Below, one piece after another: positions 1-64,000 of a stretch of 64,000 nucleotides of DNA. The position numbers and the translations under genes were made by a program. The DNA lies in contig NC_086115.1 in assembly GCF_963921235.1 (NCBI RefSeq), positions 17,422,001 to 17,486,000 on the forward strand, in the 5' to 3' direction. Each line of letters starts with the position of its first letter. The first letter of the stretch is position 1. The DNA is from Mobula hypostoma. Lineage: Eukaryota. Under the pieces are notes generated by a model, which was given only the letters and a program-made list of their open reading frames with translations, had not been told where the DNA came from and did no database searches.

Positions 1-3000
1 AAGGTGTCTGCATAACTCACTGGGTGCGGGGGGGGTTTGAACAGTGTCTGTATAACACACTGGGTGTGAGGAGGGTTGAATGGTGTCTGTATAACTCACT
101 TTGTGTGTGGGGGGGTGGAATGTTGTCTGTATAACTCACTGTGTGGGGGGGTCGAATGGTGTCAGTATAACTCAGTGTGTGGGGGGGTGGAATGGTGTCT
201 GTATGACTCACTGTGTGGGGGCTGGAATGGTGTCTGTATAACTCACTGTGTGTGGGGGGTGGAATGGTGTCTGTATAACTCACTGTGTGTGTGGAAGTGG
301 AATGGTGTCTATATAACTCACTGTGTGGCGGATGGAATGGTGTCTGTATAACTCACTGTGTGTGGGGGGTGGAATGGTGTCTGTATAACTCACTGTGTGT
401 GTGGAAGTGGAATGGTGTCTATATAACTCACTGTGTGTGGGGTGTGGAATCGTGTCTCTCTAACTCACTGCGTGTGGGTGTCGGTGTGGAAAGGTGTCTG
501 CATAACTCACTGGGTGCGGGGGGGGCGCGTTGAACAGTGTCTGTATAACACACTGGGTGTGAGGAGGGTTGAATTGTGTCTGTATAACTCACTGTGTGTT
601 TGTGGGAGGGGTGTAATGGTGTCTGTATAAATCACGGTGTTTGTTGGGGTGGAATTGTGTCTGCATAACTCATTGTGTGTGGGGGGGCTGAACAGTGTCT
701 GTATAACTCACTGTGTGTGGGGGTGGAATTGTGTCTGTATAACTCACTATGTGTGGGGGCGTGAAATGGTGTCTGTATAACTCACTATGTGTGGGGGGGG
801 TGGAACGGTGTCTGTATAACTCACTGTGTGTGTGGGGTGGAATGGTGTCTGTATAAATCACTGTGTCTGGGGGGGTTGGAATGGTGTCTGTATAAATCAC
901 TGTGTGTGGGGTGGGTGGAATGGTGTCTCTATAACTCACAGTGTGTGGGGGGTTGGAATGGTGTCTCTAACTCACTGTGTGTCGGGGTTGGTGTGGACTG
1001 GTGTCTGTATACCTCACTATGTGTGTGTGGGAGGGGTGGAATGGTGTCTGTATGAATAACTGTGTGTGGGGGGGTGGAATGGTGTCTGTATAACTCACTG
1101 TGTAGGGGGTTGGAATGGTGTCTGTATAAATCACTGTGTGTCTGGGGGGGTGGAATAGTGTCTGTATAACTCATTGTGTGGGGAGGTCGAATGGTGTCAG
1201 TATAACTCAGTGTGGGGAGGTGGAATGTCGTCTGTATAACTCACTCTTTTGGGGGGGATGAATGGTGTCTGTATAACTCAGTGTGTGTGTGGGGGGGAGG
1301 GTTGAATAGTACCTGTAAAACTCACTGTCTTTCTGTGGGGGGTAGAATGGTGTCTGTATGACTCACTGTGTGGGGGGGGGGTGGAATGGTGTCTATATAA
1401 CTCACTGTGTGGGGGATGGAATGGTGTCTGTATAACTCACTGTGTGGGGTGGGGTGGAATGGTGTCTGTATAACTCACTGTGTGTGGGGGGTGGAATGGT
1501 GTCTGTATAAATCACTGTGTTAGTTGGGGGGTGGAATGGTGTCTGTATAACTCACTGTGTGGGGGGGGAATGGTGACTGTTTCACTCAGTGTGTGGGGGG
1601 GTGGAATGGTGTCTGTAGAACTCACTCTGTGTGCAGCAGGGGTGGAATGGTGTCTGTATAACTCACTGTGTGTGGGGGGTGGTGGAATGGTGTCTGTATA
1701 AATAACTGTGTCTGGGGGGGTGGAATGGTGTCTGTATAACTCACTGTGTGTGGGGGGTGGTGGAATGGTGTCTGTATAAATAACTGTGTGTGGGGGTGCG
1801 GAATGGTGTCTATGTAACTCACCGTGCGTGGGGGGTGGTGGAATGGTGTCTGTATAAATCACTGTGTGTGTGGGGGGGGTGGAATGGGGTCTGTATAACT
1901 CACTGTGTGTCTGTGGGAGGGGTGGAATGGTGTCTGTATAACTCACTGTGAGTGGGGGTTGAATGGTGTTTATAACTCACTGTGTGTTGGGCGGTGCAAT
2001 GGTGTCTCTCGAACTCACTGTGTGTGGGTGTCGGTGTGGAAAGGTGTCTGCATAACTCACTGGGTGCGGGGGGGGAGTTTGAACAGTGTCTGTATAACAC
2101 ACTGGGTGTGAGGAGGGTTGAATGGTGTCTGTATAACTCACTTTGTGTGTGGGGGGGTGGAATGTCTGTAGAACTCACTATGTGTGGGAGGGGTGGAATA
2201 GTGTCTGTATAAATCGTGTTTGGGGTGCGGTATGGTGTCTGTAAAACGCACTATGTGGGTGGGGTTGTTGAATGGTGTCTGTATGAATAACTGTGTATGG
2301 GGGGGTGGAATGGTGTCTGTATAAATCACTGTGTCTGGGGGGGTGGAATAGTGTCTGTATAACTCAGTGTGTGTGTGGGGGGGGTTAAAAAGTACCTGTA
2401 AAACTCACTGTCTTTCTGTGGGGGGTAGAATGGTGTCTGTATAAATCACTGTGTCTGGGGGGGTGGAATGGTGTCTGTATAAATCACTGTGTGTGTGGGG
2501 GGGTGGAATGGGGTCTGTATAAATCACTGTGTGTCTGTGGGAGGGGTGGAATGGTGTCTCTCTAACTCACTGTGTGTGGGGGGGTGGAATAGTGTCTGTA
2601 AAACTCACTGTGTGTGGGGGTTGAATGGTGTTTATAACTCACTGTGAGTGGGGGTTGAATGGTGTTTATAACTCACTGTGTGTTGCGGGGTGCAATGGTG
2701 TCTCTCTAACTCTGTGTGTGGGGGTCGGTGTGGAAAGGTGTCTGCATAACTCACTGGGTGCAGGGGGGTGTTGAACAGTGTCTGTATAACACACTGGGTG
2801 TGAGGAGGGTTGAATGTTGTCTGTAGAACTCACTGTGTGGGAGGGGTGGAATAGTGTCTGTATAAATCGTGTTTGGGGTGCGGTATGGTGTCTGTAAAAC
2901 GCACTGTATGTGGGTGGGGTTGTTGAATGGTGTCTGTATAACTCACTGTGTGTGGGGGGTTGGAATGGTGTCTGTATAAATCACTGTGTCTGGGGGGGTG

Positions 3001-6000
3001 GAATAGTGTCTGTATAACTCAGTGTGTGTGTGGGGGGGGGGGGTTGAATAGTACCTGTAAAACTCACTGTCTTTCTGTGGGGGGTAGAATGGTGTCTGTA
3101 TAAATCACTGTGTGTGGGGGGGTGAAATGGTGTCTGTATTACTCACTGTGTGTGTGTGGGGGGTGGAATGGTGTCTGTATAACTCACTGTGTGTGGGGGG
3201 GGTGGAATGGTGTCTGTATAAATCACGGTGTTCGTTGGAGTGGAATTGTGTCTGCATAACTCACTGTGTGTGGGGGGGTTGAACAGTGTCTGTATAACTC
3301 ACTGTGTGTCGGGGGGTTGAACGGTGTCTGTATAACTCACTGTGTGTGGGGGTGTGGAATTGAGTCTGTATAAATGACTGTTTTTGGGGGGGAATGGTGT
3401 CTCTATAACTCACAGTGTGGGTGGGTGCAATGCTGTCTGTATAAATCACTGTGTGTGGCAGGGGTGGAATGGGGTCTGTATAACTCACTGTGTGGGGGGG
3501 TGGAATGGTGACTGTTTCACAGTGTGTCGGGGGGTGGAATTGTGTCTGTAGAACTCACTGTGCTTGTGGGGGGGGGAATGGTGTCTGTATAAATCACTCT
3601 GTGTGGGGGGGTGGAATGGTGTCTGTATATCTCACTATGTGTGTGTGGGAGGGGTGGAATGGTGTCTGTATAAATCGAGGTGTTTTGGGTGTGGAATGGT
3701 GTCTGTATAACTCACTGTGTGTGGGGTACTGGAATGGTGTCTGTATAACTAACTGTGTGTGGGGGGTGTAATGGTGTCTGTATAACTCAGTATGTGTGTG
3801 GGTGTGGAATGGTGTCTGTATAACTCACTGTGTGTGGGGGTGGAATAGTGTCTGTATAACTCACAGTGTGTGGAGGGGTGGATTGGTGTCTCTCTAACTC
3901 ACTGTGTGTCGGGGTTGGTGTGGACTGGTGTCTGTATAAATCACTGTGTGTGTGGGAGGGGTGGAATGGTGTCTGTATAACTCACTGTGTGTGGGGGGGG
4001 TGGAATGGTGTCTGTATAACTCACTGTGTGCGTGGGAGGGGTGGAATGATGTCTGTATAAATCACGGTGTTTGTTAGGTTGGAATTGTGTCTGCATAACT
4101 CACTGTGTGGGGGGGTGGAATGGCGTCTGTATAACTCACTGTGTGTGGGGTGGTTGGAATGGTGTCTGTATAACTCACTATGTGGGGGGGGTGGAATAGT
4201 GTCTGTAAAACTCACTGTGTGTGGGGGGCTGGAATGGTGTCTGTATAACTCACTGTGTGGGGGGTGTGGAATGTTGTCTGTATAACTCACTCTGTCGTGG
4301 GGGATGAATGGTGTCTGTATAACTCAGTATGTGTGTGTTTGGGGGGGGTGTTGAACAGTACCTGTAAAACTCACTGTCTTTCTGTGGGGGGGTGGAATAG
4401 TGTCTGTAAAACTCACTGTGTGTGGGGGCTGGAATGGTGTCTGTATAACTCACTGTGTGGGGGGTGTGGAATGTTGTCTGTATAACTCTGTCGTGGGGGA
4501 TGAATGGTGTCTGTATAACTCAGTGTGTGTGTGTGTGGGGGGGGGTTGAACAGTACCTGTAAAACTCACTGTCTTTCTGTGGGGGGTAGAATGGTGTCTG
4601 TATAAATCACTGTGTGTGGGGGGGTGGAATGGTGTCTGTATAACTCACTGTGTGTGGGGGGGTTGGTTGAATAATGTCTATATAACTCAGTGTGAGTGGT
4701 GGATGGAATTGTGTCTCTAGGAATCACTGTGTCTGGGGAGGTGGAATAGAGTCTGTATAACTCACTGTGTGTGTGTGGGAGGGGTGGAATGGTGTCTGTA
4801 TAAATCGTGGTGTTTTGGGTGTGGAATGCTGTCAGTATAATGCACTGTATGGGGGGGGGTTGAATGGTGTCTGTATAACTCACTGTGTGTGGGGGGGCGG
4901 AATGGTGTCTGTATAACTCACTGTGTGTGGGGGGGCGGAATGGTGTCTGTATAACTCACTGTGTGTGGGGGGGTTGGAATGGTGTCTGTATAACTCACTA
5001 TGTGGGGGGTGGAATGGTGTCTGTATATCTCACTGTGTGTGGGGGGGTTGGAATGGTGTCTGTATAACTCACTATGTGGGGGGGTGGAATGGTGTCTGTA
5101 TAAATCACGGTGTTTGTTGGGGTGGAATTGTGTCTGCATAACCCACTGTGTGTGGGGGGGTTGAACAGTGTCTGTATAACTCACTGTGTGTCGGGGGGTT
5201 GAACGGTGTCTGTATAACTCACTGTGTGTGGGGGTGGAATGGTGTCTGTATAACTCACTGTGTGTGGCGATGTGGAATGGTGTCTGTATAAATCACTGTG
5301 TGGGGGGTGGAATTGAGTCTGTACAACTCACTGTGTGGGGGGGTGGAATGGTGTCTGTATAACTCACTGTGTGTGGGAGCGTGAAATGGTGTCTGTGTAA
5401 CTCTGTGTGTGGGGGTGTGGAATTGAGTCTGTATAAATTACTGTTTTTGGGGGGGAATGGTGTCTCTATAACTCACTGTGTGTGGGGGTGTGGAATGGTG
5501 TCTCTATAAATCACTGTGTGTGGGGTGTGGAATGGTGTCTGTATAACTCAGTGTGTGGGTGGGGTGGAATGGTGTCTGTATAACTCACTGTGTGTGGGGG
5601 GTGTGGAATGGTGTCTGTATAACTCACTGTGTGGGGGTGTGGAATGGTGTCTGTATAACTCACTGTATTTGTCGGGGGGTGGAATGGTGTCTGTATAACT
5701 CACTGTGTGTGTGGGGGTGGAATGGTGTCTGTATAACTCACTGTGTGGGGGTGTGGAATGGTGCCTGTATAACTCACTGTGTGTGTGGGGGTGGATTGGT
5801 GTCTGTATAACTCTCTGTGTCGGGGGGGTGGGTGGAATGGTGTCTGTATAACTCACTGTGTGTGTGGGGGTGTGGAATGGTGTCTGTATAACTGACTGTG
5901 TGTGTGTGGGGGTGGATTGGTGTCTGTATAACTCTCTGTGTCGGGGGGGTGGAATGGTGTCTGTATAACTCACTGTGTGTGTGGGGGGGGGGTGGAATGG

Positions 6001-6025
6001 TGTCTGTATAACTCACTGTGTGTGA
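1..6025. repeat. Tandem satellite/minisatellite array, ~38-43 bp unit (core GGAATGGTGTCTGTATAACTCACTGTG plus variable (TG)n/Gn linker), roughly 150 units, intronic to the lipase gene; continues past the left edge
   Basis: Directly visible tandem repetition from base 1 to ~6025; all ORFs here are repeat translations. Confidence 0.97.
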
Positions 6026-6558
6026 GGGAACGATGCCCTCTGGAACTCGCAGATTGTCACAGCCGGTATTGAAGTATTGTGTCCATTATCCGTGAACACA
6101 ACTGGGTGTGTTAGAGGAGAGAGAGTCCTTTGTGAACATCACAATGCGGTCGAGGTGTTCCTGTGGAAATCACAGAGGCTGATGCCAAGTGCCAGGGTCC
6201 ACAGGGGCAATATGGACTGTAAGGCAGGACCTGACATTCTGAAAGTGGTATTTGTTGCACAGACAGTTCTCTGTCTTTGCGCGGGAATTTGATGGGCACA
6301 TGAGGGTGAATCATTTTCGTAGCATCTGGGGAATGGCTCTAGACTAGATGGGCTGACTGGCCTGAACAATTCTTGTGGACGTGCGGCATGTTCTGGAAAT
6401 GAAACTTGCACTGTTCCTGGTGCACTGGTCTTAAGACGTTAGTGGAGAGCTCCTGTATTCACGTTCCTCCCCAACACAGCGGGAGGGTGTCCTTTTAAGG
6501 GGCAGCCTGTGGCCCCCACCACAGTATCTGAGTGACACCCACATGTCCTGTCGTGTAC

Positions 6559-6678
6559 CTTCCCAGATCCCGTCCACATCCAGGATTGTTGAAATGAGAT
6601 TCTTCGAGCAGCCCGGCATGTTGTCCCCACCATTTGGGTAGAAGTCCACGTGACCACAAGGATAGATGATTCCAAACC
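6559..6678 (-). CDS. Lipase coding exon 7 ([41 protein letters not shown], lid region)
   Basis: 120 nt, cag|GG...GAAG|gt; matches the pancreatic lipase lid exon. Confidence 0.93.
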
Positions 6679-9600
6679 CTGCGACAGAAGCAGCGAATCA
6701 GACAGGCCAACCCCCCTCCCTCATTCCGCTAAATCCACCGCAGGGAGAGGCCAGTGCCCACTGGCCGCTCCGCTCGTCTTTGATATGGATCTCTCTTCTC
6801 TCACTACTCACCTCCCACTGATCCCTGTTATCAAATCTCCCCCCTTTCTCATTCATTCACTGTTTCAATCACCTTTCTTCATCTCTGACACCCTCGCACT
6901 CCCCCATGCTCTTTCTCTCCCACCCTCCATTGCGCACCCTGTCTCTCCCTCCCTCTTGGCATCTTTCCCCTTTATCCCCTGGGTTCTACCCCCACCCGGT
7001 ACCAGTTTCACCACTCCTGACTCTGTCCCGTCTGTGTTCTAGATCCCCGGCTGAGCCTGTTGCCGACCCAGTGCCTATGAGCCCCCGCGGTGTGAGGCTG
7101 TTTTGGCGAGGACATCCACCTTTGCTGGGGTACTTCAAGGAACCATCGGTGTGAATCACATCAACGAACAGTGCATCAGTGGGATCCAACCTCACCTCGA
7201 GAGGGGTGTTCTGGAAGTACGGGGCAACGGGATCGAGGCCTGCGGAGTAATCATGAATCAGTGTGATGTCCTCAGCTTCCTGTTATGATCTAATCCTGGC
7301 TGTTACCCACAGCCATTGCCATGAACCTCAAACTATATCGAAGAGGGCTATTCAGCCCACTGATACTATGGCAAATCATTGAGCAAACCCATTCATTTCC
7401 CTATAACCTAGCCTACCCACATTCCCATCAGTCCCTCCGACTCTCCGCACCCATACATCAGGAGCATTTTACAGCAGGTGATTAACTCCCTTACCCACAT
7501 GGTACTTGGTATGTGGGTGGAAAGTGGGGCACTTCAGGAGAGCATGCAGACTCCACACAGACAGTACTGGAGGTCAGGATTGAATCCATATCATGGGAAC
7601 TCTGTGTGTCCGCTCACTGTGCAGTCTTTCCCCATTAATATCAAACAAACCTGCAATCCTCTCTGTAAACAGTCCCAGTGAATTCCCCCCCTCCCCCCAT
7701 TTCACCATCAGCCCTTCCTCCCAGCCTCCCATCCCAACACCAACCATCCCGAATCCAGGCCTGAGGAGAGAACATTACCTGTAATCCGGGATATCCCCGG
7801 CTTCCTGCGTCCTGCCTCACCAGCGGCGTGGGCACCCAGTCCGTGCCCCACCAGGTATACATCTGGCAAGGTGTAATTGTAGTTGCTCTGGGATGCACAA
7901 AGACAAAGAGGATGGTGAGCTGACACACCTCTACTTCAGCACCCTAACTGGGAGCCCGAGCCCACCCCAATCTCTCTGTGAACTCCTTATGTGGCACGGT
8001 AGCGTAATGGTTAACATAACCATTACGCCGTAATGCTTTCCAGTGGCTCAAGAGGAATCTACAGAGATCCTCTTGTTTGGGGTTCAAACCCCACCACTTT
8101 CTGTCAGGAGTTTGTACCTTCTCCCTATGACCACATGGAGTTTTCTCTTGGAGCTTCAGTTTCCTCCCACCTTCCTAAAGTGTGCAAGTTAAAGTTAGTA
8201 AATTGTGGGCTTGCTATGTCGTGCCCAAAGATTGGCTACTCTTGCGGGCTGCCCCCAGCACGTCCCTGGTCTGTGTTGGTCGTTGACACAAACGACACAT
8301 TTCACTGTATGAATCAATATATATGTCGTAGTCATAGTCATAGTCATGCTTTATTGATCCCGGGCGAAAATGGTTTTCATTACAATTGCATCATAAATAA
8401 TAAATAGTAATAGAACCATAAATAGTTAAATAGTAATATGTAAATTATGCTAGTAAATTATGAAATAAGTCCAGGACCAGCCTATTGATTCAGGATGTCT
8501 GACCCTCCAAGGGAGGAGTTGTAAAGTTTGATGGCCACAGGCAGGAATGACTTCCTATGACACTCTGTGTTGCATCTCGGTGGAATAAGTCTCTGGCTGA
8601 ATGTACTCCTGTGCCCACCCAGTACATTATGTAGCGGATGGGAGACGTTGTCCAAGATGGCATGCAACTTAGACAGCATCGTCTTTTCTGACACCACCGT
8701 CAGAGAGTCCAGTTCCATCCCCACAACATCATTGGCCTTACGAATGAGTTTGTAATGAATAAAACAGATGTTTAACCTCTGTTCTTCCGGCCATCATGCT
8801 AAACAGCAAAGCCGTGCTCTGTGTGGAAATCCAACTTGCAGAAAATTGGGGTGGAGGAATAACGGGAAGCGACCTGCCGAAGGCCTCAGTAGAATAACCA
8901 GGGGGAGTGAAATGCAGATTATCAGTCTGATTACATTTCGACAGCGTGTCCTCAGTTCCCTTGTTTGGTTAAGAAGGACTGGTCATTGACCTGCTCCTCC
9001 TCGGTTGTTACATCTAATGAGATAATTATCCAACGAACAATTAACAATGGTTTATAGCAGATTTTTCCTGTCCTACCACAGTCCACACCCTGTTCTACAG
9101 AGAACTTAAAAAATAAAATCAATCCTTAAAGTAATCACAAAGAAGGCACACCAGCAGCTCTATTTTGTTAAGAGTCTTAGGAGATTTGGTATGTCACCAA
9201 ATCCCTTGCAAATTTCTATCGATGTATTGTGGAGAGCATTTTGATTCTACTTGGAGTGTGCATTTCCAGATAAAGTCCATGACAACTGAGGCATACTCAT
9301 CGAGGTTAGCAAGTGGAACAGGTCAAAAGCTTTAAGTTTCTCGGGGTCAATATCACAAACGACCTGACTTGGTCCAACCAAGCAGAGTCCACTGCCAAGA
9401 AGGCCCACCAGCGCCTTTACTTCCTGAGAAAGCTAAAGAAATTTGGCCTGTCCCCTAAAAACGTCACTAATTTTTATAGATGCACTGTAGAAAGCATTCT
9501 TCTAGGGTGCATCACAACCTGGTATGGAAGTTGTCCTGTCCAAGACCGGAAGAAGCTGCAGAAGATCGTGAACACAGCCCAGCACATCACACAAACAGAT

Positions 9601-12600
9601 TGTTATTAATGATTATGATATAGTTGGGATCACAGAGACATGGCTCCAGGATGACCAAGGATGGGAGCTCAACGTTCAGGGATATTCAATATTCGGGAGG
9701 GATAGACATGAAAGAAAAGGAGGTGGGGTGGCGTTGCTGGTTAAAGATGAGATTAATGCAATAGAAAGGAAGGACATAAGCTGGGAAGATGTGGAATCGA
9801 TATGGGTAGAGCTGCATAACACTAAGGGGCAGAAAACGCTGGTGGGAGATGTGTACAGGCCACCTAACAGTGGTAGTGAGGTCGGAGATGGTATTAAACA
9901 GGAAATTAGAAATGTGTGCAATAAAGGAACAGCAGTTATAATGGGTGACTTCAATCTACATGTAGATTGGGTGAACCAAATTCGTAAAGGTGCTGAGGAA
10001 GAGGATTTCTTGGAATGTATGCGGGATGGTTTTTTGAACCAACATGTCGAGGAACCAACTAGAGAGCAGGCTATTCTAGACTGGGTTTTAAGCAATGAGG
10101 AAGGGTTAATTTGCAGTCTTGTCGTGAGAGGCCCCTTGGGTAAGAGTGACCATAATAAGGTGGAATTCTTCATTAAAATGGAGAGTGACATAGTTAATTC
10201 AGAAACAAAGATTCTGAACTTAAAGAGGGGTGACTTTGAAGGTATGAGATGTGAATTGGCTAAGATAGACTGGCAAATGACACTTAAAGGATTGACAGTG
10301 GATATGCAATGGCAAGCATTTAAAGATTGCATGGATGAACTACAACAATTGTTCATCCCAGTTTGGCAAAAGAATAAATCAAGGAAGGTAGTGCACCTGT
10401 GGCTGACAAGAGAAATTAGGGATAGTATCAATTCCAAAGAAGAAGCATACAAATTAGCCAGAGAAAGTGTCTCACCTGAGGACTGGGAGAAATTCAGAGT
10501 TCAGCAGAGGAGGACAAAGGGCTTAATTAGGAAGGGGAAAAAAGATTATGAGAGAAAACTGGCAGGGAACATAAAAACTGACTGTAAAAGCTTTTATAGA
10601 TATGTGAAAAGGAAAAGACTGGTAAAAACAAATGTAGGTCCCCTGCAGACAGAAACAGGTGAATTGATTATGGGGAGCAAGGACATGGCAGACCAATTGA
10701 ATAATTACTTTGGTTCTGTCTTCACTAAGGAGGACATAAATAATCTTCCAGAAATAGTAGGGGACAGAGGGTCCAGTGAGATGGAGGACCTGAGTGAAAT
10801 ACATGTTAGTAGGGAAGTGGTGTTAGATAAATTGAAGGGATTAAAGGCAGATAAATCCCCAGGGCCAGATGGTCTGCATCCCAGAGTGCTTAAGGAAGTA
10901 GCCCAAGAAATAGTGGATGCATTAGTGATAATTTTTCAAAACTCGTTAGATTCTGGACTAGTTCCTGAGGATTGGAGGGTGGCTAATGTAACCCAACTTT
11001 TTAAAAAAGGAGGGAGAGAGAAACCGGGGAATTATAGACTGGTTAGCCTAACGTCAGTGGTGGGGAAACTGCTGGAGTCAGTTATCAAAGATGTGATAAC
11101 AGCACATTTGGAAAGCGGTGAAATCATCGGACAAAGTCAGCATGGATTTGTGAAAGGAAAATCATGTCTGACGAATCTCATAGAATTTTTTGAGGATGTA
11201 ACTAGCAGAGTGGATAGGGGAGAACCAGTGGATGTGGTATATTTGGATTTTCAAAAGGCTTTTGACAAGGTCCCACACAGGAGATTAGTGTGCAAACTTA
11301 AAGCACACGGTATTGGGGGTAAGGTATTGATGTGGATAGAGAATTGGTTAGCAGACAGGAAGCAAAGAGTGGGAATAAACGGGACCTTTTCAGAATGGCA
11401 GGCAGTGACTAGTGGGGTACCGCAAGGCTCAGTGCTGGGACCCCAGTTGTTTACAATATATATTAATGACTTGGATGAGGGAATTAAATGCAGCATCTCC
11501 AAATTTGCAGATGACACGAAGCTGGGCGGCAGTGTTAGCTGTGAGGAGGATGCTAAGAGGATGCAGGGTGACTTGGATAGGTTGGGTGAGTGGGCAAATT
11601 CATGGCAGATGCAATTTAATGTGGATAAATGTGAAGTTATCCACTTTGGTGGCAAAAATAGGAAAACAGATTATTATCTGAATGGTGGCCAATTAGGAAA
11701 AGGGGAGGTGCAACGAGACCTGGGTGTCATTATGCACCAGTCATTGAAAGTGGGCATGCAGGTACAGCAGGCGGTGAAAAAGGCGAATGGTATGCTGGCA
11801 TTTATAGCGAGAGGATTCGAGTACAGGAGCAGGTAGGTACTACTGCAGTTGTACAAGGCCTTGGTGAGACCACACCTGGAGTATTGTGTGCAGTTTTGGT
11901 CCCCTAATCTGAGGAAAGACATCCTTGTCATAGAGGGAGTACAAAGAAGGTTCACCAGATTGATTCCTGGGATGGCAGGACTTTCATATGAAGAAAGACT
12001 GGATGAACTAGGCTTGTACTCGTTGGAATTTAGAAGATTGAGGGGGGATCTGATTGAAACGTATAAAATTCTAAAGGGATTGGACCGGCTGGATGCAGGA
12101 AGATTGTTCCCGATGTTGGGGAAGTCCAGAATGAGGGGTCACAGTTTGAGGATAAGGGGGAAGCCTTTTAGAACTGAGATTAGGAAAAACTTCTTCACAC
12201 AGAGAGTGGTGAATCTGTGGAATTCTCTGCCACAGGAAACAGTTGAGGCCAGTTCATTGGCTATATTTAAGAGGGAGTTAGATATGGCCCTTGTGGCTAC
12301 GGGGGTCAGGGGGTATGGAGGGAAGGCTGGGGCGGGGTTCTGAGTTGGATGATCAGCCATGATCATAATAAATGGCGGTGCAGGCTCGAAGGGCCGAATG
12401 GCCTACTCCTGCACCTATTTTCTATGTTTCTATGTTTCTAAACCAATCTTCCGTTCATGGACTCACTTTACACCGCATGCCAGGATAATCAAGGACACGA
12501 CCCACGCAGCCAACACACTTTTCGTCCCTCTTCCCTCCGGGAGAAGGTTCAGGAGCTTGAAGACTCGTACGGCCAGATTTGGGAACAGCTTCTTTCCAAC

Positions 12601-15600
12601 TGTGATAAGCCTGCTGAACGGATCCTGACCCGGATCTGGACCATACCCTCCAAATATCCGGACCTGCCTCTCGGTTTTTTTGCACTACCTTACTTCCTAT
12701 TTTCTATTTTCTATTTATGATGTATAATTTAAATTTTTAATATTTACTATCGATTTGTACTCCAGGGAGCGCGAAGCGCAGAATCAAATGTCGCTGTGAT
12801 GATTGTATGCTCTAGTATCAATTGTTTGGTGACAATAAAGTATAAAGTAAAGTACTTCACAGGCTGGAACGGAGACTCCAATGCACGGGGTTGCAAATAC
12901 ATCCAGCTCCATCATAGGTACACGTCCTTCTCACCACCGAGGGCATCTTCAAAAGGTGACGCCTCAGTGAGGTGGCATCTATGACTGAGGACCCTCACCA
13001 TTCAGGACGTGTCCTCTTCTCATTACTACCATCGAGGAGCAGGAATAGAGCAACCACATTCAATGTTTTAGGAATAGGCTTTGCCCACCGCTGTCAGATT
13101 TGTGAATTGTCCATGGACCACATTATCTTTAGTGTTGTGAACCTTGTAGTAATTTTATGCCTTTGCACGGTACTGCTGCCACAAAACAACAAATTCCACA
13201 TCATCTTAGACCAGTAATCATGAATCTGAGTATACTCGGCAAGTCGGACAGTGCCCGTGGAGAAAGAGAAAATGGGTTAAGATTACAGATCAATCACATG
13301 ACATGAGAAATGAGCATTGCTGACACAAGCTGGAGAGGCTGGTTATCTGAAGTTGTTGAAGGGCACAAGACCTTGGCGAGACCTCACAGTGAGTTTTGTG
13401 TGAGGGTTCATCTCCTTACCCGAGAAAGGACATTCTCACTCTGGAGGGAGAATAGTGACAGTTCACCATCTAATTCCTGGGATGGCAGGAATAAGAGTGA
13501 TTCCAGAATGGAGCAGGATTGGGTCAACTGGACAAGAGTTTAATAGATTAAATGGGCTAGAACCTGGAGCCACTGGCTAGTTCACCGTCTGATTCCTGGG
13601 ATGGCATGGCTGGCCCATGGAAGGAGATTGGGACAACTGTACAAGAGTAGTAGACTTACTGGACTAGAAACAGGTGCCATAGCTCAGTTGGAACTGAGAT
13701 GAGGGGACATTTCATCAGAGGGTGGGGAAGTAGTGAAATTCCCCACCAGATGAATCTATGGAGAACAGTTCAGTCTATTTTTTGAAGGGGGAGTCAGATA
13801 TTATTTTAAAGGCTAAAGAGACTATGGGATGTGCACAAACAGTCGGAAGCATATTGAATGATGGAGCAGGCTTCAACAGCTATCTCCTGCTCCTGGTTTA
13901 TAAGTTCCTATAAGGTTTCAGGGACTGCACTGTGTCTGGTCAGAAGACGAGGAGCTGTTGCCAGAGGCAACATTGGGCTTCTTTGGAACAGTGTAGGACC
14001 CTGGAGACAGAGAGCTCAGACTGGGAGTGGATGGAGAACTAAAGTGAGTGGAGATTGGAAGACGTCCTTCGCTGATGATTGGAGGTGTTCTACAGGGCGG
14101 CTGTCAAGCCTGTGTTTGCTTTAGCAGCTTAAGGCTGATTTATACTTGTGCATCAAATGTATGCCATAGGTGCGGCGTAGCCACGTACCCTACGCTGTAC
14201 TCTACGCCCATCCCTACGCCGGAGACTAACGTGCACCTCTCCGAAAATGTAACTACGCGTCGTGGCGACGCAGACCGCAACAACTGTGATTGGTCCACTT
14301 GGTAGCATTGCATTTCCTCCTACACTGCAATAGCTTCCCATTGGGCGACTGAAGGGTAGGGAAGGAACTCTGGCTGCAATGTTTTCCATAAAGCTTTACA
14401 GACCTCCGAAATTATGGAGAACCCTGTGCTTGATGCCAGTTTGTAGCTAGCTGCTACAGCCTGTTGACTTCCACCTGAAGCTAAAACTCGAATGGTGATT
14501 GCCAGTCTCTGAGCATACTGTGCGTACACTGATGCGAAATAAATGGTTGGAGATGATGAACCAAATCGTCAAATCTCCCTGCCAACATTGGAAAATATTT
14601 GAAATGTATATCCTCGTCCATGTCTCTCAGTGGCTGGACAAGCACAGGAAATTCACCTTTCTTCAGTTTCAGTCGCCATTGTTTGAAGTTCGAGTTTCTT
14701 CGTGTTGAGTTTCAACATGAAGAAACTCAACACAGTGGCATAGAAACCCCATTGCTAACTAGCGTTTTGGCAGTGAACTGCAGAGCGACGCAGACACACC
14801 AACGCACAAGTATCAATGCTCACAACGGCGTAGCCCACTTGCGTAGGCTACGGCGTAATCTAGTACACACAAGTATAAATCAGCCTTTGGGGATGGAAGA
14901 ATGGATGCTTTGGAATGCGCAGATTGGAAGTGCGTCCAGTGGTAGCTCCAGAAATATGGAGCCTCAGTTGAACGGGGAAGCTGGGGAAATGGGAAACCCT
15001 GTGATAGTTCTGCGTGGAGGACGGGATGAGAGCAGAACTGTGGGATATGAAGACGTGACTCTTGGTGGTGGGAGGGGAGATTATGGTTATGGAACCAGTG
15101 GAGTGGGTAATGCTACAATCAGGGGAGAGGGAGCTGGAGGTAGTGTGAGAATGGCTGGTTATCTGAAGGTGTTGAATAGTACAGGACCTTGATAAGACCT
15201 GTAAGCCCGAGTTCGGTGAGACTGGCTGGAGGAGGTGCAGTCACCAAGTCTGTGGCCTCGTGGTGGAAACTGCTGGCCAACCAAGTGACCAGAGACAGTA
15301 TCAGTAATGTGGAGGAAGGCAAGGTCAGAGATGGACAACAGGAAAGGGAGGGTGCAGAGATACTTGCACCAATATGTTACAGCCCAGCCCTGTTTAACAG
15401 GGAGATGGTTCCTGTTACAGCCCAGCCCTGCGTAACAGGGAGATGGTTCCTGTTACAGCCCAGCCCTGCGTAACAGGGAGATGGTTCCTGTTACAGCCCA
15501 GCCCTGCGTAACAGGGAGATGGTTCCTGTTACAGCACACTCCTGTTCTCACTGTCAATCTACACTCTGTCCCCTGAAGTATTTGTTGTACAAGGTGATAG

Positions 15601-18600
15601 GTCCCTCACTGACACTCACCTCCAGTGCATCGAGGAAGAATGCAATTTCTGCTCCCACCACACGGACGTTCTGCGCAGCCTGGCTAAACACACATTGAGA
15701 GCCACCATTCCAGTCCACACCGATGCAGTTGACACCATCCACTTGTAGAATAGTCTTGAAAGAGAGAGCAGATACTGAGATCGGTCAGATCCCCACTCCA
15801 CGGCAGCACCCACCACTGGAGGTCAGACGGCACGGAAATCAGCCACTCGGCCCATCCCTTGCATGCTGTAATCCAGCCTCAAACCCTTTCCCTCCCATCC
15901 AGATTCCAACTTCCCCAAGAAGTGTCAGCTCTGGGTGGATAAATGCCCATATTTTTATCTGATGCCCAATCCCAGGAGTGATCCGCTTTTCAGGTATTGT
16001 GAAAGTATTTAAAGTGAAAGTTTGCACATTTTTAAAGTTCTCATACACTGAGGGCCAAAGAGATTAAGTCCAAAGTTCTGTGAGTGCCGTGTAATTCAAT
16101 AGGACAGCAGGGGAACAGGCTCTTCGGCCTGTCAGTTGCAGACCGTCCATATCCCCCATTCCCTGCCCCTTTACTTGTCTGTCTAAAGGCTTCATTAATA
16201 CTGCTGTCATATCTAGTTCTACCAACTCTCGGCCAAAGTTCCAGGCACCCACCACTCTCTGTTTTTAAAAAAAACTTGCCTCACAAATCTCGTTTTGACT
16301 TCTCTCCTCTCACCACAAGCCTATGCATTCACGTATTTGACATTTCCGCTCTGGGACAAAGACTCTATCAACCCTTTCCATGCCTCTCATCGTTGTGTAT
16401 AGTTTATTTAGGTCAGCCCTCAGCCTCTGAGACTCCAAACAAATCATTCTAAATCTGTCCAAGCTGGTACTCACTAATCCAGGCAACACCATGGTGAACC
16501 TCTTCTGCACCCTCTCCAAAGTCTCCACACCCTTCTGTAATGAGGTGACCGGAACTGAACGCACATACTCCAGATGCAGTCTAACCCAAGTTTTATACAG
16601 ATGCAACATGGATTGCTATTCTTTATATCACTACCCCAATGTATCCCCACTTCCGGGGCTCCACTCCGGATTTGCTCCCGGAGCCTTTGTCTTCACCTTG
16701 TTCACTGCCCTACTTGCATCACTTCAGTAAACTATAGACTCACTCCCAAAATCCCTCTGCACATCAGTGTTCCTCAGGGCCCTGCCATTTACTTCCTTTT
16801 ACATGTGACCTCACTTTGTTCAGATTCAACTCATCTTTCATTTCTCCACACTCATTTCCAGCCGGTCTATATCACACTATGTCCTTTGACACATTTCTTC
16901 ACCATCCATATCCTCTACAGTTCTGCATACTTTCTAATCAGATCACCAGCATCTTTGTTGGTATAGATGTCTGGTGGTGGTTGGTTGGCATCTGTCTGTC
17001 TCGAAGAACAATGGATGATGATGATCATCAGCACAAGCCTGGGCAGAGGGTATGGAGATCCTGAGATGCCCAGTCGTCGAGATCCCCCTCTTGGCCTCAC
17101 CAGTGTAGTCCAAAGGAAACTTTATGAAGAAATACGTTTGGCACCAGCTTGGCTGCAGGAGCTGCTGGAAGGATGTTCCTTGATGTTCAGCTGGACTTGC
17201 TGTCTGGGTTTACTCCTGTAGCCTTCATCTCTTCCGAGATGTCTGGTAATTAGGACACATTGGGGCCAGTGCATTTTGGCCCAATTAAGCACCTGCCCTA
17301 ATTAGCCAAAGTTTCATGGAAATAGTTCAAAAGAGACAAGCCACCATTAACTGAGTAACAAATTATGTATTTAAATGAAAGGCAGAACAAATCAGTACAC
17401 TATCAGTACTACTACAGTACTATAATGGTTATCATCAGATGAATGAATCCTGTGTTCGCTGCCATCTTCTTCTGATTAACTGTAAATGAACAAAATCAGC
17501 GTAGACACCTGGTGCAGATCGTGGACTGTCTTCATATAATCCTTTCGAGGATTGCATTCTCCAAATCTTCATTTTCATTGTTACGTGTAAGAGGATTATT
17601 GATACCTTCAAGTTCTTCATCGTTCCTAACTTGCTGAAGTAGTGAAATCGTTTTATTTTCACTCCTAGATGTATCTGGCATCTCCAAGCCCGAGTGTTTG
17701 AAACTTCAGTGAGCAAAGCAGTTCTCAATTGTCTTACTGTTTATTTCTCACCAACTATCACTGCTTTTTGGACACAAACACACTAGCCTGATGCTATTTA
17801 AAAACTGTTCACTCTGAGCACATGACTGACGCTAGTTAGAAACCATTTGCCAATAGGGTCCTGCCCCAATTAAGCGACATAGTGCCCCACAGAAATAAAT
17901 GAAACACCGGCTGTTTTCTAGATTATTTTTTGTTCTTTAAGAATTGGTCCAATTACCCAATGGCCCAATTAGCTGGAATCCACAGTAATTGATATAAAAT
18001 CACAAAGAACAGATATTCCAGCACTGATCCCTGCAGAACACACTGGTCACAGACCTCCAGCCATAAAAACACCCCTCTACCATTACCGCCAGTTTTCCCT
18101 GGACAAGTTAATTCCAGATACAATTTACCAGATCCACACTTTACACTGTGGATTCTACGTGCCCTGATCATCTAGACCAGGCTACCACGAGGGAACATGT
18201 TGAACATTTCACTTAAGTGAACTGCTCCAGCCCGATCAGTCACCTTCATCATATCCTTAAAATACTCAAACAAGTTTGTTAGATAGGCTGTCTGCCGTAC
18301 AATGCCATGCTGACTATCCCTAATAAACCAAGGGGTTTCCAAATGTGAATAAATCCTGTCCCTGAGAATCTTCAATAATTTCTCGATCATTGATATAATG
18401 CTGGGATGGAATAGGCGCCCTTCCTTCGTTCATCGAATCTGCCCATCATCCCTTCCCTCACCCTCCAACCACAGTAGTGTAGCGGTTAGAGTGATACTGT
18501 TGCAGCTCGGGGCGTTGGAGTTGGGAGTTCATTCCTGGCGTCCTCCGTAAGGAATGTCGGTACGTCCTCCCCGTGGGATGTGCGGGCTGCCCTAGCTTCC

Positions 18601-21600
18601 TCCCACGCTCCAAGACCTTCCGGGCAGGTTAGCTGGGCATTGTACATTGTCCTGTGATTAGGTTGGGTTGAATCGGGGTTGTGAGAGGTTGCAGAAGGGC
18701 CTATTCTGCACAAAATCTCGAAATAAATAATCCCTCGTGTAAGGTCACTTCTCCCCAAACAGACTCACCAGTTCTAGAGGAACGGCAATTTTCTTCACAC
18801 CACATCACACACCGACCTGCTCCTCTCACCTCACTCAGACTGTCAGATCACACCTCACACTGACACAGATCACACCTCACACACACACCTCAGTCTGACT
18901 GTCAGGTCACACCTCACACTGACACAGATCACTCCTCACACACACACCTCAGTCTGACTGTCAGATCACACCTCACACTGACACAGATCACTCCTCACAC
19001 ACACAATTCACACTGACACACAGATCACACCTCACACTGACACAGATCACACCTCACTCTGACTGTCAGATCACACCGACACAGATCGCACCTCACACTG
19101 ATACAGCTCACAACTCGCACTGACACACAGATCACACCTCACGCCTCACACTGACACACACACACTTCACATTGATACAGCTCACACCTCACACCGACAC
19201 ACGGCTCACAACTCACACCGCACTGTGCCCCACAACTCCCACCTTGCACAGATCCACGACCCATTGGGAATCTCCATTTTTCAGATGTCCGTGGACGACC
19301 AGGACACTCTTCTGATTGGTGTCAAAGTTAGAGGCAGCAACCGTCTGCGGATGTGTCCCGCTGATTTCCTGCAGAGACAACACGATTAAAACTCTTTAAA
19401 TGAGACCGCGTATCCCTGGCCTGGTTGCAGAGTGGGACATGGGCAGGAGCAGCCACAAACAGGGAGAGAGGATGGGGACTAGGGGACAAAGTGGGTGAAG
19501 GACAGCCCTTCTCCTGAACTCCTCGCTCTGGGAGAGAAACCTCTGGCTCTGGCTGAGAAAAGACGGAGCTCCACTCTCACCCTACAGTCGTGGTTTGACC
19601 ATAGCTCAAGGCTCTACTAAGGGATCCGTAAAACCACACACCACAAGACATAGGAGCAGAATTAGACCATTCGTCCCATCGTGTCTGCTGCTCCGGTCCA
19701 TCACGGCTGATTTATTATGATCCCTTTGAATCCTGCCATCTCCCCGTGTGCCTTTACCAATCAAGAACATATCAACCTCAATGTACCCAATGGTTTGGCT
19801 TCCACTGCCGTCTGGAATAACAAATTCCACCGATTCATTGCCCCCTGGCCAAAGAAATTCATCCTCTACTCTGTTCTAAAGGGAGAACAGAGAAGAGGGG
19901 TCCTTCTATTCCGAGACAGCACACTCTGGTCCTAGACTCCTCCACTACTGGAGCCATCCTCGGCAAGATCACTCTATCTGGCCCTTTCAATGCTTTCCTA
20001 AATTCCAGCAAGTACAGTCCTAGAGCCATTAAATGTCCCTCGTACGGCACTGCCTCACACCAGGGTCCCTGTAGTTACAGGAGCAACGCGGAAACGTAAC
20101 TGCGCGCAACAAGATCCCACAAAGAACAATAACGCTTATTGCTGTGTACCTGTCCAAACATCCTTTAAGCATTGTAATTGTACCCTCCTCTGGCATCTTG
20201 TTCCATATACCCGCCACCCTGTGCTTCGCAAGCTTACCCCTCAGATTCCCTTCTCACCTGAAACTATGCCTTCTTGCTTTAGACTCCCCCACTCAGGGAA
20301 AGACCACGATCGGCCACGTCAGACGACATGGCAAACGACGAGCGAGCGAACGCCGGGAAAACGACCGTGACCATCCACCTTATCTACACAGTTGATGGTT
20401 TTATAAACTTCTGTCACCCTGCCCCACACCCCAGTGTGGCGGCCAGCGCAATGCTTTACGGTGCCAGCAATCGGCTTGTAATTCCCGCCGCCGTCTATAA
20501 GGAGTGTACGTTCTCTCTGTGACGGCGTGCGTTTCCGCTGGTTTCATCCCACGTTCCAAAAACGTATGGATAGGGTTCGTGTGTTGGAGGCAGGCACTAC
20601 AATTTACTGTATGTCTCAATATATGTGATAAATAAACTCTGTAAACTTTATCTTTATCTCCTCCTCTCCAGGGAAAACAGTCCCAGCCTGTCCTGTGTCC
20701 CACTGTAACTCGAGCTTTCCAGACCGGGCAACGATCCGGGCAATGAACCGTCCCTAGATTAAAAGCACCTTCGGCTGTTTGGCCTGGGTGAAGGTGGTGT
20801 TACCTGGAAGCTGTCGGGGTTCTCCCTGGTGTAGAGCAGGAAACGGGTGCCGATTTTCTCAGGGCTCCAGGGGTCCCTGGCAACGGGTCTTTCCTTGGTC
20901 CCTGTCCATGGGTATCCACGGGCGAAACAGCCCAGCTTATCGTAGCATATTTCATCCGGTCCACCTGCCAACACTGAGACACAATGAGGTACCAATGAAG
21001 TGCAGTCACTGGGTGACGAACAAGCTCTCCTGTACGCCTGTCACACCGCAACCGTACCTAGCTGATTACATCTTGATGCCCAGGCTCCCAAATCAACACC
21101 CTCACCATCACTCTGCCTTCCCAGATGCTGCCTGACTCGCTGAGTTCATCCAGCAGTTTGCTGTTCACTCCAAATTCCCGCGTCTGCAGTGCTCCGTGTC
21201 TCCGAACTTGCAGAGCTGTAGTTCCCTTTGTTACCCCCACTCTGTAGCGGTCACTACTCCCCCGCCCCCCGCCGTTCTACCCTCCAGATCCAAAATTTTG
21301 CTCCCTAACGTATCCGATCTGGTCCCAAGTTCGCCATTCGCATTTCTGACTCTGACCGTCATCAGCTTCTGAATTCAGTTCACATTTTAAAACGGTATCA
21401 TGAAAAACTCTGCTGGAATATTGAGTTCAGTCTGGTCACCTCATTATAGGAAGAATGTGAATGCTTTAGAGAGGGCGGAGAGGAGATTTATGAGGATGCT
21501 GCCTGGATTAGGGAGCATGTTTTATAAGGAGTGGTTGAACATGCTTTGGGGTGAAGGAGGATGAGAGACGACTTGGTAGAGGTGTACGGGATGTTAGGAG

Positions 21601-22369
21601 ACACAGAGTGGTCAGTAACCACCTTTTTTCCTAGAGTGGAAATGGCTAATATGAGAGAGCATAATTTTAAGGTGACTGGAGGAAAGTATTGGGGGGGGGG
21701 TAATAGGTGCTTTTTTTAAATATAGAGAATATCGTTTTTTATAGAGTGGGAATGGAAAGAGCGTGGAACACACTGCCAGGGGTATAGCCGTGGAGGCAGA
21801 CACATTAGGGACATTATTAAGAGACTCTGAGATAAGCACATGGATGAAAGAACAATGCAGATCTATGCGGGAGGGAAGTGTTAGATTGATCATGTAGGTC
21901 AGCACAACATTGCGGGCCGAAGGGTCTGTGCTGTGCTGTAAGTTCTATGTTCCATAAAACTCTCATCCCTGTTTCCTATCCCCCATGCCTGCCCACTTCC
22001 CTGCCATTGTCCCCTCCAGCAACCTTACAACAAATCTCTGTCTGACTCTAATTCTCGCCTCCTGACCTCCTCCAATTTATCTCCCCTGGGCTAAGACCCG
22101 AGATCTGGAACTCTCCCCCTAATCCTACTCCGCTTCTCTCTACTCCGTGAAGGCGTCCCTTTAAGCCAATTTCTGCCTTTATTTCACTACCTGATTCAAT
22201 TAAATTTTATCTATGACTGCAAGCCCACCCATAATGCAGGGGGGGGGGGGGAAACACCGTATCTCTCAGTTTAAGCACCGAAGGAACCAAGCCATTAACA
22301 AATGCTTTCTGGTCAGTTACCGTTGGCTCTGGTGAGAAGGAAAGTGATGGGGATCCACAGACTCAGCAT
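6559..22369 (-). CDS. Pancreatic lipase family gene (PNLIP/PNLIPRP-like), partial: join of 22369-22321, 20964-20804, 19368-19243, 15754-15620, 7887-7779, 7239-7120, 6678-6559; catalytic Ser replaced by Gly; remaining exons lie left of the window
   Basis: All exons GT-AG and phase-compatible, 820 nt open. Signal peptide [17 protein letters not shown]; [10 protein letters not shown]; NCIGVDW; [20 protein letters not shown]; [14 protein letters not shown] and lid sequence match pancreatic lipases. Confidence 0.93.
7120..7239 (-). CDS. Lipase coding exon 6 ([41 protein letters not shown]; catalytic Asp)
   Basis: 120 nt, canonical splice sites, GLDP motif. Confidence 0.93.
7779..7887 (-). CDS. 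Lipase coding exon 5 ([37 protein letters not shown]; nucleophile elbow GHGLG)
   Basis: 109 nt, canonical splice sites; GGA codon at 7842-7840 where Ser is expected. Confidence 0.93.
7990..8325 (+). mobile_element. tRNA-derived SINE
   Basis: GGCACGGTAGCGTAATGGTT head and GGTTCAAACCC B-box; related copies elsewhere in the window (e.g. ~18470, ~48770, ~50800 and ~61630, some on the minus strand). Confidence 0.6.
8327..8755 (-). mobile_element. Rex1/Babar-type LINE 3' fragment with (GTCATA)n tail
   Basis: ORF 8482-8724 SHPLH...[11 protein letters not shown] resembles the LINE RT C-terminus; microsatellite tail at 8327-8346. Confidence 0.7.
9253..12852 (+). mobile_element. Rex1/Babar-type LINE 3' fragment, split by a CR1 insertion and itself inserted in an older Rex-like fragment (~9125-9247 and 12858-13210)
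   Basis: [15 protein letters not shown]...[12 protein letters not shown] (9313-9596) resumes at 12444 ([10 protein letters not shown]...NSFFPTVI); candidate TSD TACTT at 9248-9252 and 12853-12857. Confidence 0.75.
9597..12439 (+). mobile_element. CR1 LINE, 5'-truncated ORF2 (APE endonuclease + RT), one premature stop at 11834-11836
   Basis: GITETW, YRPP, GDFN, SDH endonuclease motifs; [24 protein letters not shown] motifs; ORFs 9728-11836 and 11849-12343 share a frame; (TTTCTATG)n tail. Confidence 0.95.
14132..14886 (-). mobile_element. Non-autonomous PIF/Harbinger DNA transposon with transposase remnant
   Basis: TIR AGGCTGATTTATACTTGTG at both ends; TTA/TTG flanks; [28 protein letters not shown] is Harbinger-transposase-like; second copy at 60179-60953. 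Confidence 0.8.
15375..15535. repeat. 38-bp minisatellite, ~4.2 copies, each with an internal inverted repeat CCTGTTAC/GTAACAGG
   Basis: TGTTACAG recurs at 15375, 15413, 15451, 15489 and 15527. Confidence 0.95.
15620..15754 (-). CDS. Lipase coding exon 4 ([45 protein letters not shown])
   Basis: 135 nt, ag|...|gtgagt; NCIxVDW and [11 protein letters not shown] motifs. Confidence 0.93.
16100..16620 (-). mobile_element. Degenerate CR1 3' fragment
   Basis: [12 protein letters not shown]...LERVQKRFT similar to the CR1 ORF2 C-terminus. Confidence 0.75.
18800..19225. repeat. Low-complexity tandem repeat (CACACCTCACACTGACACAGAT-like units) just inside the intron after lipase coding exon 3
   Basis: Direct reading. 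Confidence 0.9.
19243..19368 (-). CDS. Lipase coding exon 3 ([42 protein letters not shown])
   Basis: 126 nt, canonical splice sites; SNF...HG motif; not in the ORF track. Confidence 0.9.
20804..20964 (-). CDS. Lipase coding exon 2 ([53 protein letters not shown])
   Basis: 161 nt, canonical splice sites; CY..LGCF, PWSP, TRFLLYT motifs. Confidence 0.93.
22321..22369 (-). CDS. Lipase coding exon 1, signal peptide [16 protein letters not shown](G)
   Basis: ttctctttcag|ATG...AACG|gtaac; hydrophobic leader; phase 1 matches the next exon. Confidence 0.85.
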
Positions 22370-24181
22370 CTGAAAGAGAAACGGAGCTGCTTCAAACACT
22401 CCTGTGGAGTGACGGATTCTTAAAACGCTCACACTGACAATAACTTAAACCACGGGATTGTGTTCTCCAGAGAAATAAGAGGAAACTCTGCGAAAACAAG
22501 CTCTTCCAAAGGCTCGATGAGCTGAGTATGAGGGATTTCCCTGTGCGACAAGTCTAGGACATGGGGAACATAGTCTGAGAACAGGTCACCTGCTTCGCAC
22601 AGAGATAAGAAAGTTCTTCATTCAGAGCCGGTGAAACTTTGGATTTCTCTTCCAGGAGGAAGGTCATGGAGGCTGAACCTACTCCACTTAGAGATCAATA
22701 GATCTCTGGATATTGAGGGAATCAAGTAATATTGCAGGGAGATGGTGCCATGGTAGACCGGCCAGGTTGACCTGCTGGGACAGGTTTATGGGCCAGGCAG
22801 GTCACCTTGTTCTGCTGTTCTTTCTGCCCCAGTACTGGATAGGTGGTGTCAACTGCGAACCAGATGTTGAATCTGATCCCACCTATCCCCCAGGGAGAAG
22901 ATCCCAGATCACATCCCACTGCATTAAACCTATCTCCACATGAGTGCTTATCCCCTCAAATCCACTCCACGAGGGGGACCTGCTACCTGTGGGGAGGGGT
23001 TGCTGGGTTGCAGGAGGAGTCCATGTGGCCGAGCAAGCTGGGGAGGCTTCACCCAAAAGCTTTGATGGGGGCACATTAGATTATTTTCCTTTGGAACGCA
23101 GGAAGATGAGAGGACAGTTAATCAAGCTAATTGGCAGGAGGTAAACAGTGGGAATAAGTGGAACCTTTTCTGATTGGCCGCCGGTGACTCGTGGTGTTCC
23201 ACAGCGGTCAGTGTTAGGACCCCAGTTTTTACATTGTATGTCAGTGATTTGGGTGACGGAATTGATCACTCTGTGGCCAGGTTTGCAGATGTTACGAAGA
23301 TAGGTGGAGGGGCAGATAATGTTGAGAAAGCAGGGAGGTTGCAGAAGGACTTGGACAGATTAGGAGAATGACAAAGAAGTGGCAGATGGATTACAGTGCT
23401 GGGAAATGTATGGCCATGCACTTGGTAGGAGGAATAAAAACGTAGACTGTTTTCTAATCGGGAGAAAATTCAAAAGTCAGAGGTGCAAAGGGGCTTCGGA
23501 GTCCTCGCAAAAGATTCCCTAAAGGTTGATTTGCAGGTTGGGTCAATGGTGAGAAAGTTAAATATAATGTTAGCGTTCATTTCAAGAGTTAATAGATGTT
23601 GTTTGCTTGGATTTTCAGAAGGCCTTTGACAAAGTGCCACACGTGAGGTTGCTTAACAAGTTAAGAGCTAATAGTACGGCAGGACAGATGCTAGCATGGA
23701 TAGCTGATTGGCTGATCAGCGGGAGGCAAAGAGGGAATAAAGGAGCCTTTTCTGTTTGGCTACGGTTGACTCGTGGTGTTTGCAGGGGTCGGTGTTGTGA
23801 CCGCTTCTTTTCACGTTACGTGTCAGTGATTTGGACAACAGAATTGATGGCTTTGTGGCCAAGTTTGCGGGTGATACGAAAATAGATGGAGGGACAGGTA
23901 GTGTTGAGGAAGCAGGGAGTCTGTAAAAGGACTCAGACAGATTGGGAGAATGGGAAAAGAAGTGGCAGATGGAATATAATGTAGGGAAGTGTATAGTCAG
24001 GTAGTTTGGTGGAAGGAATATAGACATAGACTATTTTCTAAAGAATCATGGGGTGCAAAGGGACTTGAGAGTCCTTGGGCGGGATTCCCTAAACTTGCAG
24101 GTTGAATCAGCGGTAAGGAAGGCAAATACAATGTTCGCAGTATTTCAAGAGGTCTAGCATATAAAAGCAAGAATGTAATGC

Positions 24182-24408
24182 AAACACGATGAAATCTGCA
24201 GATGCTGGAATTTCAAGCAACACACATAAAAGTTGCTGGTGAACGCAGCAGGCCAGGCAGCATCTCTAGGAAGAGGTACAGTCGACGTTTCGGGCCGAGA
24301 CCCCTCGTCAGGACTAACTGAAAGAAGAACTAGTAAGAGATTTGAAAGTGGAAGGGGGAGGGGGAGATCCGAAATGATAGAAGAAGACGGGAGGGGGAGG
24401 GATGGATC
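24182..24408 (-). mobile_element. Penelope-like element terminal (pLTR) fragment with 10-bp TSD, inserted in CR1
   Basis: TSD AATGTAATGC at 24172-24181 and 24409-24418; near-identical to 35915-36132. Confidence 0.85.
24280..24315 (-). ncRNA. Minimal type I hammerhead ribozyme motif
   Basis: AGUC-CUGACGA-G-GGG(UCUCGG)CCC-GAAAC-GUC-GACU: full core, stem I AGUC/GACU, palindromic ACGU helix III. Confidence 0.7.
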
Positions 24409-25997
24409 AATGTAATGCGGAGGTTTCATAAGACATTGGCCAGTCTGCACGGAGTAATGTGAGCAGTTTTGAGCCCCATATTTAAAAAAAGACGTATTGA
24501 CATCGGAGAGGGATCAGAGGAGGTTCACTAGAATGATTCTGTGAACGAAAGATTTATCATATGAGGAGCGTTTGATGGTTCTGAGCGTTTACTCATTGGA
24601 ATTTAGAAGAATGTGGGGAGGGGGTATCTCATTGAAACCTTTTGAATGTTGAAACGCTTAGATAGAGTGGATGTGGAGAGGTGGGGGAATCTGGAACCAG
24701 AGGACACAGCCCCAGAATAGAAGGACGCTCATTTAGAACGGAAATGAGGAGGAATTTCTTTGATATACTTGCGACAAATAAAGCTAATGTTTATCTTTAT
24801 ACTTCCCTCCAGTCCTTCCGGAGTTAACCGGCCCTCCGCTGGGGAAGTAGGTCTTCCTTCTTCATGCTGCCAGGGATCCTCATTACCTCGTAATCTTCCA
24901 TAAGTTCTTCCCTCAGAATATTGGCTTCAAAGATCTCTCTTACTAAGTGCAACCCTCCGGAAGCAGCCACGTCCAGTGAGATCCCCCAGCACTCTCTCCA
25001 GAGTGTCCCATCCTTCCCGTAATGTGGTGATCGGAGTCACAGAGCACTACATCACAAAAACAGGCCCTTCCAGCCCATCTGGTCAGAGCCAAACTGTTAC
25101 TCTGCTAAATCCCATCGACCTGTAACCAGACCATAGCCTTCCATACCCCTCCTATCCATGTAGATATCCAAAATTCTCCTAAATGTTGAAACCAAACCTA
25201 CACCTATCGCTTGTGGAAGTATGGTATGCTGGCAGCTCGCTCCATGCTCTCAGCATTCCTTGAGTGAAGAAGTCTCCCCTCAAGTTCTCCTTAAACATTT
25301 CGCCTTTCACCCTTAAATCATGGTCGGTCGTTCTAGTCTTACCCAACCTCGATGGAAAAAAGCCTGCTTGTATTTACCCTGTTTATACCCCCTCATAAAT
25401 TTATCGACCTCTTTCACGTCTCCCCTCATTCTCCCACGCTCCAGGGAATGACGTCATAATCTGTTCAGCCTTTCCTCATAACTCAGGTCCTCAAGTCCCG
25501 GCAACATCCATGGAAATTTTCTCTGTACACTTTCAATATTATTGGTATCTTTCCTGTAGGCAGGTGTTCAGAGGGGCACAAAATACTCTCAACCAGTCCT
25601 CACCAGTGTCTGACTCAACTGCAGTATAACATTCCAACTCCTGTACTCAGTACTTTGATTTATGAAGCCAACAGCTCTCTTTACAACCACATCCAACTGT
25701 GATACCACTTCCATTGAAATTTTGAACTGTTCATACAATTGTAGCATGACCGTCCCCTGCCTCTTGTATTTCGTACCTGCCGCTGTTCCCTGCCCACTTT
25801 CTCAACCACCTCATGCCCTTCAGAGAGCATGGGCGTGCCCCCCGAGATGCCTCATCTCCACCACGTTTCCTCCTGTCCGCTTGCCGCTGCTGTGACCAGA
25901 CGGGCTGCTGCGTCGGTGAGGCAAACCCTGTCCGCCAGTGGCGGCTGCCGGCGCTCACGGGGAGGGGGGGTACGAAACAGTACAGACAGAGACTCAC

Positions 25998-26150
25998 CTC
26001 TCACGGCTTTCAGTCCTGAGCGGGGCGCGGCTGCTCTTATACGGTCACTTGTGGCCCGCGGCGTGCGAAGGGCGCAGCTGGATGCTGAGAACGCCGAGCG
26101 TGAAATCCAGATGCTCGGCTCGGTCTTTCCAACAAGGTCAGCTGATAATG
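25998..26150 (-). promoter_or_regulatory. Putative lipase promoter and short non-coding first exon: TATAAGAG (26041-26034), donor GAG|GTGAGT at 25998, PTF1-like E-box plus TC-box (26080-26062), NR5A site CAAGGTCA (26133-26140), GATA site TGATAA (26143-26148)
   Basis: Motif cluster read from the sequence; the ATG exon starts directly after an acceptor, so an upstream non-coding exon is required. Confidence 0.65.
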
Positions 26151-26827
26151 GGGAGAAAAACAAGCCTGGACCTTGGACCATAAACCAAGCTTTGACTCTT
26201 TGTAACCAGCTTGGGTTTCATCTCCTACAAATCTCCATGACACCTGAGTAAATCTGTGGAGTGGTGATCTCTCCTAACATGTCGGGGTTGATGGACGGGT
26301 CTGAGGCCTCCGTCGGTCAAAGTTGACCGTAGATATTGCGACCTAGCTGTCTAGATACACAAGTGTAGGCAGCACTATACGGAGAGCAAGGCCATCCCCA
26401 GCCCCTCCCCATGCACCTGATGAACCCAAGTGAACGGCAGAGACTGATACAGTTTGGTACCAGCAGCGTCACAGGAGTTGCCAGTCAGCGTTGAACTCAA
26501 GGTAGGACTTCTTTAGGGACTCCAGCTCCGGATTTTCCCCTCCGGGTTTACTCCCGAAGCCTTCCCCATGAGTGGGTATAGCCGCAAGGCGGCGGAGGTT
26601 TGAGATCAGAGTTTTCCTTCTCCTAGATGAACTGCCGACCACGGCTGATGAGCTCCATCTGTCCGAAGCGACTGGTTTTAAGGCTCCAGCAACCCGCCTT
26701 TGCCCTTTTTCCTGTCAGTAGAAGTAGTTCAGACAGGCTTAGTAGCTAAGCCCCACGTGAAGGCCAGGAGCTGGTTGTCAGAGGCTACTTCAGGCGTACA
26801 TCACTGGGAACATTTAATAGGTAGTGG

Positions 26828-27410
26828 TGTCGTAGTGGATCGACCCGATGCAAAGAAAACAGTACCACAAGTACACTAACACACGCAACTCTTTTTCAAA
26901 CTTTTACTCTTTATTTACAGCATGTTGTGGGGGAAGTTACAGACTGATCTCTCAAAGAGCCAGTCCAGACATTGCCCCCGAATTACACAATTCTCCACAA
27001 TTTATAACATTCATCAGGTAGCAGGAAATCTTACAAGTTTAGACAATATTAGAATCATTTCAATCACATGCCAAGATACAATTAGATGTAAAATGATCAT
27101 TGGTCAGTTAGTTATAATTATTTTAAGCCAAAGCTAGCCCATCAGTTCCTCATTCAGACACCTTCCCCTTTTCTCTGGAACATTCTAACCCCTACACGAT
27201 TCTTCCCATATTTAGCTATACCTTGAGCTGCTTCTGCAAGATCAGATAATTCCTCATTTGAACCCTTGCCTATCTTTAGGGAACAATGGCTAGTACGTCA
27301 TCTGTTGCTGGGTAAAGTTTCTTTCTGACTTGTCCCAGCGACAGTATTGATCACTAGCCAATCATTGTTCTTAGTCTATACCCCTATTTACCTATCCCCC
27401 TACTCCACCA
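26828..27410 (-). mobile_element. Solo LTR (583 bp)
   Basis: TG...CA ends; 4-bp TSD GTGG (26824-26827 and 27411-27414); on the minus strand TATAAA (27006-27001) followed by AATAAA (26915-26910). Confidence 0.75.
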
Positions 27411-29438
27411 GTGGGAGCTTGTTCCCATTACTACCCCGCTCCTCCAGCTTTAACAACTTCAAGGATGGAGGAGTGCTGTTAGTAATATCACCGTGACATG
27501 AGGTATAACTCTGAGCTATGGGAGTTTCCTGCCCCGTGTGATATAGCGGGGTTCCCTGTCCCTGTCAGATGCACGTGGTTACTCTATCCATGCGATTCAC
27601 TGTAGTCTCCTTGTGCAATGTACAGGGGTTGCACATCCCCTTTGTGATACATTGCTCCACCTTATTCCTGTATTGTTAAATTAAATTCAAAGATTCCAAG
27701 CTTCAAAGCACATTAATCATCAAAGAACATATAAATTATACATCCTTGAGATTTGTCTGCTTACACGGAGCAAGAAACCCGAAAAGAACCCATTTGTAAA
27801 ACAAAGAAAGACCAATCCCCAATATGCAGAGAAAGAGAGACAAAAAAGGACAGATCGTGCAGACGTTAGAAGCGAGCAACAACAACAGCAACATGGAATT
27901 CTTAGATCCGAATCCCTGGAGCAGCCCAGAGTCGGCACAAAGCCTCAGTATTCAGTTCGGTGTGCTAGCGGGACAAATCACTGCGAAGTTCGCAGACACG
28001 AAGCACGGCAGCCGGGGTCTGTCTCATAGCCCCAGTGTCGCGGAGAGAGGAGTGAAAATTGGTTCATTATTGTCATATGCAGTGAGGTGAAGTGAAAAAA
28101 CTTGGTTTTGCTTTCGTTACATCAGTACAGTATATTGACGCAGTACGAGAGGAAACAATAACAGAATGCAGAATAAAGTATTACAGTGACAGGGAAAAAG
28201 CAGCGTGGGCGGACAATAAGGTGCAGGGCACAACGAGGTACTTCTGGCAGCTTGGTGCTACTGCAGTTGGTGGTGATGTCTCATATTTCAGGAACCCAAG
28301 TTTGATGCCAACCCCAGGTCCAAACAGTACCTCAGTGGCAGAGCTGGCGGAAGATGATGACACATCACAGCGGCAGTGAAGGTGGAGACTCCATTAAGAG
28401 AATAAACCCTTAGCGGAACATGATCCTCGGCTCGGGTGGTTTCACAGCTGCTACTCAGGTGCTGTCCATGTGGAGTTTGCCTGCTCTGATGGTGACGTCG
28501 CGGAATCTACTTATGCTCTGGATTTCTCCAACATCTCAACAATGTACTTTATTTAAAGGGTTGTGCACTTTACCACAGAGTGGGTTATAGTGGCAAGAAT
28601 AAGTGTTTAATATAAGTATAGCGACAGTAGATGTAATAGTACAAATTATATTCAGTTTTATTGTCAAATTGAAAGTCAAGTTTATTACCATATACACAAG
28701 CCCATACGTGGAAAGATGCAATAGAAAGGTTATGTGCACCGGCATCACAGGCACGCACGTCATATAAACTGCATTCACAAGAAAATATGAATGTAACATA
28801 AATTATATACAATATTTACACAATTAGAATGAGTTCCTTCAGCACTTGGAGTTGCTTTATAAAAAAGCCTATTTTAGTGCAAAGTGATGAAAGTGGTCAC
28901 ACGGCTCCTAAATGAACCGAATAGTTGAAGAGAAGTATTTTTCTTTGAACTTGGTGGACTTAAGACTTCGCTACCTCGCGCAGAATGCTAGCTGCGAGAA
29001 TAAGGCATGGCCGAAATGGTGGGGACTTTTGATGATATTTGTTGCCGAGGTTTCTAACAACTTGCAACTGGGATGCGCAACACAGTTGAGATACTTTAGC
29101 CTATCTGCTCAAAATCCCCAACACAATTTGATATTCTAGGATTCTCATCACTCTGAGATACACTGAATCAGAATCAGATTTATTATTATTGACATGCCAT
29201 GAAATCTGTTTTTTTAAACAATGATTTCCCCTATTTGTATATTATTGGTGAACTTTTCCTGACCTTGTCCATGACGAAGTTCTGACATGGGGGCCTGTCC
29301 CTTTAATTGATCTTCAAACTGTAAAGGAAATTCGTATCGCCTTAAGTGTCGTAAAGAGTAGCTGGGAACTGTGCCAGCACTACCGTAAAGTGAGAGCCCA
29401 CTTCTATAAGTGCGGTCGGGTGTCGTAAAAAGCGGCAG

Positions 29439-30040
29439 ATGGTGAAAATGGCGGCGGTGCCGGAGCCGCCGAGTGACGGGCCGAGCCCGAGTCCCGCTGT
29501 CTCCGCGGCGCCCACCTCTACCCCGACTCCCACCCCGGCCCCCGCCGTCGCCGCTGCTTCTCCGGCGCCCTCGCCGTCGCCCAGCCCGTCGCCAACGCTG
29601 GCGGTGAAGACGGAGACGGCGGAGAGCCCGGGGGAGGGAGGCAGGCCGGCGGCGGGTCCCGGCCCCGAGCTCAGCGAGCGCCAGACCTTGCTCGCCGTGC
29701 TCCAGTTCCTGAAGAAGAACCGCTTCCGCGAGGCCGAGGAGACGCTGCGGCGGGAGGCCAGCGTGCAGGAGGCGCTGGACGATGCGATGAGAACGGCCGG
29801 TCCCCGCGGCCCCGATTCAGTGCACCAGCCCGACGTCAGTTCGGTGCTGTCGGCCTACAGCAACCAGGGAGACCCCAGCCTCTACGAGGAGTACTACAGC
29901 GGCCTGAAGGCTTTCATCGAGGCGGCGCTGGACGCGCTGAAAGCCGAACTGGCCAGCTTGCTGTACCCGGTGTTCGTGCATCTGTACCTGGAGCTGGTCT
30001 ACAACGAGCACGAACGTGAGGCCCGGCACTTCTTCCAGAG
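29439..30040 (+). CDS. TAF5: TAF5 coding exon 1
   Basis: ORF 29439; donor AG|gtcagc; CpG island. Confidence 0.93.
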
Positions 30041-33000
30041 GTCAGCATAGCGTCAATGTGTTACAAACCCCTTGCTCGGAGCCCAAGCACGTCTGACACT
30101 TGTCTCACAGGACAACAATGGTGTGTGAAACACTGTCAGCGTGTAAACCCATTCCTGGGACCCAAACAAGTCTTGACACTTCAATAGCTCAGCTCTCGTA
30201 CACAGTCTCACGGTGCGGTGTGTGGAACACCGTGTCAGTGTTTGAACTCCTTACCGAGCATGAGTGCAGCTCAGCAACACAACGTCACGGGTCAATGATA
30301 GTGCACAAAACAGTTTTCTGGAGGAACCCATCGGGTCGAGCAGCATCTGTGAGGGGAAAGCAATTGTCCATAGTTCAGGCTGAAACCCTGCACAAGGACA
30401 GACAGGGTCCTGATGTAAGGCTTCAACCCAAAACAATCTGATATAGTGCATGGCACAGTGTGATGGGTAAATAGCATAGTGTTAATGTATGGACCCTTGT
30501 GGCTGAAGCAGAAAGAGGAGGCATAGTATTTGTTCCACATTGAGAGTTAATGTAGTCTGGTATCTGTGTTGCATGTCTGCTTCTGTGTGGGGGTACAGAG
30601 GCAGCTGGGAGTAGTTTCCAGCCAAGAACCCCTCCTGTGACTGGATCAGCCCTTGCTCTGAATACACACAGTGCTGGAGAAACTCAGGCCAGGCAACGTC
30701 TATAGGGGGTTGACGTTTCGGGCTGAGACCCTTCAACGGGACTGGTAAAGAAGGGGGAGGATGCCAGAATGAGAAAGTTGAGGGAGGGGAAGGACTACAA
30801 GCTGGCAGGTGATAGATGAATCATAGACACAAGAGATTGTGCAGATGCTGGAAATGCAGAGCAACATACACTCACAAAATGCTGGAGGGACTCGGCAGGT
30901 CACATAACATCTATGGAAATGACGTTTGAGGCCAAGACCCTTCATCAGGACTCTTGATGCTGCCTGACCTGCTGAGTTCATCCAGCATTTTGTATGTGTT
31001 ACTAAGGTGGTGGGGAAAGGCAGGTAGGTGAGGGACGGGGAGATGAAGTGAGAAGCTGGGAGATGATAGGTGGAAATTATATCTGGTAGCTAACTTTAAA
31101 GGTTTCCCTGTGCTTTTGCACTCCACAGTATGAAATTCCAGAAGTGGAATATCAGGGCCCCCGTGGACAATGTCATCTGTCGCAGTCCTCAATACCACTC
31201 AGTTATTGGTCAGCGTCTCTTATGTAAGCATATGCAAAATAGAGATGGTTCCATTTCTAAATGGGTAATCTGATATTACGGGAGCAAGTGAGGCGGTTTC
31301 AGTTACACCTCATTTAGGAAACTTTTGGGAAGGACAATGGTTTTAAAGGAATCTATATGAAGGTGTGTCACTCATGGGCTACCACCAAATTGCCCCAGTT
31401 CCTATCCCTTTCTTTGTTAATTGGTTCTGTTACACTGCAGCATTAATGAGCCGTGATTTCACGCAGTGCGCAACCTGGCAAGGTTACGTTTCCTACAGGA
31501 GAATGCCTATTCCACCCCATTCTCGATTTTTCGAGACAGTTTTGGGCAGGGTGGAGATGCGTCTCTACCAAAGGAGGTGTAAGGCGCTCCTTCCCTCTGC
31601 TAGTCTGCGGGTCAACTTTGGGAAAGGTGTAGCCCCTGCTTAAACCCCCCCCCCAACTGATCAGGGTCACCGGGCAGACAGTCTCTGAAAAGTATTGATT
31701 ATGGCTGGAGTCACCCATCTTCTAAAGGCACTGCCTAGAAGAAGGGAATGGCGAACCATTTCTGTAGAAAAATTTGCTGAGAACAATCATGGTTGTGGAG
31801 ACCATGATCTCCCAGGTCATGATGATGAACATTGAGAGGGGGGCCTGGCAGAGAAGCGTGTTCTTAAGTGAATCTGTTGGCTATTTTAGTAAGATTGGGC
31901 ATGCTTATCAAATAGAGTTAGATTAGTGTATACCCACTGGAGTCTGGAACAATGAGCAATAATGGGACACAATATTGCCGCCTTTTGCACAATGGTTGTT
32001 GTCACTACTTATATATGTATCTTTATAAATGCAACATGGAATGGGCCCTTCCGACCCAGCGAGCTATGCCGCCCAGCGACCCGCATGTTTAACCCTAGCC
32101 GAATCCCAGGACAGTTTATAATAACCAGTTAACCTACTAGCCGGTACGTCTTTGGTGTGTGGGAGGAATCTGGAGCACTCTGGTGAAATCCCTTGAATCA
32201 CAGGGAAAATGTACAAACTTCTTACAGACAGCGTCGGAATTGAAATCAGAACTCCAATGCCCCGAGCTGTAATAGCGTCATGCTACTGTGGCGCCTCGTG
32301 TATAGTTTTTCATAAATTTTGTTGTATTTCTTTATTTTCCTTAATTATCTTGGAAATGAGTCTGTAGGTTGTGGAATCAGTTCAGAGTTGTGGTGAGTGA
32401 AGTTGTCCCTGCCGGTTCAGGACCCTGATGTTTGTAGTTTAATAATTGTTCCTGACGCTGGTGGTCAGAAGAGAGCATGGCCCGGATGATGGGGCTGTTG
32501 ATTGCTGCTTTCTTGCTTAGTGCTCCTTGTAAATGCACTATTAACCTGTGACATGGTTTATTGCAGGTACCATGGAGATCAGGAAGGTTACTACCAGGAT
32601 GACCTGCGAGTGCTGGCTGGGCTATCCAAGAAAGAACACATGCAGGGTAACGAGACGGTCCTAGACTTCCGCACCAGCAAGTTTGTGCTGCGCATCTCGC
32701 GCGACTCCTACCAGTGCCTGAAACGCCACCTGCAGGAGAGGCACAACAACCAGATCTGGAACATCGTGCAGGAGCACCTGTTCATCGACGTCTTTGACGG
32801 CATGCCCAGGAGCAAGCAGCAGATTGAGTTAACGTCTGGAGGAATGGCAGGCGAGGCCAAGAGGGAGGCCAATAAAACCAAGGTGGGCACTTGGTAGTCT
32901 TCATTCTTCGTGGGATCAGTAGGGAGTTCCGGACCTGAGTTCCCATTCTCTGGAGAGCCAGTGGTGAATTCTAGGCCCGTTCCCGTTCTCTTGAGGGTCA

Positions 33001-36000
33001 GTAGAAATGTGAACGTAGGAGGTTTGATTAGTAAGTTTGTGGATGTTACATATAGATCAGATGGAAAGTGGGTCAGAGCACCAGCAGATTGAATTTATTC
33101 CCAACAAGTGTACTTTGGGAAGTCAGATGGGATAGGATGTATACAGTAAATGATTGAGCATTAAAGTGTTGAATAGTGGGAGCTTGGGGTTCAAATCTTA
33201 ATTCTCTTGAAAGTGGCATCATAAGCAGATAGATAGGATGCTAAAGAAGGCATATGTCATACTTGCATTCGTAGGCTGGGGCACAGAATGCCAAAGATGG
33301 GAAGTTGTACTGCAACACGTAAAACACTAGAGTATTGTCGTTCTGGTCACCGTGCTGTAGCTAGGATCTTGTTGTAGTGGAGAGAGTGCAGAGGCGTTTC
33401 ACCAGGATGTTGCCTGGATTGGAGCACTCCAGTTACTGGAAGGGGTTTGATAGGTTGGGATTATTTTCCCTGGAGCAAAGGAGGCTAATGGACAACCAGA
33501 CCTTTATACTGTTCTAAAAGGTTATAGAACAGTACAGTACGGCCCATGATGTCGTACCAGCCTTTTAACCAACTCTAGGATCAATCTAACCCTTTCTTCC
33601 CATGTAGCCCTCCATTTTTCTATCGTCCATGTGCCTATCTTATTGTAGGATAGATCCTCTCAAAAACAGAGAGTATCAAAAACAAGAGGATCCAAGGTTA
33701 GAGATTTAAAGGATACATTTTTTAGTGTGACTGATAATTGGAACGTGCTGTCAGGGGAGGTGGAATCTGATACAATTGCTCAGTTTAAGAGGTTTTTAAG
33801 CGGGCAAGGCAGAGAAGTAAATGGGGCTACTGCAGGCAAATGGGATTAATATAGATGGCTGAATAGGTTGGCATGGACGTGATGGGGCCTGTTTCAGTGC
33901 TGTACTACTCTGACATCGGATCCTAGTTGCCATTCTTTACAAGATTGGTGGGGCTTTGGTTTCCATCTAGGGGAATGGCAACTAACTGAAGCAGGGGGAA
34001 GGGAGCATGTAGGGGTTTCTCTGAATTTTGCTACTCTTGTGTGTTTTTCCAGTGTTCTGTGTTTTCATTTGCCGTTGTTGTGTTACTAACCTTGAGCACC
34101 CAGAGTGAGGAGCTACAGTCTAGTACTGTGCATCCAGTGGGGAACAGGAGGTGGCACCAAGATAACTTGCCAAAATCTTGACAGGTGTTCTTCGGGCTGT
34201 TGAAGGAGCCTGAGATTGAGCTGCCTCTCGATGACGAAGATGAGGAAGGAGAAAATGAGGAGGGGAAACCGAAGAAGAAGAAGCCAAAAAAGGACAGTCT
34301 AGGAGCAAAGAGCAAGAAGCAGGACCCCAATGCCCCTCCACAGAACAGGTCTGACAATTACACCCCTCAGTTGCAGCTGATCGAGCAGTTATGGTCCTGT
34401 CAGGATGATGTTTCGCTGTAACAGATGAGCCACTCTCCTCGGTCTATCGGAATTTGTCCTTACTCTTAATAATTTCTCCTTTGGCTCCTCCCACTTCCTC
34501 CAAACTAAAGGTGTAGCTATGGGCACCCGTATGGGTCCCAGCTATGCCTACCTTTTTGTTGGTTTTGTGGAACAATCCATGTTTCAAGCCTATACTGGTA
34601 TCTGTTCCCCACTTTTCCTCCGCTACATCGACAACTGCATTGGCGCTGCTTCCTGCACGCATGCTAAGCTCGTTGACTTCCTTAACTTTGCCTCCAACTT
34701 TCACTCTGCCCTCAAGTTTACCTGGTTCATTTCCGACACCTCTCTCTCCTTTCTTGATCTTTCTGTTTCTGTCTCTATCTCTGGAGACAGCTTATCTACT
34801 GATGTCTACTACAAGCCTACAGACTCTCACAGCTACCTGGACTATTCCTCTTCCCACCCTGTCTCTTGCAAAAATGCCATCCCCTTCTCGTAATTCCTCC
34901 ATCTCCGCCGTGTCTGCTCTCAGGGTGAGGCTTTTCATTCCAGGACGAAGGAAATACCCTTTTTTAAAGAAAGGGGTTTCCCTTCCTCCACCATCAACTC
35001 TGCTCTCAAACACATCTCTCCCATTTCACGCACATCTGCTCTCACTCCATCTTCCCACCACCCCACTAGGAATAGGGTTCCCCTGGTCCTCACCTACCAC
35101 CCCACCAGCCTCCGGGTCCAACATATAATTCTCCATAACTTCCGCCACCTCCAATAGAATCCCACCACCAAGCACATCTTTCCCTCCCCCACTTTTTGCT
35201 TTCCGCAGGGATCGCTCCCTACGCGACTCCCTTGTCCATTCGTCCCCCCCATCCCTTCCCATCGATCTCCCTCCCGGCACTTATCCTTGTAAGAGGAACA
35301 AGTGCTACACATGCCCTTACACTTCCTCCCTTACCACCATTCAGGGCTCCAGACAGTCCTTCCAGGTGAGGTCACACTTCACCTGTGAGTCGGCTGGGGT
35401 GATATACTGCGTCCGGTGCTCCGATGCGGCCTTCTATATATTGGCAAGACCCGACGCAGACTGGGAGACCGTTTCGCTGAACACCTACACTCTGTCCGCC
35501 AGAGAAAGCAGAATCTCCCCGTGGCCACACATTTTAGTTCCACGTCCCATTCCCATTCTGATATGTCTATCCGCAGCCTCCTCTACTGTAAAGATGAAGC
35601 CACACTCAGGTTGGAGGAACAACATCTTATATTCCGTCTGGGTAGCCTCCAACCTGATGGCATGAACATTGACTTCTCTAACTTCCGTTAATGCCCCATC
35701 TCCCCTTCGTGCCCCACCTGTTATTTATTTATTATTCATTCATTCTTTCCCCACTTTTTTCCTCTGTTTTTTTCCTCCCTCTGTCCCTCACACTATAACT
35801 CCTTGCCCATCCTCTGGGTTTCCCCCCACCTTTCTTTCTCCCTTGGCCTTCCGCCCCATGATCCTCTCCCTTCTCCGGCCTGGTATCCCTTTTGCCAATC
35901 AGCTTTCCAGCTCTTAGCTCCATCCCTCCCCCTCCTGTCTTCTTCTATCACTTTGGATCTCCCCCTCCCACTTTCAAATCTCTTGCTATCTCTTCTTTCA

Positions 36001-39000
36001 GTTAGTCCTGACGAAGGGTCTCGGTCCGAAACATCGACTGTACCTCTTCCTAGAGATGCTGCCTGGCCTGTTGCGTTCACCAGCATTTTTTGTGTGTGTG
36101 GCTTGAAATTCTAGCATCTGCAGATTTCCTCGAGATGAGCCTTTTACTCATTCAGTGCCATTTAAAAACAATTCTAAAGAGAGGGTGTTTTCAAATGACA
36201 GTGTTGTTAATTAGGACAGGAGATTTTTCATTCCCGAGACCCTGTTGCTATTAAAATTCCCCCTACACTATTTCATCACTCACTCCAGGTTAGGTTATTG
36301 GTTTATTGTCGTCACTTATACTGAAGTACAGGGCAAAATTTAGTTTTGCTTGCCATACCGAAAACTTCACCACATCAGTACACCAAGGTAGGGGAAGATG
36401 AGAGGTACACTCTACGCTAACCCATCAAACACTCCTGCATTGGGTACACTTCTGATTATTAAATGTTGAGTCTGCCAATGTTACATTGTGTCCAAAGCTA
36501 GTCAACTGGCAACTGTTCTGTGCACAATCAGCAGATGAGAAGCAGTTTTATAAAATGATGCAAATTAAAATGTGCGGGTTTCAGAATGATGAGACCTGGT
36601 CTTTAACCTAAAGTGTCATTCGTGACATTATGGCTAGTGCACTTGACTGAGATCACTGTGATCAGCTACTTTCACCCCTGTAACATGTCCCATCCACGCT
36701 CTACCTAGCTCATCTGCAGAAGCCTTGGTGCATGGCTCTGTTACATCCAGAGTTAATGACCCCAGCACTCTCCTGTCCAGCCTGCTTTGTTACATACACA
36801 CACACACACACATATTTCTGGAGGAACTCAGCAAGACAGACAGGATTTACGGAGGAGAATAAACAATCAATGTTTCAGGTTGAGACCCTTCATGACCTGG
36901 CCCGACTTGTCAACTGTTTATTCCCCTCAATAAATGCTGCCTGGCATGCTGAGTTCCTCCAGAATGTTGTGTGTGTGTTTCTCAAGATTTAAAGCATCTG
37001 CAGAATTCTTTGTGTTTGTGCTTTGTTCTGCTCCTGGTAAACTTGGGCCATTCATAACCTCTGCACTCCATGTCTGAACACACCAGGTCTTCGTCACCTA
37101 AACCCCTATGTTCATTGGCACCATTATACAAACCCACTGAATCCCACAGGTACCTAACTGCATCCTCTCACCCAGCTTTCTGTAAGGATATCAGTCCTTT
37201 TCCAAACTCCTTTCCTTCTGTTACATTTGTTGTGGCTTCCACTCTACTGCCTCAGATATGTTCTCTGTCCTGAATCATGACTTCCCCTCGACTGTACTGA
37301 ATGGATCTCAACTGTATTTCTTCTGCTTTCTGCATGCGTGCTCTTACCCCCTCTACCCGGGACGAAACAAAGGGGTCCTCCTTGCTTCGGCTTCTATGCC
37401 AACAGCCTTCACGTTCAACACATCTTTCACAATTTCTACCGCTTCCAACTTGATCCCATTTTCACTCACATCTTCCCCTCACTTCTTTCTGCATTTTCCA
37501 GGTTTTGATCACTTCATCATTCTCTCTTCTGTTCCCCATCAATTTCCTGTCTCAAGGCATCCTCCCATGCAACCTGAAGAGATGCAAAATCAGTTTATAC
37601 CCCTTCCTACCATCCAGGGGCCGAAATACTCCAGCTGAAGCAGTGAATCATGTGCACTTTCAGTCTACTGTACTGCATTTGGTGTTCATAACGTGGACTT
37701 CTCTACACTGGAGAAACCACACAGATTGGGTGATCGATCACTCTGGGAGCAAATACACTCAATTCAGAGTGGTGATCCTGAGCTTTCTGTAGCACACTAC
37801 TTTGACTATCAGTCCCATTCCCATTCCCACTTGTCTTTCTACAGCCTCCTCCGCAGCTACAGTGAGGCTTAATTTGTAAGCTAGAACAACATTTTATCTT
37901 TCCTCACACTTTGCAACTTTCTGGAATGAACATTGAATTTTACAGCTTCGGCTCACATCAGTTCTCATTGCCTTACTTAAGCTCCTTTTCCTTGTTTCTT
38001 TAAATAAGACATAGGAGCAGAGTTGGACCATTTTGCCCATTGAGTCTCCTCCGCCATTCCATCATAGTTGATTTATTATCCCTCTCAGCTCTATTCTCCT
38101 GCCTTCTCCCTGTAAATATACCCAATAACTTGGCTTACACAGCCACATGTTGCAAAGAATTCCACAGATTCGCCACCCTCTAGCTAAAGAAATTTTTCCT
38201 CATTTCTATTCTAAATGGATGTCCCTCAATTCTGAGGCTCTGCCCTGTGGTCTTAGACTCCCCAACTATAGAGAACATCCACTCCATCCAGACCTTTCAA
38301 TATTCGATAGGTTTCAATGATGATTTCTTCTAAAACTCTAGCAGCCCAGAGCTATCAAACGCCTCTCATATGTTAATGCCTTCATTCCTGGGATCATTCT
38401 CATGAGCCTCCTCTGGACTCTCTTTATGACAGCACATCCATTCTTAGATGAGAGGCCCACAGCTGCTCACAATGCTTCAAGCGTGGTCTGACCGATGTCT
38501 TATAAAGCCTGTGCATTACACCCTTGCTTTTGTCTCCTAGTCCTCTCGAAATGAACGTTAATATTGCATTTGCCTTCCTTAGCACCGACTCAACCTGCAA
38601 GTTAATTTTTAGTGAATCACGCACAAGGTCCATCTGATATTTTAATTTTTCCCATATTTACAATATAGTCCACACCTTTATTCCTTCTGTCAACATGCAC
38701 AACCAGGCACTTCCCTACGTTATCTTGCATTTGCCCAGTCTGCCGAAGTCCTTCTGCAGACACCCTTCTTCCTCAGCACTGCCTGCCCTTCCACCTATCT
38801 TTGTATCGTCCGCAAACTTCATCACAAAGTCATTAATTCCTTCATTCAAATCATTGACATATAACGTGAAAAGAAGCGGTCCCAGCACTGACTCCTGCAG
38901 CACACCTCTAGCCACTGGCAGCCAACCAAAAATAGCCTGCTTTATTCCCATTCTTTGCCTCCTGCCAGTCAGACAATATTCTGTTCATTCTAGTACCTTT

Positions 39001-42000
39001 CCTGGGCTCTGATTTTGTTATGCAGCCTCGTGAGCAACATCTTGTCGAGGCATTCTGAAAATCCTAATAAACAACATCCACTGACTGACTCCTTTGTCTA
39101 CCCTTCCTGTTATTTTCTCAAAGAATTCCAACAGAATTGTCAGGAAAGATATCCCCTTAAGGAAGCCATGCTGACTTTGCCTATATTACCATGTGCCTCC
39201 AAGTACCCTGAAATTTCATCCTTAGTAAGAGACTCCAACATCTGAAGTCAGGCTAACTGACATATAATTTCCTTTATTCTCCCTCTCTCCCTTCTTAAAG
39301 AGTGGTGTGACATTTGCAATTTTCCAATCCTCAGGAACCATTCCAGGTTCTAGTGATTCTTGAAAGATCATTACTACTGCTTCCACAAACTCTTCAGCTA
39401 CATCTTTCAGAACCTTGGAGTGTAGACCATCTGGCTAAGTGATTTATGTACCTTCAGACCTTTCATCTCACTTCTGCCCCCTGACAGTCTCGCATTTCTG
39501 GCATTCTGCTAATGTCTTGTCCCTCCCCCATTTCTTTGTCCCTCGTTACTACCTCCAGTGTAATTTTCCAGTGGTCTGGTATCCACTCTTGTTTCTCTTT
39601 TACACCTTGTGTAGTTGAAAAAAATCTTCGGTATCCTCTTTTATGTTATTGGCTAGCTTGCCTTCATATTTAACCTTTTTTTCTTTTTATGGCTTTTTAC
39701 TTGCCTTCTGTTGGTTTTTAAAAGCTTCCCAATCCTCTACTTTTCACTATTTTTTTCTACATTATATGTCCTCTCTTTTGCTTTTAAGCTGCTTTGACTT
39801 CAATTGTCAGTTATGGTTGCCTCATCCTCCCCTTAGAGTGCATCTTCAGCTTTGGGATATATCTTTCCTGTGCCTTCTAAATTTCCCCCCCAGAAACACC
39901 AGCCATTGCTGCTCTGCTGTCAACTCTTCTACTGTTCCCTTCCAATCAACTTTGGCCAGCTCCTCTCTCATGCCTCTGTAATTCCTTTTACTCTGCTGTA
40001 ATACTGATATGTCTAATTTTAGCTTCTCCTTCTCAAATTGCAGAGTGAATTCTATCATATATATTATGATCACTGCAGCTTAAATCTTCCTTTAAGCTTC
40101 CGAATCAAATCTGGGTCATTATATAACACCCAGTTGAGAGCTGCCATTTCCCTAATGGGCTCAACGACAAGCTGCTCTTTTAAAAAAAACCCATCTTATA
40201 GGCATTCTACAAATTCCCTCTTGGGATCCAGCTCCAAATCAGATTTTCCCAATCTGTCTGCATATTGAAATCCTCCATGATTATCGCAACATTGCCCTTT
40301 TGACAAGTTTTTTCTGTCTCCTGTTAAAGTTGAAGCCCACATCCTGGTTACTGTTCAGAGGCCTGTGTATAACTCTCATCAGGGACTTTTTATCTTTACA
40401 TCTTAACTGTACCAACAAGGACTCTACATTGTCTGATCCTATGTCACCTTTTTCTAAAGGATTTAATTTCATTTATTTTTTACCAGTAGAGCCGCCTTCT
40501 GCCTACCTGCCTGTCCCATAGCATCATACCTGCCAATCTCTGACTGTGCTGCAAGATCTTATTCCATATACTGCATGTCTTCAAATCAGTCCTGTATTCA
40601 TCACCCTTTTTGATTTTGGCCTCTGTCATGTCAGGGTGGAGATATGTTTCTACCCAAGTGGGTGTAAGACGCTCCTTACTAGCCTGCAGGTCACCTTTGG
40701 GCAAGGTGTAGAATCTGTTTAGTCACCACACCCCAATCAGGGTCACATGAAGCTGTGTGAGCAGGTGTTGGGTGATCATATGAGCAATTGGTGTGTATTT
40801 CACGTCCTGGTTATGCAACCACTGATGCCAGACTTCCTCTGAAGAGTATTGGCAATGGCTGAGGTCGCTCATCTTGTAAAGACACGGCCCAGAAGAAGGC
40901 AGTGGCAGACCACTTTTCTAGAAAAATTTACCAAGAGCAATCATGCTTATGAAAAACCATGATTGTCCACATCATCTGACATGGCACAGAGCAAATGAAC
41001 CTTTGTTACACTTTAATTCATCCCACTGACTGCCTGCAATTTTTCCCAACCGTCCTTCTGTTTTCCTCACTACACACCAGAAATCTTTAACCCAGCCCCC
41101 TGTACCAGTTCTTCAGTCACCCATTAATCTGCCAAATCATCCAATTCTTACCTTCACTGGCATGTGGCACAGGCAGCAATCCAAATATTACTACTCTGGA
41201 GGTGTTGCCTTCAGCTTCCTGCCTAACTCCCTATGTTCTCTCTTCAGAACCTTCTCCCTTTTTCCTATGTCCTCTTTAAACTTTGCACTATGTCACAAAC
41301 AAGCGACCTCTTGTGCTGATTCCCACCCGCCCACTTCCATGCTCATGTTCCTTATCACCGGATCTGTCTTAATCTAGCCCTAGATAGGGTATTTTGCCCT
41401 ACACTCACTCTTCCCTCGTTCCCTGGAAGGGTCTGTGACTCAAAACACTAATTGGTTCTCTTTTCACAGTTGCAGTCTGACTGGCTGAGTTCTTCCAGCA
41501 TTTCAGTTTTTGTACTATTGGACTGGGTCTGATTGGTACTTTTTTTCCTCCAAAGTCTCTTCACGTTCTCCTTTTCTATCGGTAAACTCCCTCAGCCTGC
41601 AACTCTATTTTTATTGCATCTCACTTAGTCATTCAGAATTTAATTGTTCCACCAATAGCAGCTGTGACCTCGGGTGTCTGGGCCTTAAGCTCTGAAATTC
41701 TTTCGTTCAATTTTAAGGTGCTTATTAAAACTCATCATGGTGGACAAGCTTTGTGCTATTTTCCTAATGTCCCTTTTGGTCATTTTTTTGTGCTGAGACG
41801 TTTCTGTGAAATGGTTTTGGAAGCATTTGTCCTTATACAAGTGCTTCACAAATAGAAGTTGTTATTACTGCCGCTATGTTCGTCCCAAAGCAATATTAGA
41901 TTGTGAGGACACTCAGTCCTCGTTTATTGTCATTTAGAAATGCATTAAAAAATGATACAATGTTCCTCCAGTATGATATCACAGAAACACAAGACAGACC

Positions 42001-45000
42001 AAGACTAAAACTGACAAAAACCACATAATTATCACATATAGTTACAACAGTGCAAAGCAATACCATAATTTGATTTTTTAAAATATTTTTTTTAAGATAG
42101 ATTTATTAAAACTTTTTATACGAGCTTGTTGCAAACGTGGCAGTTGTGTTTCTTTCTTTACAATGTTGATCCCTTTCAAACCTTCCTCAATAGCTGTTAA
42201 ACATCTCAGGAAGTCCCAAGCTGCGTAAATCTTAAGTCCTGCTTTCTTTCCCACTCAAGAATTCCGCTTCCTGAGCTAAAAGATTCTGACAAGCTGGACA
42301 AGATAATGATAATGAAGGAAGCTGCAAAGAGGGTGAAGCTTGGTCCAGACTGTCTACCTTCCATCTGCTTTTACACCTTCCTAAACGCCTATCAGGTTAG
42401 TGACCTACTCCGTGACAGTCTTGGCCCAGGAGGAATTACACAACCTCTATATTTCCTAGAAAAAGAAGCTTGCAAATCTATTGCAATGTGTTTAATAATC
42501 CTCTTCGTTAGGGATGCAGGGGTCCACTGATTTTAAAAAAATATTTAGAGACACTCCAGCCGCAGGCCCTTTCAGCCCAATGTGCTCATAAGACCCAGTC
42601 GAATGTGTGGCCAAGTAATGGGTGCAGGGGAAAGATTCCAGACTTCTGGACAATTGTGATCTCTTCTGGGGAAGATATGACATGTATATATTTTTTTTAA
42701 AAAGGGACCGGTTACCCCTGAACCTGAACGGGACCAATATCCTTGCGGGCAGGTTTGCTAGAGCAGTTGGGGAGTGTTGAAACTAATTGGGCAGGGGAAT
42801 GGGAACCATTACGATAGGGCTGAGGATGGGGCAGTTGGTATGCAAGTAAGATGCAGTGTGTAGTGAGACTGAGGAAAGTCAGGCAGATGATAGGGCAAAA
42901 TTACAGTCAGTGAGATGAACTGGAATGTAACATAGAGGCAATATTGGAAAGGGTGAGGAGTACAGGACCGAAGGAGTTATATTTGAATACATGCAGTATA
43001 TAAGGAATATGATCCTGCAGCACGTTTAGAGATTGCCAGGTACAACGTGGGCATCACTGAGTAGTGGCTGAAAGATCACTGTTGGGAGCTTACCATCTAA
43101 GGATACACCTTGTATCAAAAGCTAGATGGAGGGGATGGGTTGGCTCTACTGGTCAAAAATAAAATCAACTCTTAGAAAGAAGTGACATATGATCAGACGA
43201 TGCGAAATCCTTCCAGACAGAGTTAAGAAACTACAAGGTAAAAAGACCCTGATGGCACCCTTGCAACCCAACACCATCTTCGCAGATTTGATTTGATACA
43301 AACGAGGCATTGCCTTGCTTTGATGCATATATGACAAATAATTCTAATCTAGTCTAATAACTGCAGATCGGCTCACGGTGCTTAAATTGGGGCAGCAGAG
43401 AGCCACAGTGAGCAGAGCTGCTGTTTCACTGGCTCGGATCCTGAATCAGGTGCTCTCTGTGTGCCTTTCCCTCCAACATCCCAAAAGTGTGAGGGTCAGT
43501 GGGGTTAACTGGCCACTTTAAATTGCCCCTAGTGTGTGGGTGAGAAGTGGAATTTGGAGGGTATTTGATAGGGCTGTGGGGAGAATAAAATGGATTTAAT
43601 GTAGGATGTGTAAATGGTTGTTTGATTGTATGGACTTAGTGGGCTGAAAGGCCTGTTTCTATGCAGTTTGACTGAGCATTGAATGTAAAATCATTGCTGC
43701 TGAATTTATACAAGACCCTGGTTGCAGTTGTGATTTTGTGCGCAGAATGTTTTGGTTATGCACACTTCCAAAGTGACCTGTCATCCCCCGTTCTGCCCTG
43801 CTGCAGGGTCTCACTGCAGTTGATTTCACGGATGATTCCAGTCTGATAGCGGGTGGATTTGCTGATTCCACCGTCAGAGTGTGGAGCATTACACCGAAGA
43901 AGCTGCGGAGCGTCAAAGGGGCCACAGGTAAATGCACAGAACCGGAGATCTTGGACGGGAAAGGGCAATGGTTCTGCTGGAGGCTGCAAGAGTGGTGATT
44001 TGACACAGGGTTATGTTGGTTTTCCCCTCACTAATTGTTTATCGCTTGCCCACCAAAATCAGTGAGGTTTGTTCTCACAGACATGTCATGAAATTTATTG
44101 TTGTGCTGGACAAAAAATATACCATGAATTACAATTAAATAGTTGCATTTATATTTATCTATATGTATCAGTGCAAAAAGAGAGAAAAAATAGTGCAGTA
44201 GTGTTCACGGTTTCATTGTCCATTCACAAATCTGATGGCGGAAGGCAAGAAGCTCTTTCTGAATTGGTGAGTGTGTATCTTCGGGCTCCTGTACTTCCTC
44301 CCTGATGGTAGAAATAAGAAGAGGGCTTGCCCTGAGTGCTCGGGGTCCGTGAGGCATTGCCTTTTGAAGATGGCCTTGCTGGGGTTGGGGGAGGCTAGTG
44401 CCCATGATGGCTCAGTAGGCTTGTTCATTCTGCCTCAGCCTCTGCAATTGAATCTAGCGGAGTCCATTTGGCCCTTTATGTTTAGGTGCTGTCCTTTGTT
44501 CATGAAGAATCTCTTCATGAGCGAATTCATGGTTCCTCAGAAGCCTCCCTTGGCCACTCTGTCAGGACCTACTATGAAATATATTGTGCATACTGAGCCA
44601 CAACTCAGATCTGGTTCTTGAGCCACAAGCAGCTCCCTCGGGCCGACTGAAAGAATTTTGTCACCACCTACTGTAGGAGTTCTGTTTCCCAATTCCTTCC
44701 TCCTCCACACTCTGCTCTGCCACTCCCAGGTCGGGTGCTGAATGTGTGTCAGTGGAGAACAGTAACTTGCTATTACACAAATACCACCTCTTCCCTTGGG
44801 CTTCGCCACGATGTACAATTTCAAGTGAGATTCTGTATGTAGATTGTCATATGTTTACAAACCTCCGAGCAACAGCATGGAGCTCTGCATTTCTGTGGCA
44901 CACAGTTTGAAGTTGTGGGTTCATGTAGCAGCAACGGACATTCCCCTTACTCAGGATGGTTTTTATATAACATGAGGTGTCCAGACCCAATCTGTTGGGG

Positions 45001-47814
45001 GAGGGGGAAGAGGACGTAGTGACTCCTGGTCTCAATGCAAGTGCGGGCTGACTGAATGTTTTGCCTTTCTCTTGCAGATCTCAGTTTAATCGACAAGGAG
45101 TCGGAAGATGTGCTGGAGAGGATAATGGACGAGAAGTCTGCCTGCGAGTTTAAAATGTTGCTAGGACATGGTGGCCCTGTGTATGGGACCAGCTTCAGCC
45201 CCGACAGGTAGCGAGCTCCCCATAAACTCTTACAAAAGATGTTGTGCTCCTGTTCATCTAATGTCCTTGTTGATGGTGCATAAATGCAGTCCGGATTAAG
45301 TGATATATTGCTAGAACATTGTTGTTGTTCTTTTCTGTGTCTTGTGGTGCGTCGGACGGCAACCTTGCCCGTTAGCATTTTTTGGTCTGTTTTTTTTTTA
45401 CGAAGCCGAGTTGCTTGCTCGACGCTCAACCCAGCACAGATGGAAAATATGCAAAGGGCCAGCCAGATTCAAACCCAGTACCACTTGCCTCAAAGTCCAG
45501 TGCAGATGCCACATCATCACCGGTCAGCTGAAATTCCTACAACACAGGAGATCATTCGACCCTGTCAGTCTTTCAGCCCACAGAATTTCTGTGCCTTTGT
45601 TCCAAAGCCCTGCAAATTACTCTCCCTCAAGTACCTCTCCAAATCCCTCTGAAAGCACTGCTTCAGTTTCTATCTCCCTGTAGGCACTGGGTTCCTGATC
45701 ATCGCCTCCAATGTCCTATAATTTGTTGGGCAAAATGTACCATCTGTGCCTCTCGTACTGGGACATATGCAGATGCGAGGGGCTTCCCTCAGCACGATGC
45801 GCATCCTTCCAATTTCCTTTCGTCTTACTTTCTCCAAAGAGAATAATTATCTCTTGTATCTCTTGAAGGTGATAGATAGGGGAAAGGAGGTAGAGAATAA
45901 AAGCAGCAGTTTGTTTTAACTTTAATTCACGGACAAGTTATCGTGTTGCCAGCAGCAGACAGTGACAGAACAGATGGTATGACAGAATGCAGAATTGTTC
46001 TTCCTCTCTCTTCAGGAATTACCTTTTGTCCAGCTCAGAGGATGGGACGGTGAGGCTATGGAGTCTGCAAACCTTCACCTGCCTTGTGGGTTACAAGGGA
46101 CACAACTATCCAGTGTGGGACACACAGTTCTCTCCCTATGGCTACTACTTCATTTCAGGAGGTCATGATCGTGTGGCACGGTGAGTGACAGTCGGAATTA
46201 GTGCGTCTTAGAGTCACGGTCATCAACATGGAAACAGGCTATTCAACCCATCATTTCCATTCTGGCCTGTGGCACCCACCTGCATTAATCAACACTATTT
46301 GGCTCATAGTTTCTATACCCGGACCTCTCATGATTTTCCAAAGGGCTCAACGTTATTTCAAATTGCTGCCAATTGTTGCTCGAGTTGACAATTCTTGTGT
46401 ATCAATGTACTGTAAACTTGAATAACACGTGGGACATTCAATCCCTCAGGCTCTGGGTGACAGATCACTATCAACCTCTGCGAATATTCTCCGGTCATCT
46501 CTCGGATGTCACCTGCACGAGATTTCATCCCAACTCCAATTATGTAGTCACTGGATCTGCAGACCGGACCATCCGGCTGTGGGATGTTCTAAATGGCAAC
46601 TGCGTCCGAATCCTCACTGGACACAAGGTAGGCAGCTCCTTGCTAGTGATTGTGGGAAGCTTAGTTGAGACCGGCCTCATTAACGCCCTCTCCTTTCTTT
46701 TAGGGGCCGATCCACTCGCTGGTGTTTTCTCCAAGCGGCAGGTACCTGGCCTCAGGTGCCACAGATGGGCGTGTGTTGCTGTGGGATATCGGGCACGGGC
46801 TTCTTGTGGGAGAGCTGAAGGGTCACACTGACACTGTCTATGCCCTGAAGTTTAGCCGTGACGGGGAAATCTTAGCATCAGGTGAGATGCTTCATTTTGC
46901 AGCAGGGTAAGACTTTAAGCTCCTTGCCAGCATTTTCTGTTCCAAGGAGCTGGTGGTTCTGAAACCCACATTCAACCACATGTCTGCAGTCACATTAGCT
47001 CTTGAGTAATAAGGCAGCTTCACTGCTATTTCCACTGTGGCCAGCTGTTTATTTTCACATTGTTTAAATTCAAATTCTCAAGCTGTTGTGTGAGATTCAC
47101 GCTACCTTTCAGGCTGTTATTTCCTTGGTCATTAGCCCAGGCAGCAAATGACTGGAATGTAAACTGCAGGAAAGCACAACAGGTAGTACAGCCTCTGTGG
47201 GAGACAAAGAGCTGACACACCAATTCTGATCCAAGGTCATGATTCTCTCCTAACAGATGTTGCCTGTCTAGCTGAATATTTTTCCAGTCAGTAGTTCAGC
47301 ACACTGTTTATATTCTTGTTTAATAGATATTAATTAACAGTATAATAAATGTGATGTGTTATAAAAGGAGTGTTGAATAGGGGTTCTGGTGTGTTATAAA
47401 GGGATTATGAGAACCAGGGCTGCAATGTGTTAAAAGGGAGTGCGTGGGAACTGGGGCTCCAGTTGTTATTGGCTGTTGTGCCTTTGACATTACAGTTCTG
47501 AAGCATGGCAGGGGCAATGGAGAAGTGTGTCTGCTGATGAAATTGGGGCTTTGCTGCTGGCAAAGGAATCTTCTGACCTATTCCTTGTTGTTTCAGGGTC
47601 CATGGATCATACTGTGAAAATGTGGGATACGGTGAAAGCCTTCGAGGACCTCGAGACGGATGATTTCAGCACTGCTACTGGGCACATTAACTTGACTGAC
47701 AACTCACAGGAGTTGCTGCTGGGCTCCTACATGACCAAATCTACGCCCGTTATCGGCCTGCACTTCACCCGCCGTAATCTGCTATTGGCCGCAGGGGCGT
47801 ACAATCCACAGTGA
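29439..47814 (+). CDS. TAF5: TATA-box binding protein associated factor 5 (TFIID subunit): join of 29439-30040, 32567-32882, 34185-34348, 42260-42395, 43807-43927, 45078-45207, 46016-46180, 46450-46627, 46704-46881, 47597-47814; 2208 nt, 735 aa
   Basis: LisH-like LLAVLQFLKK, NTD2 YPVFVHLYLELV, WD40 repeats and C-terminal LHFTRRNLLLAAGAYNPQ; all introns GT-AG and in phase. Confidence 0.98.
32567..32882 (+). CDS. TAF5: TAF5 coding exon 2
   Basis: YHGDQEGYYQDDLR...EANKTK. Confidence 0.95.
34185..34348 (+). CDS. TAF5: TAF5 coding exon 3
   Basis: VFFGLLKEPEIE...APPQNR. Confidence 0.95.
34432..36132 (+). mobile_element. Penelope-like retroelement (RT + GIY-YIG), 5'-truncated, disrupted, 9-bp TSD
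   Basis: MGTRMGPSYAYLF and FLRYID RT motifs; VIYCVRC..CGLLYIGKT..RLGDRFAEH GIY-YIG; TSD AGATGAGCC at 34423-34431 and 36133-36141. Confidence 0.9.
36004..36039 (+). ncRNA. Hammerhead ribozyme motif in Penelope pLTR (cleavage triplet decayed to AUC)
   Basis: AGTC-CTGACGA-A-GGGTCTCGGTCC-GAAAC-ATC-GACT. Confidence 0.55.
37060..37960 (+). mobile_element. Old degenerate Penelope-like fragment
   Basis: YKPTESH.YL..SSHP similar to the 34432 element. Confidence 0.6.
38000..40520 (-). mobile_element. Degenerate CR1 LINE
   Basis: GVLQESVLGPLLFTLYVNDL..KFADDTKIGG; endonuclease remnants near 40281-40472. Confidence 0.85.
42260..42395 (+). CDS. TAF5: TAF5 coding exon 4
   Basis: IPLPELKDSDK...FLNAYQ. 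Confidence 0.95.
43807..43927 (+). CDS. TAF5: TAF5 coding exon 5
   Basis: GLTAVDFTDDSSLIAGGFADSTVRVW. Confidence 0.95.
45078..45207 (+). CDS. TAF5: TAF5 coding exon 6
   Basis: DLSLIDKESEDVLERIMDEK...FSPDR. Confidence 0.95.
46016..46180 (+). CDS. TAF5: TAF5 coding exon 7
   Basis: NYLLSSSEDGTVRLW...HDRVAR. Confidence 0.95.
46450..46627 (+). CDS. TAF5: TAF5 coding exon 8
   Basis: LWVTDHYQPLRIF...TGHK. Confidence 0.95.
46704..46881 (+). CDS. TAF5: TAF5 coding exon 9
   Basis: GPIHSLVFSPSG...EILASG; follows a 76-nt intron. Confidence 0.95.
47597..47814 (+). CDS. TAF5: TAF5 coding exon 10 (stop)
   Basis: SMDHTVKMWD...AYNPQ*. Confidence 0.95.
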
Positions 47815-48083
47815 CAGGTCCTCCCCACTGCTGGCTCAGCCCACCCCATCAGGAATGGAAGCTATTCCAATTCTTGTTCCCCAGTCCCCACATCGTTCTC
47901 AGAATGAACAAAGGGTGCAGATATTTTCACGGTATCCGTGGCATTCTCATATTTAGCCCCATCCTCCCCATCAGCTTATGCCAAGGTGGTACATTTGCGA
48001 CATATTGCCGCACTGAGACGTTTTGCAGTAATGTGAATGAACAGGGATGTTCCTTTTTTTTTTAAAGTTTTGATGAAATTTAC

Positions 48084-48089
48084 AATAAA
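48084..48089 (+). terminator. Probable TAF5 polyadenylation signal AATAAA
   Basis: First AATAAA ~270 nt after the stop codon. Confidence 0.6.
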
Positions 48090-50170
48090 ACACTGAAATC
48101 AGATGTTTAATGGAGTTTGTATGGCACCCCGAGAAACTTTCTGCAAAGATGCACATTTTCCCTTTGCAAAGAAAGATCTGTCAATGTTTTAGAGACTTCT
48201 CTTCCTGTAAATATCCCTCCGTCAGGTCACTCCAAAAAAGCACAGCCACCAAGACAGTATGGATTAGACTTGGTTGCAGTCTCGTGCATATAATGCAAGA
48301 GAGCCCCACACTCAGAGCTAGGGCAATGTGATGGTTCTGAACTGGAACCCCCAAAGTCAAAGAAGCAGACCCTTCAGCCCAAATGGTGCAGTTCCTATCA
48401 AGACACCCATCTAAGAGTTCCATTTGCCCACGTTTGGCCTATTAACAAACAGTAACCCCTAAACTTTCCCTAACCATTAGTTAATGTGAAACTACTTTGG
48501 ACATCTTACTGAAGTATCAACACCAAAGGATCAGTAGAACATCTTTATAGCTGTCTTGGAATAAACCAAGCTTGTGTTTTTTTTCAAACCTGCTTTGTAC
48601 AGATGAAGATACTAACTGGAGTTCTGGATTTCCCTGTGACTTGTTCTTCCATTGCTTTGGGTGGAAAAACTTATGGAAGTAAGGCTTATTAACCATTACC
48701 AACCTATTCAATGCTGGTAATTTCACATCAAAATCAGTGTTCTGAAGCAACAGTCAGTACTGGAACATTGCAGTAACATGGCAGTTAAAACAATGCTTTA
48801 CAGTAGTAGCTGTAAGATTCCTGCTGTTGTCTGCAAGGAGTGTGTTCTCACTGGCCACATGGGTTTCCTCCTACATTCCAAAAACACATGGGTTAAGATT
48901 ACTAAGTTGTGGGCATGGTACCTTGGTACCAGAAGCATGGTGACTTGAGCTGCCCCCAGTGAATTTGATGCAAAGCAATGCATTTCATTGTATATATAAC
49001 AGAGCAAATCTTCACTGTTGAAAATGGAGTCAAGATTGTATAGATGCTGGAAATCTAGAGTAAAACATAAAATGCTGGAGGAACTTGACAGATCAGAGAG
49101 AAATTATAGATATTTCATTTCCCTCCATAGATGCTGCTTAGTTCCTCCAGCATTTTATGAATGTTGCACTGTCCAAAAAAAGCCTCTAGTTAAAGCTGCA
49201 GGGTTGGTGTTTAGTTACTCTGTGCAACTTTCACATTAATCGTGATGATTTATAGGGACTTGAATAGGTGCAGGTTTAATTAGAATAGTTGTGTAGTAAG
49301 ACACGTGGGTGAACAGACTGATGGAAACAGAACTAGGCAAGGCATTGGTTCCCACAAAGCAGAGCCAGACTGCCAGTGTAATAATCAATGTACAGGGTCT
49401 GGCTAGACAAAGTGTTGTTAGTTTTTTGCCATTTTTCCAGTCCATTCATAAATCTCCCAATGAACAAGGAACTTCTGCAAAAGACCTTTGTCCTGTAGTT
49501 GTACGGGACCAGAGCTTGTGACATGCAGAGGGGGAAGAGGGGTTGTGCGCGTGGACGCGCACGCATTCAAGCAAAACAGACAGTTGGAAAGGAAGAGACT
49601 CCTGGGCTGTTCACACTGCCAGAAAATTTTCCAGTTGAAATAAAACACGACTGAAACAGAATCCCAGGAGTTTTACTTGTGAAAGCAGATAACTTATATT
49701 ACAGCATAATAGTAATGATTGTAGAGGTTTAAATTATTTCCACAAGTCCAACAGAAACACATGCTGGTCCTTAATTTCATACTTGCACCCTCACCGAGGA
49801 GAACCTGAGAAAAGAATCATAAACAGGTAAATAAGACCTCAGAAACACAAGGCCAGCTTTCAGGGTCAATGCCAAGACATTCCTCAAATAAACAGCAACT
49901 GCCCACAGCCAAAAGAATTGTGCACACGTTTCCTAGTACCACAACAGATTAGCTGTACTGACCCATTAAACATTCCCAGAACAGGGCTGACACACTGGAT
50001 GCAAGACTCCCTCTACACTGTCCTGTCACATACTTGGGCAGGGTATGGCTCTTGGGGCTGAGACAGCATGAAAATATTGGCTAGTGGAGCAAAATCAGAT
50101 AAAGATGAACTTTATCACATGTACATCAAAACACACAGTGAAAAGGACCTAGTGCTTTCCTTATGATGAA

Positions 50171-50783
50171 TAAACTCTTCTCGGGCTTCCAGCCAAGTAC
50201 AAGTATCGATTTTAACCCTATGTTTCAATGACAAACTGCCATCTTCATCAGGGATGACGCCTGGGCTCATCTAGTCTGGTGGTATTTATACCCCCATCGT
50301 CCATCCCTCCTGATTGGATGAGGACTAACATCAGGTTTCTGCAGTCCCACTTTGTTTACAATCAAATTCCAGTTCTTAATTGGAACAAGACTTTCATCTT
50401 TGTTAAAATTTTTTCCTTTATTTCAATGGCTTCCTTCACCAGACGGTCCCAAAACCCAATGTCACAGCACAGTAGTTTTTGTGCAATCAAAGCCAATCCT
50501 ACGGCCACTGCGAACGCAATGTTCTGCTACCACTGATTTCTCTGGGCAACCCAACTCTTGTGCTCCTTAATGTGCGTTTCAACTGTACGCCCCATCTGGC
50601 TGATACACACTGGTCCACACTCACAATCCAAAGAAGCTCAAATCGCAACTTATGCGGGTCAAAGATGACCTGGGACTCAGGACAGCTGGCGTTTACAGGA
50701 TTCCCTGTGAATGGCAGAGTTTGCCATCGAAATGTCAGTTAAAACTGATACCTGTACCTGGATGGAAGCCCAAGAAGAGTTTA
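50171..50783. mobile_element. Second Penelope-like family remnant with inverted termini and internally inverted GIY-YIG
   Basis: ~70-bp inverted ends; + strand VKDDLGLRTAGVYRIPCE; - strand CECG..I.Q.GRTVET.IKEH and KEAIEIK. Confidence 0.75.
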
Positions 50784-51132
50784 GTTGAGACAGTGAAAAG
50801 CATCTTTTTGTGTCAATGACTAACACTTTCCAAGTATGTGCTGGGGGCAGCCTGCAATGTCGTCACACTTCTGCCAACACAGCATGCCCAGAACTTCGTA
50901 ACCCCAAACCGTGTATCTTTGGGATTTTGAAGGAATCCTGAGCACCCAGAGGAAACCCACGCAGTGACAGGGAGAACGTACAAACTCAGACAGCAGCAAG
51001 AATTGAATCGCAATCAGTGATTGCTGCCGCTGTAAAGTGCTGTACTAACCACAATGCTACTGTTCCACCCACAAAACTCCCTTTACTTTGACCTGTAAGT
51101 TAGAAACAGTTGAAGGTAAAATTTCTCACCTA

Positions 51133-54100
51133 TCATTTCTGATCTGTGATTGCTGCTGGTGCCTTCTTCTTCGATCTCAGTTTGAAGTACAATACAAGTG
51201 ATGCGATCCCTGCATATGTAGCCAGTACGTACTGTGCAGATGAAACAGAGAGGGAGGGGTGAGAGAATGTGCATGTTAATGAAGTGGAACAAAACTCAGT
51301 TCCTAAAAAGACACATCTCATGTCTCAGATGAAGTTTGGTGGACTCTGGGACCTCTTGCATTTCAGAGCTACATTAATGCACGTTCACTGTGGTAACTGA
51401 AGCTGGAAAGGGCATCTGTCCAGCCATGTCCACCATTCAACAGCATGGCCGTTTCCAAAGCTTATCTACTTTTCTGCTCAGTCCTCTTATTCAGATTCCC
51501 CAGCAGGACAGAAGTGTACCAGTCTGCCTCAAATATACTCAACATCTATTCTGTACAGCCCCAGGGCAAGGAAGAGAAAAGCACAAACTTACTGACTCAA
51601 GTGAAGAACTTACTACTGATCTCAGATCTCAATAGTTCCCCTTATTCAGGATGTATGCCTGATAACTGTTGTGCTGGGTGGCAGGTTGGAGCTACAGTGG
51701 CATGCAAAAGTTTGGGCACCCCGGTCAAAATTTCTGTTACTGTGAATAGCTAAGCAAGTAAAAGATGACCTGATTTCCAAAAGGCATGAAGTTAAAGATT
51801 ACCTTTTTATTTCCATCTTTTACAGTTCTCAAAATAACAAAAAAGGAAAAGGGCCCAAAGCAAAAGTTTGGGCACCCTGCATGGCCAATATTTAGTAACA
51901 CCCCCTTTGGCAGGTATCACAGCTTGTAAACGCTTTCTGTAGCCAGCTAAGAGTCTTTCAATCCTTCACTCTTAGGGATTTTCACCCATTCTTCCTTACA
52001 AAAGCCTTCCAGTTCTGTGAGATTTTTGGGCTGTCTTGCATGCACTGCTCTTTTGAGGTCTATGTACAGATTTTCAATGATGTTTAGGTCAGGGGACTGT
52101 GAGGGTCATGGCAAAACCTTCAGCTTGCACCTCCTGAGGTAGTCCATTGTGGATTTTGAGGTGTGTTTAGGATCGTTATCCTGTTGTAGAAGCCATCCTC
52201 TTTTCATCTTCAGCTTTTTTACAGACGGTGTGATGTTTGCTTCCAGAATTTGCTGGTATTTAATTGAATTCATTCTTCCCTCTACCAGTAAATGTTCCCC
52301 GTGCCACTGGCTGCAACACAAGCCCAAAGCAAGATCGATCCACCCCCGTGCTTAACAGTTGGAGAGGTGTTCTTTTCATGAAATTCTGCACCCTTTTTTC
52401 TCCAAACATACCTTTGCTCATTGCGGCCAAAAAGTTCTACTTTAACTTCATCAGTCCACAGGACTTGTTTCCAAAATGCATCAGGCTTGTTTAGATGTTC
52501 CTTTGCAAACTTCAGATGCAGGAGTTTGTGGTGAGGACGCAGGAAAGGTTTTCTTCTGATGACTCTTCCATGAAGGTCATATTTGTGCAGGTGTTGCTGC
52601 ACAGTAGAACAGTGCACCACCACTCCAGAGTCTGGTAAATCTTCCTAAAGGTCTTTTGCAGTCGTACGGGGGTTTTGATTTGCCTTTCTAGCAATCCTAC
52701 GAGCAGTTCTCTCAGAAAGTTTTCTTGGTCTTCCAGACCTCAACTTGACCCCCACCGTTCCTGTTAATTGCCATTTCTTAATTACATTACGAACTGTGGA
52801 AATGGCTACCTGAAAACACTTTGCTATCTTCTTATAGCCTTCTCCTACTTTGTGGGCATCACATGTTTTAATTTTCAGAGTGCTAGGCAGCTGCTTAGAG
52901 GAGCCCATGGCTGCTGATTGTTGGGACAAGGTTTGAGGAGTCAGGGTATTTATAAAGCTTTGAAATTTGCATCACCTGGCCTTTCCTAACGATGACTGTG
53001 AACAAGCCATAGCCCTAACAAGCTAATTAAGGCCTGAGACCTTGGTAAAAGTTATCTGAGAGCTCAAATCTCTTGGTGTGCCCAAACTTTTGCATGGTGC
53101 TCCTTTCCTTTCTCCCCCACTAAAATTGTACAAAACAAAAATAATACACTAATCTTGCTTAAAATGTTGAAAAGAGTGTTTCATCTTTAACTTTATGACT
53201 TTTGGAGATCAGTTCATCTTCTACTCACTTAACCATTCACAGTAACAGAAATTTTGACCAGGGGTGCCCAAACTTTTGGATGCCACTATATGCCTCTACC
53301 AAAGACGGTGTAAGGCACTCCTTCCCTCCGCCACCCCGATCAGGGTCCCGTAAAGACATGGGAGCAGGCAGTGCATAGTCGTATGAGCAACTGGTGCATA
53401 TCACAAGTCCTGATTATGATGCCAGGCAGACAATCTCTGAAGGGTATTGATAATGACTGGGGCCACCTGTCCTATTAAGACATTGTCCAAAAGAAGGCAA
53501 TGGCAAACCACTTCTGTAGAAAAATTTGCCAAGAACAATCATGGTCATAATCACCTATATCATACAACATGGCACATAATAATAATGATGAACTGTAGTA
53601 ACCCTAGCCAAGGGAATGGCTTACCAATATTGGCCCTGTTGTGTTCTAACGAATGAACTCTTCAAAATGCCAAAGGACATTGCTTAATTTATCTGACAGG
53701 ACAGCCCTCTCAACAAACCTCTGCTGCACTCTGGGTTGCATTACATTAGGCTTGGAGACCAAACATTCATCTGTTACTGTAGGTGCATCTTTTATTCCCT
53801 GTTATGAAAGTCAACCAGCTACTTGTTTTATTAATCATTTGTTTCTGCTTCAATTCCAGTAATTTATACAATACACAATGATTACTGAAAACCATATTTA
53901 TCTTAAGATTTATTCACCTATGAAATGCTCTATGTTCTACTTACTAAATAAATTTGCTTTACTATTTCCACTTTGCCCATGCCATACTCTGCCATTTTTA
54001 AACTTGTGGATTTCATCACTGCGCTTTCTTCAGCAGCCACTCTGTGCACTTGGTCAGTGGCAGTCTTGCCAATTAACTAGATTTCAAAGGACACCATTGT

Positions 54101-55259
54101 GAAAAAAAACCCAGCAACAACATTTCGGTACATTCTGAAGCCATAAGAGGATGGCAGAAGTGTAACTTCTTCCTACTTTCCCCAAATGAGACTCAGCTCA
54201 AAATAGTTACAGAGACAAAGACAATTTAGGTGGGTTCTATGACAAAAGAATGGAGTTTGTACAATGGTTGCTTGTCGGTCTTTTTCTGTCAAGACCATAA
54301 GAAACAGAAGCAGAATTAGGTAATTCAACCTATCGATTCTTCTCTGCCATTCTCTTTCCTTCTCCCCATAACCTTTGGGACCCTTACTAATAAAGTACCT
54401 ATCAACCTCCACAACAACTTGGCTTTCTCAGCTGTCTGTGGCAATGTATTCCACAGATTCACTACCCTCTGGCTAAAAAGATCCCTCATCTCTGTTCTAA
54501 AGGAATGTCCTTTTATTCTAAGGCTGTGACCTCTAGTCCTAGACTCCTCACTATAGGAAACATTGTTTGCACGTCCAATCTATCCAGGCTGGAATGTAGG
54601 CTCTGATCTCAGTGTTGTAATAGTTTAGTGATTCTCAGCAAGAGACTAAGTTTGAATCTGGGTGGGGGCACTTTAAATTAGGGAGCAACTTCAAGATTAT
54701 CATCAGTCAGCATGAAGCATGTGCCTTGTATCTTCTGTCCAGACTTTATCTGTGTCTGCAGGTCTCTGAATAGGCAGGCTCGCTCCAGCTTTGCTGATGA
54801 GTCCAATGTGGTCTGGTACACCTCCATCACACTTACTCACAGATTCACATCTCTAGTGACAGCAGGTGACCACACAGTAGGTCAAGGCCAATCCACACTC
54901 TTCCCCTCTCAACCACTAACCACCAGCATCTCAAAATGCTGGGGGAACTCAGTAAGTCAGGCAGCACCTACGGAGGGGGAATAGACAATCAATATTTTGG
55001 GCTGAGGTTCTTCATCAAAACATTGCCGAGTTCTCCAGCATTTTGCATTTGTTGTTCAAGATTTCCACATCTGCAGAATCTCCTGTATTTATGATTAGCT
55101 ACCAACATCCATCAATCTCCACAACCAACTCAGCATCTCTTGCTTCCTCCAGATCACTCTCGTGGTACTTACGTTCCTCCTGCCTGTCATGGTGTAGGCA
55201 TTGAAATATTTCTGGAATCCAGTGAACTGGTGCTGGCCAGAAGCCTCGTGACCTGCCAT
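51133..55259 (-). CDS. ATP5MK: ATP synthase membrane subunit k (USMG5/DAPIT): join of 55259-55173 and 51231-51133; 61 aa [61 protein letters not shown]
   Basis: FTG..KYFN.YT.TGR.N and [13 protein letters not shown] motifs; canonical splice sites; position between TAF5 and PDCD11 as in mammals. Confidence 0.96.
51695..53288 (-). mobile_element. Tc1-like DNA transposon, IR/DR type, full-length with frameshifted transposase (ATG 52908)
   Basis: TA TSDs; CAGTGG ends; repeated AAAAGTTTGGGCACC in each TIR; paired-like [27 protein letters not shown] motifs. Confidence 0.93.
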
Positions 55260-57384
55260 TCTCCTTACACTGGCTGCAGAGAGAGAAAATGACACGTTTC
55301 AACAAGCGTCACAACACATATCTTGGCATCCCAGTCCAAGTGTGCAACTGACGTGTGTTGAAGCTGAACACAATGAAACGGAGCTTCAAAACCCGCAAAC
55401 ATCTCAACATCAACACGATCTATTTCTATAGTAACTGAGTGTAAAGAAAAAGCACAAGTACACAAAGAACAGAGCACAGTGCAAGCCCTTTGGCCCGCAA
55501 TGTTGTACCAACCCTTCAACCTACCCGAAGATCAGTCTAACCCTTCACTGCCACATAGCCCACCATTTTACATTCATCCACATGCGTATCTAAGAGTTTC
55601 TTAAGTGCCCCTAACATATTTTTCAAATCTATAATCAACTTTATTGTACAGGAGATCTATTCAATAGCCCAGACAGAATATGATCTCAGCAAGTACAGAT
55701 GGAAAACAATTCAAATACTAAAAGCAGGAGATGTCAGCCACTCTGCTTATAACACTTCAGCCCTCTCTGTTTGCAGGAAAGGTGCCAGAGGTTCAGAACT
55801 ACCAACATTAATCAGCAGCTTAAAAAGAGAGACAGGGGAGAAAACACACACAACACTCTCTCTCTTGCGGACTGCCCTCAGCACATCCTCGAGCTGTGTT
55901 GGCCATTGATGCAAATGACAAATTTCACTGTCTGTTTTAACGCACGTGATAAATAAAGCTAATCTACAGAAATAGAACAGTGTAGCAACGGACAGGCCAA
56001 TTGTCCAGCAATGTTGTGCCAACCTTGATGCCAATTTATACCATGACCCCCTGTGCATCATCCACATCCCTCCACTCTGTTCATTTCAATGTCCATGTAA
56101 ACTCTACCTAAATTATGTCAATAAAGGGAACATGATAAAGTTTACAGTTGATAGAAGTGTGTGATTGGCAGTAAAAAAGGAAAGATTTAGATTGCAGAAA
56201 GTTATCAATAAACAAGAGATTCTGCAGAGCGATGGCAACACAGCGCTGGAGGAATTCAGCAGGTCAGGCAGCATTTGCGGAAAAGTATAAACAAACACGA
56301 TAAAGGAAATAAATAGCTGACTTTTATTTGTTTTTCCTCTCATTGAGTGTTGGTCTTTTTAAAAAATTGCTTTGTTCCTGTTTCTTGTTTTGTGGCTGTC
56401 TGCAAGCAGACCATTCTCAGGGTTGTATAATTTATACATACTTTGATAATAAGCTTTCCTTTGATCTTGAACATTTCAGGCCATGACCCAAATATTGATG
56501 GCCTGGTCAGTTGGGCAGCAAGTGGGAAATGAAATTTAATCCAGAGAAGAGCAAGGCAAAATATTAGTGAGGTGGATCAGGCAAAACATAGGTTACAGAA
56601 CGGTGTAAAGGAACAGAGAGAATGCATACCCAGAGATCCTCAGGTCTGATCAATAAGGCAGCTAAAGGAGCATACAGAATTCTTTCATTTCTTCTTCAAG
56701 CACGAATACGAACAGAAAGGTAGTGTGAAACGGAGACAGCTTGAGCACTCGTGCATTCCCGGTCTCCAGGTCACAGCAGAGAAGGGATTGCACTGGGGTG
56801 TAGGGGGATTTGTGAGGATGTTACCGGGATGGAACACTGTCGTCCTTAGGGAACGATTCGGGATGAAGGGAGAGCTGATGGAGACGTCCAGAGAGATTAA
56901 ATCGACTTCACGAACTACTCTGCCCTATCATCAAGAATCGGTAGGCTCCGTCCCTCAGGCCAGTCCAATCCAGAGACTGGAGGGCTGGGGATCTGCCGAC
57001 GGGGGCGGAGGGTGTGAGTGGCCAGCGCTCCTCCAGACCCAGCGGGCAGTCGCGGTGTCTGTTTCCCGGTGATAGGAGGGCCTCTCCGAGCCGGAAGGGG
57101 GACAATCGGCTCAACGGCCTCTTACGGTCCAGCGAAGTCTGACTGAAGGATGCGGAGCCCGGGCTTCCCCGACCCCCGCCCTCTGGGTACAGGGCCTCAC
57201 CGACCCGCCTTCCGCCATTCCCAGCCGCCTGAAACGGGGCCCGTCCCGTGTACGAGAAGCTCAGGTTAGGGAGTCGTGGCCACACCAGGCCCCGGTTTTC
57301 TCACCGAGCTCCCGCTGAGGCCTGTCCAACCGTCTCACTATCCCCAGGCATTCCCACTCCCGCCCCCGGCCCCCTCATTCTCAC

Positions 57385-57440
57385 CTTCACTCCGCCGATC
57401 CCAATGTCCTTCACAGGCCCAGGCTCCACAGAGCGGCGCC
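57385..57440 (-). other. ATP5MK: Putative non-coding first exon of ATP5MK
   Basis: Donor AAG|GTGAGA at 57385 in a CpG island; 5' end approximate. Confidence 0.6.
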
Positions 57441-57845
57441 GGAAATACCGCCCACCAGTAGCGCCTATTGGAAGAGATTCCCGTCACTCGGCCTGTTCCT
57501 GACGCCGCCGAGTGCTTTACTTATCTATTGACCGAATGCAGTGTCAATCACATTAACCCCACCAACGTAAAACGCCTATTGGACCGGTTGAACCTCAACT
57601 GCACTTATTCTGTCTCCTCAGCAACCATTGATTGGCAAATGTGTGACCCGCCCACCACGGGACAAGCCTACGATGATTGGACTACAGACAAAGCTCCCTA
57701 CTTGCATTGGACAATGTCGACGTCACTCATCATATGTCTGCTGTTGATTGGGCAAGATTGTGGGAGTCTCTCAAGGCGGACTATGTGCCATTTACAGTCC
57801 ATTCTCCGGAAGTATTTGCTGGGCGTCGCGAAGTATTTCCGGAGG
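57440..57845. promoter_or_regulatory. Bidirectional ATP5MK/PDCD11 promoter: six ATTGG (CCAAT/NF-Y) boxes, ETS CCGGAA sites, CRE-like GACGTCA
   Basis: ATTGG at 57467, 57578, 57631, 57676, 57706 and 57747; CCGGAA at 57439 and 57806. Confidence 0.75.
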
Positions 57846-60178
57846 TTGGAGTCATGGCGATGCCCATGTGAGCGAGTGAGGAATCAGCGGGTGTTGTACG
57901 GTAGGCGGGTGGTAGATGTGGTCGGGTTGTCCGTCGGCAGGGGTTGGGGGTGGTCGCGTGTCCGGGTCCTGATGGGGGAGCGTGGGTGGGGTGGAATAGG
58001 ATGGTGGAGGAGGTAACGGGTTGGGTCGGTGGGGAGGGGAGATCCTCGCGTCCGGGGGCCCTCGGGCAGAGCGAACCCGTGGGTCCAGGGTTCGGCTGGG
58101 TTTGGTGGAATAGGATGATGTGCGGTGGGGGTGTAGCGAGCTGGACCGGTGGGGAGAGGAGGCCCCTGGTTCCGAGACCCCTCTGGGACCGTATCATGTC
58201 CGTGTGTCCAGATTTCTGGTGAGAGAGTGATGGACAAAGTGGAGTAAAATAGAGTTGTGATGTGATGTAACGGGTTGGGCTGGTGCTGATGGGATGCAGG
58301 GTCTTCGGGGATGGTAGGTTGCTTGAGGGTCCGGGGCGAGGTGGGGACGGAGAGGATTATCACCGTTCGGTGCCGGAACGGAGATACAGGAGGGGCCCTC
58401 GACCCTTCTCTAACTTACAGCGGCATGGTATCAGGTCATTTGGCACAGCAGTCGGCGCCCGTCCTTAAAAAGTCGCAGAGTTCAAGTTTAATTATCACTC
58501 ATCTATACACGAGAATACAACCAAAGGAAACAGCATTTCACAGGGACCAATGTGTAAAAATACGGTACCAACGTCACGCATATTTCAATATGCAGAAAAC
58601 AGATAGCAGTACTAGCCGCAGAAAAGACTGGCTAGTGACATTACAGAAGTGTATGAGGGCGTAGGTAGCATCTATTTATCTTTCCCAGGCAAGGGAATCA
58701 AGAAATAGAGTGCACGGATGAAAGGAGAGTTGACCAGAGAGGCTGTACGGAGAGGTTTCCACACAGGGGGTGGTCTGTATATGGTATGAGCTGCCAGAGG
58801 CAGTGGTTGCCCAGGTACATTAAAGATATTTAAAACTTACTTGGATAGATGTGTGGTTAAGAAAGGTTTGGAAGAATATGTGGCAACTGGGAGCCAGCTT
58901 AGATGAGCATCTTGGTCATAATAGAGCAGTTGGGCCAAAGGGGCCTGTGTTTGTGTTGTATGACTGTGACATCTCCTGGTACCTAGCCCACTCAAAGGTC
59001 AAATTTAATGTTAGAGGAATGTATACAATATTCATCCTGAAATGCTTTTTCTTCGCAAGCATCCACAAAAACAGAGAAGTGCCCCAAAGAATGAACGACA
59101 GTTAAACGTGAGAACCCCAAAGTCCCCCCCAGCTCCCCCCTCCTGCACGTAAGCGGCAGCGAGCAACGATCCCCCCTCCCCCACCAACAAAAAAAAAGGG
59201 CATTGGTACCATCACCGAGCCCAATTGTGTGCTAAGCAATAGCAAAGACAAACCAAAGTTACACCAAAAGCTTCGCATTTTATCCAAAATTTAACGAACC
59301 ACAGGTTCTCTCCTTCCCTGGCCAGGGAGAGGGCAGTGTCCCCATTTTCACAGCTAGTGGGAGACATAACAACAACCCGCTGGTTTACAATCGTAAAAGT
59401 CCGTTTTGTCACTTTTTCCGAGCTCTGTGTCCGAAGATCGCAAAGACCTCGGGTCTTTGGGCCCACAGCGGAAGCTTTTCCGGCCTCCCTGATGACACAC
59501 GAGTCTCCTGCCCTGACACTGACCCTTGATCTGCCCATCTCCAGAGACCCAAGATGTTAGGCTTCCAAACACGATCAAGATTCTTAGGCCAAACCCTTGA
59601 CATGTCGAATAGCAACCAGTCGTGAACCCTGAGAATGGGTCCCATTCCTGCAAAGAACCGAAGCCTGTGTGTAACTCCAGGTCAGGGTCTTCAAGAGAGC
59701 CCTGAAAGAGAAAAGTAGAGATATTAAAGGTGGAAATAGAGCTGTTTCTTAAGATGCAAGCAAAGGAGTTGCTGTTAGGTGCCATTCACTCTCCTAAACT
59801 CTATCTCCAGTGTTGCCCGTACACCCCTGATTCTCTTCTGTCTGCCTGTCTTGAACTGGGGTTCCCAACCCAGGCCAGGCTCCATGCATTCCTCGGTTAA
59901 TGGTCAGGCTCAATGGCATAAAAAGGGTTTGGAACCCCCTAGTCTGGAATAAACTCAGAGTTCCAAACATTCACCACCCCCGAGGTGAAGAGACCAAACA
60001 TTTCTGAACTGAACATCTGACGCTTCGAAACCTGAACACTCATTCTATTTCTAGAAGTCCCAGGCAGACAAAACAGCTCCACAATCACCCTGTCAAGCCC
60101 ATAAGGCTTCAGTTGCTCAGTCCTTGAGAACTTCTAATCAGATACTGATGGGCTTTATGGGGGTGGGGTGGTGTGTAA

Positions 60179-60953
60179 AGGCTGATTTATACTTCTGTGT
60201 CAAATGGGGGCCATAACCTACGCAAGTGGCCTACGTGCGTGGTGATCATCTATACCTCTGCGTTGGTGTGTCTGCATCGCTCTACAATTCGCGCACGTCA
60301 TGCATGCGCACACACCTGCCCACGCAAGGCTTCACGGTTGTGGTAGCCTTTCTCGGGATAAACAAGTATAAAGGGAGCAACACACATAAAAGTTGCTGGT
60401 GAACACAGCAGGCCAGGCAGCATCTCTAGGAAGAGGTGCAGTCGACGTTTCAGGCTGAGACCCTTCGTCAGGACTAACTTCCTTCAGTTAGTCCTGACGA
60501 AGGGTCTCGGCCTGAAACATCGACTGCACCTCTTCCTAGAGATGCTGCCTGGCCTGCTGCGTTCACCAGCAACTTTTATGTGTGTTGCATGAATTTCCAG
60601 CATCTGGAGAATTCCTGTTGTTTAAGTATAAAGGGAGTGTCTTTTTTCGTAAAAGTGAAATGTGTCCTCCATAATTTCGGAGGTCTGTAAAGCTTTATGG
60701 AAAGCATTGCAGCCAGAGTTCCTTCCCTGCCCTTCAGTCGGCCGATGGGAAGCTATTGCAGCGTAGGAGGAAATGCGATGCTACCAAGCGGACCAATCAC
60801 AGTTGTTGCGGTCTGCGTTGCCGCGACGCGCAGTTACATTTTGGGAGAGGTGTGCGTCAGGCTACGGCGTAGGGATCCGCGTAGCTTCTGCATATGGTTC
60901 GCAGCGACGCCATACCTACGGCGTGGAGTTGACACACAAGTATAAATCAGCCT
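60179..60953 (+). mobile_element. Non-autonomous Harbinger element (second copy) with TAA TSD, carrying a palindromic Penelope-derived insert
   Basis: TIR AGGCTGATTTATACTT; TAA on both sides; shares sequence with 14132-14886 in the opposite orientation. Confidence 0.85.
60378..60623. mobile_element. Palindromic Penelope-pLTR-derived element (~102-bp arms, 6-nt loop) with hammerhead motifs at 60440-60475 (-) and 60490-60525 (+); 14-bp TSD
   Basis: AAGTATAAAGGGAG at 60364-60377 and 60624-60637; arms reverse-complementary around TCCTTC (60480-60485). Confidence 0.85.
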
Positions 60954-62169
60954 TAAGCATATCAGCAAGGGATGTGTTAGATAAGAGATAATCAACTATA
61001 CATGAATGCAGCCGAACGAAGCAGCTTTCCTCCGGTGCCAAGGCGTGACCGTATTACCAACAGCACGTAGCACATATGGTTACGATTGCAGGAAAACATA
61101 GTCATACAAACATATCACCCGAGTCCCCGAGTGGCCTGTGGAATTTTGGTGTATGGGATGTCCTGGTCCAATGTGTTTTTCCACCAAGCCCACACCAGAG
61201 GGCAGCCCCAGCAGAGGGGGCCAGCCCCCAGTCCATTGTGCCCGCAGAGGCCTCCGCTCCCTCCCACACCACCCTGGTGTCTCCTCTCCTGAGCAGACCC
61301 TGCAGGTTGAGGGGCTAGTCCGTGCCACAGCCGAGGCAGCGCAGCTCTCCCACTGTCAGTCTCACCAATAAACTAGTGAGCCAGACTGCATTATCACGGC
61401 CCAGTGGGGTCCTGCGGTCACAAGAAACACACCCAAAACCATCACTCTCACCACCTGTTGGATTGTGCACCATCTTGGCACAACAACAGGACGCAGTAAG
61501 TCCAGCTCCATCGCTATGGAGCGACTCACTGTCACTACAGCAGCAAAGCTCTTGCAACCTGTGCCTGTTATCTTCACTCTCTTTCCCGGCGATGTCAAGC
61601 TTTGAAAATTCAGTCCAAGAAAGAAAGCAGGATTAGCTTTGTTTGTCACATGTACATCGACCATTAAAACATACTGCGAAATGCATGGTTTGTGTTGATA
61701 ACCAACACTGTCCAAAGATGTGCTGGGGGCAGCCCGCGAGTGTCACCATGCTTTCAGCGCCAACAGTGCAAATTACCCCATCTTTGGGATGTGGGAGGAA
61801 ACCAGAGCACCCGGAGGAAACCTGCACATTCATGGGGACAACATGCAAAGTCCTTAAAGAAAGTGGCAGAAATTAAACTTGCACCACTGGCACTGTGGAG
61901 TGCTGAGCTAACTACTATGCTACTTTGCCTCCTCCGTTTCACTGAATTCTTCAAAACTAGGATAGTGGTGTGCACCTAGTAGCCGCAGAGTGAAGTTTTC
62001 AGCCACCCGGTTCCAATCCCAAACCTGGCTCCTGTCCTTGTGGAGTTTGCTTTCTCTACTGGTGACTGCATTAGTTTCCACTCAGTGCTCCACTTCCATC
62101 CCATACCTCACGTGGCAGCTTATTTGGCCGCTGACAGTTGTGTAGTGAGTGGTTTGAGAGACTGGTTCT

Positions 62170-63460
62170 ATCACATCCGAAATCCTGTCTGCCCACTACC
62201 CTGGACCCCCATCAATTTGCCTATTGCACCAACAGGTCAACAGAGGACGCCATCTCCACAGCACTTTACTCTGCCCTGACCCACCTGGACAGCCCCAACT
62301 CTTAGGTCAGAATGCTGTTCATTGACTTTAGTTTGGCATTCAGTACTGTGATTCCCCTCCAAGCTGATGGCCAAACTTCGCCAGCTTGGTATCACCTCAT
62401 CCCTCTGCAATTGGACCTTGGACTTGCTGACTAACAGACCCCGATCAGTTAAGTTAGACAACCTCTCCTCCTCCGCTCTCACCCTGAACACCGGCGTGCC
62501 TCAAGGCTGTGTGCTGAGCCCTCTTCTGTACTCCCTTTTCACCTATGACTGCGTTCCTGTACATGGTTCTAACTCCATAATCAAGTTCGCAGATGACACC
62601 ACAGTAGTTGGTCTGATCAGAGGATGACGAGACTGCCTACAGGGACGAGGTCCAGCACCTGGCTGCGTGGTGTGCCGACAACAACCTGGCCTTTAACACC
62701 CAGAAGATCAAGGAGATCATTGTGGACTTCAGGCATGCTAGGAGCCACACTCACGTCCCCATCTACATCAACGGAGCTGTAGTGGAGCGTGTATCAAGCT
62801 TCAAGTTCCTTGGTGTTCACATTTCCGAGGATCTCACCTGGTCCCTGAACTCCTCCATCCTGATCAAAAAGGCACAACAGCGCCTTTATTTCCTGCGGAG
62901 CATCAAGAAAGCTCACCTCTGTCCCAGGGTACTGACGGGCTTTTACCACTGTACCATTGAGAGCATACTCACCAACTGCATCTCAGTGTGGTATGGCAAT
63001 TGTCCCGTATCGGATCGCAAAACAGTCCAGCGTGTGGTGAAAACTGCCCAGCGGATTATTGGCACCCAATTGCCCACCATTGAGAACATCTACCATAAAC
63101 GCTGCCTGGGCAGGGTGAAAAGCATTATCAGGGATGCATCTCACCCTAACCATGGACTTTTTACTCTCTTCCCATCCGGTAGGCGCTACAGGAGCCTCTG
63201 CTCCCGCACCAGCAGGCTCAGGAAGAGCTTCTTCCCTGAGGCTGTGACCCTGCTGAACCTCACATCACAGCACTAAGCAGTATTGCATCCGTATTGTACT
63301 GTCTCAGTACTTTTATATTTGTGTGCTGTAGCACTTACTTTTTATTCACAGTTATTTTGTAAATAACATTCTTTGCATTTCTGGTCAGATGCTAACTGCA
63401 TTTCTTTGGCTTTGTATCTGTACTGGGCACAATGACAAAGTTAAATTGAATTTAATCTAA
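62170..63460 (+). mobile_element. Rex1/Babar-type LINE RT 3' part
   Basis: PQGCVLSPLLYSLFTYDC, KFADD, FKFLGVHISEDLTWS; stops and frameshifts. Confidence 0.85.
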
Positions 63461-63751
63461 TATGAGGAGAAGGTGAGGGGTAGGGAGAATAACATTGGAC
63501 TAGTTTAAATGGGTTCTTGGTGATCTCCACAGGTCCATTAGGCTGAAGGGTTTGTTCAATGCTGAATGTTCAAAGTCTCAATATTAGACATAAATTTCAA
63601 CTCATTTCATTCTGCTCTGCTGCCTGACTGCAGCGTGGCCCCTGTTCTTCAGCCAGGTGTCTCAGGAACTGGTGTAGCCAGTGGGCAGTTAATCATGCAG
63701 AACAAACACCTCAATGTAGTTTAATCTGTCCAGGTGCTGACAATTGTTGCA

Positions 63752-63841
63752 ATGGAGGAGGACTTCCCCCGCGGGGGGATACAGAGGAAGCCCACCACAG
63801 GAGCCAGCAAGAGCAATGAGGGAGAGGACAACTTGTTTCAG
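63752..63841 (+). CDS. PDCD11: Programmed cell death 11 / RRP5 homolog, first coding exon (MEEDFPRGGIQRKPTTGASKSNEGEDNLFQ); exon 63734-63841, gene continues right; non-coding exon 1 probably ends at 57900
   Basis: EExFPRGG...EDNLF N-terminal signature of Rrp5; cag|...CAG|gtaagt; head-to-head with ATP5MK as in mammals; not in the ORF track. Confidence 0.88.
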
Positions 63842-64000
63842 GTAAGTTTTGGAGTTGATGCTGCTGGAATTCAGCACAAAAACAGACAACAAGATGTGTT
63901 CCAATGTTGTGTAGGGATTGTAAGTGGATGTGGACTCTGCTATCATAGGGATTATTGGCATGTTTACTTGTTAGTCTTTGCTCCGTGGTTAGATATTTCC

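Follow-up and report, generated by a model that had tools for sequence, protein, structure and literature searches.

Pancreatic lipases are textbook serine hydrolases, and removal of the nucleophile serine from lipases of the alpha/beta-hydrolase fold abolishes their activity. Within the lipase superfamily, the dipteran yolk proteins have lost the catalytic Ser and persist in a role other than catalysis. Mammalian PLRP1 has long been puzzling, being inactive yet conserved, with its triad intact. PMC8287333, citing Roussel 1998, describes PLRP1 as devoid of lipase activity although its triad is complete, and gives 13 exons for PNLIP and PNLIPRP1. In a comparative study of mammals and fishes, the triad was conserved in all species examined (PMC9386070). 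Stingrays have a separate pancreatic lipase that is active and colipase-dependent (PMC7094207), and a "Pnliprp1" transcript has been reported from catshark pancreas (PMC4362833). Literature searches retrieved no description of an elasmobranch lipase that lacks the Ser.

The window, i.e., the entire 64-kb stretch of ray DNA that was analysed, carries on its minus strand (22369-6559) seven coding exons for the N-terminal portion of a protein of the pancreatic lipase family (PF00151). All exons are in phase, free of stops and bounded by GT-AG introns, as the first-pass annotation had reported; our gene model comprises 276 codons rather than the 273 given there. The six larger exon pieces all match PF00151, at consecutive profile positions from 2 to 258. 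By length and phase, the seven exons fit the 12-coding-exon pattern of the orthologues described below. Judged from its sequence, the gene is the ray (batoid) member of a pancreatic lipase paralogue specific to elasmobranchs, and the window holds seven of its twelve coding exons, counted from the 5' end. Neither a second lipase copy nor the 3' exons were found elsewhere within the 64-kb window, and scans for tRNA genes and Rfam families gave no matches there.

Coding exon 1 (22321..22369) consists of the ATG, a signal-peptide-like stretch of 16 residues and one further nucleotide. The AG acceptor in front of it points to a probable non-coding exon further 5'. The N-terminus matches those of the Pristis and Narcine orthologues, and the 49-nt length is the same in Narcine, Heptranchias and Chiloscyllium. 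The Rhincodon model features an extra 15-nt first exon followed by a 49-nt exon, and exon 1 of Pristis is annotated as 79 nt from a start located further upstream. Exon 2 (20804..20973, 170 nt) encodes Cys4 and Cys10 and covers PF00151 positions 2-55. Exon 3 (19243..19368, 126 nt) encodes the beta5/oxyanion region H-G-H, in which His (CAT, 19287-19285) occupies the position of HPL Phe77, together with Cys90. Exon 4 (15620..15754, 135 nt) encodes Cys101 and, where HPL has Tyr114 in the pocket, a Phe (TTT, 15688-15686). Exon 5 (7779..7887, 109 nt), flanked by an AG acceptor and a GT donor, encodes 36 residues including the nucleophile elbow G-H-G-L-G. Exon 6 (7120..7239, 120 nt) encodes the catalytic Asp176 (GAT, 7234-7232) and the beginning of the beta9 loop; the position of PLRP1 Val179 is occupied by Val (GTT, 7228-7226), and that of Ala181 has kept Pro. 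Exon 7 (6559..6678, 120 nt; donor G/GTACAC) encodes the rest of the loop, Cys237 and the first 17 residues of the lid. Reading of exon 7 through its donor, where an in-frame G-T-R mimics the conserved E-G-T-R, was rejected because the exon measures 120 nt in all orthologues (5/5) and similarity is lost at once beyond the donor.

It had been claimed that the signal peptide, the conserved cysteines, the catalytic Asp and the lid are all kept. The signal-peptide-like N-terminus, Asp176 and the cysteines (Cys4, Cys10, Cys90, Cys101 and Cys237) are indeed encoded here; the lid is represented in the window by residues 237-253 only, and Cys261, the disulphide partner of Cys237, lies beyond the window and is present in the orthologues.

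At the position of the nucleophile Ser152, the elbow GHGLG has a Gly, encoded by GGA at 7842-7840; this reading, first made in the earlier annotation, was borne out when the minus strand was re-read. The exon-5 piece aligns without gaps with the PLRP1 structures 1rp1 and 2ppl, and the Gly is opposite the catalytic Ser. Of the triad Ser152-Asp176-His263, Ser152 is thus replaced and Asp176 is kept; His263 is encoded outside the window and is present in all orthologues. Since Ser152 is replaced by Gly, a Ser-dependent acyl-enzyme cannot form, and the protein is predicted to be a pseudo-lipase. By descent the gene belongs to the lipase family, but its product is not a serine hydrolase.

Orthologues surfaced in a profile search with an alignment that included the exon pieces of the window. 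Searching exon 2 with phmmer against 50% cluster representatives returned only relatives at ≤67% identity, although it brought up GHGLG proteins of Ciona and Discoglossus. With a profile that combined the exon pieces with four full-length lipases of bony vertebrates, the best 120 matches were all from bony vertebrates. Orthologous loci were mapped by exact-word chaining and splice refinement, as tblastn missed exons. GHGLG orthologues, a search for which the first-pass annotation had proposed, occur in related species, namely in Hypanus, Pristis and Narcine, which represent three further ray orders (four ray lineages with that of the window), and in one shark, the sevengill Heptranchias. Of the sampled orthologues, that of Hypanus sabinus is nearest to the window gene (88% identity). 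The Gly codon is GGA in Pristis and Narcine and GGT in Heptranchias; Hypanus was read as protein. All these orthologues are full length and have Asp176, His263, the lid and a PLAT domain (PF01477 in Hypanus and Heptranchias, and also in the model of the Narcine orthologue). In contrast, GHSLG is found in six galeomorph shark orthologues, including those of Heterodontus, Hemiscyllium, Chiloscyllium, Rhincodon and Stegostoma, and the Ser codon is AGT in both galeomorph sharks whose DNA was read. The orthologues match PF00151 over positions 2-336 of 336 (E = 1e-123 to 1e-130), and the coding exons they have in common are identical in length. The AlphaFold model of the Narcine orthologue superimposes on human PLRP1 (2ppl) with TM scores of 0.86/0.90. 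RefSeq names the Gly-bearing proteins "pancreatic triacylglycerol lipase-like" or "PLRP2-like".

Synteny and phylogeny both support the orthology of these genes. The first coding exon of TAF5 (TFIID_NTD2; 29394..30047, plus strand) lies head-to-head with the lipase gene, about 7 kb from its ATG, and the same arrangement is found wherever the flank was read (the window, Pristis, Heptranchias and Rhincodon). In the gene tree, the window gene and its orthologues form one clade with 100/100 support. This elasmobranch clade stands apart from mammalian PNLIP, RP1 and RP2, which form a clade of their own, and the elasmobranch "RP2-like" paralogue is likewise separate from the ray gene. By the tree, the clade has no 1:1 orthologue among the mammalian paralogues. 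The ray protein is hence an analogue and not an orthologue of PLRP1, as it does not group with mammalian RP1.

The closest presumably active relatives are the Ser-bearing galeomorph orthologues, and not the mammalian PNLIP and PNLIPRP1-3 that had been put forward for comparison at first. These proteins, called "inactive PLRP1-like" or "PLRP2-like" in RefSeq, are 73-76% identical to the ray protein, have the same 12 coding exons and, in Rhincodon, where it was checked, the same TAF5 neighbour. They share the features of the clade, i.e., H-G-Y/H, Val178, a polar residue at position 209, M-G-Y-x-I-G and the lid sequence, but they keep Ser152 and Tyr114. PNLIP and PNLIPRP2 proteins, including the active stingray and smooth-hound lipases, belong to the same family and have the same fold, lid and PLAT domain (54-59% identity over 276 residues); they differ in having GHSLG, Phe77, Tyr114, Ala178 and a hydrophobic residue at 209.

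The best match in structure and in sequence is mammalian PNLIPRP1 (1rp1, 2ppl), a secreted two-domain paralogue of pancreatic lipase for which no lipase activity is known. This protein and that of the ray both have Val at the Val179 position, and by analogy the same mode, binding without hydrolysis, is plausible for the two. The routes to inactivity would differ. PLRP1 retains Ser152 and is silenced via Val179 and Ala181; the ray protein has the Val and has lost the nucleophile, but keeps Pro at 181. Dipteran yolk proteins are more distant, being highly diverged insect storage proteins without PLAT; the ray protein is closely related to vertebrate lipases of the pancreatic type, and only a few pocket positions set it apart from orthologues that look active. 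The same Ser-to-Gly change to GHGLG occurs in a "pancreatic triacylglycerol lipase-like" protein of Ciona intestinalis and in a "PLRP2-like" protein of Discoglossus pictus. Both sit on long branches, in unrelated lineages; PLAT is missing from the Ciona protein, and the Discoglossus protein is truncated and has also lost Asp and His. Their placement indicates that they are events independent of the ray clade.

The loss of Ser152 is accompanied by a change in the acyl pocket, since every Gly-bearer has Phe at Tyr114, which the Ser-bearing orthologues keep. Position 77 is Tyr or His within the clade, and Val at the PLRP1 Val179 position and the polar residue at pocket position 209 are found throughout the clade, Ser-bearers included. 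Catalysis may already have been dispensable in the Ser-bearing ancestor. V-E-A, as in PLRP1, occurs in Heterodontus only. Asp176 and His263 are invariant in the Gly-bearers (the four sampled ray lineages and Heptranchias), and the lid is nearly invariant among rays.

Coding sequences of the clade evolve under purifying selection. Pairwise dN/dS values range from 0.12 to 0.18, with bootstrap upper limits ≤0.27. Codon branch models, fitted with our own maximum-likelihood implementation to 6 taxa and 470 codons, gave an omega of 0.188 for the Gly-bearing rays and of 0.183 for the Ser-bearing shark branches. Omega = 1 is rejected for the Gly-bearers (2dlnL = 201, p = 1e-45), and equality of the two values is not rejected (p = 0.90). 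The catalytically dead N-terminal domain (omega 0.10-0.14) is constrained at least as much as PLAT. The dN/dS estimates, which had been proposed as a check, lie at 0.12-0.19, far below 1, and the terminal branch of the window (0.245) is also far below this value.

An essential residue has thus been lost from a protein whose orthologues in several species have full-length reading frames under purifying selection, the combination that characterizes a pseudoenzyme. The pseudo-lipase is maintained and not decaying, because one and the same change persists, under strong purifying selection, in rays and in the sevengill shark; the first-pass annotation, which had proposed a maintained non-catalytic protein of the lipase fold and not a decaying pseudogene, is supported by the full-length GHGLG orthologues and the low dN/dS. 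We consider it likely that the TAF5-linked paralogue of rays is a maintained Ser-less pseudo-lipase that acts by binding. In rays, replacement of Ser152 by Gly, which goes along with that of Tyr114 by Phe in the acyl pocket, would preclude Ser-dependent catalysis. The signal-peptide-like N-terminus, the disulphide cysteines, Asp176 and the lid, with His263 and PLAT in the orthologues, are retained. The protein is predicted to be secreted, most likely by the pancreas, and would act through its lid and PLAT domain by occupying the lipid-water interface and/or colipase. It may serve as a competitor or modulator of active pancreatic lipase or as a lipid-binding carrier, as proposed for mammalian PLRP1. 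The colipase-contact residue Tyr404 is Asp or Asn in the clade, as in colipase-independent lipases, which weakens the version in which the protein is a colipase decoy.

A pure binding role does not require the strict retention of Asp176 and His263, which argues against it. Their invariance in all Gly-bearing orthologues, the strong constraint on the N-terminal domain and the coordinated pocket changes (Y114F, F77Y/H) would also fit a protein that is still an enzyme, in which Asp176-His263 activates water or another nucleophile or a different reaction takes place, so that the chemistry was changed and not abolished. We regard this as unlikely. No other nucleophile is apparent at or next to the elbow, and a clade-specific Cys preceding G-H-V-D-F is shared with the Ser-bearing orthologues. 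Loss of the nucleophile is, moreover, known to inactivate lipases of the alpha/beta-hydrolase fold, and Asp and His may persist for structural reasons, as in other pseudoenzymes.

Equally improbable, in our estimate, is that the copy in this genome is a recent pseudogene, the 3' half of which was lost or disrupted by a minisatellite, leaving seven exons as an undecayed remnant. The start of intron 7 (1..6558, minus strand) contains about 157 copies of a 38-bp repeat at positions 3-6022; the array begins 540 bp past exon 7, is at least 6 kb long and runs off the left edge of the window. The C-terminal halves of the orthologues gave no tblastn match in the window, and exons 8-12, which encode His263, the second lid Cys and PLAT, are located beyond this edge. 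Moreover, the species' own protein was absent from the top matches when the protein collection was searched with a profile containing the exons of the window; the protein may have been left out of the annotation, or its gene entered there as a pseudogene. The omega of the terminal branch (0.245) is also slightly above the background of 0.164. Against this reading, omega = 1 is rejected for that branch (p = 7e-7), none of the seven exons is disrupted and all have canonical splice sites, and the satellite sits in an intron and not in an exon. Complete orthologues likewise have a long and variable intron 7, which spans 1-50 kb among them and in Heptranchias measures 50 kb versus 10 kb.

In principle, the Gly codon could reflect an error in assembly or base calling, or a rare allele in the individual sequenced. 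This can be practically discounted, as GGA is two substitutions away from any Ser codon, identical GGA codons are present in the independent Pristis and Narcine assemblies (which confirms in practice the earlier view that a single base-call error is unlikely), GGT is found in two separate Heptranchias contigs, and the Hypanus RefSeq protein has Gly.

The maintained pseudo-lipase may have arisen once or twice. In AU tests, neither monophyly of the Gly-bearers (p = 0.41) nor monophyly of the sharks (p = 0.11) was rejected. We tentatively suggest, with somewhat less than even confidence, two independent losses of the nucleophile at this TAF5-linked locus, one in rays and one in hexanchiform sharks, both by Ser152 to Gly with Tyr114 to Phe and with no relaxation of purifying selection. 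Hidden paralogy as an explanation for the Gly in Heptranchias is disfavoured by the shared TAF5 synteny; tandem duplication and reciprocal loss at the locus is a possible source of this residue.

If independent, the two losses would be a replicated natural experiment, indicating that the conserved job of this paralogue needs no catalysis and, by analogy, that the same may hold for the long-puzzling job of PLRP1-type proteins; Tyr114 would also be identified as functionally coupled to the nucleophile. For annotation, the RefSeq lipase names imply an activity that, on sequence grounds, the Gly-bearing proteins should be unable to have. A vertebrate lipase of the pancreatic type that lacks the nucleophile has been kept in four sampled ray lineages and in the sevengill shark under a constraint similar to that on its Ser-bearing orthologues. 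Ser and Gly orthologues that occupy one syntenic locus and differ at a handful of pocket positions provide a clean comparative system, suited to asking what a secreted lipase fold does without catalysis, be it competition for colipase or the interface, or the carriage of lipids.

The first seven coding exons of the M. hypostoma lipase gene lie on the minus strand of the window, at 22369-22321 (exon 1, 49 nt), 20973-20804 (exon 2, 170 nt), 19368-19243 (exon 3, 126 nt), 15754-15620 (exon 4, 135 nt), 7887-7779 (exon 5, 109 nt), 7239-7120 (exon 6, 120 nt) and 6678-6559 (exon 7, 120 nt). All have AG/GT borders and are phase-compatible, and together they form 276 codons without a stop. The first-pass annotation had described them accordingly, except that it counted 273 codons. 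It had also reported that the nucleophile serine is replaced by glycine, which we confirm: exon 5 encodes V-G-H-G-L-G-A-H, and the glycine in the place of Ser152 (human pancreatic lipase, HPL, numbering) is specified by GGA at 7842-7840. Stop-free pieces around six exons match consecutive positions (2-258) of the PF00151 (Lipase) profile. The exon 5 piece aligns without gaps to the PLRP1 structures 1rp1 and 2ppl, in which the catalytic serine faces this glycine.

The predicted product has a signal-peptide-like N-terminus and retains Cys4/Cys10, Cys90/Cys101, Cys237 and the catalytic Asp176, as previously noted; of the lid, also listed as kept, the first 17 residues are present in the window. 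Neither a second lipase copy nor the 3' exons encoding His263, the second lid cysteine and the PLAT domain were found within the window. Exon lengths in orthologues fix the exon 7 donor at 6559, and an in-frame G-T-R past it was therefore rejected as coding and assigned to the intron.

A phmmer search of 50% cluster representatives with exon 2 returned relatives with identities of at most 67%, a word-index search with the exon 5 open frame gave no hit, and a profile of full-length bony-vertebrate lipases and exon pieces matched mostly bony vertebrates. Elasmobranch proteins were retrieved with a profile (A3) built from three truncated lipases and six exon pieces. BLASTP of the 276-residue model against all fetched proteins identified GHGLG orthologues in the rays Hypanus sabinus (88.5% identity), Pristis pectinata (82%) and Narcine bancroftii (78%), and in the shark Heptranchias perlo (75%). 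GHSLG is found in Hemiscyllium ocellatum (76%) and Heterodontus francisci (73%). The same motif stands in two Chiloscyllium species, Rhincodon and Stegostoma, which belong to the Hemiscyllium 90% cluster. The remaining proteins are at most 59% identical to the model. These matches identify the source of the window as a ray. GHGLG occurs independently in lipase-like proteins of Ciona intestinalis (345 residues), which lacks PLAT but keeps the Asp and His, and Discoglossus pictus (384 residues, long branch), which has also lost the Asp and His.

The N-terminus of the Hypanus RefSeq model XP_059804079.1 is probably mispredicted. This model starts in a different upstream exon, lacks a signal peptide and translates an in-frame extension upstream of exon 2; comparison with the window places the counterparts of these parts at 22738-22682 and 21039-20977. 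An exon 1 as in Pristis, Narcine and the window would supply a normal M-L-S-L-W... start.

In maximum-likelihood trees, Gly- and Ser-bearing elasmobranch proteins form a single clade with a long stem (100/100 support), in which the window gene is sister to the Hypanus gene (99-100%). The clade is distinct from an elasmobranch "RP2-like" paralogue and from the bony-vertebrate PNLIP, RP1 and RP2 groups. Since mammalian PNLIP, RP1 and RP2 group together, the clade is a 1:1 orthologue of none of them. For Pristis, Narcine, Heptranchias (two contigs), Chiloscyllium and Rhincodon, coding sequences were extracted from genomic DNA. The recovered orthologues have twelve coding exons (49/155-161/126/135/109/120/120/119/130/112/168/67 nt); the first seven in the window measure 49/170/126/135/109/120/120 nt, exon 2 being 170 nt versus 155-161 nt. 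Two annotations differ at the 5' end: Pristis is given an upstream start, which makes its first exon 79 nt, and Rhincodon an additional first exon of 15 nt. TAF5 lies head-to-head with the lipase gene, its plus-strand exon 1 (TFIID_NTD2, 29394-30047) starting some 7 kb away from the start codon of the lipase gene, and a WD40 exon standing at 46334-46828, also on the plus strand. Pristis, Rhincodon (Ser) and Heptranchias (Gly) share this arrangement, with a spacing of 4-7 kb, and the lipase genes beside TAF5 are positional orthologues.

The locus also contains several repeats. Intron 7, downstream of exon 7, is occupied by a minisatellite (3-6022) whose 38-bp unit is repeated about 157 times (77% matches, plus strand G-rich, GC skew +0.54) and which continues past the left edge. 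In Heptranchias, intron 7 measures 50 kb in one contig and 10 kb in the other. A plus-strand LINE within intron 4 (9572-12340) has a 754-residue open frame with endonuclease (PF03372/PF14529) and reverse transcriptase (PF00078) domains, then one stop and a 168-residue continuation, and hence looks young and nearly intact. Open frames resembling fragments of a Tc1/mariner-type transposase (52285-52644, minus) and of reverse transcriptases (34429-34890 and 62617-63273, plus) occur inside the apparent TAF5 span, where they are probably intronic, and beyond. A short minus-strand stretch (7990-8050), roughly 100 bp ahead of exon 5, resembles the head of a tRNA-derived SINE (g-g-t-t-a-t-g-t-t-a-a-c-c-a-t-t-a-c-g-c-t-a-c-c); neither ARAGORN nor Rfam called a tRNA or RNA family there.

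HPL numbering was assigned by alignment, with S152, D176, H263, F77, C237 and C261 as verified anchors. Tyr114 (window 15688-15686) is a pocket residue touching ligands in 1LPB (PMC7587340). Gly-bearers all have Phe here (TTT or TTC), and Ser-bearers all have Tyr, encoded by TAC in the two with DNA read. Tyr114Phe thus accompanies Ser152Gly in 5/5 Gly-bearing sequences and is absent from all Ser-bearing ones; as only one or two independent events are involved, the pattern is striking but does not amount to a statistical test.

Codon 152 is AGT in Rhincodon and Chiloscyllium, GGA in rays and GGT, one transition from AGT, in Heptranchias. Rays, galeomorph sharks and Heptranchias form a trichotomy in the gene tree, and AU tests are compatible both with a single Gly-bearing clade (p = 0.41) and with shark monophyly (p = 0.11). 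Shark monophyly is accepted and, together with the shared synteny, leaves two scenarios. We consider two parallel origins of Ser152Gly and Tyr114Phe more plausible than a single origin followed by reversal of both changes in galeomorphs; each course would require four steps.

Other positions differ from HPL in the whole clade. The oxyanion-hole Phe77 is Tyr (His in the window, Hypanus and Pristis), and the acyl-groove Ile209 is Lys, Gln or His. Ala178 is replaced by Val throughout; among about 300 fetched family members, Val at 178 occurs elsewhere only in eutherian PLRP1. The reactivating positions of PLRP1 are Val179 and Ala181, numbers that agree with the 1rp1 alignment. Reverting two PLRP1 positions restores activity (Roussel et al. 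1998, cited in PMC8287333). Lid residues 237-261 are near-invariant among rays; of the colipase contacts, Lys400 is retained and Tyr404 is Asp or Asn. For the Narcine orthologue, an AlphaFold model (pLDDT 79; lid and beta9 loop of low confidence) best matches human PLRP1 (2ppl, TM 0.86/0.90), followed by PLRP2 and PNLIP. The window-type protein has a pancreatic-lipase fold in which an acyl-serine intermediate is impossible. With Asp176 and His263 retained, there is a low probability that Gly-bearers have some residual activity or an altered chemistry.

At 470-492 residues, with PF00151 and PLAT, the Gly-bearing orthologues are all full length, and each has Asp176, His263 and both lid cysteines. 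Pairwise Nei-Gojobori dN/dS among four Gly-bearing genes is 0.12-0.18 (bootstrap upper limits at most 0.27). Our own implementation of a GY94-type codon model (F3x4 frequencies, branch classes) was applied to six taxa on the tree ((Chiloscyllium, Rhincodon), Heptranchias, (Narcine, (Pristis, window))). The ray-crown branches, all Gly, had an omega of 0.188, compared with 0.183 on Ser-bearing shark branches and 0.196 on the two branches carrying the Ser/Gly change. Fixing ray omega at 1 was rejected (2dlnL = 201, p ~1e-45); forcing it to equal the Ser omega was not (2dlnL 0.02, p = 0.90). On the window terminal branch (271 shared codons), omega was 0.245, and omega = 1 was again rejected (2dlnL = 24.6, p = 7e-7). 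By domain, omega is 0.10-0.14 in the "dead" N-terminal part and 0.16-0.30 in PLAT; constraint on the former is no weaker than on the latter, and no weaker than in the Ser-bearing pair. Gly-bearers are conserved as strongly as Ser-bearing orthologues; ordinary purifying selection has acted on the gene ever since its serine was lost, and no relaxation was detected. The proposal of a maintained gene, with dN/dS far from 1, therefore stands, and decay into a pseudogene is refuted for the clade and unlikely for the copy in this genome.

The evidence on when catalysis ceased to matter pulls in different directions. Unchanged omega, the clade-wide PLRP1-type Val and the polar residue 209 suggest that function was catalysis-independent before the serine was lost. 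In contrast, the strict Tyr114Phe/Ser152Gly coupling and the preservation of Ser and Tyr in 6/6 galeomorphs suggest that the serine still matters where retained.

We infer that the protein is secreted and acts by binding, probably at the lipid-water interface and/or to colipase, via the conserved lid and PLAT domain. Such a protein would compete with or modulate active pancreatic lipase, or carry lipids. Rays do possess an active pancreatic lipase, the stingray enzyme being colipase-dependent (PMC7094207), and mammalian PLRP1 is a precedent for a conserved inactive paralogue (PMC8287333). A "Pnliprp1" transcript expressed in catshark pancreas (PMC4362833) may be the clade's member. RefSeq holds orthologues under automatic names implying activity, and our literature search found no paper on a Ser-less elasmobranch lipase; a comparison of vertebrate digestive lipases published in 2022 reports a conserved triad in every species it covered (PMC9386070). 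We class the gene as a pseudoenzyme inside the pancreatic lipase family.
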